Assembly (NCBI GenBank): GCA_032718475.1
Contig: JAUCBJ010007049.1
Location: 1 to 64,000 of the forward strand
DNA length: 64,000 nucleotides
From: Nemertoderma westbladi
Taxonomy: Eukaryota > Animalia > Xenacoelomorpha
Direction: 5' to 3'
In this document: positions 1 through 64,000 of the stretch, in pieces
Layout: every line of letters starts with the position of its first letter
Numbering within the stretch: position 1 is the stretch's first letter
Position numbers and translations under genes: made by a program
Notes under the pieces: generated by a model
The model's database searches: none
What the model was told of the DNA's origin: nothing
Seen by the model: the letters and a program-made list of their open reading frames with translations, nothing else

Positions 1-1
1 T

Positions 2-3000
2 AGCAATCTCATTCCGAGCACCAACAAAGTTTGTCCCTTGGTCTGAGTACAAGCATTTTACTAGTCCGCGTCTAGCGATAAATCGCCGCAGTGCTAGTAT
101 AAACGCGTTGGTGGAAAGATCCATCACACGTTCAATGTGAACTGCCCTACTGGACATACATGTGAAAATCAGTCCCCAGCGTTTTACTAGTATACGTCCA
201 CGTTTCGTATGTATGGGACCAAAGCAATCAATTCCAGTCTCTGTAAAAGGTGGTCTGAATGCTTGAAGTCGTGCTTGTGGTAGTTCACTCATTTCTTGGG
301 TACCTATTCTAGAATGTACCTTTTTACAAATAATACACGTACGTGTCACTGAACTTAATGCTTTACTGGGTCTAATTAATACAAATCTAGTACGTAAGTA
401 GGAAAGACAGTGGTGTCTTCCAGCGTGTTTCAGATGTAAATGTGCGTCCAGTATCATTGCACGTTGTAGTTCGTGATGTTGCGGTATTATTATTGGGTAC
501 CTAAAGTTTGTGTTAAAGTCAATGTTTTGAAGCCGAGATTTATGACAAATTAAGCCATTATAAATAATCGGACTCCAACTCAGTATTGGTGACGACTTGA
601 TTGGTTGACCTTGATTTATAGATGTGAATTCGCGCGCGAAATATCGCAGTTGGTAATGGCGAATTAATTTAATCTCACACCTGTCAATCTCAGCCAATGT
701 AAGTCGACGTGTAAAGTCACGTTTGCCTTTAACGTATTGTACAAAACGTACAATCCACGCTAGTTTTCGGCAAGCGTTTGACCAAGAATCTGTTAGGTTT
801 ACAATACGGTCGACGTAAGTATTTGTGACGTCATCAGGTAAGTCAATGGAAATTTTGGAAGGTTTTGAATTACTAGAAGGGCCCACGGGTCCGCCGGTAA
901 GTATTCCCTTGTTGACTGTTGATCCGTCCGGGTCTACAAGTAATTTGTCCTTCTTTGTCTTCTTACCTTGATTGTCGGTACTTTGTAAGTCGATCGTTAA
1001 TGGTGGTTTGAACTCTATGGGGTCAGCAGGTTTTGGTAAACTTAATTTTCTGCCGACATTAATCCCAGGTCTCACCACAGGTTGTAAGTTCGGTATGTCT
1101 CTTGAGCGCAAAGTAACACCTGTATTTACATTAGCGTAGGTACTACCCACATCTGCAATACATGAGGTTTCACCATGCTTATGGTTGCCCAAGTGTGTCA
1201 AAATTGGTAGTTTGTCAATACAAGGCCGCTCCAATAGGGAAACTGCGGCTTTATTGTTAGTCGATACATTACTAATGTCTAGTCGACTGTCTAGTAATGT
1301 GTCTGGCGATACGTCTGGTAACGTATCTGGTTGTTTGTCAATAGAAGGCCGCTCCAATAGGGAAACTGCGGCTTTACTGTATGTCAGTGTGTTACTAGCG
1401 TCTGGTGGAACATTTTGTGATATGTCTGGCAAAATGTCTGGTTGGCTGTCTAGTAACATGTCTGGTTGACCGTCTGGTAACGTGTCTGGTTGACCGTCTG
1501 GCGATATGTCTGGTGTAGAAAGGCTCGCAAGTCTTCCTCTCTTGACCTTTGAAGTTATATCCTTCCATTTCGCCTTCGGTTTTTTCTTGAGTTTTGCCGC
1601 CGTTGTCTTTTTCTTTGTCTTCCCCCTTTTTGGTTTCTTGATTTCGGCGTCCTTAGGAATGGTGTTGGACTTGTTGTCGTATAACGGAGGCCAATCTTGT
1701 GTCGATTTCTGCAAGAACTGGGGTCCGTGTTGCCAAAACTCTTTGTTCTCCGGTTTACAGAATTCCTCAGGCATCATTCCTCGCGACGCAATATCAGCTG
1801 GGTTTTGTGGTCCGGGACAATGTCGCCAATCCTCTTTTATTGAACGGTCTAGAATTTCCGCGCGACGGTTAGCTACGAATGTCTTGAATTCGAGTGTGTC
1901 GTTGTTTATGTAAAATAAAACCAACGTCGCGTCAGTCCAATAAAATATCTGTAAACTCGACTGTAGTTCTGTCTGTATGAGGTTCACGATGGTGGTTGAC
2001 AGGGTCGCGGCTTGTAGCTCGGCTCGTGGTGTCGTCATATACTTAGTAGGCATGGTCTTAGCCTTAGAAGTAATGAGCGAAACATCGAACTCGTCCGATT
2101 CTACTTGTCTGCGCAAATACGCTGCCACACCAAAACCGTTGTCACTGGCGTCAGAAAAACAGTGTAGTTCTAAGTTGTCAGGAAATGTACTTTGTAATGG
2201 AAAGTAAACCCTGGGTATGAAATAATCCTCTAGCGAAGATAATTCCGCCTCCCAGGTCTTCCATAAGTCCACTTGGTCTGATGAGATCGGCTCGTCCCAC
2301 GTTAGTCCATCCTTCCATATACTGCGCATATAAATGCGGGCTTGCAGTATCACTGGACTGATGAATCCTAACGGATCGAACAATCGGCTCAACTTTGACA
2401 AGCATGATCTCTTTGTCAGTGTGTTCCCTTGACTGTCCAGTCTCACCTTCACTCGAAAGTTGTCTGTGTTTGGGTCCCAAAAGAGCCCCAACACCTTAGT
2501 CGTCGGTAGTGGTTCGAACTCTAGGTCTATGTCACCACCTCCACGCTCAGTAGTTCCGAATGAGTCAACTAATTCGGCACTGTTTGAGGCGAATTTGGTG
2601 AGGTTAAAACCTCCGCCCGCCAAGCAGTCCCGTAATTGATGTGCTACTGTTGTAGCACGTTCTACTGTGTCGCAACTCTGTAAACCGTCGTCGACGTAAA
2701 AGTCACGTTCTACAATTCTAATTATCTCTGGGTCATATAGATGTTTCTGATCTCTAGCGGCTTGCTTCAAGGCGTACATCGTACAATTTGGGCTGTCTCT
2801 GGCACCGAAAACGCGAACTTGCATTTGGTAAGTCGCTGGTGGTAGACTCAAGTCTCCTTCCGGATACCAGAGGAACCGCAAACTGTCTCTGTCTCGCTCT
2901 AACGCTTTTACTTGGTGAAACATCGCTTCAACGTCGCAAGTAAAGGCTACTTGGCGCTGACGGAAGCGCATAATCACCCCCATAAGATAATTATTCATGT

Positions 3001-6000
3001 TCGGTCCATCCATCAACTCACTATTGAGGGACATTCCCTCAAACAGAGCCGCACAGTCATTGACTACGCGTACTTTATCTGGTTTGTCGGGATGTCTCAC
3101 ATAGTGATGTGGCAGGTAGTATGTCTGGTCGGTCACTCGCTCCGGGTTAGTCATTCGGATAGCGTATCCTTCAGTCAAATACGTCTCCATCTGAGTGTTG
3201 TACTGCAGATGGGCTTTCTCGTCCTTTAATAGACGTTGTCGTATTGAGTGTAGACGTCTCAAAGCCAGTGGGTAGTTATTTATAAGTTTAGGACTTTGGC
3301 TACGCCATAACATACCCACCTCGTAATGTCCGTCCTCCGTCTGTCGGATAGTCTCTTCCATGATCTTCAGAGATTGTTTCTCCTGTTCCGACATACAAGG
3401 TTCGTAGCTACCAGGTTCAGCTGTATCTTGTTCTAACCACCTGATAGTCTTCTCCGTTAATTCTTTGTCCAAGTCCGCTTGTTCCAACTGATGAATTTTC
3501 AACGCGTCATCGTCGATATCGACGGGCACTGTTGAGGTTATTGGGGTAGGTAGACTCGCAAGCCTATCATCTGTCGTCGATGGAATCTCTAGCTGACTCG
3601 TCTTCCCCCCAAGTCCTAGACTCACCTTGTGGGTTAGCTGCTCCTTGTGACTTATCATACTAGTTACCCGTCTGTCATGTTTTGTCGACTGTAGCGTAGT
3701 ATGGTTCACGTCGTGTGAAAAGGAATGAATTGAATTTGTAGTTAATAAACTACATGTACTCTGTACATCGTCTTCCTCGTCACTTACGTCTAGTGTGCGC
3801 ACAGGCGCTCGAGTATACCACCCTATCGGCGTTCTGCAGGCGTATGCGTTTCCTGCTACAACTGCCGATGGTCTGGTTTCCCACACCTGATGTAGGTTGA
3901 ATTGGTCCGTCCCGATCAGCATTGCTACCGATCTATAATTGACAGGACATTCGGGTACACCAAGGTGTCTGAAATACTTACGGTCCTCCAGAGATTGTTC
4001 CGGCACTGGACCTAGTAGGTTACTAAAGTCCTTCGTGGCCGCAAAGGTTAGATCTCTAAAGGGTAACAAAGACCTCTCCCTCTCGCTGTGTTGCGATTTT
4101 GGAAGAAGAGAGTCTAAGTCCAACTTAACTCGTGTCACTGGTATTGCACGCTGTCCGTGCATACTACTTACTGTATAACTGACACGCTTACCTTGTTTAA
4201 GATCCGTCACGACGTCAGCTATCTTTTCGTCCACGTAGCTATGAGATGAGGCTGAGTCTAGAATCGCGTAGATTCTTTTGCTCCCCTTTGTGCCAGTAAC
4301 TTTAATCGGGATTACACTGAATCCCTTCAGTTGATCAGTAGTCAGGAGCGCGATCGACGGTTGTTCGTCTCCATTGGGATATTCGTCGTCGTCTTCTGAT
4401 TCTTCGTCCGACGATCCGGATTGTTCTGAGAAGCAATCCTCAATATGTGTCACGAAGGTCGGAGTCGTTTTCGATTCTCGTTTTCGGTAGGCCGCATCAC
4501 ATCTCGCTGCCGCTTCCGGATGTTCCCTGGCGAAGCGTTTCGTCGGCGTGTGGCTGTCTGTGTGGAGCAGACCGTCGTGGTTGCGTCCACAGGATGGACA
4601 AGTGTCGGTATTTGGGCAATCTTTACGGACGTGTCCGTGTCGCGTACACCGCCAACAAGAGTCCAGTGGCCGTATCTGCAGCCGTCGTTCTTCCGAGTTC
4701 AACTCGCGAAATTGTCGACAACCTCGTAACTTGTGACCAATATACCGCTTACCTAGATGCTCGCAGTATTGGCAGCCGTTGAAGTCGGTGCTGAGTTGCT
4801 GTCTCGTCTGTTTCGTCCCAATGGGCGCAGATACTCTATTACCGTCTGAGAATTGTCGTGATTCCGTCGGTGTGGCGTAAGTGGCCGTCTTAGTGGATGT
4901 TGTCTGGGGTTTTTGTCGGTTTGAAGAGGGCAATGTGATTCCTTCTGCTACGATGTGCTGGTCGGTGTAGTTAGATCGAGTTTCTACTACCGCCTCCCTG
5001 GATATTAAAAGGTACACATCTTCTAATTTTAGGAATCCTCCTCGCTCCTCTCGCTGGTATTCGACCTTCCTCCACTCCCGACGAAGTCGATGGTGGAGTC
5101 GTCCTATTATCTTTAATAGAACTGTAGGGGTATTCCCGTAATCAAGTTGTCCAATTGATCTTAAGGTAGTGATAGCGTTCTTGATCTCGTCAGCTAGTTT
5201 TAGTAAGTCGACGGGTTTAGTGATAGCCCCTCCCTTACAGAGTTCCTCTATTACTGACCTGGCCATACTCACTGTACCTCCGTATATCGAAGTCAAACGA
5301 TCGTACTCTAGTTCGAAAGCGTCCGGTACACCAACGAAGGTCTCCGCCAAACGTTTAGGTTCTCCTGACAACGTTTGGAGCAGGTAATTGAACTTCTCCC
5401 GTGATGTAAAGGCGCACACGGCGATCTGGGATTCGATATAGTCTACGAAGGTATGCCAGTGTTTTGAGCTACCGGAAAACTTCGGTGGTTGTTGCACCGG
5501 CAATCCTTGTCTGGCTGCGAATTTCGCTATCTCCTCGGCAACGTTCAGAGTTTCGCGTCCTTGGTTGGTAACCTGGTTGATGTTCTCCCTTCTGGGCGCT
5601 TTTCCCTGATACGATGTGGGGTTGGAAGGTACCGGTCTTTGTGGTTCCTTCGGGTGTCTATTGTGTTCGAATTCGGAATTTCTCGAACTGTCGGTGTAAC
5701 CTTCCTCCAGACGTTCCTCAATCCGGGCCAACTTGTTGACAATGTCGGCGAACTGTTGTGCACCGATCGCGCCCGCTGGTGGTAACGCCTTCTGTGTCGG
5801 TGTATTCTGTGGAGGATTGTCTACAAAGGAGTTGTCTGAACGCTCGCGTTTATATTCATCGGCCGCCCCTGTTCTAAATACCTCGCGTTTCGGATAATCC
5901 GATTCGCTCGAAGTACTACTATCATCTGGATATGGTGGTCGACGTGCTCGCGTCCGTTGTGTCGTTCGAACTCTAACGTTTCGTTTTGGAACATCGTCTA

Positions 6001-8029
6001 CTGGTTTCCGTTGTTCGGTAGGCTCACAAGTCTTCCTCGAAGTCGTAGATTGCGATGTAAATTGGTTGAATGGTCGCGTATCCACTGTTCTCCGTTGTTC
6101 GGTAGGCTCACAAGTCTTCCTCGAAGTCGTAGATTGCGATGTAAATTGATTGAATGGTCGCGTATCCACTGTTCTCCGTTGTTCGGTAGGCTCACAAGTC
6201 TTCCTCGAAGTCGTAGATTGCGATGTAAATTGAACCGGTGGTCGAGTAACAACGTTTGAATCCAAAGGCCTTGTTGGCCTAAACGTCATTGGGTAAGCGT
6301 AGTGTGTAACAGGTTTTGGCGTCAGAGGTGGACTCACCTGTTTAGTCGTCAGTAATACAGGTTCGACTAATAAACTACTGCGATCTGTAATCGGTGGGTT
6401 ACTTACCTTGACTTTCGGAATAGGCGACGACGTTGCTCTTGGCGGTGTAAACTCGTCCGGAATAACAAACCTGTGTTCCGTCGCACCATGGATAGGAGAA
6501 ATGTTACTACTACCCGCAATCGAAACAGGTTCCTTAGTCGTAACCGGTGCAAACATATGAGTTACCTGTGGGAATCGTTGACACAAGTCCTTTACTAATT
6601 GTCGTTCCCGTCCGGGTGCTCCTACGCTTCCTTCCTTCTTCCGTTCCTGAATTTGGCGATGTCTTACCTCTATTTGGTCCAAGTCATGTCCGTCTCGAGA
6701 TCTCATCGATCGATCGCGGGCTTGTAGATCTAGGTCTTCCTTGGCGTTGGCTAATTCTCTCGCCTTCTTCTCGAGTTCGAAACGAAGTTTAACTTCTTTC
6801 TCGCGTTGTTCCGTTTGTTGTTGTTGCGCCTCGAGTTCCGCTTGTCGTATAGCTGACTGGGCCTTTATTTGCCGTGTCTTCATCTCTGCTCTGGCTTCTA
6901 AAACTAACCGGTTTCTCTCTAACTCCGCCGCTGCCGCTGCCGCTGCCGCTTGTCGCTCTGACTCAGCCGCTGCCGCTGCTGCTGCCGCTTGTCGCTCTGA
7001 CTCAGCCGCTGCCGCTGCTGCTGTTTGTTGCGCAATGTCCAACTCTAACCTTTCCATCTCGGCTGCTTCCAACTCGGCTTGTTCTTGCAGATGGGAGATT
7101 CTTGCTATATTTGCAACGCGTAGCTTCTCTTCTTCTACTGCTGCTTGTAGCATTAGAAGTTGAGTTTGTTCCTCCATCTCCTGTTGTTGTCTGCAGAGCT
7201 GTTGTTGTCGAGCAATTTCTGACGTAGCCATACTTCCCTCGCCGATTTCGCTACGAATACTCACCAGAGATTGATCCAGTATTCCCGGTGCCGATTCGAT
7301 TCGTACGGGTGAAGTTTCCCTCGTATATTCCGGCACGGTTTCCAAATCGCCGACGTCTTCGCCGCACATACGTAAGTGGTCCGTCAGATGTTTCAATTGT
7401 CCATCCAGTCGGTACAGTTCCTGTTCTTCCTCGGGCTGTAATAATTCGTCCGAAACTGACTCACCTAACAACTGGTCCGCTTGTTCCTGTTGTATCTGTC
7501 TAATCGTCGACTTAAACTGAATCAGTTTCTCTCTAGTGATCATTAGTTTCTCGAGGATTCTAAGTTGAGTATCCATGTCCTGTCTCTGTCTAGCTAGATC
7601 TTGTAGGCCAACTAGATTATCTACGGACTTATATACTTTACTCTGTACTCTAACCTGGAGGGTGTAGAACTCGAATCGAGACATCGGAGCGGTCAACCCG
7701 TCTAATATGCGTTGGCCTTCTCCAATACTCCTGGTTATATGCGCCATGTAACCTCCGACGCTTCTAACCACACTTTCTGTGCTTCCTGCTGAACTTACCA
7801 ATTCCGTTTCCCTATATCTAGGTTGCGGAACAGTTAGAAAGTCCTCGGTCCTGCCGTCGCCTCGTACTACGGCATCCGGTACTCCCGTTGGATGTACTGG
7901 TGACGCACACGGTGTAGGTTCGGTAGGCTCGCGAGTCTTCCCCTGTGGTTCTTCCGCTGCTGACTTATCCGCGTCACACGAGTCATAGTCGGTTTGTGTA
8001 TTCTTCGTATAGTCTTGTTTGTCACTCAT
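2..8029 (-). CDS. Gag-Pol polyprotein of A, single frame running off the window start
   Basis: ATG at 8029 (MSDKQDY, as in B). Has CAG where B has TAA. No long minus-strand fragment appears in the ORF track, as expected if the frame has no stop in the window. Confidence 0.88.
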   Translation of the reverse strand, partial: MSDKQDYTKNTQTDYDSCDADKSAAEEPQGKTREPTEPTPCASPVHPTGVPDAVVRGDGRTEDFLTVPQPRYRETELVSSAGSTESVVRSVGGYMAHITRSIGEGQRILDGLTAPMSRFEFYTLQVRVQSKVYKSVDNLVGLQDLARQRQDMDTQLRILEKLMITREKLIQFKSTIRQIQQEQADQLLGESVSDELLQPEEEQELYRLDGQLKHLTDHLRMCGEDVGDLETVPEYTRETSPVRIESAPGILDQSLVSIRSEIGEGSMATSEIARQQQLCRQQQEMEEQTQLLMLQAAVEEEKLRVANIARISHLQEQAELEAAEMERLELDIAQQTAAAAAAESERQAAAAAAAAESERQAAAAAAAAELERNRLVLEARAEMKTRQIKAQSAIRQAELEAQQQQTEQREKEVKLRFELEKKARELANAKEDLDLQARDRSMRSRDGHDLDQIEVRHRQIQERKKEGSVGAPGRERQLVKDLCQRFPQVTHMFAPVTTKEPVSIAGSSNISPIHGATEHRFVIPDEFTPPRATSSPIPKVKVSNPPITDRSSLLVEPVLLTTKQVSPPLTPKPVTHYAYPMTFRPTRPLDSNVVTRPPVQFTSQSTTSRKTCEPTEQRRTVDTRPFNQFTSQSTTSRKTCEPTEQRRTVDTRPFNQFTSQSTTSRKTCEPTEQRKPVDDVPKRNVRVRTTQRTRARRPPYPDDSSTSSESDYPKREVFRTGAADEYKRERSDNSFVDNPPQNTPTQKALPPAGAIGAQQFADIVNKLARIEERLEEGYTDSSRNSEFEHNRHPKEPQRPVPSNPTSYQGKAPRRENINQVTNQGRETLNVAEEIAKFAARQGLPVQQPPKFSGSSKHWHTFVDYIESQIAVCAFTSREKFNYLLQTLSGEPKRLAETFVGVPDAFELEYDRLTSIYGGTVSMARSVIEELCKGGAITKPVDLLKLADEIKNAITTLRSIGQLDYGNTPTVLLKIIGRLHHRLRREWRKVEYQREERGGFLKLEDVYLLISREAVVETRSNYTDQHIVAEGITLPSSNRQKPQTTSTKTATYATPTESRQFSDGNRVSAPIGTKQTRQQLSTDFNGCQYCEHLGKRYIGHKLRGCRQFRELNSEERRLQIRPLDSCWRCTRHGHVRKDCPNTDTCPSCGRNHDGLLHTDSHTPTKRFAREHPEAAARCDAAYRKRESKTTPTFVTHIEDCFSEQSGSSDEESEDDDEYPNGDEQPSIALLTTDQLKGFSVIPIKVTGTKGSKRIYAILDSASSHSYVDEKIADVVTDLKQGKRVSYTVSSMHGQRAIPVTRVKLDLDSLLPKSQHSERERSLLPFRDLTFAATKDFSNLLGPVPEQSLEDRKYFRHLGVPECPVNYRSVAMLIGTDQFNLHQVWETRPSAVVAGNAYACRTPIGWYTRAPVRTLDVSDEEDDVQSTCSLLTTNSIHSFSHDVNHTTLQSTKHDRRVTSMISHKEQLTHKVSLGLGGKTSQLEIPSTTDDRLASLPTPITSTVPVDIDDDALKIHQLEQADLDKELTEKTIRWLEQDTAEPGSYEPCMSEQEKQSLKIMEETIRQTEDGHYEVGMLWRSQSPKLINNYPLALRRLHSIRQRLLKDEKAHLQYNTQMETYLTEGYAIRMTNPERVTDQTYYLPHHYVRHPDKPDKVRVVNDCAALFEGMSLNSELMDGPNMNNYLMGVIMRFRQRQVAFTCDVEAMFHQVKALERDRDSLRFLWYPEGDLSLPPATYQMQVRVFGARDSPNCTMYALKQAARDQKHLYDPEIIRIVERDFYVDDGLQSCDTVERATTVAHQLRDCLAGGGFNLTKFASNSAELVDSFGTTERGGGDIDLEFEPLPTTKVLGLFWDPNTDNFRVKVRLDSQGNTLTKRSCLSKLSRLFDPLGFISPVILQARIYMRSIWKDGLTWDEPISSDQVDLWKTWEAELSSLEDYFIPRVYFPLQSTFPDNLELHCFSDASDNGFGVAAYLRRQVESDEFDVSLITSKAKTMPTKYMTTPRAELQAATLSTTIVNLIQTELQSSLQIFYWTDATLVLFYINNDTLEFKTFVANRRAEILDRSIKEDWRHCPGPQNPADIASRGMMPEEFCKPENKEFWQHGPQFLQKSTQDWPPLYDNKSNTIPKDAEIKKPKRGKTKKKTTAAKLKKKPKAKWKDITSKVKRGRLASLSTPDISPDGQPDTLPDGQPDMLLDSQPDILPDISQNVPPDASNTLTYSKAAVSLLERPSIDKQPDTLPDVSPDTLLDSRLDISNVSTNNKAAVSLLERPCIDKLPILTHLGNHKHGETSCIADVGSTYANVNTGVTLRSRDIPNLQPVVRPGINVGRKLSLPKPADPIEFKPPLTIDLQSTDNQGKKTKKDKLLVDPDGSTVNKGILTGGPVGPSSNSKPSKISIDLPDDVTNTYVDRIVNLTDSWSNACRKLAWIVRFVQYVKGKRDFTRRLTLAEIDRCEIKLIRHYQLRYFAREFTSINQGQPIKSSPILSWSPIIYNGLICHKSRLQNIDFNTNFRYPIIIPQHHELQRAMILDAHLHLKHAGRHHCLSYLRTRFVLIRPSKALSSVTRTCIICKKVHSRIGTQEMSELPQARLQAFRPPFTETGIDCFGPIHTKRGRILVKRWGLIFTCMSSRAVHIERVMDLSTNAFILALRRFIARRGLVKCLYSDQGTNFVGARNEIA
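5998..6235 (-). repeat. In-frame 81-bp (27-aa) tandem repeat in gag of A, about 3 copies
   Basis: Repeated ...ccgttgttcggtaggctcacaagtcttcctcgaagtcgtagattgcgatgtaaa... Confidence 0.9.
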
Positions 8030-8839
8030 TTCGGTAGTTGTAAGTCAAGTAAAGTGAGTGTCAAAGTATCAAGTTTACCGTATTTGTATAAAACGGTACT
8101 AATTACAGTCATATAAAATTAGCCTACCGGCCGATTTTATAGCAGATGGATAAAATTAGCCTAAACGGCCAATTTTACAGCAAATAAATGTCACGGAATA
8201 AGTATATAATAAAATTAGCCTAACGGCCAATTTTATAACAAATAAATCGGATAACGATATGCGTTATCAAAAAGGTAAATTAAATACAATAATACGGACT
8301 AATTCAGCAATGAACAAAGAAATCATACGGAATGCATAAATACTTGAGACAGTGGAACCCACAATAATTTTAACTAATACGGTAATGCCTAACTTATTTA
8401 TGCAACTTTTCGAACTCACCCACTCCAATAATTCTCCAGAAAACAGATTCCCAAATACAAACCGGACGTGAACCTTTCCGTTTTTAACGTTGCGGACGAA
8501 ACGCGATTTTCCCAACCAAAGTTGTTGAGTTATCTATCTCCCAAACTTGCTAAACACGGTCTTGCTCCCGTTACAGTCTAGAAATGAGTTCTGAATCCTG
8601 AAAAAACAAAAGAGTTAGGTTTTACTTTTACGAAAATTTTTGTACCGGTACAATATGGTATTTAAACCCTTTTAAACACCGGTATTCAATTCCAAAAATA
8701 TTTTACACGCGGTTCAAATCAAATTTTATTTCAAAAAATTAGCACTTAGCTAATCAAATATAAATTTTTACCTCAAAATACAAAATTTTCAAATAACTTT
8801 AGTCCTACCGAACCGTAGTTCAGTAAAACACATTCCTAC

Positions 8840-10775
8840 TATTGGAAGAGATACGTCTATTCCTACTAATGGAAGAGACGGTAACAATACCTGCAATATC
8901 CTACTGTAAAGTTTGTAAATCAAATCATAAATCCGACCTTCTCACCAAAACAGTAAACTCTAAGTAAGCGAATATATTGCAGTATCGATCTCTTATAACC
9001 GGTGAGGCAGAAAACAGTCTACGAGCAGACAAACTTCGATAAAACAAAATCCCGCGCAGCGAATCCTAAAATCAGGCTGACTCACTGACGGACTAAGGGG
9101 CTCGTATACTTTGCCGCGGTGTGATTTATATGGTTGGGCAAAGGGACGCTAGCTAGGTACAGAGGCAGATATTTGGAGATGTCTAACTAGCGGGCAAAGC
9201 ACAGTACGGACAAAGTTAATTTTATATATTTCGAGGTGTAAATAATTTCTAACGCGCGTGTGTTAATTCTGAACGGTCAAAGCAGTTTTGCTCCTTCACA
9301 TATATAATTACTGGGTACGGTGTGCATTTTACGAATATTCTAATTTTATAACTTGTAGGTCCAATACTCACGAATGATAAGGTTCCTTCCCCTCTTGCGT
9401 ATTTCCAGGACTCAAATTCAGGCATAAGGTTAATACTACGCCCAGAATTCGGCAATTTTAGGTACCAGGTCCCTGATACTAAGAAGAGATGTGTTAGTTT
9501 ACTACTGTAGGCGTACGGGTACTAATAGCTATCCTGGCTCCTATCTAGAATTTTAGTCACCCAGGTAGTCCGGGTAACTTCCTATTAGGGCGTTGGCGGA
9601 GACACGGTAGATGTTAGTATATCCCTGATAGCCTCAATTTATTTGCGCCTAGCGTAAACTGCCCTACCGCCTGAACGGTACAATCCCAATTCAGGTGAAA
9701 ACACAGCAACCCCTTAGCCTACAAGTTCTGATGTAATGGACACTGTCGTACTGCAAATAGTCGCACACACACCTGTACTTAGCAAGAGTTAAGCGTACAG
9801 TTTGCTGCACCCTAACCAATGTGTATGCCTTGTACCGGTGTGCCTACGTCCTATCTGCGTACTAGTATCTGCTCTCTCTCCCTCCCGTAGGAATGTGAAG
9901 GTCTACTGTGGGTTTTTCCTGAATCAAGACAGTACAGTCCCTATGATGTAATTTTAGGCTTACAGCGTGTCACTACGTCTACCTTTTGATCTTTTGGTCT
10001 TACACTTAGGTAGCAAGGATCGAACGCTGTCTAACCTTTCAGGCGATGGGCGAATAACTCTAGATGGTATTGCGGGTTGTCTCTCGTCTACATTCCCGTG
10101 ATGTTCCCGTTCATTGCTGCGGCCCGATCTCTAGCCGGCCATCCTGTCCCTGAGTTTGTTCACCGTAGTGAATCCATGGTAAAACAGGTAGAAAGCTGAG
10201 AGAATATTCTGACTTTATTACAGAAGATACAATTATAATACAATGTAATCTGAGAATAAACTAAGCACGACAGAATAATAATATGAATATAATCTGTGAA
10301 GTAGAGTGAAATATAAAGTATACTAAAGTAGTAGTGAACTAATGAACGAAATCGCACCTTTTTATACCAAATTTGTGCCGCAATCAATCGAGAAAATTCT
10401 CGATTGTTCTATAGATTCTAACAAGGTTTTAAAGATAGCTATTGGTCCAGCTAATATATAACTTGCACGACATTGGTTACAATCAAATAACTACAGCCTT
10501 ATTGGTACAGACAAATGCAATTAATTTGTAGCGGTTAATTTAAATGAGTTGAAATTCTGCACAAAAAATAATTCGTACTTACTAGGATTCGAACTCGATA
10601 CCTACTACACATATAATTTCCAACGCTCTACCAACTGAGCTACTGAACCACTTGACCGATGGGTGCACAATAGATAGAACCAATACTAATGAGAACTCAA
10701 AGCAATCTTTACAAAGTTAATTCGAATAAAATAAAATTTTGAAAATCCACGGCATTTAGGGAATATAATTCTATA
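8840..10775 (-). repeat. 5' LTR of A (~1.94 kb), ends TATAG...CAATA
   Basis: Homologous to both LTRs of B; homology stops at 10775. Confidence 0.9.
10563..10649 (-). ncRNA. tRNA-derived (Pol III A/B box) cassette in LTR of A
   Basis: Minus strand reads TAGCTCAGTTGGTAGAGC...GAGTTCGAATCC...T6. Confidence 0.65.
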
Positions 10776-10875
10776 GATATATTAATTACTTTATGCTCTT
10801 TAAGGCTTTGTCACTAGATCGCCCATCGGGTGTTTTAGTAACGAAATCGAAAGGTTTCGCAGAAAAATAACCTCA

Positions 10876-11030
10876 CTTGGTAATAATTGCCATGTATCCC
10901 TGCCTCTCGACAAGAGTTCATCATGTTTCTGAAGTAATTCGATAAAGGTCGCATTAGGGTTGGCGCCATAGCTGGAGTGACCACCTGTAGCACCACCTGT
11001 AGAAGCAAGCTGACCACCGTATGCTGCGAA
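10876..11030 (-). other. Possible host exon (Gly-rich, unidentified)
   Basis: Non-repetitive open frame AYGGQLASTGGATGGHSSYG...TWQLLP with CAG upstream and GTGAG downstream. No recognisable family. Confidence 0.25.
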
Positions 11031-11075
11031 TACTCTTCTGGTGGTGGTCGGAAATGTTTGTTTAGTATTTACTGA

Positions 11076-11851
11076 ACACATTGAGAATAAAAAACAACGG
11101 TCCTACACTCTAATAGGCTGCTTGAGAAATCTGAACCTCGTCTCTATCAAATCTTCAAAATGAAAATATACCCCGCCGTAACTTACGCTTTCCCGGAAAT
11201 AGCTCCACATTTGACAGTCTCAAATCTTAAAGAACTGGATAAAATTAAATCTAACTTTCTAAACCGCCTATTATCACTTCCAACAAACGCATCGTCTACC
11301 CTGGCTCACAACCTTACCAACTGCAAAACCCTCACCGAAGATATATGTGAGCAGTATCCCAATATTATCAACCCAGCCGCATTAGAACTCTACCGCAATT
11401 TTCGAACGGAAAGGGATAATAACTTCTCAGATCAAGGGTATATATTGGGGCCAGCCTTCAAGTCTAACGTCTGGAGATCCACTAATCAAAGGAATCGCCA
11501 CATAATAACAAGAACAACCGCGCATGGTTTCCACCATATAATTTGCTCCACAACAACCCCGTTTCATGAAAGAATGCAAACTTGCACGTGCAAATATTGC
11601 GGTAACAGCGCCGAGGACCTTTACCATGTTCTAGAATGCTCAAGCTCACCTGAACTTTCATCTCTAGCAGCACAATAATAGTCTACAATAAAGATAAAGG
11701 CCTTAAGAATTGTAAATATAATAAGTCAATAATTTTTTTAACAGATTTTTATATGAATGTATAATATAAATTGTTTTATTTTATTGAGTATCTTATGTAA
11801 ATATTTGAATGAATCGAAATAAAGGTCTCCATTTGCCCCGCGTGGGGGCGC

Positions 11852-11886
<35 letters not shown>
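11076..11886 (+). mobile_element. 5'-truncated non-LTR retrotransposon (LINE) with poly(A) tail
   Basis: Post-RT ORF ending in CKYC...HVLEC, AATAAA near 11818, A-tail 11857-11887, TSD AGTATTTACTGA at 11064-11075 and 11887-11898. Confidence 0.88.
11160..11678 (+). CDS. C-terminal fragment of LINE ORF2 (thumb region plus CCHC finger)
   Basis: KIYPAVTYA...LDKIKSNFLNRLLSLP and CxxC-x7-H-x3-C. Confidence 0.75.
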   Translation: MKIYPAVTYAFPEIAPHLTVSNLKELDKIKSNFLNRLLSLPTNASSTLAHNLTNCKTLTEDICEQYPNIINPAALELYRNFRTERDNNFSDQGYILGPAFKSNVWRSTNQRNRHIITRTTAHGFHHIICSTTTPFHERMQTCTCKYCGNSAEDLYHVLECSSSPELSSLAAQ

Positions 11887-11890
<4 letters not shown>

Positions 11891-12166
11891 TTTACTGATA
11901 TGTATGTATATTGTTTATTAAATAAAATAAAACTAAACCCTATCATTGAGAGACACAGTTATATTGAGCCCAGAATGGTTAATTGGACAAGCTGGTGTTT
12001 TCTCAAAAGTGACTAAGTCCCGCCATAAGCTTCGGGAAATCAAAGCCGATATTCGAAAGTTCAATCCAAGCACAATTTTGTGCACATGTGCTGTGGATAA
12101 CATTGAACAGGCAATCAAAGTTCAAAATTGTGTACGAATGTCCCGTACTTTACTTTGGAATGAGCC

Positions 12167-13165
12167 AGTAACACAAGCTTCCCAATGATATGTACAACCC
12201 GATTTGGAATCCTTGTAGTAACACAAGCTTCCCAATGATATGTACAACCCGATTTCGAATCCTTGTACAGTAGTAACACAAGCTTCCCAATAATATGAAC
12301 AACCCGATTTCGAATCCCTGTACAGTAGTAACACAAGCTTCCCAATAATATGAACAACCCGATTTCAATCCTTGTACAGTAGTAACACAAGCTTCCCAAT
12401 AATATGAACAACCCGATTTCGAATCCTTGTACAGTAGTAACACAAGCTTCCCAATAATATGAAACAACCCGATTTCGAATCCTTGTACAGTAGTAACACA
12501 AGCTTCCCAATAATATGAACAACCCGATTTTGATTCCTGGTACAGTAGTAACACAAGCTTCCCAATGATATGTACAACCCTATAATAAATCCTTGTAAAG
12601 TAGTAACACGAAGCTTCCCAATGATATGTACAACCCGATTTGGAATCCTTGTACAGTAGTAACACAAGCTTCCCAATGATATGTACAACCCGATTTTGAA
12701 TCCTTGTAGTAACACAAACTTCCCAATGATATGTACAACCCGATTTGAAATCCTTGTACAGTAGTAACACAAGCTTCCCAATGATATGTACAACCCGATT
12801 TTGAATCCTTGTACATAGTAACACAAACTTCCCAATGATATGTACAACCCGATTTTGAATCTTTGTAGTAACACAAGCTTCCCAATGATATGTACAACCC
12901 GATTTTGAATCCTTGTAGCAACACAAGCTTCCCAATGATATGTACAACCTGATTTGGAATCCTTGTTCAGTAGTAACACAAGCTTCCCAATGATATGTAC
13001 AACCCGATTTGGAATTATTGTACAGTAGTAACACAAGCTTCCCAATGATATGTACAACCCGATTTGGAATTTTTTGTAGTAACACAAGCTTCCCAATGAT
13101 ATGTACAACCCGATTTTGAATCCTTGTAGCACAACACAAGCTTCCCAATGATATGTAGAACCCGA
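12167..13165. repeat. Minisatellite with 49/55-bp units, about 19 copies
   Basis: Unit agtaacacaagcttcccaatgatatgtacaacccgattttgaatccttgt(acagt). Confidence 0.95.
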
Positions 13166-13829
13166 TGCTAATGTGTTAAATAGCGGTGACACCAAGGTTG
13201 TAATTTCGCAAAAGACACTTTTCCAAAACGATTATAAAAAATTTAAAAGCAAAATCGTAAATTCCGGCTTCATGGTAACAACATGGTATTAATTATAATT
13301 GCGTTTTTAGTTAAGTCCCGTTGAATACAATTAAAGAATAAGAGCTCTTATGGTGGAATTTAATTACGGTTCCCAGAACGGGTACCATTATATGATGTAC
13401 ATTTTCTATAAATTATTATTATAAGTTTCCCCTCCCCCCCTATATAGACAATATCTATAAATCATATGATTCAATTATTATGTTATTGATATATTATTAG
13501 ACCCATTATACAATACATACAGTAGATAAGCATAACCTATATAAAATTATTTGTAATATTTATTATTATTTTAATATTACAAGCAAATAAACAATATTGA
13601 TTTTTGCAATAGCAAAGTAAATGAAATGCCACGCATTATAGGCTGACGAAGTTTTTGGATGCAATTTTTTAGAAAGATCGGTATTAGTTAAAATAAATTA
13701 TATTATACAGTACCTTATAATTTATTAAGCGTATAATTTTTATACTATTGTATGTATGTATAAACTTATATGCCGTCATGTGGGGTGACTTTGATAATGT
13801 GCATGACTTTTATAATACTACTACTACTA

Positions 13830-14080
13830 GGATCGGTACGCTGCATTGCAGCTGGATTTTTAAGAATGCTGTGCCGGCTTATCGACAAAATTGCACCGCC
13901 ACAACTCCCTATGACCCATGACATTTGCTAGATCATCGGCATCTTCAAGGCCAGTGTCCTTTAAGATGTGTCTCAAGAAAGTCATGGGCTGTCCACCATG
14001 CTTATTCACTCCATGAGGCTGCCAAAGTACAAGATTATGCACTGGCTGGTCCTCACGGCGAAAGCAATGTCCTGCAAAAC
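13830..14080 (-). mobile_element. RTE-like LINE 3' fragment, copy 1
   Basis: Encodes FAGHCFRR...LVLWQPHG...DTGL...M.HRELWR, typical of the RTE ORF C-terminus. Confidence 0.7.
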
Positions 14081-15207
14081 TTTTATAATGGAGACCTATG
14101 AATGAGTCTTGTTGTCTTAATTAATAAATGAATAATTTTTCATAGTGGTGACGTGATATTTGAACTCATTTGGAAACTTTAGTTATTTCAGCAGCTTGCA
14201 GACCAGATGTGATATGTGAAATCGTAGCTGTTTTTTTAAATACCTTTTTTTGAACACCTATAATTTGCCATACGGTTATATATTTTTATTTAAGTTTGTC
14301 CGCGGGACCCTATTTATGCCCTTATGAATGAATATCAGCCCCAAAAAATATTCATACAAACATTGTGGATAATGAAAACAGTTTCCATTTTCTTGGTTCT
14401 CTTAGGTCCCTTTTCTTGATAGATAATAGTCACAAATTTTATTTAAAAAAAAAAAAATGCGAAAAAAATGTTGAATTTTTGTTATTATTTATTTGGTCAA
14501 TCTTATAAGATTAATTTTCTGAACACCTATTAGCCGATTCCTCGATTGCAGTAATTCCTCAGTAAACTGAAGTAAGTACGATACAAAAATCGTCATGAGG
14601 ATACCAAAATATCAAAGTAGACCCGATGGGTGGGGCGTGTTAGATAACACTGATACAACTTGGGGAAATAATAAACTATGTATATGGATTTTAAGATGTG
14701 AAATAACTGTAGCTAATTATCCATTTGGAAATCCTATGGCCATTCCAAGTGGTTAATGCTAATGCAAAGCTACTGTAATATTATGAAAGATATAAAAAAA
14801 ATTTATTTGACTGTATTGAACAGTAATAGCATTGATTGATGATAATGATATATTGGAGGTGTTTAATAAATGGGTAACAATAACATTAGAATCGGTGCGA
14901 TAAAGGCAAGATTTACAACGTAGTTACAATTGTTGTAGGCGATTTATTTTTTTTCGAATGGCCTGCATTTAATAAATTATCTACCAGTGCATACAATATG
15001 TTTCCTTTGTCTATATCATTCAAATCTATATATGTAACTAGTTACAACAATATAGTCAATTACATTTTATCGGAAATATAAAAGATTTACATAAATAGAT
15101 AAACTATGAAAATGTGAAATATAAAAATATAAAAATAAACAAATATAAATGTGAAAATACTATAAGGAAATTGTCCTCACATCTAAAATTAGACATATTA
15201 TTTGTAT

Positions 15208-16608
15208 TTATTTGTTTGAACAAAAATGTCGTAGAAATTGATTGAGGTAAAACCGAATCCATATGTCGGTTGCGGTAATGAAGGCAACAAAAATCTCGGG
15301 ATCCAAGTTAGAGGCGTAGGCTTTGACCTTTGCGCATACAGTCCAAAAACCTAGGCGTCTCCAGTGGGGGATATTTAATATGTTGTGGGTGGCCTGTTGC
15401 GACTCAACTTTGTCTAGAACTTGGTTCAATAACACATTATGCCCTAGACTGTCATTGGGAATAAAAGATACGACAACAGGCACACCCTTGGCCATACGTG
15501 GAATGTGAATGAAGCTTTTAGGTAGGTAGAAAGTAGCTCTTGCCAAAAGAGCGACCAACATAATTTTGCTCGCATTTCTGGACAAGGTTTTAGCTGGACA
15601 ACCCCTCTTGTATCCCTGACCAAATGAAATAAAGTAACCTTTACCAGGTGTCTCCTTTGTTGGTACAGAAGATGGACTCCAATCTTCCCATCGTTCTGGA
15701 ATAAACTTTTCGCCATCATCCCACAACATCCTGTTACATCTAACTAAATCTAAACCCACAAGCTCCCCTTTGCTAAATGTAATATCCTTGTAAGTAAATG
15801 TTTCATGAGCCTCTCTTACTGTCTTAGGGAACTGTGGATACAAACTGATTGACTCGTTGACTACCCAGTCAAGGTACGTATCTTGAATGATGTCTTTGTA
15901 TTCCAATTCAATAGCATTGCGTTCTAAAAGAGGTAACAACTTCTCATATACCGTATGTGTTTTGAGAATTTCGGTCATGCTATGGCTGACACATTCCATA
16001 ATCTGTTGGATCGCAGTGTAGAATATTAACGTTCCTATATGTTCAGTAAGCATCGCGATGTCACCATCGTCTTCCATAAATTCCCAAAACTCTCCATTAT
16101 TCACCGAAGTCAGCACCAACTTCATCAACTCCCGATGCATATTTTGACGAAGTTTCGACGACCTCAAAGATGTCCCAATGAAGCATGTATTGACATTTTA
16201 CTGAGAAGAGTAAAATATCTCCACGAGATCATCTGATACTTCTTGATGAAACATTAACTCTAAAAACAAGGCAGCAAGTAAATATCTCACCTCTTCTTGA
16301 ATCGTGGTAGATATTATTTGTCCACCTTTTTGCTTTGAAATTAGCCATGCATTCACTCTTCTGTCAATAATTATGCTAATTCTTTCTGGGGTGAATTTTG
16401 GTAAAAGATTCGATGTAATTTTAAATAGTTTCCTGTATTTATTTCCAGGTTGCATTGATTCTTGATGGTTGTTTCCGTATGGTGAATGGTAATATCGGAC
16501 AGATGACACTAAATAATTGTGATCATTCCTCCTTTGCATATCTTTTCGATTAAATATGTTTAAACAATCTGCAGGAGTTAGGTTCCCATAGTATGGTAAT
16601 AACTTCAT
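15208..16608 (-). pseudogene. Cytochrome P450-like pseudogene (one long exon)
   Basis: FIPERW and FISFGQGYKRGCPA heme motif. In-frame TAA at 16200-16198 separates the two ORFs; ExxR reads ESIS; another in-frame TAA lies just upstream of 16608. Confidence 0.8.
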
Positions 16609-17807
16609 GCTTCCTTTATGTTAATCTATCAGAACGGAGATTAGGCTAGCAGTCCTACAGGAAACAAAATGTTTTGAAATAAATACCGCAGTTATGAGAG
16701 ATATAAAGAAATTACACTGCGTAAAAATATAGCGGAACTACAGTATAGCAAAATAGTGAGTTAATGGCGAAAAATGACCGCAACAATCAACTAACTATGT
16801 GTTTAGTGGGTTTAAAATCTAATTTATTTTAATTTAAAACAAAGGGAATGGAACTGGTTACAGTTAGTCGAGTCAATCTATCAATAAACCCATAAGTATT
16901 TCGCATTGAATCCGAACCCAATTGATATTAGTTAATAATTAAATAATTAATATTAAAAGGGGTCCGCAAAATATTTTCGTTTTTTAATTTTTTGACTCAG
17001 GGCACCAAACCTTACTCAAATATGCAAACAAAATTGGCGTTCATTTTTCTTCACCAAGATGCCCACTCAAGGGTGGTGTGTAAGGGACACAATTGCGCAG
17101 AAATTTTTTATATAAAATTTAATATCTCGAGAATTGGCTAACTTTACTTAGGTGGGGCAACTCAAACTTGTTATAAAACAATAATTATTTGGCTTTCAAT
17201 TTTCATTTTTTTTTATATAAATTTGTCTGTCAGTTTTTGCTTTTCAAACTGAAAAAGCTTAGCAACAATACAAAAATTGTTCTATTAGGGATTTCCTGGC
17301 TGGTGATTACATTTCAGATGTCGTTTTTCACGTTTCTTGAAATATTTGCCTCTCAGTTTTATAGAGGTATTCATATCACACAATTAAGATGCTGTTAATT
17401 ATATAGACTCACTACTTGTATGTGAAAAATGATAATGAAAATGAATTTGCCCATTAGGAATACCCAAGAGCAAACCTTTTTATGTTGTTGATATTCAAAG
17501 TTTGAAAGAAAAACTGACATTGATAATAACTTGCAGACATACAGCTAAAGATAAACTCAGCATTTACGCTACACATGGAAAATACTTATGGGAATTTAAT
17601 TTTCAAACAGGAAAACCCCAGTAGCAAATCACTTAGGTACGTGCTAAGCTTCTTAAATTTTTGACAGAAAAAATTAGAGACAAACAGACACACTCAGCCA
17701 AACAAACAAACAGAACATTGTTAAATGTGAAAAAAAATATTGTAAATTAAATCAACAACCATGAAAACCCCATTAGCAATGATTTGAGTAGTTTAGCACC
17801 TCTACTA

Positions 17808-18110
17808 TGATCGACATGCTGCATTGCAGCTGCATTATATATATATATTACATATAAAGAATGATGTGCCGGCTAGTCGACAAAATTGCGCCGCCACAAC
17901 TCCCTATCACCCATTACATTTGCTATATCATCCGCATCTTCAAGGTCAGTGTCCTCTAAAATGCGTCTCAAGAAAGTCATGGGCTGCCCACCATGCTTAT
18001 TCACTCCATGAGGCTGCCAAAGTACAAGATTATGCACTGGCTGGTCCTCAGGGCGAAAGCAATGTCCTGCAAAGCGGAGGCGGAGATAAATGGAAGATCT
18101 CCAATGTTAT
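17808..18110 (-). mobile_element. RTE-like LINE 3' fragment, copy 2
   Basis: Highly similar to 13830-14080 (ccaccatgcttattcactccatgaggctgccaaagtacaag...). Confidence 0.7.
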
Positions 18111-18768
18111 ATAGTGTCTGGTTAGATATGTGTTCATTGTACTTGACACAATGAACCCGACGCAGCATTATTGTGAAAGTGCCATCAAGAGATTTGGTAT
18201 CTCAACTTAAGATTTTAAAATTTTGACAGAATACAACAGACTGAAAGACAAACATACAATTAATACGAAATGAAATAACCGAAAAGGAAAATCCCAAGTG
18301 TATCTATTTTCGCAAGTTGTAGAGTTTCTGCTGTGATGGAAAATATTAAAATTTGAAAATTTTTATGATTTTTATCTAAAATTTCATACATTATAAATAT
18401 CCTACTGACCTAAACCCTTATTTAATTTACAATTTCTCGAGAAGTAAACAAGATCTCCTTGAAAAATTTGCCATTATAGAATCGCAGAAAAAGTGAATAT
18501 CCATTTTGTTGACCTAAGGTCTTAAGGTGAGACCTTAAGGTCAAGAAATGGTACAGTTTAGTACCTTATAATTTAAATTGTTTTAGTTGTATGTAACATT
18601 ACTGACATCCAGATGGCATTCTGGTTACCAATAGAAGTACTGGTGTACGGATGGTACTAAAATAGGCACACAGTAGCACACAGATATATTTAAGTCTCAA
18701 ACACAGTCGCGAAATTAATTATCTCGCTCAATTACATCATTTGAAATTACTATTATTTAATTTTATTT

Positions 18769-19315
18769 TGTTAGCTTATCCAATTCCGCTAACACAAACC
18801 CATAGAGTGAGCCATAAAGCAATATTGGGAGCACGAGGTTGATTACCAATCAACCTCGTGTCAGCCCAGTAAACGGGGACAATAGGCCCCAAAGGAGACA
18901 CACACAATAAGGGTCAGGGGCCAAACCCCTAACCAAGAGAGAACAGCAAGGGCAAAGGGAAGCACTTCAGAGGGGGGCAAAGGGTGCCAACAGGGATATT
19001 AGCCAATGGGGGGACAGCATCGACTAAGTACTGTAACGGCCAAACCCGTGCAGTATATATTACCTGTACAGCAATCATTCATTCAGTTTACTCAGTTAGT
19101 TCAGTGGGGTGGAACGGTGACTTCTATCACCGTCCGCTACCGCCATCATACTTATCTACCGGTAACTGTGCCATACTATACTAAAGCCTATATATCAACT
19201 ATATTATACCTTATACATATAACCGAACATCAGAACTCTTTTACCTTTCACACACGGCGGGGACGCGTAGATAGAAAACCCAATGGATAAACCGGGATCC
19301 GTAGATCCCGTCACA
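18769..19315 (+). repeat. 5' LTR of E (547 bp)
   Basis: TGTTAGC...CCCGTCACA; homologous to the D LTR. Confidence 0.9.
19054..19088 (+). promoter_or_regulatory. TATA box plus Inr in LTR of E
   Basis: TATATATT at 19054 and TCAGTT with its A at 19085 (31-nt spacing). Confidence 0.5.
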
Positions 19316-19445
19316 GTGATAGAATCAGATCCGCCCAGCTGCCCTGACAGAGATAGAATCCTAGCAGCTGCCCTAACAGTCTGACAGTGATAGAACTGGA
19401 TCCAACCAACTGACAGACTGTGGCTGCCAGACACCAAAGACGACG

Positions 19446-21687
19446 ATGAGTCGAGAGAGAGGAACGACACCGCCGCGGACCCCGGACGACGATCTAACGA
19501 TCCGCGAGGCCACGGCGAGACGATACGAACCCACGACGCCGGTCGATGCTACGCCGACCACGTCGACGCAGGTTGACGCCACGTCGACAACGAGCAACCC
19601 AGCGAACCGAGATGTGGGGGGTCGTCTACAATCGGAGAGCGAGTCGAGGGAAGGAGACGAGAAGGGAGGAGAAGAGAAAGACGAGTCGACGCGGAGCGAG
19701 GGTCGACATACCGATGTCGCCGGCCAGCCACAGGCCGAGGACGACGAACGGTCCACCGGAACGGCGACGGTGGGGCCGTCGGTACGACGTCGGACCCGGA
19801 GAGACGGAAGAGAGGTCGGCGACGAGGACATCGGGGTTTCTGATCGACTTCGACGAGCCTACCTCGCGACCAGGGAGTGACTGAGAGAGGCCAAAGGAGG
19901 GGCAAAGATAGACGAGGTGAGACTGAGGAGACGACTAGGTGAGTCGAACAGATACTTTGATCACCTAGTGTGTTCTGGGCAGAGAGAACTAGCCGAGGAG
20001 AGAGCGAGGGGGGTTGCCAACGAACTGATTGAACTATGGGAATGTGGGGGTATGGAACCTAGCGTAGTGTACGTAGGGCCATACTTAGTCGATGCCCGGG
20101 GAGTAAAATTAGTGGGTTGGAAGAGACCTGAGGAGGGCGAATCCGAGGTTAACTCCGAGGATTCGGTCTCGTCGGTCGGAGGAAGTTCCGGGAGGCGGGG
20201 GAAAGTTAGTAGGACGGAGGGGCGGCGGGAGTCCGTCGCAACCGATAAGTCTGCTACATCCTCCGTAAAAGAAAGACGGGTGCGAGAGAGTGAACGCATG
20301 GCGTATAAATTAGAAATGGTTGCGACAGAGCATAATGAGTTAGAGAGACGATTGAGAGAGGAAACCGCATTCTCAGAGAAGGTAGGAGAGTTGGAGAGGG
20401 AGTGTAGAGAGAGGGCCGAGGAGTGTAGAGAGAGAGCCAAGGAGTGTAGAGAGCGAGAGATGGGAGTAGAGAGCGAGCCGGCGAGGCAGCTTGAGATGAT
20501 TGCGAGAAAGGCAGAGTTGGCCGAGCAGAATATGCGAGAGATGGGGATAGAGGGTGAGCGCAGGCGGGATGATTTGCATGCCGTGCTAGGGATGCTTGCA
20601 CAATATCGGGCCAAACTGGAGCGGCGCCGACTAGAACTGGCGCGGTTGGAGATATCAGAGAGTGAGCCCCCACTTACAGACACCGGGCGAGAGAACCAGG
20701 ACTGGTGTAGCCGTACGGGCGGGGGGGGGGGGGTAGTAGCAGTACGTTAGAGATAGTTAATATTGATAGTACCGTAGTAGATAACCCTAATCCCTTTATT
20801 ACAGGAAATAATATTTTACCGGGTAGTAGTAATTTAAATTTAAATACAAATATTCTAAATAATAATTTCAATTCAAACCCGCAAAATAATTCGAATAATA
20901 ATTTAAGTTTAGAGAATAGTAGTGATCTAAGTAATTTAAATAATTTAAATAATAATCCCGTTTCAAATCCTAATAATTTAATTGATATAACAAATAATAT
21001 TGGGAATGGTGCTATTAGTATGAGCGTGTCGGACGTACATAACCCGGCAGACGGTGGCCTGGTAGGCCACGTAGTTAGTAGGCAGGAGGTGGCGCGGTTG
21101 AGCCAACCCAAGGTGGGCCTGGTAGGCCACGCAGTAGTAGAGAGAGAGGCAGGGGTGAATAGACCCAGCCGTAGTAGAGACAGTGCGTCGACTAGAGAGG
21201 GGTGTAGAGACGAAGTGAGAGATAGTGAAGTTAGATGTGGCGAGTGGGGGGGGGGGGGGGGCTCCTGGCGCCCCACCACATAAGATTAGTGGCGAGAGAG
21301 GGGGGGCAGAGAATGCCCCACAAGAGGGGTATAGAAGTGTAGTAAGAAATAGTGAAGTTAGAAGTGGCGGGTGGGGGGGGGGCTACGGGCACCCCACCGC
21401 GAGAGATTGGTAGAGAGAGAGGGGGGCAGAGAGTGTCCCACAGCCGTCAGCGGATAATGCGCGGGCCGAATCAGGTAAACCGCAACAACCGGCGACGGAG
21501 AGTAATAGGGGGATTGCGAGTATCCCCAGCGGCGTGCGATCGAGCAGAGAGAGGCAGGTTGACGTCGCGAGAGGGCAGGCGAAGCATCGAGCCCGATCAG
21601 AAGAGAGAAGAAGAACAGTGGAGTTTAACCGGGAGGTCGATGAGAGATCTCACGAGCCGGAATACTACACAGAAAAGAGAAGAAGAG
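19446..21687 (+). pseudogene. Disrupted N-terminal gag-like region of E
   Basis: Successive ORFs directly after the leader, broken partly at G runs; coiled-coil and Asn-rich segments. Confidence 0.55.
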
Positions 21688-21776
21688 ACATCAGAACTCT
21701 TTTACCTTTCACACACGGCGGGGACGCGTAGATAGAAATCCCAACGGATAAACCGGGATCCGTAGATCCCATCACA
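21688..21776 (+). repeat. Truncated 3' LTR of E
   Basis: Matches 19227-19315. Confidence 0.9.
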
Positions 21777-21797
21777 TATTTGAAAGTTACATCAAAC

Positions 21798-22036
21798 GGC
21801 GGGGTAGCTCAGTTGGTTGAGCGCTGGGCCTGCAATCTATTGGTTGTAGGTTCAGCCCCACCAGGGTCCACTCAGCCTTTCATCCACTGGGGTCGATAAA
21901 ATGAGTACCAGTTAAATAACTGGGAGCAAATCTTGGGATAGGAGTAGCGACCACCCCTACCCTCGGGTAGCAGCTATCGAAAGAGGAGCCTTCGGGTCGC
22001 CTCCGGCTTCGGCCGACTGTTTGCTTTGCTTTGCTT
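21798..22036 (+). mobile_element. tRNA-derived SINE with Nin-type core and (TTTGC)n tail
   Basis: A-box TAGCTCAGTTGG, core GTCCACTCAGCCTTTCATCC...GGTCGATAAAATGAGTACCAG, tail GGAGCCTTCGGGTCGCC...tttgctttgc. Confidence 0.75.
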
Positions 22037-22037
22037 G

Positions 22038-22165
22038 ATACCAAGATTGGGGTTGAGTTTCAATCTATAGTAAACTATACCAACATTGGGGTTGAGTTTC
22101 AATCTTTAGTACACTATACCAAGATTGGGGTTGAGTTTCAATCTTTAGTAAACTATGCCAACATT
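22038..22165. repeat. 39-bp tandem repeat, about 3.3 copies
   Basis: ataccaagattggggttgagtttcaatctatagtaaact. Confidence 0.9.
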
Positions 22166-22518
22166 TTTTAGGAAAAGGTTTTATATACAGTAGTTGGACC
22201 CATCGGGTGGCTACTATCCACCCCTTTATTATACAAACTAGCTACAGTATATAATTATCATAAACAAAAGAGTTACATTGATCATACTTTAGCGAAGGGA
22301 CTAGTAATTATAATCCTGGCGAGTCGTAGCCCTACATAACAGGTCCCAAACAAGTTCACTACTAAACTTTACTGCCAGCGTATTTGGCCCATTTAACATA
22401 ATCTAATATCAAGAAAACCATAGTTGGAAAGATTAATTATAATTTGGCACCATTCTCGTGGGTTAGGGGGGGGGGGGGGGGGGTGGGTGTTCTGGCTTCG
22501 AAGTCAACATTTTGAAAT

Positions 22519-23068
22519 TGTGACGGGATCCACGAAGGATCCCGATTTATCCGTTTGTCAATCTACGCGTCCCCGCCGTGTGTGAAAGGTAAAAGAGTTT
22601 GCGTTGTTCGTCGTATATAATTTCCGGGTATAATAGATAGATATAAATAGTATGTTGTAATGTATAGACTGAATGTTGATATATGGAAGGCGGGATATGG
22701 TGATTGAAGTCCCGGTACTTCCCTAGCTAAACTAACCTAACTAACACCAATAACACACTGAAATAACTGAGTAACTGATTGCTGGTACCTAATAATATAT
22801 TGCACGGTTTGGCCTTGCTACAGTACCTAGCTGATACTCCCCCCCCCCCCCCCTGATTGGCTAATGTCCCTGTTGGCGCCCTTTGGAGTGTTCCCGTTCA
22901 CTCCAGCTATTCTCCCTCTGTTAGGGGTTTGGCCCCTGACCCTTATTGTGTGTTTCTCCTTCCCACTTTGTTGGGGTGACACGAGTTATTGGTTACCCAA
23001 TCTCGTGGCCCCCAATATTGCTTAACGGTTGACTTTGTGGGGTGTTAGCGGAATTGAATAAGCTAACA
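22519..23068 (-). repeat. 3' LTR of D (550 bp)
   Basis: Minus strand TGTTAGC...GTCACA, PPT at 23069-23077. Confidence 0.88.
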
Positions 23069-23773
23069 CTCCCCCCCATGCTATCTTCCCGGTGAGAAGA
23101 TAGCATCCACCTTAAAGTGCGCTACAATTCCGCTGGATCCCGATCTATTATCGGGTGTGGGGTGGAACTATTTTCTCTCGGAGCCGGCTTTCCAGGCCGC
23201 TCCCTATGGGTATGATATCGCTACCCGGTTCGCCTGGCGTCCCATGTCGGGCCGGTCGTGCGCTCCTCTCACACGACTTTTGTTTCCCCAACACTTCGCC
23301 ACTTTAACTCTACTCTGTTCTCACCCTGACTCTCCTCTACTTCTCCTCACTACCGCTCTAACTCTCGGACTTCCCTGTCCCTCACTCAGCCTCTTATTCC
23401 TCCCACACACTTGAATTGCATTCGCACTCTCTCCGCACTCTGCACTATCACCTCTACTCGACCTCTCTTTGAGTACCCCATCCCTTCTGACGAATCTCAC
23501 TCCCCCTTTGTGCCGTCGCACTCAAGAAGTGTGAAGTCGTCTGGTGTCTCGTCCATAGTACCATAGTCAGTTAGCCCCCCAGTCCCAGTAGCTAATTGAG
23601 AAAGGTTGAATGACTATAGTACTTACTTCGAACGTATATTTCATTGCTAAACTACTGATTACTACGTACGTACATATAAATTGCACTTATTTAATTATTT
23701 GCATCATTTTGAATTTGTACTTAATAGTTCGTACGTCCCACGTGGCGCCTTCCAGGCGTACCACATTGAAGTC

Positions 23774-26383
23774 TCAGTTCATCCCCCCTGACTTTGGGAA
23801 CCACCTCAAGTCTTTCCCTTTGCCGTCCTCCTCCCTGGGTCGTTTCCTGGTCACTACCGCTCCTCTGGGATCCGCTTTCTGTCTTCGGACCCTCGCCGCC
23901 ACCTCCTTACTGATCCCGGTCGTTGGCTCTTTGGGTGCTGGTGTTATCAGCTCCCGATATCGCTTCGCGGGTGGCCCCTCCGAGTGGCCCTGTTGTCTCC
24001 CCCTGGTGGCGTCCCATAAGATCATCTTCATTGCCCGCGGCACGTGCTCCGCCAGGAAATCCCTAAACTCCCCTCGATTCTGTGGCGTCCACCTGTCCAA
24101 ATACCTCTGTGTATTTATCACCCCGGCATACGACGCCGCCGTTGCTACCTCTTGATAGGTAAACGGTAGCCTCCGCTTTATGATTTCCAAATGAGCCTCC
24201 TGATTGATGAGGAAGAAACCCCACTTGAACTCCTGGGCCTTCATGCGCTGGCGCGTCATGGCCCCGACGTCGGCCCACTCCTCGAAGGTTCTGAACTTCT
24301 CTTCGTCGTCCATCCAGTCGCACTGGCGTCCGTAGTGTCCCCGAAAGTTGCACTTCGGACATCGGTTATCCAACCGTGGACACGCCCCCATCCTGTGGCT
24401 CGACTCGCGGCAGTAGAGACAAAAGGTCCCCTTTTGGAATCGGTACAAACAGCTCCTTTCCTGGTGGGTCTGTCTCCCACAGTAATCGCAACCGAGTACC
24501 AATGTCTCCCGCCCCACGTCGTCTTTCGTCCCAAGCGATCTCCGCGGTCTGTGGAGTCGCTGGTAGGTGAACTTCTGCACGTTAGTGTCCCTGTCTACGT
24601 CAATCTCCTCGCCCCTCTCGGGCATCGTCTCCCCGAATACTACCCGTGGTGCCGTCCCCGGTTGCTCGCCCAACCTGATAGTGCTCCCCGCAAAATCCAT
24701 CACCGGTTCCTTGTGCACCCAGGCCCGCTTGCCTGGTCTATCCCAGAAGGCCCTCGCCCCACTGGCAGTCACCACCCTCCCGCCAACCCAGTCCGTGTCC
24801 GAGTGGCCTATCCTCCCGATGGGCGGCATCTCTCCGAATTCGTCGTCGTCTTCATCCTCCTCTGGCAGTGGTTCCAACCCCGGTATCCCGATGGATCCAC
24901 TATGTCCCTTCCCGCCTTGGCTCTCGCCCGTAGCTCTCCATCCCTCTAGCTCCCTTAACTTCCTTGGCGGTTGGTCGCCTTCGGCGCCCGCTGGTATGGG
25001 CATCGCTTGCAACCCCGATGTCGACTGTTTCGGCGATCCCACTGTCCATCCCAGTTCTCGCCCTAGAGACTCCCCTGAACTCCCTGATGAAGTCCAACGA
25101 AGTTCGTCTAAGCCTGCCTGTTCCTCGAAGCCGTAACTCTGCATCCTGGCCTCCTCCTCCCTCTCCTCTGCTTCTATCCTCTCCCGTCTAGCGACTTCTT
25201 CCAGTCGCTTTGCCTCTCGTCTATCCGTCTCTAGCTGCTCCCATCTCTGATACGGCGTATCTGTCTCCCCGTCTATCAGATGTCGGCTGTTGTAGTACAC
25301 CGACTCGCCCTTCAGCCCCGGGTGGTCTACCAGACCGTCGAAGGCCGTCTTAAAGGCTCTCCTGTAGCTTAGGGGTGGTCCCGATAACAGAAATGCCGCT
25401 GGTTCCCTCTCGATAACCACGGTCATGAATAAGTTAAGTAAACTTATCATTATCCAATCTTCCTGCAGGATATATCGCTTCTGATATACCTTTATCGCTC
25501 CTCTGCGGAATTGATACACCTCTTGCCTTCCCGGTCTTGCTCCCCACTTTAGCGAGTTCGCTAGTTCTGCTCCGTATTCCTCCCTGAACTTCCCCCAGTC
25601 CATCGGTTTGTGGCATACGAGCCCCAATAGCTGGCCCATTGCCACCGCCCCACATTGGCCTGTGTTCCCGACTACTCCCAACCCATCTGGTGCCATCATA
25701 GCCATGAAGACCTTCTGCATATCCAGGAGGTTGGTGGCGTCCGGACCGATGATTCTCTCCGCGTCCTCGCGAATCGCCGATCCCACCTTCGTCGTCGACT
25801 TCTCTCTTACCAAGACTTGCACCGCTTTCGGCAACCGGTTTAACTTCGGCCCGTCCCTTTTCCCATACGTTCCTAGATCGAATAAGAAAATGTCCCCATT
25901 TGGCGCGGCCAAATGTAGGAGTATGGTCCTGGCCGACCCCGCTGATCCTCGTCTCGAACCCTCCTCGTCTTCCACGGTTCCCTCGTCGTCTAGGATCATA
26001 TATCCTCCCCTGTTGACGGACTCCATGAACCTCTTCCAATCCTTCTTCGGCGACTCCCTCGGGTACTTCGGAATCCCGAACTTCGCCTCGTCCCCTTTCA
26101 CCACGTAGTGGAAGTGTTGGAAGATCGCGTTGTCCAGCGACGGCGTCCCGTAGGTCCAGACCAGCCGCTGTTCGTGCATCTCCCGGAAGTGGTCCTGCAG
26201 CGCTCGTGCTGCGTGACCCTTTTCCAACCTCTCGTAGTATCCTCTCGTCTTCTCTTCCGGATGCCTCTTGGTGAAATCCACCAGTATCTCCTTTCCTCCT
26301 GACTCCGCCTTTCTCTTTCTGATCAGTTTTCCCGCCATTCCGAACACTCTCACTCGCTCACCTGTAAGGTGGTGCCTTACCAA
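23774..26383 (-). CDS. Accessory protein of D: DEDDy-like 3'-5' exonuclease, 3 CCHC knuckles, basic tail
   Basis: ILDDEG; LLHLAAPNGDIFLFDL; LPKAVQVLV...KVGSAIRED; LLDMQ; YILQE. Knuckles CDYC..H..C, CLYC..H..C, CPKC..H..C. Intact 869-codon frame. Confidence 0.8.
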   Translation of the reverse strand: MVRHHLTGERVRVFGMAGKLIRKRKAESGGKEILVDFTKRHPEEKTRGYYERLEKGHAARALQDHFREMHEQRLVWTYGTPSLDNAIFQHFHYVVKGDEAKFGIPKYPRESPKKDWKRFMESVNRGGYMILDDEGTVEDEEGSRRGSAGSARTILLHLAAPNGDIFLFDLGTYGKRDGPKLNRLPKAVQVLVREKSTTKVGSAIREDAERIIGPDATNLLDMQKVFMAMMAPDGLGVVGNTGQCGAVAMGQLLGLVCHKPMDWGKFREEYGAELANSLKWGARPGRQEVYQFRRGAIKVYQKRYILQEDWIMISLLNLFMTVVIEREPAAFLLSGPPLSYRRAFKTAFDGLVDHPGLKGESVYYNSRHLIDGETDTPYQRWEQLETDRREAKRLEEVARRERIEAEEREEEARMQSYGFEEQAGLDELRWTSSGSSGESLGRELGWTVGSPKQSTSGLQAMPIPAGAEGDQPPRKLRELEGWRATGESQGGKGHSGSIGIPGLEPLPEEDEDDDEFGEMPPIGRIGHSDTDWVGGRVVTASGARAFWDRPGKRAWVHKEPVMDFAGSTIRLGEQPGTAPRVVFGETMPERGEEIDVDRDTNVQKFTYQRLHRPRRSLGTKDDVGRETLVLGCDYCGRQTHQERSCLYRFQKGTFCLYCRESSHRMGACPRLDNRCPKCNFRGHYGRQCDWMDDEEKFRTFEEWADVGAMTRQRMKAQEFKWGFFLINQEAHLEIIKRRLPFTYQEVATAASYAGVINTQRYLDRWTPQNRGEFRDFLAEHVPRAMKMILWDATRGRQQGHSEGPPAKRYRELITPAPKEPTTGISKEVAARVRRQKADPRGAVVTRKRPREEDGKGKDLRWFPKSGGMN

Positions 26384-26809
26384 GGCGCAATACAGATGAG
26401 TGACAAGTTTCTGATGGTCTGCACAGTTCGAGAATGGCCTATTTTCTATCTAACTACGCCTTTTAGCCTAATTTCTATTACTTAATTTTGTAGCTAACAA
26501 ATGTACCCTATTTTCAATTTCTGTCCGTTGCTTTAATTATGTTCCAGAATAATTCCCCTCCTGTTACCATAATTTGTAATTTTTAGCCCTATTTATTCTA
26601 TTTTATTTCTAATCTATTTCTACTATTTACTGCTTATGGATTATTCTATTTCATAATCCACATTCTGACCTACTCTATGGGCCCCTGCAGTACAGCAGTA
26701 TATGTCGCGTGGCCTACACGATCTATCCAACTGTACTCATATGCCCCCCTCTCGCTACTAACTACTGACTAATATCTATACTATGTATACCCTTCCACCT
26801 CTATCTCTT

Positions 26810-27895
26810 ACTAATCGGTACTACGTACCCTCTTACTACTCTCTAACTAACTAACGGTACTATGTACCCTCTAACTCTTACTCTAACTCCACTAACGGTA
26901 CTACGTACCCTCTTACTCCTACTCTGACTCCACTAATGGTACTACGTACCCTCTTACTACTCTCTAACTAGCTAACGGTACTACGTACCCTCTAACTCTT
27001 ACTCTAACTCCACTAACGGTACTACGTACCCTCTTACTACTCTCTAACTAACGGTACTACGTACCCTCTTACTACTCTCTAACTTCATTAACGGTACTAC
27101 GTACCCTCTTACTACTCTCTAACTAGCTAACGGTACTACATACCCTCTAACTCTTACTCTAACTCCACTAACGGTACTACGTACCTTCTTACTACTCTCT
27201 AACTAACTAATGGTACTACGTACCATCTAACTCTTACTCTAACTCCGCTAACAGTACTACGTACCCTCTTACTACTCTCTAACTAACGGTACTACGTACC
27301 CTCTAACTCTTACTCTAACTCCACTAACGGTACTACGTACCCTCTTACTACTCTCTAACTAGCTAACGGTACTACGTACCCTCTAACTCTTACTCTAACT
27401 CCACTAACGGTACTACGTACCCTCTTACTACTCTCTAACTTCACTAACGGTACTACGTACCCTCTTACTACTCTCTAACTTCACTAACGGTACTACGTAC
27501 CCTCTTACTACTCTCTAACTTCACTAACGGTACTACGTACCCTCTAACTCTTACCCTAACTCCACTAATGGTACTACATACCCTCTTACTACTCTCTAAC
27601 TTGACTAACGGTACTACGTACCCTCTTACTACTCTCTAACTTCACTAACGGTACTACATACCCTCTTACTACTCTCTAACTCCACTAACGGTACTACGTA
27701 CCTCCTAACTAACTAACTAACTAACTCTAGGTACTATGTACCTTCTAACTGACTAACTCTAGGTACTACGTACCTTCTAACTAACTTCTAACTAACTAAC
27801 TAACTAACTAACTAACTCTAGGTACTACGTACCTTCTAATTGACTAACTCTAGGTACTACGTACCTTCTAACTAGCTCCTAACTAACTAACTCTA
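26810..27895. repeat. Tandem array of ~36-46-bp units between pol and the accessory ORF of D
   Basis: About 25 copies of ggtactacgtacc separated by ctct(a)act-type linkers. Confidence 0.95.
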
Positions 27896-28004
27896 ATTTT
27901 TTATTTATTTTATTATTTATTTTATGTGTGGGAAGGGCGTCTCGCCCTCAATCCCACCCCCCTCAGTCCAAACTTGGACGACTAAACTACCCTCTAACTC
28001 CACC

Positions 28005-30961
28005 CTAAGGTGCCCCTTCTAGTAGACAGCATTTCCCTACAGCTCTCCTGTAGGTTTTTCTGTCATTCGCACCTATCTTGCCACCTATCCGCACTTCTAC
28101 CGATCGGACTCTTCCGTCCTCATCGGAGTAAGTGCCTACGACTCTCGCCAACCGCCACTGGTTGTTGATGATAGTATCATCCGTAACGATTACGAGATCT
28201 CCCTCTCTTAACTCCCTATTCGACTTCCTCCACTTGCTTCTTTTGTGAAGCGTGGGTAGGTATTCCTCAACCCACCTCCTCCAATACTCTGCGCTTATTG
28301 CTTTAGCGACCTTCCAACTCTGGCGGGAGTGTATGTCATCTGGGTCTACACCCCGCATATCGATGGTCGCTGGCCTTTCCATTAGAAAATGGCTGGGTGT
28401 CAGCACATCTAATGACTCAGGGTCATCATTCTCCGGATATAGCGGTCTGCTATTAATGATACCCTCGCACTTCGCAAGCACTGTCCTCAAGACGTCCTCG
28501 GTGACCATGTGGGTGTTCATTAGCTTCGTCATGAGACGCTTTGAACTGCCCACCAGTCTCTCGACGCATCCTAGTGTATGTGGTACATACGGCGTCCTTC
28601 TCTCCCACTTTACTTGTCGTCGTCTCATGGCCGCACTGACTTCCTCCCCTTCCAAGATGTCCAAGGCCTCTGCCATCTCGTTCTCTGCTCCCACAAAGTT
28701 GGTTCCGCTATCGGAGTACATTACTTTGCGGTCTCTGAATCTTTCTAATGCATTAATAAATGCTGATGCGGTTGCATCTTGGGCGAGTTCTATCCCTACC
28801 GCCCGCGTGTTGTTACATACGAAGATAATACTGTAGCGTTTCTCCATGTGCCGCATCACCTTGATCTTTATCGGCCCGAACATGTCCACACCGCAATGTG
28901 TAAATGGCGGGTCGTGCTGTCTTACTCTACTCGCTGGTAGTGGTGCCATCTCTTGTATGGCTCGCTCCTTCTTTGCTCGTCGGCAGGTCTGGCACTGCCC
29001 CACTACCGCTTTTACCTTCTTCCTCAACTGCTTGACCCAAAAGGTCCTCCTTATGTCCGTGAGAGTTCGGTTGGTGCCCCCGTGCAATATCGACTTGTGG
29101 GAGTCCCAGATAATCTGGTGGACTATTGGCGATCCTGTGGGAATGATGATGGGTTTCGGTGGTACGACTATGCTGTTGTTGTATCCCACCCTAGAATTCA
29201 TTACTAGAATCCCGTTGTCATTAAGTTGTGGCGACAGCGTGATCAGCTCGCTGTCCCGTCGAAGGTGCTGTTGTTTACCGACGCGTTCCACCTTGTCGCC
29301 ATAGTTCTTCCGTTGTTCATAGCGGATGACTGCCTTGGCCGCTCCTTCCAGATCTATGGTTGTCCTGATCTTCTTGTCTTTGCCAACTCCCGCGAGGAAA
29401 TTCCCGAAGGCTCTCCAGTACGCCACTAATTTCTTGGTCTTATACCAACTAGAGCTGTAGCTGAGGAGTTTATCTGTCGGGTTATCGCACAGTTCTTCTG
29501 GTTTAGGTTGCACGTCCCTTATCTCCCTCACCATCTGGGAGTATATCTCTTCTCCCTCTGAATCTCCCTCTTCTCCTTCTGACACTACCTCTCCTGAGTC
29601 CGGGTCCACCTTTCTCATCGGCGGCCAGGCCTCCTTGTCGCTCAGAAACTGCGGCCCGTGTTGCCACAATACTTCCTTTTTTAAGAAAGTGTGGCGTGCC
29701 ACGCCCCTTGATAACAAGTCCGCTGGGTTCTCGTCCGTCGGGCAGTAGTGCCACCTTTCCAATTCTGTGGTCGCCCTTATCTCGTCCACCCTATTCGCGA
29801 CGAATATTGGGTATCTCGTCCTTTCGTTATGTAGCCAACCAAGCACTACCATGGAGTCCGTCCAGTAGTGTGTCTCCACTATGTTGGGAATAGTATCCAC
29901 TAGGTAGGCTGTGGCTCTAACTCCTAGTCTCGCAGCTGTCAATTCTAATTTGGGAACTGATGCTGAATCTGGCGGCGTTGACTTTGCTTTGCTAAAGGCC
30001 AGTCTGGGCTTGTGAGCCCCCTCTCGTTGTACTAAATAAAGTGCCGCTCCGTACGCCTCCAACGACGCATCGGAGAACATGTGTAGGTCCAGATTCGTCA
30101 TGTTCCCATCCGGGAAATACACTCGTGGCATGTTGTATGTTCCCATCTTCTCCAAATCTTCTGTCCACTTACACCACTGCTTCTTGATCTCCTCTGGTAC
30201 CTCTACGTCCCACTCATCCTTCAGTTTGTATACTCTCTTGAGTATCTGCTTCCCCATGACTAATAGTGGGGATGCTAGACCTAGGGGATCGTATATCCTT
30301 GCTATATACGACACATAGCCTCTCTTTGTGTGGATGTCTGCGCCCTCCTGGCTCAGCTGGTACTTCAGTTCGTCTGTCTCTCTGTTCCACACGATTCCCA
30401 GTGCCTTCTGTTGGGATTCTGTCCTCTTGTTCGCCATGTCCTGCCCTTTGGCCGTTGTGGGATTATCCATGGTCGATTCTGGTCTCTTGTCCTCTATCGC
30501 CTTGATAAATTCCTCCAAACTGGATTGGAATTTGGTCAGGTTAAAGCCGGATCCTTTTAGGATGTCGCGAACCTCACGCCCTGTGTCCAGTATCTCCTTA
30601 ACCGTATTTCCAGACTCCATTCCGTCGTCTACGTAGAAGCCGCGTCGAATCATATCGATGGCCCTAGTGCTGTATCTATCCTCCTTCCCCTTCACTGTAT
30701 CTCTCACTGCCATAGTCGTCGTAAATGAAGACGACTTGGCTCCCATGTTCTGTACTACCATCTTGTACGTCGGTATTATCGACGGTTCTTCGTCACCGTC
30801 GTACCATAAGAAGCGTTGACTGTCGCTATCTTCCTCCGTTACACGGACTTGGTTGAACATGCCTTCTATGTCACACGTGAAGGCGTGTTTCCCATTCCTA
30901 AATCTAAGTAGGACCTCTATCCCCGAGTTGTATATGTTTGGACCTTCTAGTAGATAGTCGT
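28005..30961 (-). CDS. Pol of D (RT, RNase H, integrase), frameshifted from the upstream part
   Basis: FYVDDG, FSDAS, YWTDS, NPADLLSRG, HGG..CQTC, GVDMFGP, SDSGTNF, ERLV. Confidence 0.9.
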
Positions 30962-33888
30962 TTAAGCATTGGTCTTTGCCGATGCGTCAACTACCATCCG
31001 CAATTTACCTTTCTTTGGGTCTAAAGCCACGTGGAGTGGCAGGTAATATGTCCTGTCCGTGTTTGGTTCGTCGACCGGTAACTCCACGGCCCATCCTTTC
31101 TCGACGTACTTCTTAATCGTTCTGTGGATGTACTCATTCTTCTCGGGGCTCCGTTTTAGTGTCTGTTTCAGCTTGCGGAGCCTCGTGAGTACCATCCCTC
31201 TATTATCGGGCAGTGGTAACTTCGGTAGTTTCCATACCATTCCTATAGTGTACCGCCCCTCGTCGCACTTCATAGACTCCTCTACGCTCTGCTGAGCCTG
31301 TTTGTCTTCCACCGAGGTCCCGACACCAGTCTCCTTTAATCCTTCAAAATCCTGTCTGAGCAGTCTTTTAAGCTGCTCCTCTGCTCTCTCATCACTCATT
31401 TCCTGCATAGTTCCCGCGAACATGCATCCTGATGTCTCCGACATCCTAAATGGTATCTTGCTCTTGATTGGGCCACTCAGCGTCCACCCGAATGGTCTCA
31501 GTATCGCCACCGGGTCACACTGCTTGTCTTCGCCGAAGACCGTTTGCATTCTTTCGTGGGCCGTTGGGCAGTCCATTCCTACTATGATGGATACCTTCCT
31601 AACGTCCACATCTGGGATTGAGAAGTCAATATCATCCAGAAATTTATATTGTTCGACCTCGATGTTGGTTGGCTGTCTGGCATTGATGTTTATTGAGTCT
31701 ATCACTTGGATGGGGTCGATGCTCGCCCCATAGTCGCATCCTGGTGCTATTGCTGCGATGGTGCACCGTCCGGTTCTCATCTCCAGGACCTCATCCTTGC
31801 TGGAGATGGTTGTTACCGCCATTCTACTTGGCCTCGTTCTCAATCCTATTTCTTCGGCCACCCAATCCTCGACTAATGTGAAGGCAGCTCCACTATCAAC
31901 CAGCATTAGTGTTGTTACTGATCGATTGCCTTCTCCAATCACTCGCACGGGTACTACCCCAAGTAGCACCGTTCCTCTCTTCTTCGCCCCTACTGTGCTC
32001 GTTGCCATCGTTTGGCCTTTCCTTTGACCGAACTTGACCGGCGTCTCCTTGCATTGCCTAGCTCTATGTCCACTCATCACAAATCGCGAGCAGATCTTGT
32101 TCCTCGCCGCATAATCTACCTGATCTTCCCTAGGTAGCGCTTGCCAGTACCTGCAGTTCATGGTTTGATGAAGCGCATTTGTATGTAACTGGCATTTGCT
32201 CTTTGGGTCGTAGCCCTCCTTATACAGTGCATCGCGTATCGCAGCTGCGTTTGTACCAAAGTCCCTACTATTCTTATTGTTTGGATTCGGCCTACTGGAC
32301 GTACTGGGGTTATATTTATTCGTGTTGTTATTGTTCCCCTGTCCGTTCCATGGTGTGGTCTTACCTTCGGCTACCTGTGGACTTGCAGTCCCCTGCGTCG
32401 CTGCATATGGCAGTGATTGCCTGAGCTTCGGTAATGCGTTTGACGTACTGTGCTCTGGTTTCGGTCTATGGTAATCCGTCTTCGGTCCCTTTCCCAGGCT
32501 ATCCTCGCTATAGACTGGGTCGGTTATTAGTTCAGCTTCGTAGTTTAAGAAGCTCGACATTTCTTCTAAACCCGGTTCCGCACCCTTCCTATCTCGAGTG
32601 GAGAAAGCGATTTTCCTCCACTTGTTGCGCAACCACATCGGTAGTGCCTGCGCTATCGTGGTGATGTTGTTGGACGCGTTGAGTTCGTATGGCGCGTCTA
32701 GCGTCTTTAACACGATTAGTGCCTTCTCGACCTTGTTCGCGAACGTCTTAATGCTAACGGGATTATCCTGTAGACCACCCGATGTTATGCCTCTCAGGGT
32801 CTGCCTGATGATCTTGGCCGGGTGCCCGTATTCCCTGTCCAGTGCCTGCCATGCCGTTGTGAAGCCGCCCTCTATGCCCTGATATTGCCTCACGATGTCG
32901 TATGCTGGGCCTCCTGTGTATACTTGCAAATACTTTAGGCACTCCGCCTGCGTTAAGTTCTTTGTTAGTATTTCGTTACTATACATACGCCGAAACTGGA
33001 GATATTCTTCCGGCCTACTCCCATCGAATTTGAATGGTTCCACGGGTGGTAATTCGATCCTTGTTTTTAATGCATCGATCAACGTGGCCATCCCCATCGC
33101 CTGCGCTTCCAATGGATTCGATGGATGTTGTATAGTTCCTCCTGTTGGGTGCGGTCCTCCCGTTCTATTTTCTGCCTTTCTTTGGCTTGGGTATATCATT
33201 GGGGGTAACGGCCCCCTCCATATTTCTGTGTCACACGACCTATTTTCATCCAAGGGTCTCGTTGTTCTTGCTCCTATCGGGGTATATTGTTGATATTGCG
33301 ATGGGGGAATGTCACCCTGTCCCCCCCCCCACCGGTATGTTTGGTATTGGGGTTGATGTTAATATATTGGGGCCCATGCATCTATCCGCAATAATTCCCC
33401 CCTCCCCTGGGTATATGTTATGTCCTTGCATGCTGTAGTCATACTGCTGTACTGGTACCGGTATAGGCCTATCAGCTTCTGGCCTACCTGCCGGTATGTA
33501 CTCCGCGACTTCCGGGTTTAATTCCGTCGCCCGCGCTATCCTATCGCCTACATTATTCCTGTCAGCATGGCCTATGGTATGTGCAGTAAGGCCTACAGTA
33601 TGTCCTACAGTCTGTATGTATTGCTCGGGATCGAAGTTTATTCTTCTCGAATAATCCTCCCCGCGGCTACCGTACTCTCGATCTGTAGGTATATCCCGTC
33701 GGAAAGTTTCTCTTCGACCCTCTCTACTACTCTCGTCTACATGCCGGTACATCGCGTACCCCTCCCTTGACGCGTAACGCGTCTCGTCAGGTCGCGTCTC
33801 TCCGGGATGACGGCAATCTCCCGAAGTTCGACCCCACCGACTCTCCCTTTCCATCTCCACCACCGACGGCTCAAATAGAAGCCTACCG
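30962..33888 (-). pseudogene. Gag, protease and start of RT of D, with frameshifts
   Basis: KFDGSRPEEY gag motif, degenerate CCHC, LVDSGA protease, YYLPLH...RMVVDAS. Breaks near the C-run at ~33325 and at ~30965. Confidence 0.85.
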
Positions 33889-34843
33889 TATTATTCGACT
33901 GATCGTAATATATAATCTCTGACAAATATTATTCACTTTCGGGAAATATTAACAGTTCCTTTAGGGCGTGGCGCTCTAAATATGTAAACAGAGTTATGAC
34001 TTAAACTAGACACAACGAAAAGGCTATAGATTCACGTATATGGCGCATTCTTTAGGAGATGCTTTGTTATCAGTTACAATCATACACAATGCTGCACAAT
34101 ACTGCACACTAATCTGCCGACCTTCACTAAATTTAGTCATGTATAAAGAGAGCAACATACAATTTATGTCGGGCCTATGAAATAGCATTAGATTCACTTC
34201 AAACCACTTAACATAGGTCGCAATCGTTTATCTATAACCGGTCTCTCTAACCTTTAGTATATCAAGAAGGTTGGGTGTCTGACTATTGATCAGTATTCCG
34301 ATATAATATTTCATCAACAAATATAATGAATAACCGACAGTAAAAGCAGTAAAGTTAAGGTATGAATGATTATTAAGTGAGTTAACTGAGTTTTGGTCTG
34401 ATAACATATATACACTCTATAATTAAGCCTACCAATGTTAAGCTAAAGACTGAAACACGGAGGTGCCAAAAGCCGGTGTTCTTAGGCTCTGGGCAAAAAC
34501 ATAACCCTGAATTCCTGAGTTTCTGTATCCACCTCCAACACAGAGACAAAAAACGCTCTGATTGGTCGACCGAACAACGAGAGAACAAAGAAACAAAGAA
34601 ATGTCGATGTGGCAATATCAGCTGTTAGCCGTCGTCATGGTAGCGACACTGTTTTCAAGAGGATCTAGCTTATTGCGTCACGAGATTGCGGATTATGTCC
34701 TCTAAAGTACAAATACAGAAGAAATGACTTTTATGTCCTCTAAAACACCAGTACAGTAAGGACACGGCCCTTTATGCCTGTTAAACCAACTACAGAGTAC
34801 TTTACGGGGAAAATAACCGGCTAATTACGCAAAAGCCTTTACA
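33889..34843 (-). repeat. Putative 3' LTR of C (~955 bp)
   Basis: Starts TGTAAAGG right after GGGAGCGG, the same PPT-like motif that precedes B's 3' LTR. The left end is inferred from where the D gag frame resumes; no second copy in the window. Confidence 0.55.
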
Positions 34844-34921
34844 CCGCTCCCAGAAAATGGGATTTTAGTCTATAAAATATAACAAATCACAGTTTCTAAA
34901 ATATAAAAATACTCTAAACAG

Positions 34922-37900
34922 TTAGTATTTCTTACGAGGATGGCGTTTACGCAGTTTTTTGAGGCTAGCAAGAGTCCTTTTCTCTTTGGGGCGAGCCACT
35001 TTACTAGGAGGGCTGTAACTCCTGGGTGAAGGGTGCAATACAATTGCATCAGAAGGTTTAGGATTACTATCGGTGTATCCGCCAGTTGAGGTACCTGGTT
35101 GATCGATATCAACTTCAGTGGAGCGAGGTCTAACGGCCTTTAGGGCGCGTCTTAGGACAGCAGCTCCTACGGGTCCTTGACGGGTCGTCTGGACAACGGC
35201 GGTAGGTGGACCGTGAGTGGTGAGAAACTTCCTTGGTTTAATGGTTCTAATGATGACCATTAACTCAATTACAACCATTAATGGTTTAATGGTTGTAATT
35301 GATCAAATGGTATGAAGTAATATCGTTAGGATTGACGTTCCTAAGATATCTTCGAACAAATTTAGTGGAAATACACTCACCAACACGCTTCATTAGCTCG
35401 TAACTCGGTATGCGTGTTTTTTGTTCCACAGACACTAATAAATAAGGATGGAACGCGTAAACTCCCTCGTAAGAGCGTCCAGGGTAGTATCGATGACGGG
35501 ACTCACAATGTAAATCCGCGTTAGCTTCCCAAGCTCGGATGTAGCGCAGGGTAATCATTTCATCTACGCTCTCTAAATCGTGATTAAAGGGGCAATTATA
35601 ACTGGCATGTCCTTTAAGTTGACAGTGGTGGCATTGAGTCATAAATTGGGGGCAGACTGCAAAAATATGAGAGTTATTAAGTCTGCAATACGCACAATAT
35701 ATCTCCATCATCGGTTGTTCGTGGAAATAGGAGCAGGGCACGTCTGAGTCCATAGGGGTGAAATGGTCTCTCGATGCGCATAATCTACAACGTTTTCGAG
35801 AAACATAGTTAGCGTGTCGATAATCGTATGCGGTGAGACATTGTGGACCTTGATACCACTCTAAGACGTAGTCGTTATCGCTGCTCCGGGGTGCTGTAGG
35901 CTGAATCGCTTCAGCTTCTAAGCATATTGGTTCGTCTTCCAATTGCATAGCTGAGGTAGGTGCGGCTGTCTCCGCAAGCGGACCCACTGTCTGAACTTCG
36001 ATGACAAAATAACCCGTGGGTATTCGGGGTCTTTGTATAACAGATGAATGTAAGTTCTGTATACAAATGTCCTGAAAAAGGGCAAATCCCGCGCTGTTTA
36101 GCTTCTCCGCCGCTGAGTCTCTCAGGCTGAGTTTGGTCAGAGCGCGGTCCTTGAACTGACTATCAACGTTACGGAACGGAGTCAGAAAGCGCCTGAAACA
36201 TTCAAAGCGGATGAATTTATTGTGTTCATCTAACTTGGCGAGTTTGGTTCCGAGTATTAAGGGATGGGCGCGTATGGTACGACTGCACACATCGGCTAGC
36301 CAACCGGCAAGTGCTGCGTTTTCAAAGATCGTGTATATAGCTAAGGAGGGACGAAGTGGAACACTCATAAAGCTATACACGGCGCCAGGTGCGGTCAATG
36401 GTCCATCAAAGTATAAACGAGAATAATGATCTCCGTATACTTGTTGGTAATTGATAGGATTTCCAACCTTGAAATTCCATCCGTATTCTTGAAAGGCAAG
36501 ATGTCCGATGGAGGTTCGTTGTACTTTAGTAATTCCGCTGGGTGTATTGGCATACATAGTGCGGAAGAAACCTCGGCCTTCTGCCCAAGGAGCAATCAGC
36601 TGAGTATCAACGAAGGGGTATGGAATGTTCTCCATATTCCGAAAGTCGTTCTGTAGGTCTCCATAAACAGCTGAGCCGATTTTAAGGATTCTTTCGTTAA
36701 ACAACATCTCGAGCACGGGTTGGGGTAACATCGATCCATCGATACCCATGGCCGGTTTGCGCTCGGTGTCGGTGACGTAACGCTGCGCAAGTTCAAATTG
36801 TCCATGTCGGAGTTTCTTTTGTGTCTCAGTAAGAGTTTCAAAAGAATAATCAATAACGTCGGAACACGCTCGAGTAAATACGTGGGTAGAACCAGCGAGT
36901 CCTCGTATATGTATCATCCACGTAGTTCCAAGTTCTCCAACCGGAACGCTACCTTCGTTATCGTAAGTGACAACTCCATACATCTCGATAACGTTAAGAG
37001 TTTCGTTCCACTCCTTTGTGGCGTTTTCGAGTGTCATTCCCACAGGATGCCACAAGGTAGCGCATTCTCTAGCATTAGGCAGGTCTTTATACTTTAAATA
37101 TTGTGTGGTATGTGTTTCCACATCTCCATATCGTTGTATTCTTTCCTCCTCGAATAACACATCAAGATTCCAGTGCACTAAACGAGTTTTGATGAATCCA
37201 TCAAGATTATACGGAGGTATTGTTTCTTTCTCTATTCTGGAAACATTATATGGTTTTCGAAATGAGTTTACTTTAACTAACTGATCCAGATGTTTCTGCA
37301 GTTGTTCGAGTTCGACAAGATCGAGAGGATTTATTAGCGGTAGAAACTTCAGACTATGTGTAGGATCTTCCGGTTTTACCATGTAATATTGTTTTAGATT
37401 GACGTAATAAGGGTGATCTTTGATCCCGTAAAACGAGTCCGGTAAAGGTCTAGCGCGTGTGTTTACATTGTGTACCATGCGACGGACAAGATCTGCTCTA
37501 TTGTCCGGAGGTTCAACGAGTATACCATCGACACGAGCGGATTCGATGGGCGGACGCTGCAACAGAGGAGCGTCGGCGATAAGATCTCGAGATCTTAGGT
37601 TGATATCAACCGGTTGGGGTTGTGCCGTCGCAAAAAGTTTGTCTCCGAAATGGGGAACCATCGAGGGATGAAGAATGGTTTTAGAGTAGAGATCCGTCAT
37701 AAGGATTTGCGCTTCAGGTTGAGCTAAAGCCGCTTCTTCTCTCTCATCCAGTTCTATATGTCTCTCCTCGAGCTGATTCTCCTCCGCTTGTTGTTGTAGA
37801 CGCTCATCTAGAAACTCTTGTAAAGAGTAGGTTCGTCCACGTTCGATGTCCTCCTCGAGATTTTGTATTTCTCTATCGAACTGGGGTAAAGCTAATTCCT

Positions 37901-39110
37901 TCACCGCTTGGACTTGTTGCTGCAATTTACGCTTCTCCAAACAATCGTACGTTCCCTTTCCGATTTTCTAGCGTCTAATGCGTTTCGTACGACGCTCTCT
38001 TCTACTTCCGTAACGGGTTGGATAGAGGTGAAGCCGGGGTGGTTGTATGGGTTAAACGGCAATATTAGATGACCACGTCCCAATCCAGCTAGGTAGGGTT
38101 GGCGAATGTCTCGTGAGCCTACTACCGGAGTGCCACCGATCAACTGTTCGGGTAACACTAGATCTTTGAACAGTGAGTACAGTTCGGGAGGATCCGTGAT
38201 ACTATTAGGGTCAAGAGTTTGAGGTCTGACTAAGGAATGCGGAGGTCTGACCGAGTATTCCGGAACTCTGATCATCGGTTTGTTCAAGGATCGCTTGTGT
38301 CGAGCGACCGCGGGGGACACGTCGAACAGGTTTCGCTCGAAACTCCCGTAAGTATATTGTGTAAAACTGTGTTTAGCGCAACGTCTCCGCGGATGTTTAC
38401 GTCTTTCCGTTTGCTGATTGGGTCTAGGGCATTCGTCGCAGTAATACCACAGACGCATGTCCTGCAGAGGAAACGCGGGTGATCGTTCTCCAGTTTTACA
38501 ATATTCCTCCATCTGTTCGAAGCTATCTGGGACAACAGGTAGCGGTCGATCGGCGGTAAGATACATCATAGTGAAATAGAGTCGTTTGAGTTCTATCATA
38601 GGATCATGATGTATACCTTGAGGATATCGAGTTTCGAGATTTTGTTGACTGGCAATATTGAGGTATGTTTCTCTCAAGAATTCCAGATAATCGTTGAAGT
38701 CGTTGCGTTTATCCGGTTCTTCAACGTCTTCTCTTTCGAGTCGGTTTCGAATAGAGTTCTCGTGTTCTATTCTTGGCTTATCGTTCCGATTCCGTTGGGT
38801 ATGATATTTAAATAAAACCATTTCCCTTTCGGTATCCACATCGTCCGTATCGTGTAAATCGATAGGGTGGCCAGTAGTTAGGAAGTCCATATACGTACCA
38901 TTACGATGCGTATCCATATTTCTTTCACATCTTTCTATAATCCAATTCACGCGTAAGTTGCTCCGGGGACATTGGCGGTTCGATATAATGACCATCATCC
39001 TCCGTAGTAGTTGGACCAGCGTCGCCGCGTATCAAGCTATCGACAAACGCTTGTAAAGGTAGAGTATATCGCTCCCTGATACCAAGATCATCTTCTATCA
39101 ACTCAGTCAT
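34922..39110 (-). pseudogene. Accessory gene of C, probably one ~1400-aa frame broken by frameshifts
   Basis: Consecutive overlapping or abutting ORFs 39110-38925, 38998-37901, 37940-35286 and 35278-34922 (basic tail). Confidence 0.6.
35286..37940 (-). CDS. Exonuclease plus CCHC knuckle part of the C accessory protein
   Basis: VTYDNEG; LPQPVLEMLFNERILKIGSAVYGD; FVDTQ; SIGHLA; PLRPSLAIYTIFE; three knuckles; WEANADLH. Confidence 0.8.
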   Translation of the reverse strand: MEKRKLQQQVQAVKELALPQFDREIQNLEEDIERGRTYSLQEFLDERLQQQAEENQLEERHIELDEREEAALAQPEAQILMTDLYSKTILHPSMVPHFGDKLFATAQPQPVDINLRSRDLIADAPLLQRPPIESARVDGILVEPPDNRADLVRRMVHNVNTRARPLPDSFYGIKDHPYYVNLKQYYMVKPEDPTHSLKFLPLINPLDLVELEQLQKHLDQLVKVNSFRKPYNVSRIEKETIPPYNLDGFIKTRLVHWNLDVLFEEERIQRYGDVETHTTQYLKYKDLPNARECATLWHPVGMTLENATKEWNETLNVIEMYGVVTYDNEGSVPVGELGTTWMIHIRGLAGSTHVFTRACSDVIDYSFETLTETQKKLRHGQFELAQRYVTDTERKPAMGIDGSMLPQPVLEMLFNERILKIGSAVYGDLQNDFRNMENIPYPFVDTQLIAPWAEGRGFFRTMYANTPSGITKVQRTSIGHLAFQEYGWNFKVGNPINYQQVYGDHYSRLYFDGPLTAPGAVYSFMSVPLRPSLAIYTIFENAALAGWLADVCSRTIRAHPLILGTKLAKLDEHNKFIRFECFRRFLTPFRNVDSQFKDRALTKLSLRDSAAEKLNSAGFALFQDICIQNLHSSVIQRPRIPTGYFVIEVQTVGPLAETAAPTSAMQLEDEPICLEAEAIQPTAPRSSDNDYVLEWYQGPQCLTAYDYRHANYVSRKRCRLCASRDHFTPMDSDVPCSYFHEQPMMEIYCAYCRLNNSHIFAVCPQFMTQCHHCQLKGHASYNCPFNHDLESVDEMITLRYIRAWEANADLHCESRHRYYPGRSYEGVYAFHPYLLVSVEQKTRIPSYELMKRVGECISTKFVRRYLRNVNPNDITSYHLINYNH

Positions 39111-39930
39111 ATCTGCTATGAGTTTATCAATATTATAATGAGTTTATATATATTAGGCTAGCGGGCGTCGCTGCCTACCCCTCTTTTGCCCCCGGACAGT
39201 GTAAGATCCTCAGCGCCGATGTACCGTTGTCACTGTGCTTTCGCCAACGATGTAGCTACACAACGACAACGATAACCGGCACAAGTCACTTCACTGTCCG
39301 TCCCAAAGGCTTAGATGTACTGCAGGTTCTTCTTGGAGAGTTAGGGTTACTTTCACAATTGCGACTCGCTACTGTAAACACACCTTAGTAGTAACATTCA
39401 CCTACAAACGCACAAATTCAACACAACTGCAACAAACTGCACACATTCGGGCCATTTGTCCGTTAGTCAGTACCTTCCAGAATGTCACTGTATTTATTAT
39501 GTATCCTTGGATACTAGCAATGCGCTATTTATTCCCTATGCTATTCAATGGGGCATGCCTTCTATTGTTCTTTTAACTCACTTCTAATTCTAGCGTGGTT
39601 GTTGCCATGGTGACATTATGGAAAGCTAGCGGTAGAATTAGGGTAATTCTCATGCATACAGATCTGGGATGCTATTTAATAGTAATTCTTTAATGGTCAA
39701 TATCCCCTTTATACATGATTCTATGAATTTTATCGGCTATTGACTATACATTGGAGATTCTCGCACACAAATACACTTAATAGAGTGAATCTCCGCTCCC
39801 ATGATCTATTAATTAATGGAATTTTGGGAATGTTATAAATTGTCTAAAATGACAATTTATTAAATTCATTAAAATATCTGAATTTAAATTTATTCCCGTA
39901 AATTTTATTATTTAATGTTAAATAGACACA

Positions 39931-40198
39931 ATTTTATTCCAGAACGTGTCTGGGGACTGGGATCCTTGATTCTAGGAATTTTGTCCTTTTAAGAGTATCG
40001 GTAAGTGCTACGATATCTTAATCGACTAGAATTTTAAAGGATCTGATATTTGACAGATTTTTGTAAATATTAATAATTAATATTTAGGATGGGCACCAGT
40101 TTATTCCAGAACTTGTCTGGGGACGTTAACCATTGATTCTAGAATTTTGTCTTTCAAGTATATCGGTGGGTGCCGCGATATCTTAATCGACTAGAATT
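39931..40198. repeat. Two ~100-bp direct repeats (39931-40033, 40100-40198) in the C intergenic region
   Basis: tttattccagaac.tgtctggggac...cgatatcttaatcgactagaatt occurs twice. Confidence 0.85.
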
Positions 40199-40749
40199 AC
40201 AGATGGTCAAAGGGTTTAACAGATTTATTTGCGTTGTACGCTACTGTTAATGGGACATCACGCTACTATATGTATTATTTAATATACGGTATGAGAGCAA
40301 TATCGCACGAAGCAATGTCAGTGTGAAGAGGCAAGTCGTTTCCAAGGTCTACCCAGAGCTTGGTTTAGCCGAGACACGAGGATCTGAACTTTGCATTCCT
40401 AATACTCTGCCTACCAATAATACTTGAATATAGTAGTGGCTTTATTGTACTTTAATAAGTACGGACATTTCATCTTACTGTAGTCACGTATTTATAATGT
40501 AATACGGGCAGTAAGGAAGGAGAAAAAGAATTATTTCTCGCCGTCGCACTAAATATATAATATAAGTAATTACGTAATAAATGCGAATATATTGCACTAA
40601 TCTACTAAATGCTCGCTAAAATAACATGTTACTAAATAAAATTAAATAAAACGATTAAAATAAAATTACATAATAATACATACATAAATATAAAAATAAA
40701 ACAAATACAAATATAAAATATTATTGTCACACACCCACTCCAGCCGTTG

Positions 40750-43700
40750 TTAAGTTGGGGAGTCCCTAGATGTTTGTTGGATTAGGGAGGTGGTCGTGGG
40801 AAGAGTATCTTGTCTCCCATAGTTTCCGGAGAGTTCTCTGTCTCTTTCCAGTAAACATAAGCGACCAACTGGGCGATTGAGCTGCTGCGTCTCGAAGACA
40901 ATTCCCGGTTTCTTGAAGTTACGTCGCATGACGACGAGTTCTACTGATCGCACCAAACCGTCATCCGAGATGTGAGTCTCGATGATACGACCTGTCTGCC
41001 ACCGCTTACATAGAAGATCTACATCCACAATAAGAACCATGTCTCCAGCGCTGACGTTTTCTTGCTGCGCAAACCACTTAGTTCGAAGTTGTAGCGTGGG
41101 CAGATAATGTTTTTCGAAATGGTCAGCGAAACGACGGGATAACAACTGCATGAGTTGCCAAGTTTGTCGGCAGTATTCGTCTCCGTCTGTGATTTCCGAT
41201 TGTGGGAGCATGGCTACAGGTTTCTTCAGTAGGAAGTGCGCGGGTATTAGCGCTTCCAGGGAATCGGGACTCGATGAGACTGGCATAAGCGGTCTCTCGT
41301 TGAGATAGGCGGCGATTTCTTCCATTAACGTCCGCAAAAGTTTGTCGGTGAGATAAGCGCGGCAAGGCACTATAAAATGAAATGCTGTCTTCACACTTCT
41401 TATTAATCTCTCCCAACTTCCTCCCCACCAAGGGGCGTCGGCGGCGTTGAAGGTCCAACTAGACGCTGTTACTCGTAGTTGGTCGTCCACCTGTCTTTGG
41501 TTCCAATCTTTGACGTAAGCTTTGATTTCATTGTTAGCACCAATGAAGTTTGTTCCCTTATCAGATCTCATCGTGTTACTAGTGCCAAAGCGAGCGATCT
41601 GTCGTCGTGAGCTTAATAGAAAGCTGTTGGTAGATAAATCGTTCACCATATCGAGATGGATGGCTCTACAAGTCATACAAACAAAGATTACACACCATCT
41701 CTTGACTATAGTCCTAGCACGATATACTTCAATAGGGCCAAATAAATCCACACTGGTATTAGTAAAGGGTGGTTCATAAAAGCTTACTCGTTCCCTAGGT
41801 AATTCTGCCTCTCTCTGTGTTAAAGGCCTACTGAATGCTTTCCTACAGGGTATACAGTTCCTAAGAACTTGGTTCAGAGCTCTACGGGGTTTATAAAAAT
41901 AATAGCGAGTTCGAATTTCGCTAAGAACTCGTTCTCTACCAGCATGATAAAGTTTGCTGTGAACATCTACAATCATCTTGACTTGTATTTCAAGATTTCT
42001 AATGAGTATGGGGAACTTAGTATCAAAGGATAATGGGGCATTCGTTAACCTTCCTCCAACACGTATCAACCCATCTATCATTGTGCTAGAGAAACGATCC
42101 CTTAAGCGCATCTGTGGATTTCTCAACAACAGGAAATACTTATCGGAATCTTCATAGCATTGTAAGAGTCTCAGCATCTGTTTGTTGGTTTCTTCATGCT
42201 CCTGATAACTGATCTTCTCCTTCAGAAACCTGTCGGGTATCTTATGTTTGGGAAGATCTTTAATAACATGGACCTGCACTGATGTGATTGGAGCGGTATC
42301 ACCCTTTGTGAAAATGGTGAAAACATCTCTTTAAATATGTAACGGCCTTACAGAGCCGATTCCAGGAACTGTAGTGATGTATCGCTCTCTGCAGAAGAGG
42401 TGAGAGTCCTTGCGAGACGTCTGGTATGCCAGATTTCCAATCCTTATCACGGATTTCTACAATGGGTTTATTTGTGGCTGTGGGTTTCTGATCCAAAGCG
42501 TCGTCTCCGGAAGTATGTAGGACAGACAGATCTACTGTGGGTTTGAATAACTTCGATTTACTCGCCTGAGTTTTAGGTTTGACTTTCTCCGCTCCCTTGG
42601 CCTGTCTAATCTCTGCTGTAGTAAGATGAGGAGGCCATTCTTCTTCTTCTTTGTAGAGGAAGTCGGGTCCACCTAACCAGTCTGGAGTATCTACCAGTTC
42701 TTGTGGAGTTGCTCCCCTGGAAGCGATGTCCGCTGGATTAATCGTTCGGGGCAATGTCTCCATTGATCCATCGTCGTGCGACTGAGTATAATAGCTACTC
42801 TGTTGGTAACGAAGACGCTGAACTGACAGACTTCATTGGTGATATACTCCAACACGAGTAAAGCGTCGGTCCAATAGACAGTTTTCTCCAGGGGATAGTC
42901 GATCTGTTCTGTTACATTCCGGCCAATGGCTGTAGCGTATAGAGCCGCTTTTAACTCCGCTCGAGGAACTTTCAACTTGTTGTTTATCAATGCCTTAGAG
43001 GTAACCAAGGCGACTTTGATTCCGTCCGGAGTTTCCACCCTTAGGTAGGCTACTATACCGATTCCCATATTGCTGGCGTCTCCAAACACATGGAGTTGAT
43101 ATGAATACGTAGGGAGAACATGACCAAAATATGAACGGGAAATTATAAAGTTTTCGATGGCTGGTAGAGAATCTTCCCATTTCATCCACTTCTTTAATAA
43201 TTCTCCCTTAAGTGGATCGTCCCATGAGTGGTTTTCAAGCCACATTTGTTGTACTAAACTCCGAGCAATTAATATAACTGGGCTAATAAATCCCAATGGA
43301 TCGAAATAAGTGCTCAGGATTCTTAAACAAATCCGTTTAGTCCGAACTGGATTATCTCGCTGTTTTAATTGGAAAAACAGGATATCTCTTTCTGTGTCCC
43401 ATTTCAAACCAAGGGTCTTAGTTTCTGGTAGATCATCCTTTATTAGATCTAGGTCTTTTGCTCCTCGATCTTCTACCGGGATCGACTCCAGAAACTCACG
43501 GGAGTTGCTAGTGAATTTAGTTAATCGAAATCCACCTTTCTTTAAACATTCTACCGTTCCTTTAGCGACCTCAATGGCTTCTTCGACTGATGGAAGGGAC
43601 TTCAGATTATCGTCCATGTAGATGTTTCGTTTGATATTGTCGATCACCTCTTTAGAGAAGGCGTCTCGGTTGTCATCCGCAGTGGTGCGCACCACGGAAC

Positions 43701-44980
43701 AGGCGTTTGAAGGGCTCGAGATTATCCCAAAGGCTTGGATGGTCATCCAGTACTCCACCGGTTTCTTGTTGAGGTCTCCTTCAGGCCACCACAAAAATCG
43801 TAGGCTATCTCGATCCCTATCCAGCGCTTTGACTTGTAAGAACATGCCTTCTATATCTGAGGCGAAAGCAATGGAATATTGTCTTAATCTTAATAGTATT
43901 CCCAACAAGGATTGGAGTAAGTTGGGTCCGGGTAACAATTCAGAATTAAGAGATTGGCCCATATAAAGGGCGGAACCGTCAAACACCACTCGTACTTCAT
44001 GGGGTTTACCGGGTTTGGGAACGTAATGGTGAGTTAAATAATACGTTCTCTCAGTTATAGGTGTTTCTTCCGGTACTAGCTCCGCATATCCCTTGCTAAT
44101 AAACTTCTTCAACTGCGTTTGATACATTTCTTTAGCTGAAGAATTTGCTGTAAGGCGTCGATGTACTTGAGCAATTCTTTTCTCCGCCAAAGGTCTGTTG
44201 TTAATGAACTTTGGTTCTCGCTTTCGGAAAGGAAGTCCGATCTCATACCTACCTTGATCTTTAAGAAAACGAGTAGTTGTCGCTTGGATCTGCTTGGCTC
44301 TTTCTTCCTCCACCGATAGGGCCTTATCGTAGGAGTTGGGCTCTACAACCTCTTGAGTAAAGAATCTTACGGCGTGTTCATCCCGAGTCTTGGCATTATA
44401 ACGTTCAATGACGTCATTAAGCTCATCGTTATAGTCGTCTCGCTCGGATGGGAGAAGGAGTTGACATAAGTTCACTTGATTTTGCCAAGTCTCGCTTTCC
44501 TTAAAGAGATCGATGGCATTCTCCTCATCGAAAAGTTGATGTATATCGTCGTTGTCTGAGGAGTATGGAGTTCCCTCAGTTGGATCGTCGAACTCACTGT
44601 TCTCAACTTCCAATTCTCGCACTTGATATACCTGATCTTTCGGTAATCTTTCCATGAGAGTTCTACGGGAAGGGCCAGTAAAGTACCAACCTACTCTAGT
44701 TCTTACCGCATAGGTTTGTAGTGGCTGCGGTTGAGCAGGCCGTTTCTCCAATGTCTCGAGCGCCTCATGCGCGTTTTGGCCGATGAGTATTTGCACTCCA
44801 GGATAATCTGTCTGGAATCGAGGTATCTTAAGATGTTGGATGCTCTCATCCTCGTCCCAATTATAAAGGTCTGCTTGGGTAGTAGCGAAGTTCTTTATAG
44901 CCACCATTTTCACTGACCTTATGCTATGTTCTCCTAGTTCGTCCTGGGGGGTGGACAACGCACCTACATAATAATCCGCT
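40750..44980 (-). pseudogene. Pol of C (end of protease, RT, RNase H, integrase) with two frameshifts
   Basis: IYMDD, FGDAS, YWTDA, NPADIASRG, HAGR..CIPC, VDLFGP, SDKGTNF, WERLI. Breaks near 42750 and 42290. Confidence 0.9.
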
Positions 44981-45108
44981 TATAGAATTATATTCTCTAA
45001 ATGCCGTGGATTTTCAAAATTTTATTTTTATTCGAATTAACTTTGTAAAGATTGCTTTGAGTCCTCATTTGTATTGCTATTTCTATTTATACGCCTATTG
45101 GTCAAGTA

Positions 45109-45193
45109 GTTCAGTAGCTCAGTCGGTAGAGCGTTGGAAATTATATGTGTAGTAGGTATTGAGTTCGAATCCTAGTAATGCGAATTATTTTTT
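45109..45193 (+). ncRNA. tRNA-derived cassette in 5' LTR of B
   Basis: TAGCTCAGTCGGTAGAGC (A box/D arm), GAGTTCGAATCC (B box), T6. Anticodon and acceptor arms are degenerate. Confidence 0.65.
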
Positions 45194-45389
45194 GTGCAGA
45201 ATTTCAACTCATTTAAATTGACCGCTACAAATTAATTGCATTTGTCTGTACCAATGAGACTGCAGTTATTAGATTGTAACCAATGTCGTGCAAGTTATAT
45301 ATTAGCTGGACCAATAGTTATCTTTAAAAACCTGTTAGAACCTATAGAACAATCGAGAATTTTCTCGATTGATTGCAGCACAAATTTGG

Positions 45390-45420
45390 TATATAAAGGT
45401 GCGATTTCGTTCATTAGTTA
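45390..45420 (+). promoter_or_regulatory. Candidate TATA/Inr in LTR of B
   Basis: TATATAAAG followed by TCATTAGTT; TATAAA is retained in A. Confidence 0.4.
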
Positions 45421-46909
45421 TCTTTCTAATTCTATTTCAGATTAATTATTCTGAGTTATCTGATATTTGTTTATTCTGTCATTAGTATTCAGATTACATT
45501 TTGTATTATTATCTGCAATAAATTCAGAAATACCGCTATCTGCTTTTCCTTTCACCATGGATTCACTACGGTGAACAACCTTAGGAACAGGATGGCCGGC
45601 TAGAGATCGGGCCGCAGCAATGAACGGGAACATCGGGGGAATGTAGACAAGAGACAACCCGCAATACCATCTTGAGTTATTCGCCCATCGCCTGAAAGGT
45701 TAGACAGCGTTCGACGCCTTGCTACCTAAGTGTAAGACCAAAAGATCAAAGGGTAGAAGTAGTGACACGCTGTGAGCCTAAAATTACATCTTAGGGACTG
45801 TACTGTCTTGATTCAGGAAAAACCACAGTAGACCTTCACATTCCTACGGGGGGGAGAGCGCAGGCAGAGATACTAGTACGCAGATAGGACGTAGGCACAC
45901 CGGTACGAAGCATACAAATTGGTAGGGTGCAGCAAACTGTACGCCTAACTCTTGCTAAGTACGGGTGCGTCTGTGACTATTTGCAGTACAACAGTGTCCA
46001 TTGCATCAGAACTTGTAGGCTAGGAGGGTTGCTGTGTTTTCACCTGAATTGGGATTGTACCGTTCAGGCGGTAGGGCAGTTTACAACTAGGCGCAAATAA
46101 ATTGAGGCTATTAGGGATATACTAACATCTATCGTGTCCCCGCCAACGCCCTGATAGGAAGTTACCCAGCCTACCTGGGTGACTAAAATTCTAGATAAGA
46201 GCCAGGATAGCTATTAGTAACTGTACGCCTACAGTAGTAAACTAACACATCTCTTCTTAGTATCAGGGACCTGGTACCTAAAATTGCCGAATTCTGGGCG
46301 TAGCATTAACCTTATGCCTGAATTTGAGTCCTGGAAATACGCAAGAGGGGAAGGAACCTTATCATACGAATATTCTAATTTTGTAACTTGTAGGTCCAAT
46401 ACTCACTATTGGACCTACAAGTTACAAAATTAGAATATTCGTAAAATGCACACCGTACCCAGTAATTATATATGTGAAGGAGCAAAACTGCTTTTGACCG
46501 TTCAAAATTAACACACGCGCGTTAGAAATTATTTACACCTCAAAATATATAAAATTAACTTTTGTCCGTACTGTGCTTTGCCCGCTAGTTAGACATCTCC
46601 AAATCTCTGCCTTTGTACCTAGCTAGCGTCCCTTTCGCCCAACCATATAAATCACACCGCGGCAAAGTATACGAGCCCCTTAGTCCGTCAGTGGGTCAGC
46701 CTGATTTTAGGATTCGCTGCGCGGGATTTTGTTTTATCGAAGTTTGTCTGCTCGTAGACTGTTTTCTGCCTCACCGGTTATAAGAGATCGATACTGCAAT
46801 ATATTCGCTTACTTAGAGTTTACTGTTTTGGTGAGAAGGTCGGATTTATGATTTGATTCACAAACTTTACAGTAGGATATTGCAGGTATTGTTACCGTCT
46901 CTTCCAATA

Positions 46910-46928
46910 GTAGGAATGTGTTTTACTG
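46910..46928 (+). other. Non-canonical primer-binding-site position
   Basis: GTAGGAATGTGTTTTACTG directly follows the LTR, no TGG; complementary to 45826-45847. Confidence 0.55.
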
Positions 46929-47720
46929 AACTACGGTTCAGTAGGACTAAAGTTATTTGAAAATTTTGTATTTTGAGGTAAAAGTTTATATTTGATTAGC
47001 TAAGTGCTGATTTTTTGAAATAAAATTTGATTTGAACCGCGTGTAAAATATTTTTGGAATTGAATACCGGTGTTTAAAAGGGTTTAAATACCATATTGTA
47101 CCGGTACAAAATTTTTGTAAAAGTAAAACCTAACTCTTTTGTTTTTCAGGATTCAGAACTCATTTCTAGACTGTAACGGGAGCAAGACCGTGTTTAGCAA
47201 GTTTGGGAGATAGATAACTCAACAACTTTGGTTGGGAAAATCGCGCTTCGTCCGCAACGCTGGAAACGGAAAGGTTCACGTTCGGTTTGTATCTGGGAAT
47301 CTGTTTTTCTGGAGAATTATTGGAGTGGGTGAGTTCGAAAAGTTGCATAAATAAGTTAGGCATTACCGTATTAGTTAAAATTATTGTGGGTTCCACTGTC
47401 TCAAGTATTTATGCATTCCGTATGATTTCTTTGTTCATTGCTGAATTAGTCCGTATTATTGTATTTAATTTACCTTTTGATAACGCATATCGTTATCCGA
47501 TTTATTTGTTATAAAATTGGCCGCTAGGCTAATTTTATTATATACTTATTCCGTGACATTTATTTGCTGTAAAATTGGCCGTCTAGGCTAATTTTATCCA
47601 TCTGCTATAAAATCGGCCGGTAGGCTAATTTTATATGACTGTAATTAGTACCATTTAGATATAAATACGGTAAATTTGATACTTTGACACTCACATTTTA
47701 CTTGACCTACAACTACCGAA

Positions 47721-50700
47721 ATGAGTGACAAACAAGACTATACGAAGAATACACCTACCGACTATGACTCATGTGACGCGGATAAGTCAGCAGCGGAAGA
47801 ACAACAGGGGAAGACTCGCGAGCCTACCGAACCTACACCGTGTGCGTCACCAGTACATCCAACGGGAGTACCGGATGCCGTAGTACGAGGCGACGGCAGG
47901 ACCGAGGACTTTCTAACTGTTCCGCAACCTAGATACAGGGAAACGGACATGGTAAGTTCAGTAGGAAGCCAGGAGAGCGTAGTTAGAAGCGTCGGCGGTT
48001 ACATGGCGCATATTACCAGGAGTATTGGAGAAGGCCAACGCATATTAGACGAGTTAACCGCTCCGATGTCTCGGTTCGAGTTCTACACTCTACAGGTGAG
48101 AGTACAGAGTAAAGTATATAAGTCCGTAGATAATCTAATTGGTCTACAAGATCTAGCTAGACAGAGACAGGACATGGATACTCAACTTAGAATCCTCGAG
48201 AAACTAATGATCGCTAGAGAGAAACTGATTCAGTTTAAGTCGACGATTAGACAGATACAACAGGAACAAGCGGACCAGTTGTTAGGTGAGTCAGTTTCGG
48301 ACGAATTATTGCAACCCGAGGAAGAACAGGAACTGTATAGGCTGGATGGACAATTGAAACACCTGACAGATCACTTACGCATGTGCGGCGAGGACGTCGG
48401 AGATTGGGAAACCGTGCCGGAGGCTACGAGGGAAACTTCACTCGCACAAATCAAACCGGCACCGGGAACACTAGATCAATCACTGGTGAGTATTCGCAGC
48501 GAAATTGGCGAGGTGAGTATGGCTACGTCAGAAATTGCTCGACAACAGCAGATCTACAGACAACAACAAGAGTGGGAGGAACAAACTCAATTCTTAATGG
48601 CACAAGTAGCAGCAGAAGAAGAGAAACTACGCGTTGCGAATGTTGCGAGAATCTCTCATCTGCAAGAACAAGCTGAGTTGGAAGTAGCCGAAATGGAAAG
48701 GTTAGAGTTGGACATTGCACAACAAGCAGCAGCGGCCGAGTTAGCGCAACGAACGGCAGCGGCCGAGTTAGAGCGACAAGCAGCAGCGGCAGCGGCAGCG
48801 GCAGCGTCCGAGTTAGAGCGACAAAGGTTAGCTTCAGAAGCGAGAACCGAAATGAAAAAACGGCAAATAAAGGCTCAATCAGCTATACGACAAGCGGAGT
48901 TCGAGGCGCAACAACAACAAACGGAACAACGCGAGAAAGAAGTTAAACTTCGTTTCGAACTCGAGAAGAAGGCGAGAGAATTAGCCAACGCCAAGGAAGA
49001 CCTGGATCTACAAGCCCGCGATCGATCGATGAGATCTCGAGACGGACATGATTTAGACCAGATGGAGGTAAGGCACCGCCAAATCCAGGAACGAATGAAG
49101 GAAGGTTCGATAGGAGCACCTGGACGGGAACGACAATTAGTTAAAGACTTATGTCAAAGATTCCCTCAAGTAACTCCTATGTTTGCACCAGTTACGACTA
49201 AGGAACCTGTTTCGATTGCGGGTAGTAGTAACATTTCTCCTATCCGTGGTGCGACGGAACACAGGTTTGTTATTCCGGACAAGTTTACACCACCAAGAGC
49301 AACGTCGTCGCCTATTCTAAAAGTCAAGGTAAGTAACCCACCGATTACAGATCGTAGTAGTTTATTAGTCGAACCTGTATTACTGACGACTAAACAGGTG
49401 AGTCCACTGTCGACACCTAAACCCGTTACACACTACGAATACCCAATGACGTTTCGACCTACAAGGCCAGTTCAGTTTACATCGCAATCTACGACTTCGA
49501 GGAAGACTTGTGAGCCTACCGAACAACGGAGACCAGTGGATACGCGACCGAACCAGTTTACATCGCAATCTACGACTTCGAGGAAGACTTGTGAGCCTAC
49601 CGAACAACGGAGACCAGTGGATACGCGACCGAACCAGTTTACATCGCAATCTACGACTTCGAGGAAGACTTGTGAGCCTACCGAACAACGGAGACCAGTG
49701 GATACGCGACCGAACCAGTTTACATCGCAATCTACGACTTCGAGGAAGACTTGTGAGCCTACCGAACAACGGAGATCAGTGGACGATGTTCCAAAGCGAA
49801 ACGTGAGAATTCGTACGACGCAACGGACGCGAACACGTCGACCACCATATCCAGATGATAGTAGTACTTCGAGCGAATCGGATTACCCGAAACGCGAGGT
49901 ATTTAGAACAGGGGCGGCCGATGAATATAAACGCGAGCGTTCAGACAACTCCTTTGCAGACAATCCTCCACAAAATACACCAACACAGAAGGCGTTACAA
50001 CCCACGGACGCAATCAGTACACAACAGTTAGCCGACATCATGCGACCAGTTGTTAACAAGTTGGCTCAGATCGAGGAGCGTCTGGAGGAAGTTCAAACCG
50101 ATAGTTCGAGGAACACTGAATTCGAACACAATAGACACCCGAAGGAACCACAAAGACCGGTACCTTCAAAACACCCATCGTATCAGGGAAAAGCGCCAAG
50201 AAGGGATATCAACCAGTGTACCAACCAAGGACGCGAAACTCGGAACGTTGCCGAGGAGATAGCGAAATTCGCAGCCAGACAGGGATTGCCGGTGCAACAA
50301 CCACCTAAGTTTTCCGGTAGCTCAAAACACTGGCACACTTTCGTAGACTATATCGAATCTCAGATCGCCGTGTGCGCCTTTACATCACGGGAGAAGTTTA
50401 ATTACCTGCTTCAAACGTTGTCAGGAGAACCTAAACGTTTGGCAGAGACCTTCGTTGGTGTACCGGACGCCTTCGAACTAGCGTACGATCGTTTAACTTC
50501 GATATATGGAGGTACAGTCAGTATGGCCAGGTCAGTAATAGAGGAACTCTGTAAGGGAGGGGCTATCACTAAACCCGTCGACTTATTAAAACTGGCCGAC
50601 GAGATAAAGAACGCTATCACTACTTTAAGATCCATTGGACAACTTGACTACGGGAATACCCCTACAGTCCTATTAAAGATCATAGGACGACTCCACCATC

Positions 50701-52301
50701 GACTTCGTCGGGAGTGGAGAAAGATCGAATACCAGCGAGAAGAGCGGGGTGGATTCTTAAAATTAGAAGATGTGTACCTTTTGATATCCAGGGAGGCAGT
50801 AGTAGAAACTCGATCTAACTACACTGACCAGCACATCGTGGCAGAAGGGATCACCTTGCCATCCTCCAACCGACAAAAACCCCAGACAACATCCACCAAG
50901 ACGGCCACTTACGCCACATCGACGGAAACCCGACAATTCTCGGACGGAAATAGGGTATCTACGCCCATTGGGATAAAACAGACTCGACAGCAACTCAGTA
51001 CCGACTTCAGCGGCTGCCAATACTGCGAGCATTTAGGCAAGCGGTATAGCGGTCACAAGTTGAGAGGTTGTCGACAGTTTCGCGAGTTAAACTCGGAAGA
51101 ACGACGGCTGCAGATACGGCCATTGGACTCTTGTTGGCGGTGTACGCGACACGGACACGTCCGTAAAGATTGCCCAAATACCGACACTTGTCCATCCTGT
51201 GGACGCAACCACGACGGTCTGCTCCACACAGACAGCCACACGCCGACAAAACGCTTCGCCAGGGAACACCCGGAAGCAGCAGCGAGATGTGATGCGGCCT
51301 ATAAGAATCGAGAATCGAAAACGACTCCAACCTTCGTGACCCATATTGAGGATTGCTTCTCAGAACAACCCGGATCGTCGGACGAAGAGTCAGAAGACGA
51401 CGACGTATATTCGGATGGAGATGAACAGCCATCGATCGCGCTTCTGACTACTGACCAACTGAAGGGATTCAGTGTAATTCCGATTAAGATTACTGGCACA
51501 AAGGGGAGTAAGAGAATCTACGCTATCCTGGATTCAGCCTCATCTCACAGCTACGTGGATGAAAAGATAGCTGACGTCGTGACGGATCTCAGACTAGGTA
51601 AGCGCGTCAGTTATACCGTAAGTAGTATGCACGGACAGCGTGCAATACCAGTGACACGAGTTAAGTTGGACTTAGACTCTCTTCTTCCAAAATCGCAGCA
51701 CAGCGAGAGGGAGAGGTCTTTGTTACCCTTCAAGGATTTGACCTTTGCGGCCACAAAAGACTTTAGTAACCTACTAGGTCCGGTCCCAGAACAATCCTTG
51801 GAGGACCGTAAGTATTTCAGACACCTTGGTGTACCTGAATGTCCTGTCAATTATAGATCGGTAGCCATGCTGATCGGGACGGACCAATTCAACCTACATC
51901 AGGTGTGGGAAACCAGACCATCGGCAGTCGTAGCGGGAAACGCATACGCCTGTAGAACGCCGATAGGGTGGTATACTCGAGCGCCTGTGCGCACACTGGA
52001 CATAAGTGACGAGGAAGACGATGTACAAAGTACATGTAGTTTATTAACTATAAATTCAATTCATTCCTTTTCACACGACGTGGACCATACTACACTACAG
52101 TCGACAAAACATAACAGACGTGTAACTAGTATGATAAGTCACAAGGAGCAGCTAACCCACCAGGTGAGTTTAGAACTTGGGGAGAAGACGAGTCAGCTAG
52201 AGATTCCATCGACGACAGATGATAGGCTTGCGAGTCTACCTACCCCAACAACCTCAACAATGCCCGTCGATATCGATGATGACGCGTTGAGAAATCATTA
52301 A
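47721..52301 (+). CDS. Gag-protease part of the B polyprotein
   Basis: PKFSGSSKHW, three Cys/His knuckles (CQYC, CWRC, CPSC), ILDSAS protease motif. Confidence 0.92.
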   Translation: MSDKQDYTKNTPTDYDSCDADKSAAEEQQGKTREPTEPTPCASPVHPTGVPDAVVRGDGRTEDFLTVPQPRYRETDMVSSVGSQESVVRSVGGYMAHITRSIGEGQRILDELTAPMSRFEFYTLQVRVQSKVYKSVDNLIGLQDLARQRQDMDTQLRILEKLMIAREKLIQFKSTIRQIQQEQADQLLGESVSDELLQPEEEQELYRLDGQLKHLTDHLRMCGEDVGDWETVPEATRETSLAQIKPAPGTLDQSLVSIRSEIGEVSMATSEIARQQQIYRQQQEWEEQTQFLMAQVAAEEEKLRVANVARISHLQEQAELEVAEMERLELDIAQQAAAAELAQRTAAAELERQAAAAAAAAASELERQRLASEARTEMKKRQIKAQSAIRQAEFEAQQQQTEQREKEVKLRFELEKKARELANAKEDLDLQARDRSMRSRDGHDLDQMEVRHRQIQERMKEGSIGAPGRERQLVKDLCQRFPQVTPMFAPVTTKEPVSIAGSSNISPIRGATEHRFVIPDKFTPPRATSSPILKVKVSNPPITDRSSLLVEPVLLTTKQVSPLSTPKPVTHYEYPMTFRPTRPVQFTSQSTTSRKTCEPTEQRRPVDTRPNQFTSQSTTSRKTCEPTEQRRPVDTRPNQFTSQSTTSRKTCEPTEQRRPVDTRPNQFTSQSTTSRKTCEPTEQRRSVDDVPKRNVRIRTTQRTRTRRPPYPDDSSTSSESDYPKREVFRTGAADEYKRERSDNSFADNPPQNTPTQKALQPTDAISTQQLADIMRPVVNKLAQIEERLEEVQTDSSRNTEFEHNRHPKEPQRPVPSKHPSYQGKAPRRDINQCTNQGRETRNVAEEIAKFAARQGLPVQQPPKFSGSSKHWHTFVDYIESQIAVCAFTSREKFNYLLQTLSGEPKRLAETFVGVPDAFELAYDRLTSIYGGTVSMARSVIEELCKGGAITKPVDLLKLADEIKNAITTLRSIGQLDYGNTPTVLLKIIGRLHHRLRREWRKIEYQREERGGFLKLEDVYLLISREAVVETRSNYTDQHIVAEGITLPSSNRQKPQTTSTKTATYATSTETRQFSDGNRVSTPIGIKQTRQQLSTDFSGCQYCEHLGKRYSGHKLRGCRQFRELNSEERRLQIRPLDSCWRCTRHGHVRKDCPNTDTCPSCGRNHDGLLHTDSHTPTKRFAREHPEAAARCDAAYKNRESKTTPTFVTHIEDCFSEQPGSSDEESEDDDVYSDGDEQPSIALLTTDQLKGFSVIPIKITGTKGSKRIYAILDSASSHSYVDEKIADVVTDLRLGKRVSYTVSSMHGQRAIPVTRVKLDLDSLLPKSQHSERERSLLPFKDLTFAATKDFSNLLGPVPEQSLEDRKYFRHLGVPECPVNYRSVAMLIGTDQFNLHQVWETRPSAVVAGNAYACRTPIGWYTRAPVRTLDISDEEDDVQSTCSLLTINSIHSFSHDVDHTTLQSTKHNRRVTSMISHKEQLTHQVSLELGEKTSQLEIPSTTDDRLASLPTPTTSTMPVDIDDDALRNH
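49472..49780 (+). repeat. In-frame 81-bp repeat in gag of B, about 4 copies
   Basis: QFTSQSTTSRKTCEPTEQRRPVDTRPN repeated. Confidence 0.92.
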
Positions 52302-55300
52302 ATGGAACAAGCCGCATTGGACAAAGAATTGACGGAGAAGACTATCAGGTGGTTAGAACAAGATACAGCTGAACCTGGTAGCTACGAACCATGTATGTCG
52401 GAACAGGAGAAACAATCTTTGAGGATCATGGAAGATACTATCCGCCAGACGAAAGACGGACATTATGAGGTGGGGATGTTATGGCGTAGCCAAAGTCCTA
52501 AACTTATAAATAACTACCCACTAGCTTTAAGACGTCTACACTCAATACGGCAACGTCTATTAAAGGACGAGAAAGCCCATCTGCAGTACAACACTCAGAT
52601 GGAGACGTATTTGACTAAGGGATACGCTATCCGAATGACTAACCCAGAGATAGTGACTAACCAAACATATTACTTGCCACATCACTATGTGAGACACCCC
52701 GACAAACCAGATAAAGTACGCGTAGTCAATGACTGTGCGGCTCTGTTTGAGGGAATGTCCCTCAATAGTGAGTTGATGGATGGACCAAACATGAATAATT
52801 ATCTTATGGGGGTGATTATGCGCTTCCGTCAGCGTCAAGTAGCTTTTACTTGTGACGTAGAAGCGATGTTTCACCAAGTGAAAGCGTTAGAGCGAGACAG
52901 AGACAGTTTGCGGTTCCTCTGGTACCCGGAAGGAGACTTAAGTCTACCACCGGCGACTTACCAAATGCAAGTTCGCGTTTTCGGTGCCAGGGACAGCCCA
53001 AACTGCACGATGTACACCCTAAAACAAGCCGCTAGGGATCAGAAACATCTATATGACCCAGAGATAATTAAAATCGTAGAACGTGACTTTTACGTTGACG
53101 ACGGTTTACAGAGTTGCGACACAGTAGAACGTGCTACAACAGTAGCACATCAATTACGGGACTGCTTAGCGGGCGGAGGTTTTAACCTCACCAAATTCGC
53201 CTCAAACAGTGCCGAATTAGTAGATTCATTCGGAACGACTGAGCGTGGAGGTGGTGACATAGACCTAGAGTTCGAACCACTACCGACGACCAAGGTGTTG
53301 GGGCTCTTTTGGGACCCAAACACGGACAACTTTCGAGTGAAAGTAAGACTGGACAGTCAAGAAAACACACTGACAAAGAGATCATGCTTGTCAAAATTGA
53401 GCCGATTGTTCGATCCATTAGGATTCATCAGTCCAATAATACTGCAAGCCCGCATTTATATGCGCAGTATTTGGAAGGATGGACTGACATGGGACGAGCC
53501 GATCTCATCAGACCAAGTGGACTTATGGAAGACCTGGGAGGCGGAATTATCTTCGCTAGAAGATTATTCCATACCCAGAGTCTACTTTCCATTACAAACT
53601 ACATTTCCTGACAACTTGGAATTACATTGTTTTTCTGACGCCAGTGACAACGGTTTTGGTGTGGCAGCGTACTTGCGCAGACAAGTAGACTCAGAAGAAT
53701 TCGACGTTTCGCTCATTACTTCTAAGGCAAAAACAATGCCTACTAAGTATATGACGACACCACGAGCTGAGCTACAAGCCGCAACCCTGTCAACCACCAT
53801 CGTGAACCTTATACAGACAGAACTACAGTCAAGTTTACAGATATTTTATTGGACTGACGCGACGTTGGTTTTATTTTACATAAACAACGACACACTTGAA
53901 TTCAAGACATTCGTAGCTAACCGTCGCGCGGAAATTCTGGACCGTTCAATAAAAGAGGATTGGCGACATTGTCCCGGACCACAAAACCCAGCCGATATTG
54001 CGTCGCGAGGAATGATGCCTGAGGAATTCTGTAAACCGGAGAACAAAGAATTTTGGCAACACGGACCCCAATTCTTGCAGAAATCGACGCAAGATTGGCC
54101 ACCGTTATACGACAACAAGTCTAACACCATCCCTAAGGACGCCGAAATCAAGAAACCAAAAAAGGGGAAGGCAAAGAAAAAGACGACGGCGACTAAACTC
54201 AAGAAAAAACCGAAGGCGAAATGGAAAGATATAACTTCAAAGGTCAAGAGAGGAAGACTTGCGAGCCTTTCTACACCAGACATATCGCCAGACGGTCAAC
54301 CAGACACGTTACTAGACAGCCAACCAGACATTTTGCCAGACATATCACAAAATGTTCTACCAGACACTAGTAACACATTGACAAATAGAAAAGCCGCAGT
54401 TTCTCTATTGGAGCGGCCTTCTGTTGACAAACAACCAGATACGTTACCAGACGTATCGCCAGACACATTACTAGACAGTCGACTAGACATTTTGTCAGAA
54501 ACATCACAAAATGTTCTACCGGACATTAGTAATGTATTGACTAACAGTAAAGCCGCAGTTTCCCTATTGGAGCGGCCTTGTATTGACAAACTACCAATTT
54601 TGACACACTTGAGCAACCATAAGCATGGTGAAACCTCATGTATTACAGATGTGGGTAGTACCTACGCTAACGTAAATACAGGTGTTACTCTGCGCTCAAG
54701 AGACATACCCAACTTGCAACCTATGGTGAGACCTGGGATTAATGTCGGCAGAAAAATAGGTTTACCGAAACCTGCTGACCCCATAGAGTTCAAACCACCA
54801 TTAACGATCGACTTACAAAGTACCGACAATCAAGGTAAGAAGACGAAGAAGGATAAATTACTTGTAGACCCGGACGGATCAACAGTCAACAAGGGAATAC
54901 TTACCGGCGGACCCGTGGGCCCTTCTAGTAATTCAAAACCTTCAAAATTCTCCATTGACTTACCTGATGACGTCACAAATACTCACGTCGACCGTATTGT
55001 AAACTTAACAGACTCTTGGTCAAACGCTTGCCGAAAATTAGCGTGGATTGTACGTTTTGTACAATACGTTAAAGGCAAACGCGACTTTACACGTCGACTT
55101 ACATTGGCTGAGATTGACAGGTGTGAGATTAAATTAATTCGCCATTACCAACTGCGATATTTCGCGCGCGAATTCACATCCATAAATCAAGGTCAACCAA
55201 TCAAGTCGTCACCAATATTGAGTTGGAGTCCGATTATTTATAATGGCTTAATTTGTCATAAATCTCGGCTTCAAAACATTGACTTTAACACAAACTTTAG

Positions 55301-56495
55301 ATACCCAATAATAATACCGCAACACCACGAACTACAACGTGCAATGATACTGGACGCACATTTACATCTGAAACACGCTGGAAGACACCACTGTCTTTCC
55401 TACTTACGTACAAGATTTGTATTAATTAGACCCAGTAAAGCATTAAGTTCAGTGACACGTACGTGTATTATTTGTAAAAAGGTACATTCTAGAATAGGTA
55501 CCCAAGAAATGAGTGAACTACCACAAGCACGACTTCAAGCATTCAGACCACCTTTTACAGAGACTGGAATTGATTGCTTTGGTCCCATACATACGAAACG
55601 TGGACGTATACTAGTAAAACGCTGGGGACTGATTTTCACATGTATGTCCAGTAGGGCAGTTCATATTGAACGTGTGATGGATCTTTCCACCAACGCGTTT
55701 ATACTAGCATTGCGGCGATTTATCGCTAGACGCGGACTAGTGAAGTGCTTGTACTCAGACCAAGGGACAAACTTTGTTGGTGCTCGAAATGAGATTGCTA
55801 GAGCCTTTAAGAAATTAGATCATGATCAAATCTCGAACGAACTACAACCTCACAAGATTGTTTGGAAGTTTAATCCTCCAGATAGTCCATGGAGAGGCGG
55901 AGTCTGGGAGAGATTGATTAGATCTATAAAAACAGCCATGGCAAAGGTCATTCCAGTAAACCACATATTGACAGACGACCAACTGACAACACTGTTTGTT
56001 GAAATCGAGGCAATACTAAATACTAGACCAATAGTATTAGTACCCGATGACAAACAATCTCAGTTTGCTTTGACACCAGCACACCTGCTAATGCAGGCAC
56101 CGACCACTTTAATGCCTATTTCTATTCCAATAGAAAGCGACAGCTACGGTAGAAAAGCGTGGAAAATCACGCAACTACTGGCTAACAAATTCTGGGAAAT
56201 ATGGCAAAACCATTATTTGCCCTCTATTTCTGCCAGAACAACATGGTACAATAACACCCGCGCATTAAAGCCGGGAGATCACGTGCTGTTGGCAGAAGTG
56301 AATCTAAAAAGACGCTTCTGGATAACAGGTGTAATTTTAGCCACACATCCATCTATGGATGGAGTGACAAGAACTGTGACAGTACGGACAATTGACGGTC
56401 GTACAGTAGACAGACCGACACAACGTCTCGTACTTCTTGAAGAGACTCGTAACGAGTCTGGAGACTACAAATCTCCACCTAATACTAGTAAATAA
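52302..56495 (+). CDS. Pol of B (RT, RNase H, integrase), same frame as gag after one TAA
   Basis: FYVDDG, FSDAS, YWTDA, NPADIASRG, HAGRHH..CIIC, GIDCFGP, SDQGTNF, WERLI. Confidence 0.95.
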   Translation: MEQAALDKELTEKTIRWLEQDTAEPGSYEPCMSEQEKQSLRIMEDTIRQTKDGHYEVGMLWRSQSPKLINNYPLALRRLHSIRQRLLKDEKAHLQYNTQMETYLTKGYAIRMTNPEIVTNQTYYLPHHYVRHPDKPDKVRVVNDCAALFEGMSLNSELMDGPNMNNYLMGVIMRFRQRQVAFTCDVEAMFHQVKALERDRDSLRFLWYPEGDLSLPPATYQMQVRVFGARDSPNCTMYTLKQAARDQKHLYDPEIIKIVERDFYVDDGLQSCDTVERATTVAHQLRDCLAGGGFNLTKFASNSAELVDSFGTTERGGGDIDLEFEPLPTTKVLGLFWDPNTDNFRVKVRLDSQENTLTKRSCLSKLSRLFDPLGFISPIILQARIYMRSIWKDGLTWDEPISSDQVDLWKTWEAELSSLEDYSIPRVYFPLQTTFPDNLELHCFSDASDNGFGVAAYLRRQVDSEEFDVSLITSKAKTMPTKYMTTPRAELQAATLSTTIVNLIQTELQSSLQIFYWTDATLVLFYINNDTLEFKTFVANRRAEILDRSIKEDWRHCPGPQNPADIASRGMMPEEFCKPENKEFWQHGPQFLQKSTQDWPPLYDNKSNTIPKDAEIKKPKKGKAKKKTTATKLKKKPKAKWKDITSKVKRGRLASLSTPDISPDGQPDTLLDSQPDILPDISQNVLPDTSNTLTNRKAAVSLLERPSVDKQPDTLPDVSPDTLLDSRLDILSETSQNVLPDISNVLTNSKAAVSLLERPCIDKLPILTHLSNHKHGETSCITDVGSTYANVNTGVTLRSRDIPNLQPMVRPGINVGRKIGLPKPADPIEFKPPLTIDLQSTDNQGKKTKKDKLLVDPDGSTVNKGILTGGPVGPSSNSKPSKFSIDLPDDVTNTHVDRIVNLTDSWSNACRKLAWIVRFVQYVKGKRDFTRRLTLAEIDRCEIKLIRHYQLRYFAREFTSINQGQPIKSSPILSWSPIIYNGLICHKSRLQNIDFNTNFRYPIIIPQHHELQRAMILDAHLHLKHAGRHHCLSYLRTRFVLIRPSKALSSVTRTCIICKKVHSRIGTQEMSELPQARLQAFRPPFTETGIDCFGPIHTKRGRILVKRWGLIFTCMSSRAVHIERVMDLSTNAFILALRRFIARRGLVKCLYSDQGTNFVGARNEIARAFKKLDHDQISNELQPHKIVWKFNPPDSPWRGGVWERLIRSIKTAMAKVIPVNHILTDDQLTTLFVEIEAILNTRPIVLVPDDKQSQFALTPAHLLMQAPTTLMPISIPIESDSYGRKAWKITQLLANKFWEIWQNHYLPSISARTTWYNNTRALKPGDHVLLAEVNLKRRFWITGVILATHPSMDGVTRTVTVRTIDGRTVDRPTQRLVLLEETRNESGDYKSPPNTSK

Positions 56496-57051
56496 TTAGG
56501 AGTTTACAAATAGATTTCCATGTACCTGTACACCGTAGTAAAGACAGCGGTAGAATTCCATTGTCTTTATATGTGAACATTGAGGGTAGTACCCTTATGT
56601 GTCACATAGGAGCGGGATTTGTAGGTATAAGAAATGGAATTCTACTTGGAACTCACAATATTGAGACATTTTCGAAATTTTAGACAATCCATTTGGATTT
56701 GAAAAATTTTTAAAAATTTTCTCCAGTAAATAGATTTCAGGGTACAGTCGGGTGGAACTTAAAATTAGAGAAACAAGAGAGGAAGACTTGCGAGCCTTTC
56801 TTAAAATTTTAATTAAATCTTACACGGTCTTGTTTCAATAAGTTACGTCAATAAATAGACTCCCCTATATTTATTACTAATTCTTGACTGCTTATTTTCT
56901 GATAATAGTTTGGGATCAAAAAGTGAGTATTTTAGACTCACAGCCAGTTTAGCCCAAATTCGTTTTTTATTTCGGCAAAAAATTTTAGATAAGAAGCAGC
57001 GTGTCATTAAAGAAACCCTAGATCTTAGGCTATGGGTAGGAGGTTAGAGCG

Positions 57052-57531
57052 TTGTCGAGCCAAAAGGGCAGACGAAAACTCTCATGTCTCCTCACAACTA
57101 ACAATAAACTCTGTTGTATTCCCTCTAGTAGCAATGATTATGTAACTACACTTCTAATTATGGAGAAAGGGATACAAGGAGAGCCGAGATGGGGATATGA
57201 TATCCAAGAGGAAGCAGCAGCGCCATTCGAAAGATTTGGAGCCAAGGACTACACTATATTTGGTATAAAGGAATTATCAGAAAGTACAGCGAAACTCGCA
57301 AAGACTAAATATGACAACCCTTCTACAACTCCGACGCTCAGTGTGATGCCTTTACTCGAGCAGGATTTAGTATATTTCGAGACGTGTATCTTCGCTGTGC
57401 GGGATCTCTTATCGAAAGACCATCTATGTTTACATTGTTACCCTATGAAGGAGAACGTATCGTGGAGATTACGGATGAATCACGGCAGACGCGCGCGCCT
57501 ATCGGTCACCTTGGTGATGATTTCGAAGTAA
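57052..57531 (+). CDS. Probable N-terminal, frameshifted part of the B accessory gene
   Basis: Overlaps the next ORF. PLLEQDLVYFETC weakly recalls the ExoIII helix in C and D. Confidence 0.35.
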   Translation: MSSQKGRRKLSCLLTTNNKLCCIPSSSNDYVTTLLIMEKGIQGEPRWGYDIQEEAAAPFERFGAKDYTIFGIKELSESTAKLAKTKYDNPSTTPTLSVMPLLEQDLVYFETCIFAVRDLLSKDHLCLHCYPMKENVSWRLRMNHGRRARLSVTLVMISK

Positions 57532-58898
57532 CTACTACGATCACTGACGATCCTTTAGAGGAACTTCTTGAGATAGAAAGGAACCTCCCGAAGAAATCTC
57601 AGACGGAGATTCGACAACTTGAAGCAACAGATGCTATAGTTTGTATACAACCTTCAGAAACCTACCAACCCATAGATCCAGATGATTACGATTATAGTGT
57701 GGGAGGAAGCGCTCGACCGATTGGAGATCTTATATACGAACGAGTGTGGTACCCTGCCAATACAATGTGTAGTAAATGTGGCGTCGCTGGACATCATATG
57801 ACAAAGTGCAGTGGAAAGCACATTACTACGACTCAGCTAATCTGTGGATGGTGTGGGGATCAAGGGTCTCATACCTTTTATACTTGCTGGAGATTTATGG
57901 CTCAATGTACTTACTGCAATATAAAAGGACATCGAGCATCTAAATGCCAACTAAGAGACATACCTTATGAACACGAATCTGTAAAACTCGTGAGGAAATT
58001 ATTCGATGAGTGGGAAGATTTAGCCGACGAACATGTATCGGCACAAAGAAGACGGTTTCCGATGAGAGCGCATCTTGGATTTTGGGCGGTAAATCCCCAA
58101 ACGATGATGTCGGAAGGATACATCTCCGCTATGCCCCAATACGACGAACTTATCGAGGTAGTCGATATTTTGCCCCACGACAGTGGATTCCGAGTAGTGC
58201 GCGAGTATCTACTACAGATTCACCCGGATAACAAAAACACGTGGAATTTTCAGAAAGTCGTTAACCGCATTACGTATGGTGAATTCGATCGTTTCCGAAC
58301 TGAAAAGCGGAATAAAGGAGCTTGGTTAACCGTCGCATGGGCGTACCGAGCCGCGTTTTACCATAAACGTATACGAGCGAGCGTATTCGAGGAAGAGGAG
58401 GTCCTAGAGGCGACAAATATACCAGCCACTCCGGTTGCGCCGTCTGCACGTCACCCTCGGGAGGACGGACAGGGTAGGATCATACGGGTCCAGAAAGTGG
58501 GCCAACAATTAAAGAAGTCTATTAATATAGAAGAACGCAAGGGAGTCGAGCCGACCATTCGAATTACTCGGGATACGGTATCACTTCCTAGAGAACCAAC
58601 AGGAGGATCGGGACATACACCAGCTGATCAACAGGGGGTGCAAGCTACTCTTGGGTCTGTGTCGTCCGCTTCTCGCGCGTTCCCAGACGTTCTACCAACT
58701 GTAGTGACAACTGATCGGTCACGAGGAATCGGTCGAGGTTTTGGGATGCCAAATAGACGAATTTGCGAGGAAATAGTCGCACCGTCTCTCAACGTCCAAA
58801 CGAAACCAGTGACTCGCCCCACAAGTCCCATATCGCGAGCAAAGTCACCTGTGCGCAGTTTTCGAGGACGCGGCAGGGCTCGATCCACAAAACGATAA
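57384..58898 (+). CDS. Accessory protein of B: 3 CCHC knuckles, conserved helical motif, basic tail
   Basis: CSKC..H..C, CGWC..H..C, CTYC..H..C; WEDLADEH..RRRFP..LGFW; MPQYDEL; VREYL. Confidence 0.8.
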   Translation: MYLRCAGSLIERPSMFTLLPYEGERIVEITDESRQTRAPIGHLGDDFEVTTTITDDPLEELLEIERNLPKKSQTEIRQLEATDAIVCIQPSETYQPIDPDDYDYSVGGSARPIGDLIYERVWYPANTMCSKCGVAGHHMTKCSGKHITTTQLICGWCGDQGSHTFYTCWRFMAQCTYCNIKGHRASKCQLRDIPYEHESVKLVRKLFDEWEDLADEHVSAQRRRFPMRAHLGFWAVNPQTMMSEGYISAMPQYDELIEVVDILPHDSGFRVVREYLLQIHPDNKNTWNFQKVVNRITYGEFDRFRTEKRNKGAWLTVAWAYRAAFYHKRIRASVFEEEEVLEATNIPATPVAPSARHPREDGQGRIIRVQKVGQQLKKSINIEERKGVEPTIRITRDTVSLPREPTGGSGHTPADQQGVQATLGSVSSASRAFPDVLPTVVTTDRSRGIGRGFGMPNRRICEEIVAPSLNVQTKPVTRPTSPISRAKSPVRSFRGRGRARSTKR

Positions 58899-58944
58899 AA
58901 GGGAGGGCAAGGGTGGACGGAAGACTCGTGAGCCTTTCTTATGA

Positions 58945-59620
58945 TTTTGTGATTTATTTGAATTTATATTTATATTTGTGTTTATTCCGAACTTAGCAAT
59001 TTGTATTGTTCCGAATTTATGAAATTTAGAAAGTTTATATTTAGAAGGAACTTATATTTGAAAGATTTATGTTTCATATTTGAGATGCAAAGGAGTTTAT
59101 ATTATTCTAAACTTATGCAGTTTATATTTATATTTAGTAAAGATTTATATTTTGCAAGATTTATATTTTATATTTGTGATTATTCCGAACTTATGCAATT
59201 TATATTGTTCCGAATATTATGCAATTTATATCTTATAAGCAGTATTTGTATTTACAGTGAAATAGAAAGTAAGAGTAGATGGAAGACTCGTGGGCCTTTC
59301 TTATAGTTTCATTTGTAAAGTGTTATATTTTGTATTTAGAAAGTTTTATAGTTAGAAAATTTTGTGCTTAGAAAGACTCATATTTGTAATTATTCCGAAC
59401 TCATGCAATCTACATTTAGGCACGAAAGTATTTGTAATTATTTGAATTTATGCAATATTTGAGATGCAATAGATTTATATTGGTGAATTTAATTTAGATT
59501 TATATTGTACTTACTTAGTAAAGCCTTAAATACGTAAAGTTTGAATTTGTAATTATTTTGTATCGAATCATTATGTAGAAAGGAAGTATTGTTTGAAATT
59601 TAATTTGTAAATATGTAAGT
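58945..59620 (+). repeat. AT-rich degenerate repeats in the 3' UTR of B
   Basis: Recurrent ttccgaacttatgcaa and atttatattt motifs. Confidence 0.6.
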
Positions 59621-59705
59621 ACGCCCTAAGTATTCTATAGTTTGATTGATTATTGGTGAAAACCGTATATTTTATGCACGATAATATCCTGTTTTCATGG
59701 AGCGG

Positions 59706-61600
59706 TATAGAATTATATTCTCTAAATGCCGTGGATTTTCAAAATTTTATTTTTATTCGAATTAACTTTGTAAAGATTGCTTTGAGTCCTCATTTGTATT
59801 GCTATTTCTATTTATACGCCTATTGGTCAAGTAGTTCAGTAGCTCAGTCGGTAGAGCGTTGGAAATTATATGTGTAGTAGGTATTGAGTTCGAATCCTAG
59901 TAATGCGAATTATTTTTTGTGCAGAATTTCAACTCATTTAAATTGACCGCTACAAATTAATTGAATTTGTCTGTACCAATGAGACTGCAGTTATTAGATT
60001 GTAACCAATGTCGTGCAAGTTATATATTAGCTGGACCAATAGTTATCTTTAAAAACCTGTTAGAACCTATAGAACAATCGAGAATTTTCTCGATTGATTG
60101 CAGCACAAATTTGGTATATAAAGGTGCGATTTCGTTCATTAGTTATCTTTCTAATTCTATTTCAGATTAATTATTCTGAGTTATCTGATATTTGTTTATT
60201 CTGTCATTAGTATTCAGATTACATTTTGTATTATTATCTGCAATAAATTCAGAAATACCGCTATCTGCTTTTCCTTTCACCATGGATTCACTACGGTGAA
60301 CAACCTTAGGAACAGGATGGCCGGCTAGAGATCGGGCCGCAGCAATGAACGGGAACATCGGGGGAATGTAGACAAGAGACAACCCGCAATACCATCTTGA
60401 GTTATTCGCCCATCGCCTGAAAGGTTAGACAGCGTTCGACGCCTTGCTACCTAAGTGTAAGACCAAAAGATCAAAGGGTAGAAGTAGTGACACGCTGTGA
60501 GCCTAAAATTACATCTTAGGGACTGTACTGTCTTGATTCAGGAAAAACCACAGTAGACCTTCACATACCTATGGGGGGGAGAGCGCAGGCAGAGATACTA
60601 GTACGCAGATAGGACGTAGGCACACCGGTACGAAGCATACAAATTGGTAGGGTGCAGCAAACTGTACGCCTAACTCTTGCTAAGTACGGGTGCGTCTGTG
60701 ACTATTTGCAGTACAACAGTGTCCATTGCATCAGAACTTGTAGGCTAGGAGGGTTGCTGTGTTTTCACCTGAATTGGGATTGTACCGTTCAGGCGGTAGG
60801 GCAGTTTACAACTAGGCGCAAATAAATTGAGGCTATTAGGGATATACTAACATCTATCGTGTCCCCGCCAACGCCCTGATAGGAAGTTACCCAGCCTACC
60901 TGGGTGACTAAAATTCTAGATAAGAGCCAGGATAGCTATTAGTAACTGTACGCCTACAGTAGTAAACTAACACATCTCTTCTTAGTATCAGGGACCTGGT
61001 ACCTAAAATTGCCGAATTCTGGGCGTAGCATTAACCTTATGCCTGAATTTGAGTCCTGGAAATACGCAAGAGGGGAAGGAACCTTATCATTCGTGAGTAT
61101 TGGACCTACAAGTTACAAAATTAGAATATTCGTAAAATGCACACCGTACCCAGTAATTATATATGTGAAGGAGCAAAACTGCTTTTGACCGTTAAAAATT
61201 AACACACGCGCGTTAGAAATTATTTACACCTCAAAATATATAAAATTAACTTTTGTCCGTACTGTGCTTTGCCCGCTAGTTAGACATCTCCAAATCTCTG
61301 CCTCTGTACCTAGCTAGCGTCCCTTTCGCCCAACCATATAAATCACGCCGCGGCAAAGTATACGAGCCCCTTAGTCCGTCAGTGGGTCAGCCTGATTTTA
61401 GGATTCGCTGCGCGGGATTTTGTTTTATCGAAGTTTGTCTGCTCGTAGACTGTTTTCTGCCTCACCGGTTATAAGAGATCGATACTGCAATATATTCGCT
61501 TACTTAGAGTTTACTGTTTTGGTGAGAAGGTCGGATTTATGATTTGATTCACAAACTTTACAGTAGGATATTGCAGGTATTGTTACCGTCTCTTCCAATA
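59706..61600 (+). repeat. 3' LTR of B (1895 bp)
   Basis: Preceded by GGAGCGG and followed by the TSD CCGCT. Confidence 0.97.
59834..59918 (+). ncRNA. tRNA-derived cassette in 3' LTR of B
   Basis: Same sequence as 45109-45193. Confidence 0.65.
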
Positions 61601-63911
61601 CCGCTGTTACTGTAGATTTCCAAACCTGCATAATTCCTGACATGTTTAGCTTAGTTCGGAACTTGGGTTGTCCAGCAAATATGTCTTCGGCTAGCTCCTT
61701 GTCGATGAATGTTCCTGTACTACCGGAGTCAAGGAGGGCGTTCACTACATAACTCCTTTTTGGTCCGTAGACCCTTACCTGTACTACAGGAAATTCTCTA
61801 ATCCCTACATTGGAAGTTGGCGCTTTCCAAAATGGTTGTCGATCAGAAGTAGTTAGAGTGAGGTCAATGTCTGTATCTTTTTCATAAGTGAGTGCTCGAT
61901 ACACTGCGGTATTTATCATGTAACAGGACTCGTTTTCGTCGGAGAACTCGTCCGTATAGAATCCTTCCATCTCAGATTGATCAGTGTCGTTCACATCACT
62001 GAATTGGACATGTAGTTCGGAATCACTTACCTGACTCGGACTATTTCGCTCGAATTCAGTGTGCAACAAGATATGATGTTTCGCACCGCACTTTGCACAC
62101 CTGGTGTCGGAGTAACAGGTTCGTCGTTGGTGTCCTTGCCTGAGGCAATTATAACACAACCGCTTATCCCACATGACTTCCCGTCTCTCAGTTAATGATT
62201 TATTTAGGAATTCTTCACACATATTCAAGCGATGGGTCCCGTCACATAGCGCACATTTCGGTTTGATGTTACTTACCTTACTTTGAGTAACATTGTGTAC
62301 ACTTGTTTTTTCTTCGGGCTTTTTCACCTGAATTCTCTTAGGAGACGTAGGAGGAGTTTTTCTTACCTGTTCTCTCCTGTCATTGGTTCGAGACTTGAAT
62401 TTACTTACCTGATCTTTAGGCATTTTATTGACGTAATAAGATCTGTCAGTGTCTTTCCCGCTATCCTCTCCTTGAGAAGTCTGGCTTTCACCGTCGTCTG
62501 TATAACACACTGGTGTTACCTTTCTCCTAGAGACGGGTTTTTCACTTACATTGTTTTCCGGGGTCTTCTCTCTGGACAGTTTTAGGAGCTGTAATTTCAC
62601 TTCTCCATCTAGGAATGACATGAGATCAGCCATGGTAGGGTCTCGTCGTTGTTGTTCCATCATATATAACACTTTCTTATCCCAGCGTGTACCTACTCCA
62701 CCCTTCGGTAAAGTAGAAGCCACTGCTCTAATAACCATAGCACTCTGATACTCATGAGACTTACCTAGCCAATCTAATTGTCTGCAGATCTCCTGAATCT
62801 CATCGGAAAACTCTATAATCCCGCTGCTAATAAACTTTCGGGGCGCTACCAACTTTGCATACAAATACCCAGCTATGTTATTCCTATTACCATACCTGAT
62901 GTTTAGTGTATCCCAAACTTGTCTTAATCCGTCTGGATGTCCAATAAACTTTAACGCCATTAACTTGGGAGATCCTTCCAAGCACTCGACGAGGAATCTA
63001 AGTTTCTCTCCATTAGATAGTACAGAGTTCTGTATGTTATCTTTGTAATATTCATTAAAAGGTAACCATTTCATCTCATCTCCATTGAACTTGACGATCT
63101 CTCCCACCTTTACCGCTTGCCGGGCTTCGGTTCTAGCCATTTGACGCGTAAAACTTTCTTGGGCCATCGTGTTATTTAATATCGAGTTATCTGTATATAA
63201 ATTTCTCGGATTATGATCCGGTCTATAGGGAATATCATTATCAACAGGTCTATAATTACCCTTAATAGGGTTCACTATAGGAGTTTCTACCTCGCTAGCA
63301 GTATAGATGCGTGTAGGCTCCACACCTTGCGCATGAGATACTTCAGACCTAACAGGTTGACACATTGTTACAGGGGGTGGTGATATACCCCTTTGTGTAT
63401 TTACTAATTTATCGCGTTCTAGCGCGATACTTTGCTGCACTTCTTGCAACTCTAACCTACTTTCCCTTACTGTGCCCTTGAATTGCTGAACGGTCTACTG
63501 CATCTGTCCGAGCAGGAGATCCATCCCCCGTCGTCTCTCATCCACCCATTCGACCGCCGAAGTGGGATTCGCCAACGTTGTAGCGAGCGGACGAGGGACA
63601 ACGGGCGACAAATCTTGAATATTTCGCTCGGAGTCCAGGGCATGAACTGTCTCATGGGCTGTTCTGCTGGGCACAGGTAGCTTGGTACTGTGCAAAGGGA
63701 ATTTAGAGGTAGGTTCAGGGAGTACAGGTGTCTCTACCACCGAAAGGGTGGCTTCGGGAACAGGCCTAATTATTTCAGGCTCATCTACTATAGTAGGGAG
63801 TCTTTCTATTGTAATTATTTGGTCTGTGGGTTCTGTACTACCTAAGTTGGTGTTATTTAGTTGCCTTCTAACAGCTGGGGGCAAATCAGACAATTTCTGA
63901 CGGTGGGACAT
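61601..63911 (-). pseudogene. Gag-protease of C, frameshift near 63480, cut by B
   Basis: VKFNGDEMKW, CALC/CYNC/CAKC knuckles, LLDSGS protease motif. Confidence 0.9.
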
Positions 63912-64000
63912 TCTTTTACGTCTGCTTAGGCGAGATCGATTTCCTCCGCCTTCAGTGTCGGTGGTATCGCCTTCCTCAGATGATGTATAACCTTGTCTTT

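Follow-up and report, generated by a model that had tools for sequence, protein, structure and literature searches.

A predicted DnaQ-like exonuclease joined to zinc knuckles in the env position of BEL/Pao retrotransposons of Nemertoderma westbladi

Introduction

Why would an LTR retrotransposon carry, in the position of env, a gene resembling a 3'-5' exonuclease followed by three zinc knuckles? The question is raised by a stretch of 64,000 nucleotides from the xenacoelomorph Nemertoderma westbladi (assembly GCA_032718475.1, contig JAUCBJ010007049.1, positions 1 to 64,000), hereafter the window. An initial annotation, made from the letters alone, described such an ORF (ORF3) in one element, D, recognized its architecture in a divergent element, C, and its knuckle module in a third, B. 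It proposed an old, element-maintained RNA-binding nuclease that might counter small-RNA silencing, trim a primer or proofread, and knew of no earlier description. Here we examine what ORF3 may encode, whether it has been maintained, and which of these roles its features favour.

Genomic context

On the basis of their Pao-specific domains, D, C and B are BEL/Pao LTR retrotransposons (Table 1). Each matches PF05380 (E 1e-40 in D, 6e-36 in C and 1e-42 in B) and contains DUF1759 and DUF5641, with the order PR-RT-RH-IN; the gag-pol of D comprises DUF1759, an aspartyl protease, RT, the PF05380 Pao domain, an integrase, and DUF5641. Within the window, D and C each show a 3' LTR and a polypurine tract (PPT), the 5' LTR of D lying outside it. 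Element B, flanked by the target-site duplication CCGCT and with termini TAT..ATA, has LTRs that are 97.8% identical, and the gag of C continues at 61500-63494. We found no tRNA genes within the window. The pol sequences of D and C are 34% identical (34-44% across the families), and the ORF3s approximately 25%. In sequencing runs, families D and C show great diversity and abundance, with 7348 and 21302 contigs.

Table 1 Features of the three elements, in positions of the window
Feature	Positions	Strand	Remarks
Element D 3' LTR, 550 bp, TGT...ACA	22519..23068	-	polypurine tract precedes
Element D ORF3, 854 aa	23774..26338	-	first ATG; open from TTG 26383
D ORF3 basic tail, 26% K+R	23777..23983	-	
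D ORF3 post-knuckle module, conserved	24089..24298	-	common to C, B and P0002; without a Pfam family
Zinc knuckles of D ORF3, three CX2CX4HX4C, aa 632-688	24320..24490	-	
Segment within D ORF3	25409..26053	-	
Tandem-repeat spacer, D pol to ORF3	26771..27900		
Element D gag-pol	28005..33890	-	this copy divided among three frames
Element C 3' LTR, TGTAAA...TTTACA	33983..34843	-	leader of D directly adjoins
ORF3 of element C, 893 codons between stops	35286..37967	-	
Additional ORF upstream in element C, 376 codons, Cys/His motif	37901..39031	-	no Pfam family
Element C pol	40750..44979	-	interrupted by B insertion
Element B, full-length BEL/Pao, 16.6 kb	44981..61600	+	inserted in C
Element B ORF3	57315..58898	+	three knuckles, post-knuckle module, basic tail

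Coding capacity of ORF3

ORF3 of element D lies between pol (end 28005) and the PPT and 3' LTR, on the minus strand, and all the motifs quoted in the initial annotation are present, confirming an exonuclease-like and triple-knuckle ORF in the env position. The frame is indeed uninterrupted over the 869 codons first reported (26383-23774, counted from a TTG), but translation likely starts at the first ATG, at 26338, giving 854 aa. Other D copies have indels of 1-2 nt at 26347-26350, just 5' of this ATG, and none of the 12 indels listed, of 39, falls between ATG and stop, so that the 15 leading codons are probably non-coding. Residues are numbered here from 26383. In this numbering, ILDDEG begins at residue 130, LHLA at 156, IFLFDL at 165, KVGSAIRED at 199, LLDMQ at 219, and YILQED at 304. 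The knuckles, at 632, 655, and 675, are all exact CX2CX4HX4C motifs with weak PDB matches to Air2, Lin28, and nucleocapsids, and the module that follows them has the pattern E-x-[W/L/N]-A...R-x-R...G-[FV]...P-x-[ST]-Y.

The layout is the same in C, with an exonuclease domain at 37022-36270, three knuckles, and the post-knuckle module, although its knuckles are not all canonical (HX9C in the first, CX2CX5H in the second). Likewise, B keeps the knuckle module, with CX2CX5H in its second knuckle, and no exonuclease domain was detected in ORF3 of this copy. The downstream signature and basic tail attributed to all three elements hold as a post-knuckle module in D, C, and B, whereas the tail of C is in a different frame from its exonuclease ORF in this copy. 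As had been noted, there is no sign of a membrane protein: we found no transmembrane segment (maximum 19-aa hydropathy 1.44 in D, 1.19 in C, and 0.81 in B), and the N-terminus of D ORF3 is basic without the hydrophobic core of a signal peptide. Lacking both, ORF3 was rejected as an env-like membrane protein or fusogen.

Fold and active site

The N-terminal domain of ORF3 very probably adopts a DnaQ fold, a view that profile comparisons, hhalign, and PDB sequence matches all support. In ESM Atlas features, PF01612 is the top named family for D residues 60-400 (0.93; 178/256 features; 24/30 hits) and comes up again for C (0.88), there as a lead only. C also matches the NCBIfam RNase D model (E 0.0039) and the exonuclease phrog_1674 (E 0.33). 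An HMM built from 73 bacterial PF01612 domains gave 9.2 bits for C, 3.8 for D, and 15.6 for P0002, an outside protein described below, each score exceeding those of all 500 shuffles of the same sequence. Aligned by hhalign with bacterial PF01612, a profile of D, C, and P0002 gave a probability of 93% (E 3.3e-7) and a score of 48.6 over a match of only 65 columns around ExoII; the best of 200 column shuffles scored 24.6. In a PDB sequence search with the exonuclease profile, the top three matches included RNase D (E 0.024) as well as EXD2 (E 0.14); a gp120 sequence scored equal to RNase D, and the gp120 and HopBF1 rows were rejected as short chance matches. The same database returned nothing for a two-sequence profile. 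In the Pfam scan, D and C had no PF01612 match, and P0002 reached 11.9 bits, below the curated gathering cut-off of 23.6 bits. The fold assignment rests on profiles since the AlphaFold2 models built with one and two sequences were unusable (mean pLDDT 34 and 31); Foldseek and VIA-align on the first of them returned noise matches only.

The putative ExoI motif D-x-E (D132/E134 in D) aligns with the D-T-E of RNase D, and D208 with the ExoII Asp of the family; both are invariant in D, C, and P0002. ExoIII, by contrast, reads Y-x3-E rather than Y-x3-D in all three, whereas Asp occupies this position in 35 of the 35 pattern-matched domains among the 73 references. An Asp follows the ExoIII Glu by one residue in D and is absent from C and P0002. 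The register Y304/E308 in D is fixed by the W-x2-PL-x3-Q-x-Y-x3-E of P0002, and an alternative one (Y293 in D, Y531 in C) was rejected as no acid follows it. In C, the corresponding residues are D336/E338, D437, and Y545-x3-E549. Identity among the three sequences is only 25-30%, yet none of the four acidic positions varies, nor does the ExoIII Tyr. The activity first implied for the nuclease is made less certain by the Glu at the fourth catalytic position, a substitution that could lower or abolish it. On balance, we lean towards an active enzyme, in which catalysis would be carried out by a D-E-D-E site; the invariant Y-x3-E is in itself a natural active-site variant of interest.

Conservation and selection

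With only the nuclease domain as query, one outside protein was recovered, P0002, known here from its protein sequence, which has the complete architecture, including knuckles and post-knuckle module. Its exonuclease domain matches those of D (E 6e-10) and C (E 1e-12). Directly compared, the D and C domains have a local score reached by 7 of 1000 shuffles and a semi-global score reached by 28 of 1000, and the post-knuckle modules one reached by 2 of 1000. Pairwise similarity between D and C is therefore weak by itself, and it is P0002 that bridges them. Word-index protein searches yielded no relative among 7988 candidates for full-length D, 3739 for C residues 290-893, and 5445 for the two-sequence profile at E 10; neither these searches nor a full HMMER scan found a named host homologue, and no ORF3 relatives turned up in the metagenome contigs, viral contigs, phages, or plasmids searched.

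Selection was gauged on the 40 best-supported differences of 603 in D and of 1077 in C. Among these, 28 of the 38 within D ORF3 are silent, compared with 33% expected (P 4e-7); for the nuclease domain the count is 12 of 15, and E308 varies only silently. The nuclease ORF of C has 8 silent differences among the 17 listed, not a significant excess (P 0.18). The excess in D suggests long-term selection on ORF3 in at least that family. With the silent excess and the outside homologue at hand, we rejected D ORF3 as a chance ORF. The proposal of an old gene maintained by the elements is supported, given families whose pol sequences are 34% identical, the 28 of 38 listed differences that are silent in D, and the full-architecture homologue outside.

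Discussion

We tentatively favour, short of holding it probable, the view that ORF3 encodes an accessory DnaQ-fold exonuclease with CCHC knuckles, maintained by BEL/Pao elements, that would trim RNA and most likely blunt small-RNA silencing; that counter-silencing is its main role is a possibility we rate at somewhat under even. The predicted product is a 3'-5' exonuclease of RNase D/EXD2-like type to which three CCHC knuckles are joined. In the manner of the Trypanosoma brucei RNase D (TbRND), the knuckles would likely hold a single-stranded RNA as the nuclease shortens it from the 3' end. The presence of knuckles, with TbRND as a precedent, leads us to infer RNA as the substrate. As for the target, 2'-O-methylated ends of mature small RNAs resist such nucleases, so likely candidates would be unmethylated piRNA/siRNA precursors or sliced fragments of element RNA. 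The accessory status of the nuclease is suggested by B, which has near-identical LTRs yet no nuclease domain. In a bolder and rather doubtful version, an ancient clade of long BEL/Pao elements would use the D-E-D-E exoribonuclease, directed by its knuckles and a hitherto undescribed post-knuckle module, as a piRNA/siRNA suppressor sheltering B in trans; if true, an animal LTR element would destroy the guides raised against it and protect nuclease-less relatives.

Alternatively, an active nuclease might serve the element's own replication: it could trim genomic RNA or a primer at the 3' end, clear RNA fragments or edit the ends of cDNA, and the knuckles would act as a second chaperone of nucleocapsid type. 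Their match to nucleocapsid-type CCHC motifs agrees with this, as do the length of the elements (16.6 kb in B, against a usual 4.2-10 kb for BEL/Pao; PMC3118150) and the element-RNA 3'-end processing proposed for rotifer DEDDy ORF3s by Rodriguez, Kenefick and Arkhipova (2017, PMC5408684). We nevertheless consider it somewhat unlikely: ORF3 is a separate frame that stands 1.6 kb away from pol and has no obvious way into the particle, and the longest element, B, looks recently mobile while lacking the nuclease domain in this copy, although trans-complementation is possible. The initial idea of primer trimming or proofreading as an essential step is weakened by the lack of the nuclease domain in this copy of B. 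A weak or dead nuclease fold could instead act as an RNA-binding decoy or scaffold similar to EXD1 or Maelstrom, described as inactive DEDD derivatives in PMC5408684, with the knuckles and post-knuckle module as the functional core. The Glu replacing the ExoIII Asp in all three sequences and the retention in B of the knuckle module alone point in this direction; yet a dead site would need none of the four acids and the Tyr that stay invariant at 25-30% identity, and variant acidic sets (DEED) are also mentioned for rotifer ORF3s (PMC5408684), so that this seems unlikely.

It is improbable that ORF3 helps the host or limits the element, either as a Mut-7/Nibbler-like silencing aid or as a weapon against rival elements or viruses. 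Cellular relatives of the fold do act in small-RNA maturation, and such a role is raised in PMC6338049 and in PMC5408684, but self-limitation poorly fits families so diverse and abundant (7348 and 21302 contigs). It appears highly improbable that each element took up a host gene by neutral capture. The nuclease ORF of C without a significant silent excess and the rotifer ORF3s, which did not depart from neutrality (PMC5408684), would agree with it; against it stand the intact ORF and silent excess in D, the retention of position and architecture at 34-44% pol identity with ORF3s approximately 25% identical, and the lack of a named host homologue in word-index searches and the full HMMER scan.

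The counter-silencing reading remains the one we tentatively prefer. Should small RNAs prove to be what ORF3 acts on, it would stand as a rare case of an element-encoded enzyme opposing animal piRNA defence.

Comparison with known systems

ORF3 shares position and superfamily with the env-like ORF3s that BEL/Pao elements carry, for example the F-type of roo and the Chuviridae-like glycoprotein of mosquitoes (PMC13524379), but it encodes a predicted nuclease and RNA binder without signal peptide or transmembrane segment rather than a fusogen. Dada DNA transposons are also mobile elements with a DnaQ-like exonuclease, although their DEDDy domain is canonical (DEDD) and lies within the DDE transposase (PMC3706591). 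With PF01612 (RNase D, EXD2, WRN-exo, Mut-7/Nibbler, EXD1), ORF3 has in common the motif order ExoI D-x-E, 'LP..v..ll....vlKvG.....Dl', 'DtQ', and 'W..PL...Q.Y', and it differs in its score below the Pfam cut-off, Y-x3-E, an insertion before ExoIII, and the knuckle fusion; no HRDC domain was detected in it.

The GPY/F-integrase lineages of bdelloid rotifers are Gypsy-like. DEDDy exonuclease ORF3s have already been published for bdelloid LTR retrotransposons (Juno, Vesta), which belong to these lineages and not to BEL/Pao, and for Terminons (PMC5408684), so that the gene type is not undescribed as initially supposed. Those ORFs and the present one are RNase D-like DEDDy ORFs downstream of pol, in the env position, with the same candidate roles and no transmembrane segment; the bdelloid ones also lack a coiled-coil domain and have no assigned function. 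Our comparison relies on that published description. In it, the motif is DEED, as opposed to D-E-D-E here (ExoII Asp, ExoIII Glu), the triple CCHC and post-knuckle module are not described in the part seen, where only a Cys-His-Cys motif appears for Vesta2/5, and the ORF3s are recent gains near neutrality, as opposed to deeply diverged families with a silent excess in D. New in the present case are BEL/Pao as the host, fusion to knuckles, a D-E-D-E site, and the signs of long-term selection. The family extends nuclease cargo to a second LTR superfamily, with selection in at least one family, where the 2017 rotifer report shows neither departure from neutrality nor activity.

The pairing of exonuclease and CCHC motifs is itself known from TbRND (PDB 7C42/7C45), and its authors call it very unusual (PMC7797062). 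There too, an N-terminal DEDD 3'-5' exonuclease is followed by C-terminal CCHC fingers, which bind single-stranded RNA and boost cleavage, and the enzyme trims small (guide) RNAs (PMC7797062). TbRND is nonetheless a cellular gene with four fingers, a canonical ExoIII Asp, and a linker of 28 aa, versus about 300 aa in D ORF3. Its entries were matched weakly by the knuckles only (E 1.5, 0.17, and 4.1) and were not among the PDB matches of the exonuclease profile, so the resemblance is likely convergent. As a solved analogue of the RNA-binding arm, TbRND nevertheless makes the substrate of ORF3 predictable and approachable with one soluble protein.

An intact gene in the env position of a BEL/Pao retrotransposon

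Pfam assigned three gag-pol regions of the window to BEL/Pao (PF05380, DUF1759, DUF5641, and an integrase zinc finger). Elements D, C, and B represent old, separate families, since their RT/RNase H identity is 34% (D–C), 36% (D–B), and 44% (C–B). The pol of D stops at 28005 and is followed by a tandem-repeat spacer, the gene called ORF3, and the 3' LTR, so that ORF3 does occupy the env position, as the initial annotation had claimed. The 5' LTR of D is absent from the window and its leader adjoins the 3' LTR of C, the simplest reading being that C inserted into D.

Features of the window
Feature	Coordinates	Strand	Remarks
Element A	1-10775	-	second B-family copy, 92% identity
Tandem array	12162-13188		50-55 nt satellite
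Cytochrome P450 fragment	15208-16197	-	PF00067, E 2.5e-13; sole host-like gene among 16 ORFs scanned with Pfam
Small LTR element	18769-21776		TSD TATTT; left LTR 70% like D 3' LTR; right LTR ~90 nt
Its internal ORF	19881-20750		no Pfam match
Nested stack	22519-64000		B within C gag-pol; C 3' LTR against D leader
Element D	~33980 to 22519 (3' LTR end)	-	BEL/Pao gag-pol by Pfam
D 3' LTR	23068-22519	-	550 bp, with polypurine tract
D ORF3	26383-23774	-	869 codons from TTG
D pol-ORF3 spacer	26771-27900		37-80 nt repeats
C 3' LTR	34843-33983		adjoins D leader
Extra C ORF	37901-39031	-	upstream of nuclease ORF; C-x2-C...H...C-x2-H; no Pfam match
Element B	44981-61600	+	TSD CCGCT (5 bp); LTRs 97.8% identical; inside C
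B/A-family LTRs	44981-46909, 59706-61600; 8867-10775		~1.9 kb; TAT start, ATA end, not TG...CA
B/A gag repeats	49392-49783		in-frame, 81-84 nt
Short B frame	57040-57531	+	5' of B ORF3

The gag-pol of this D copy is broken across three frames and its ORF3 is intact, the annotated 869-codon frame being open throughout (residue numbers start at the TTG at 26383, as in that annotation). Copies were compared using contigs of public DNA data: four runs from three studies, covering no more than three samples, with the window itself possibly derived from one of the runs. The first ATG (26338, giving 854 aa) is the likely translation start, since 1-2 nt indels in these contigs lie upstream of it (26347-26350) and all 12 listed indels (of 39) lie outside the stretch from it to the stop. 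Every motif quoted for D was found in the translation, the three CX2CX4HX4C knuckles are exact (at 632, 655, and 675), and 19-residue hydropathy windows peak at 1.44, in keeping with the reported lack of an obvious transmembrane segment; the feature is real and was rightly spotted. The small LTR element is possibly a non-autonomous relative of D.

A predicted, divergent exonuclease domain

ExoI, ExoII, and ExoIII denote the catalytic motifs of DEDDy/DnaQ-like exonucleases (PF01612). Pfam gave no exonuclease-domain match for D or C, and P0002, an outside protein described below, matched PF01612 at E 0.2. Separate weak signals nonetheless agree in suggesting an exonuclease: ESM Atlas features group D residues 60-400 with PF01612 clusters, which make up 24 of 30 matches (0.93, 178 features in common), and, as a lead only, C with PF01612 (0.88); NCBIfam RNase D matches C (E 0.0039) and neither D nor P0002; and phrog_1674 exonuclease reaches E 0.33 with C. 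Against a reference profile built from 73 bacterial PF01612 domains, C, D, and P0002 score 9.2, 3.8, and 15.6 bits, all above the best of 500 shuffles each (4.9, 1.8, and 6.9), and eight other window proteins gave a negative score or none reported. The hhalign probability against this reference rose from 15% with D and C to 93% (E 3.3e-7) once P0002 was joined, the match covering 65 columns around ExoII with a score of 48.6 (maximum 24.6 in 200 column shuffles); D by itself gives a colinear alignment of 132 columns starting at ExoI, at a low probability (6%). In a PDB search with the three-sequence profile, the top rank went to RNase D (E 0.024) and the third to EXD2 (E 0.14); gp120, ranked second, was taken as a chance match. 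AlphaFold2 models had pLDDT values of 34 and 31, and fold searches with the first returned noise alone.

D132 and E134 (ExoI), D208 (ExoII), and Y304 and E308 (ExoIII; D numbering) are invariant in D, C, and P0002. The final ExoIII position is Asp in all 35 pattern-matched reference domains (of 73); since Glu stands there in D, C, and P0002, theirs is a D-E-D-E family, and all differences at the E308 codon among D copies are silent. Of the earlier DEDDy assignment, the motif order, ExoI, and ExoII stood; with Glu in ExoIII and scores below the Pfam cut-off, we do not class the domain as canonical DEDDy. It very probably adopts a DnaQ fold, catalytic activity is somewhat favoured, and ORF3 is predicted to combine DEDDy-type exonuclease action with an arm that binds RNA.

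Related genes in other elements and an outside protein

C carries an 893-codon ORF3 with the position and order of parts seen in D, and B a 527-codon ORF3 with knuckles, the conserved post-knuckle module, and basic tail, in which sequence and profile comparison detected no nuclease domain. Both architectures had been anticipated; of the proposed common downstream signature, the module holds in D, C, and B, but the basic tail of C lies in a different frame in this copy. The knuckles of C and B are in part non-canonical. Taken as a pair, D and C are weakly similar: their nuclease-domain score was reached by 7 (local) and 28 (semi-global) of 1000 shuffles, and that of the post-knuckle module by 2 of 1000. 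When 1.84 billion proteins were scanned by HMMER for the D+C nuclease-domain profile, a single one matched: P0002 (E 4.7e-4), a 648-aa single cluster member from a 9,449-bp ENA contig, known here from its protein sequence alone. Retrieved via the nuclease domain only, it has three knuckles and a post-knuckle module as well, and its end is basic; blastp relates its nuclease domain to D (E 6e-10) and C (E 1e-12) and its knuckles to D (E 9e-14). At the sequence level, P0002 bridges D and C.

The short frame preceding B ORF3, with a frame break between them near 57315, has a few residues like the region right after the C nuclease, and B seems to start where that nuclease stops. None of the listed indels in run contigs fuses the extra C ORF to the C nuclease ORF. 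Contigs of three runs (X1, X2, and X3) omit ~2.67 kb (35061-37752), most of the C nuclease ORF; deletion derivatives of C thus exist as DNA.

Diversity and selection among copies

D and C are diverse multi-copy families, as thousands of X1 contigs cover D ORF3 (7348) and the C region (21302) at 80-99% identity, a contig depth distinct from copy number. The following counts concern subsets of differences and are not dN/dS. Among the best-supported 40 of 603 differences in D, 38 lie inside ORF3 and 28 of these are silent (33% expected for transitions, P 4e-7), including 12 of 15 in the nuclease domain. For C, 33 of 40 listed differences (of 1077) were classified, omitting seven clustered at an indel (38917-38926): 8 of 17 are silent in the nuclease ORF (P 0.18, not significant), where many look private to the window copy, and 11 of 17 in the extra upstream ORF (P 0.009), one site being tallied in both.

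Possible roles

Although B is without the nuclease, it looks recently mobile; the enzyme is thus probably accessory and not an obligatory step of reverse transcription. This speaks against ORF3 as a required aid to element replication, and a replication role in general is unlikely. Accessory status favours a role in host conflict, and our preferred though tentative reading is that ORF3 counters silencing: its putative activity would shorten or destroy small-RNA precursors that lack methylation, or else sliced fragments; 2'-O-methylation is protective. That ORF3 is instead a catalytically weak, RNA-binding decoy is a little less likely still than a replication role; that it benefits the host or limits the element itself is improbable, and a neutral capture highly so.

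Comparison with known systems

Juno and Vesta are Gypsy-like elements. The initial annotation knew of no description of such a gene; this holds for BEL/Pao as far as literature titles and abstract openings go, although Repbase, Dfam, GyDB, subscription papers, or BEL-survey supplements may have one, and the word "exonuclease" is absent from the main texts of the BEL/Pao survey PMC3118150 and of PMC13524379 and PMC12440569. It does not hold more widely: in the available texts, DEDDy exonuclease is a well-known accessory domain (PMC6338049), present in Terminons and Dada transposons (PMC6431247, PMC3706591), and RNase D-like DEDDy ORF3s were published for Terminons and for bdelloid LTR elements named Juno and Vesta (Rodriguez, Kenefick, Arkhipova 2017, PMC5408684). 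The nearest working model for ORF3, as outlined in PMC7797062, is Trypanosoma brucei RNase D, a DEDD exonuclease whose C-terminal CCHC fingers bind ssRNA and strongly raise 3' trimming. By analogy, the ORF3 knuckles would bind ssRNA and the nuclease would trim its 3' end. The bdelloid ORF3s, for which the available text of PMC5408684 raises the same candidate roles as those considered here and reports near-neutral evolution and no demonstrated activity, have a DEED motif, whereas D, C, and P0002 have D-E-D-E.

Follow-up and report, generated by a model that had tools for sequence, protein, structure and literature searches.

How does a BEL/Pao retrotransposon prime reverse transcription when the bases next to its 5' LTR pair with the LTR itself and not with a tRNA? 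The replication of BEL/Pao elements is poorly understood and a host tRNA primer is assumed (PMC8742986). The question is raised by element B of Nemertoderma westbladi (44981-61600, + strand, 16.6 kb), which lies in a window of 64,000 nt (contig JAUCBJ010007049.1; by window we mean the whole stretch of DNA analysed). In this window BEL/Pao elements are nested in each other, and B itself is inserted in the opposite-strand element C (Table 1).

Element B and its primer-binding position

B has the make-up of a BEL/Pao element: its gag-pol follows the domain order Gag, RT, RNase H, integrase, it has two LTRs (97.8% identical) and it is framed by a target site duplication (TSD; CCGCT at 44976-44980 and 61601-61605), with an insertion boundary that agrees with an empty-site contig in runs X3 and X5. 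The Integrase_H2C2 match is under the curated cut-off of Pfam; the best protein matches of B carry the same domain set, and its pol contains what we take to be the acidic motifs of RT, RNase H and integrase. Among the matches listed, most of the best Pol matches are 39-44% identical to B and, where named, they belong mostly to marine invertebrates. The Pol of element D is 30-36% identical to that of B, and no close relatives of B or D were found in the viral, metagenome or genome contigs searched. A single in-frame stop (52299-52301) interrupts gag-pol in B, where the frame of the second copy, A, is uninterrupted.

Table 1. Positions in the window of element B, its copy A, element E and the D-associated LTR, with the observed or predicted features discussed in the text
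Feature	Position	Strand	Remarks
B 5' LTR	44981-46909	+	1929 nt; termini TAT...ATA rather than TG...CA
B 3' LTR	59706-61600	+	two substitutions in primer segment, at 60562-60572
B gag-pol, BEL/Pao type	47706-56495	+	DUF1759, Peptidase_A17, Integrase_H2C2, DUF5641
B extra ORF	57315-58898	+	Cys/His knuckle-like motifs; resembles extra ORFs of C and D
Candidate TATA box	45390-45395	+	motif scan; inferred RNA start ~45415-45425
Upstream AATAAA	45517-45522	+	also in A
LTR-internal splice donor	45698-45704 (exon end 45698)	+	X4 contig joint; context identical in A
Candidate LTR-internal acceptor	45800-45816	+	20 nt 5' of primer segment; identical in A
Candidate self-primer	45837-45847	+	complement of the 11 nt just 3' of the LTR
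Purine run, partner of LTR end	45850-45860	+	predicted pairing beside primer duplex
Competing strand	46005-46036	+	predicted to bury 45824-45850 in unspliced RNA
Downstream AATAAA	46096-46101	+	also in A; would put primer in R
LTR end, partner of 45850-45860	46896-46905	+	fold model
B PBS position	46910-46920	+	without TGG; zero spacer from LTR
cUACGg-loop hairpin	46924-46943	+	directly 3' of PBS; fold prediction
Splice acceptor before gag	47130-47149	+	its use removes both primer and PBS
Copy A	1-10775	-	92% identical to B
A 5' LTR; primer segment; PBS	10775-8840; 9897-9887; 8839-8829	-	
Element E LTR	18769-19315	+	TG...CA, TSD TATTT
E primer-like segment; PBS position	19122-19130; 19316-19324	+	without TGG
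LTR downstream of BEL element D	22519-23068	-	69% like E LTR; segment 22708-22700

The preliminary description of this locus reported an exact complement between the first 11 nt after the LTR and a segment within it, and no tRNA-type primer-binding site (PBS). Both observations were confirmed: the pairing ends at 11 nt, and there is no TGG within 46900-46945. A mature tRNA primer ends in CCA, hence TGG is expected at the PBS, and a mature CCA-ending tRNA therefore cannot be the primer of B. The 18-nt PBS for a tRNA 3' end that belongs to the BEL/Pao criteria is likewise absent, and no tRNA gene was found within the 64-kb window. The chance of the 11-nt complement is 3.9e-4 by base composition, and 9 of 20,000 dinucleotide shuffles reach it. 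According to passages of PMC6317226, self-priming is predicted where the 5' LTR is complementary, over at least 10 bp, to a stretch that begins 0-5 bp beyond it; B has 11 bp at offset 0.

In A neither partner has changed, as first described, which at ~8% divergence is weak evidence. The two mismatches noted earlier in the 3' LTR of B are real (equivalents of 45842 and 45847) and weaken the primer duplex from -15.6 to -9.8 kcal/mol. Between the two LTRs of B there are six isolated substitutions and a single fold-back insertion. The primer segment, 11 nt long, holds two of the six substitutions (chance 5e-4 for one fixed 11-nt window, noticed post hoc). The fold-back, a 79-nt near-perfect hairpin at 46365-46443 with sub-threshold Rfam miRNA matches, occurs in the B 5' LTR only and is a 34-nt insertion relative to the B 3' LTR and A.

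A further rearrangement touches the PBS itself. The A subfamily duplicates the LTR end together with the start of the PBS (8840-8866; eight PBS bases), and because this duplication recurs in several contigs (five in X1, four in X3) it is inherited. A similar motif occurs three times in the leader of element E (19316-19400), and together the A duplication and the E repeats suggest slippage at the priming site.

Several other features of the window were recorded. The termini TAT...ATA are found in both B-family copies (B, 44981-44985 and 46905-46909; A, 10775 and 8840), and the LTR of a relative, L028, also ends in TATA. Extra ORFs with related Cys/His knuckle-like motifs follow pol in B, in C (35286-37967) and in D (23774-26449); none of the three has a Pfam match, and 636 candidates of similar length included no homologue of that of C. 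Tandem arrays consist of 81-nt units in gag (49392-49783) and of longer units in the RNase H-integrase linker (54275-54592), 55-nt and 80-nt satellites lie outside the elements (12162-13188, 26747-27892), and a cytochrome P450 fragment lies between elements (15208-16197, - strand). The 3' LTR of C (33880-34843, ~960 nt, beginning TGT) apparently lacks its last few bases and abuts the D gag region, which points to a deletion that joined C and D.

Self-complementarity in element E and in related families

Element E (18769-21776) is internally deleted and its LTR is followed by GTGATAGAA. Here, in an element examined after the idea had been formed on B, a 9-nt PBS complement stands at offset zero with letters unlike those of B (34 of 20,000 shuffles), short of the 10-bp rule given in passages of PMC6317226. 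The interior of E has no match to proteins of B, C or D, nor to Pfam, so that its tie to BEL consists of LTR likeness only. The corresponding segment of the LTR downstream of D differs from that of E by one base; the D PBS lies outside the window and, from the sequence, would be expected to show a matching change at its sixth base. In the predicted fold of E, a PBS look-alike in U5 (19267-19276) outcompetes the PBS by 0.5-0.9 kcal/mol. Between E and D (~22555-22563) the look-alike differs in the base opposite the altered primer base; despite this matched change, the lowest-energy fold of D does not pair the segment with it.

An alignment search returned 89 loci at ~40% Pol identity to B, 60 of them with enough flank. 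Among these, 22 were without a repeat, in 17 the contig ended within the 3' copy, and four were excluded as their repeat ends were not LTR-like (L041, L046, L059, L084); the LTR end could be fixed for the other 17 loci, which form 15 families. A TGG within 5 nt of the LTR end was found in none of the 15 families. Contiguous PBS complements in the 3' LTR copies of these relatives are 6-9 nt long, no better than in cross-family controls. In many relatives, the partial match starts directly 3' of a pyrimidine tract followed by AG, and donor-acceptor joins were tested for this reason. When a GT donor in the LTR is joined to a pyrimidine-AG acceptor of the same LTR, an exact complement of 11-15 nt results in 11 of 15 families (six of these 11 with the predicted donor GTAAGT), a length of 11 nt being reached across joins by 9 of 4,500 shuffled PBS. 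Relaxed filters add L004 (11 nt) and L054/L071 (10 nt). In total, the match crosses a predicted GT-AG junction in 13 of the 15 families, is contiguous and B-like in one (L035 and its copy L033, 10 nt in the 5' LTR) and partial in one (L081), so 14 of 15 match their own LTR over 10-15 nt; the introns are predicted from sequence, and several contigs may come from one host. Five of the BEL contigs (L082, L083, L085, L081, L086) are filed within bacterial MAGs, most likely as contamination from host animals. A splice-built primer was also sought in B and E and was not found (best 7 and 0 nt). B and C form a pair in the trees, on long branches, and the base stays open; no order is therefore claimed for intron loss or gain, and unbroken primers may conceivably have arisen by intron loss.

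Covariation of PBS and LTR, for which the preliminary description had proposed a test, is seen in one pair of relatives: L082 and L083 differ at three paired positions, with both sides changed. In retroviruses, plus-strand synthesis copies the tRNA primer and thereby rebuilds the PBS. Copying of the primer would make primer and PBS co-vary automatically, and this also requires the segment to be the primer.

These comparisons bear on two other explanations. The match in B could be fortuitous: 5 of 700 start positions 3' of the LTR reach 11 nt against the 1.9-kb LTR, the PBS position being one of the five. This reading is highly improbable and already largely refuted, with offset zero in both B and E and a self-match in 14 of 15 families as against 9 of 4,500 shuffles. 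Alternatively, a host RNA (a tRNA half or another small RNA) could be the primer, and the pairing between LTR and PBS a structural switch for covering the PBS or directing splicing. Half-tRNA primers are known in Ty1/copia lineages, according to passages of PMC6317226; in such priming (copia, Osser, Bianca) the PBS is the complement of the 3' end of a 5' tRNA half. The primer duplex of B is disfavoured in the predicted fold of unspliced RNA (below). A shared host primer would, however, keep the PBS constant, whereas the 15 families, B and E differ in their PBS, nearly all of the families match their own LTR and L082 and L083 change both sides jointly; we regard a host primer as improbable.

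Transcription, splicing and predicted folding of the B leader

The run data are contigs, which show neither RNA ends nor levels. X4 is recorded as probable DNA; from a GT..AG joint and many A>G changes we infer that it is RNA. The joint, in one X4 contig, was placed at 45696>47148, with the GT..AG cut 2 nt further on, from 45698 to 47150. In another X4 contig (46161-46766) the structured LTR has dozens of A>G changes, which would be typical of ADAR hyper-editing. The primer segment lies outside untranscribed U3, a point on which the earlier proposal depended, as the spliced X4 contig shows transcription from upstream. RNA-like contig sequence is found upstream of and across the segment, and a second start site would be invisible in contigs. 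The candidate acceptor at 45816 is middling (8 of 12 positions are pyrimidines, and 10 of 80 YAG sites have a better score); an X4 contig (45780-45967) crosses it unbroken, and no junction there was seen in the contigs. AATAAA motifs stand on both sides of the primer segment. If that at 45517 ends the genomic RNA, the segment falls in U5 and a simple cut would block strand transfer.

The fold of the RNA was then modelled. With a start at ~45420, the fold prediction buries the primer segment in a helix with 46005-46036, and forcing the primer duplex in unspliced RNA costs 5.3-10.2 kcal/mol over four start sites, a cost that varies with the 3' end (15.0 vs 7.7 kcal/mol). When 45698 is joined to 45817, the cost falls to 0-0.8 kcal/mol (three start sites); joins of 45698 to 45829 or 45832 likewise lower it, as do RNA 5' ends at 45817-45837, whereas all five control deletions of equal length leave it at 7.4-10.0 kcal/mol. 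The model thus predicts a primer duplex that is buried in unspliced RNA and freed when 45699-45816 is absent. With the intron kept, a start at 45760 gives 4.9 kcal/mol and a start at 45700 just 0.5 kcal/mol, so these folding numbers are a lead and not proof.

A helix that the preliminary description had not mentioned (45850-45860 with 46896-46905) adjoins the primer duplex. Of 1,879 LTR windows, five pair with the LTR end equally well or better, four of them overlapping 45850-45860 and one at 45598, and a second version of the test places the B helix in the best 0.5% of LTR windows. The variant in A is also predicted to form it, with a pairing probability of 0.3-0.46 in B and A. The test covered the 5'-side one of the two flanking duplexes of Tf1; it was negative in all 11 spliced relatives and in E, so this helix is not clade-wide. 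The extension of the primer duplex by seven pairs, as first proposed, is not supported: it can be drawn (-20.7 kcal/mol in isolation) but is unlikely in context, because 46924-46931 is held by the cUACGg hairpin (pairing with 46936-46943 at a probability of 0.9-1.0).

As to how a primer end could arise, Rfam gave no ribozyme or tRNA-like match over 44900-47800, only sub-threshold hairpin matches, and self-cleavage or RNase P processing at the primer thus has no support.

Two other variants of self-priming were considered. In one, the self-primer stands at or near the 5' end, with genomic RNA starting at ~45817-45837 as in Tf1 and the upstream promoter serving the spliced mRNA only. A 5' end at 45817-45837 brings the duplex into the lowest-energy fold with 10 of 11 pairs, an end at 45837 gives ten pairs at a probability of ~1.0, and passages of PMC5341516 report that alternative start sites decide the copyability of Tf2 RNA. 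We nonetheless consider this start unlikely: the motif scan found no TATA-like motif near 45805-45815, the X4 contig that runs from 45780 across the segment means that a longer RNA exists, and in E the bases 5' of the segment pair with bases 3' of the PBS at a probability of ~1.0. In the other, the primer is supplied in trans or by the 3' end of an RNA: a leader released by a cut or by termination would prime a second, intact RNA packaged alongside. This would work even with poly(A) added near 45540, the upstream AATAAA (45517) is kept in A, and summed X4 contig depth drops after ~45400-45570, although contigs cannot show ends or levels. However, an AATAAA follows the predicted primer junction in all but one of the 11 spliced relatives, B likewise carries one at 46096, and the helix to the LTR end fits an intramolecular fold; priming in trans is accordingly a rather improbable reading.

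A proposed self-priming model and comparison with known systems

Altogether, self-priming of B in some form is very probable. The Tf1-like scheme of the preliminary description stands in part: E, 14 of 15 relatives, the predicted neighbouring helix and the transcription from upstream of the segment speak for it; the 7-pair extension and the duplex in unspliced RNA, whose formation costs 5-15 kcal/mol in the model, are the parts that found no support. The reading that we favour, at a probability of roughly 0.55, is that the LTR self-primer is produced by cutting a long, probably spliced RNA within R. Splicing out of the intron 45699-45816 inside the LTR would release the primer pairing, and a cut at 45847/45848, made as in Tf1 by the RNase H of the element and leaving a 3'-OH, would let the segment 45837-45847 prime reverse transcription on the PBS. 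By analogy with Tf1, strong-stop DNA would be copied from 46909 back to 45848 and transferred to a 3' R that reaches beyond the segment, up to a poly(A) site after 46096, and this transfer would restore segment and intron to both new LTRs. Splicing of the donor at 45698 to 47150 yields an mRNA without primer or PBS; with one donor and two acceptors, acceptor choice would thus sort RNA into message and genome.

The feature of B is real and likely reflects a move of the whole clade away from tRNA priming; a Tf1-like mechanism with a probable splicing step explains it best. It is a more tentative proposal, and one that we hold to be possible but doubtful, that a large animal BEL/Pao clade has replaced tRNA priming by splicing-dependent self-priming, with the primer mostly built across an LTR intron, the unbroken primer of B exposed by a folding switch on intron removal, and one splice choice sorting message from genome.

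If a broad BEL/Pao clade self-primes, self-priming would have appeared, or been kept, in a third LTR superfamily beside Ty3/gypsy and Ty1/copia. Dependence of the primer on host splicing would, if true, be a control point for which the literature search found no report, and such elements would be overlooked or ranked lower by annotation software that requires a tRNA-type PBS. A tRNA-fragment defence targets the PBS of retroelements; it would not reach BEL/Pao elements that prime themselves. The search, mainly of open papers without supplements, found no report of BEL/Pao self-priming or of splice-junction primers. A nematode BEL element with a self-encoded tRNA primer has reportedly been described, in a report that the search did not find. 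The accessible text of PMC554778 holds no PBS-related passage, that of PMC3118150 none on primer, PBS or tRNA, and that of PMC8220671 only general passages on PBS and priming.

Compared with known systems, B shares with the Belpaoviridae the gag-pol domain set and order, LTRs, a 5-bp TSD and a polypurine tract. In the ICTV description of the family, the PBS is 18 nt long and fits tRNA-Arg or tRNA-Gly, the LTRs measure 0.2-1.2 kb and the genomes 4.2-10 kb, whereas B is without a tRNA-type PBS and has 1.9-kb LTRs, a length of 16.6 kb and the ends TAT...ATA (PMC8742986). Self-priming is described, in passages of PMC6317226, PMC4600332, PMC5341516, PMC5443660 and PMC3601003, for Tf1/sushi, Tcn1 and TAR elements. 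Tcn1 (Ty3/gypsy) and the plant TAR elements (Ty1/copia; Houba, Osr-1) share the self-priming rule with B, according to passages of PMC6317226, but belong to other superfamilies and hosts, and no splice-built or splice-gated primer is described for them in those passages. B is also similar to Tf1/Tf2 of Schizosaccharomyces pombe, Tj1 of S. japonicus and Tf1/sushi, in which, as in B, an LTR-adjacent PBS pairs with an LTR segment and not with a tRNA (passages of PMC4600332). In the three-duplex structure of Tf1 the primer duplex is flanked by a neighbouring duplex (bioRxiv 2022.12.06.519325), in which nucleotides downstream of the primer pair with nucleotides next to the PBS, as is predicted for B (passages of the same source and of PMC4600332). 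Tf1/sushi elements are Ty3/gypsy chromoviruses, whereas B has BEL/Pao proteins and no chromodomain match. A Tf1-type primer stands at the 5' end of the RNA, whereas the segment of B lies at least 160 nt, and probably ~420 nt, into it. Unlike Tf1, B has an upstream donor in its LTR, and the primers of most of its relatives span a predicted splice junction.
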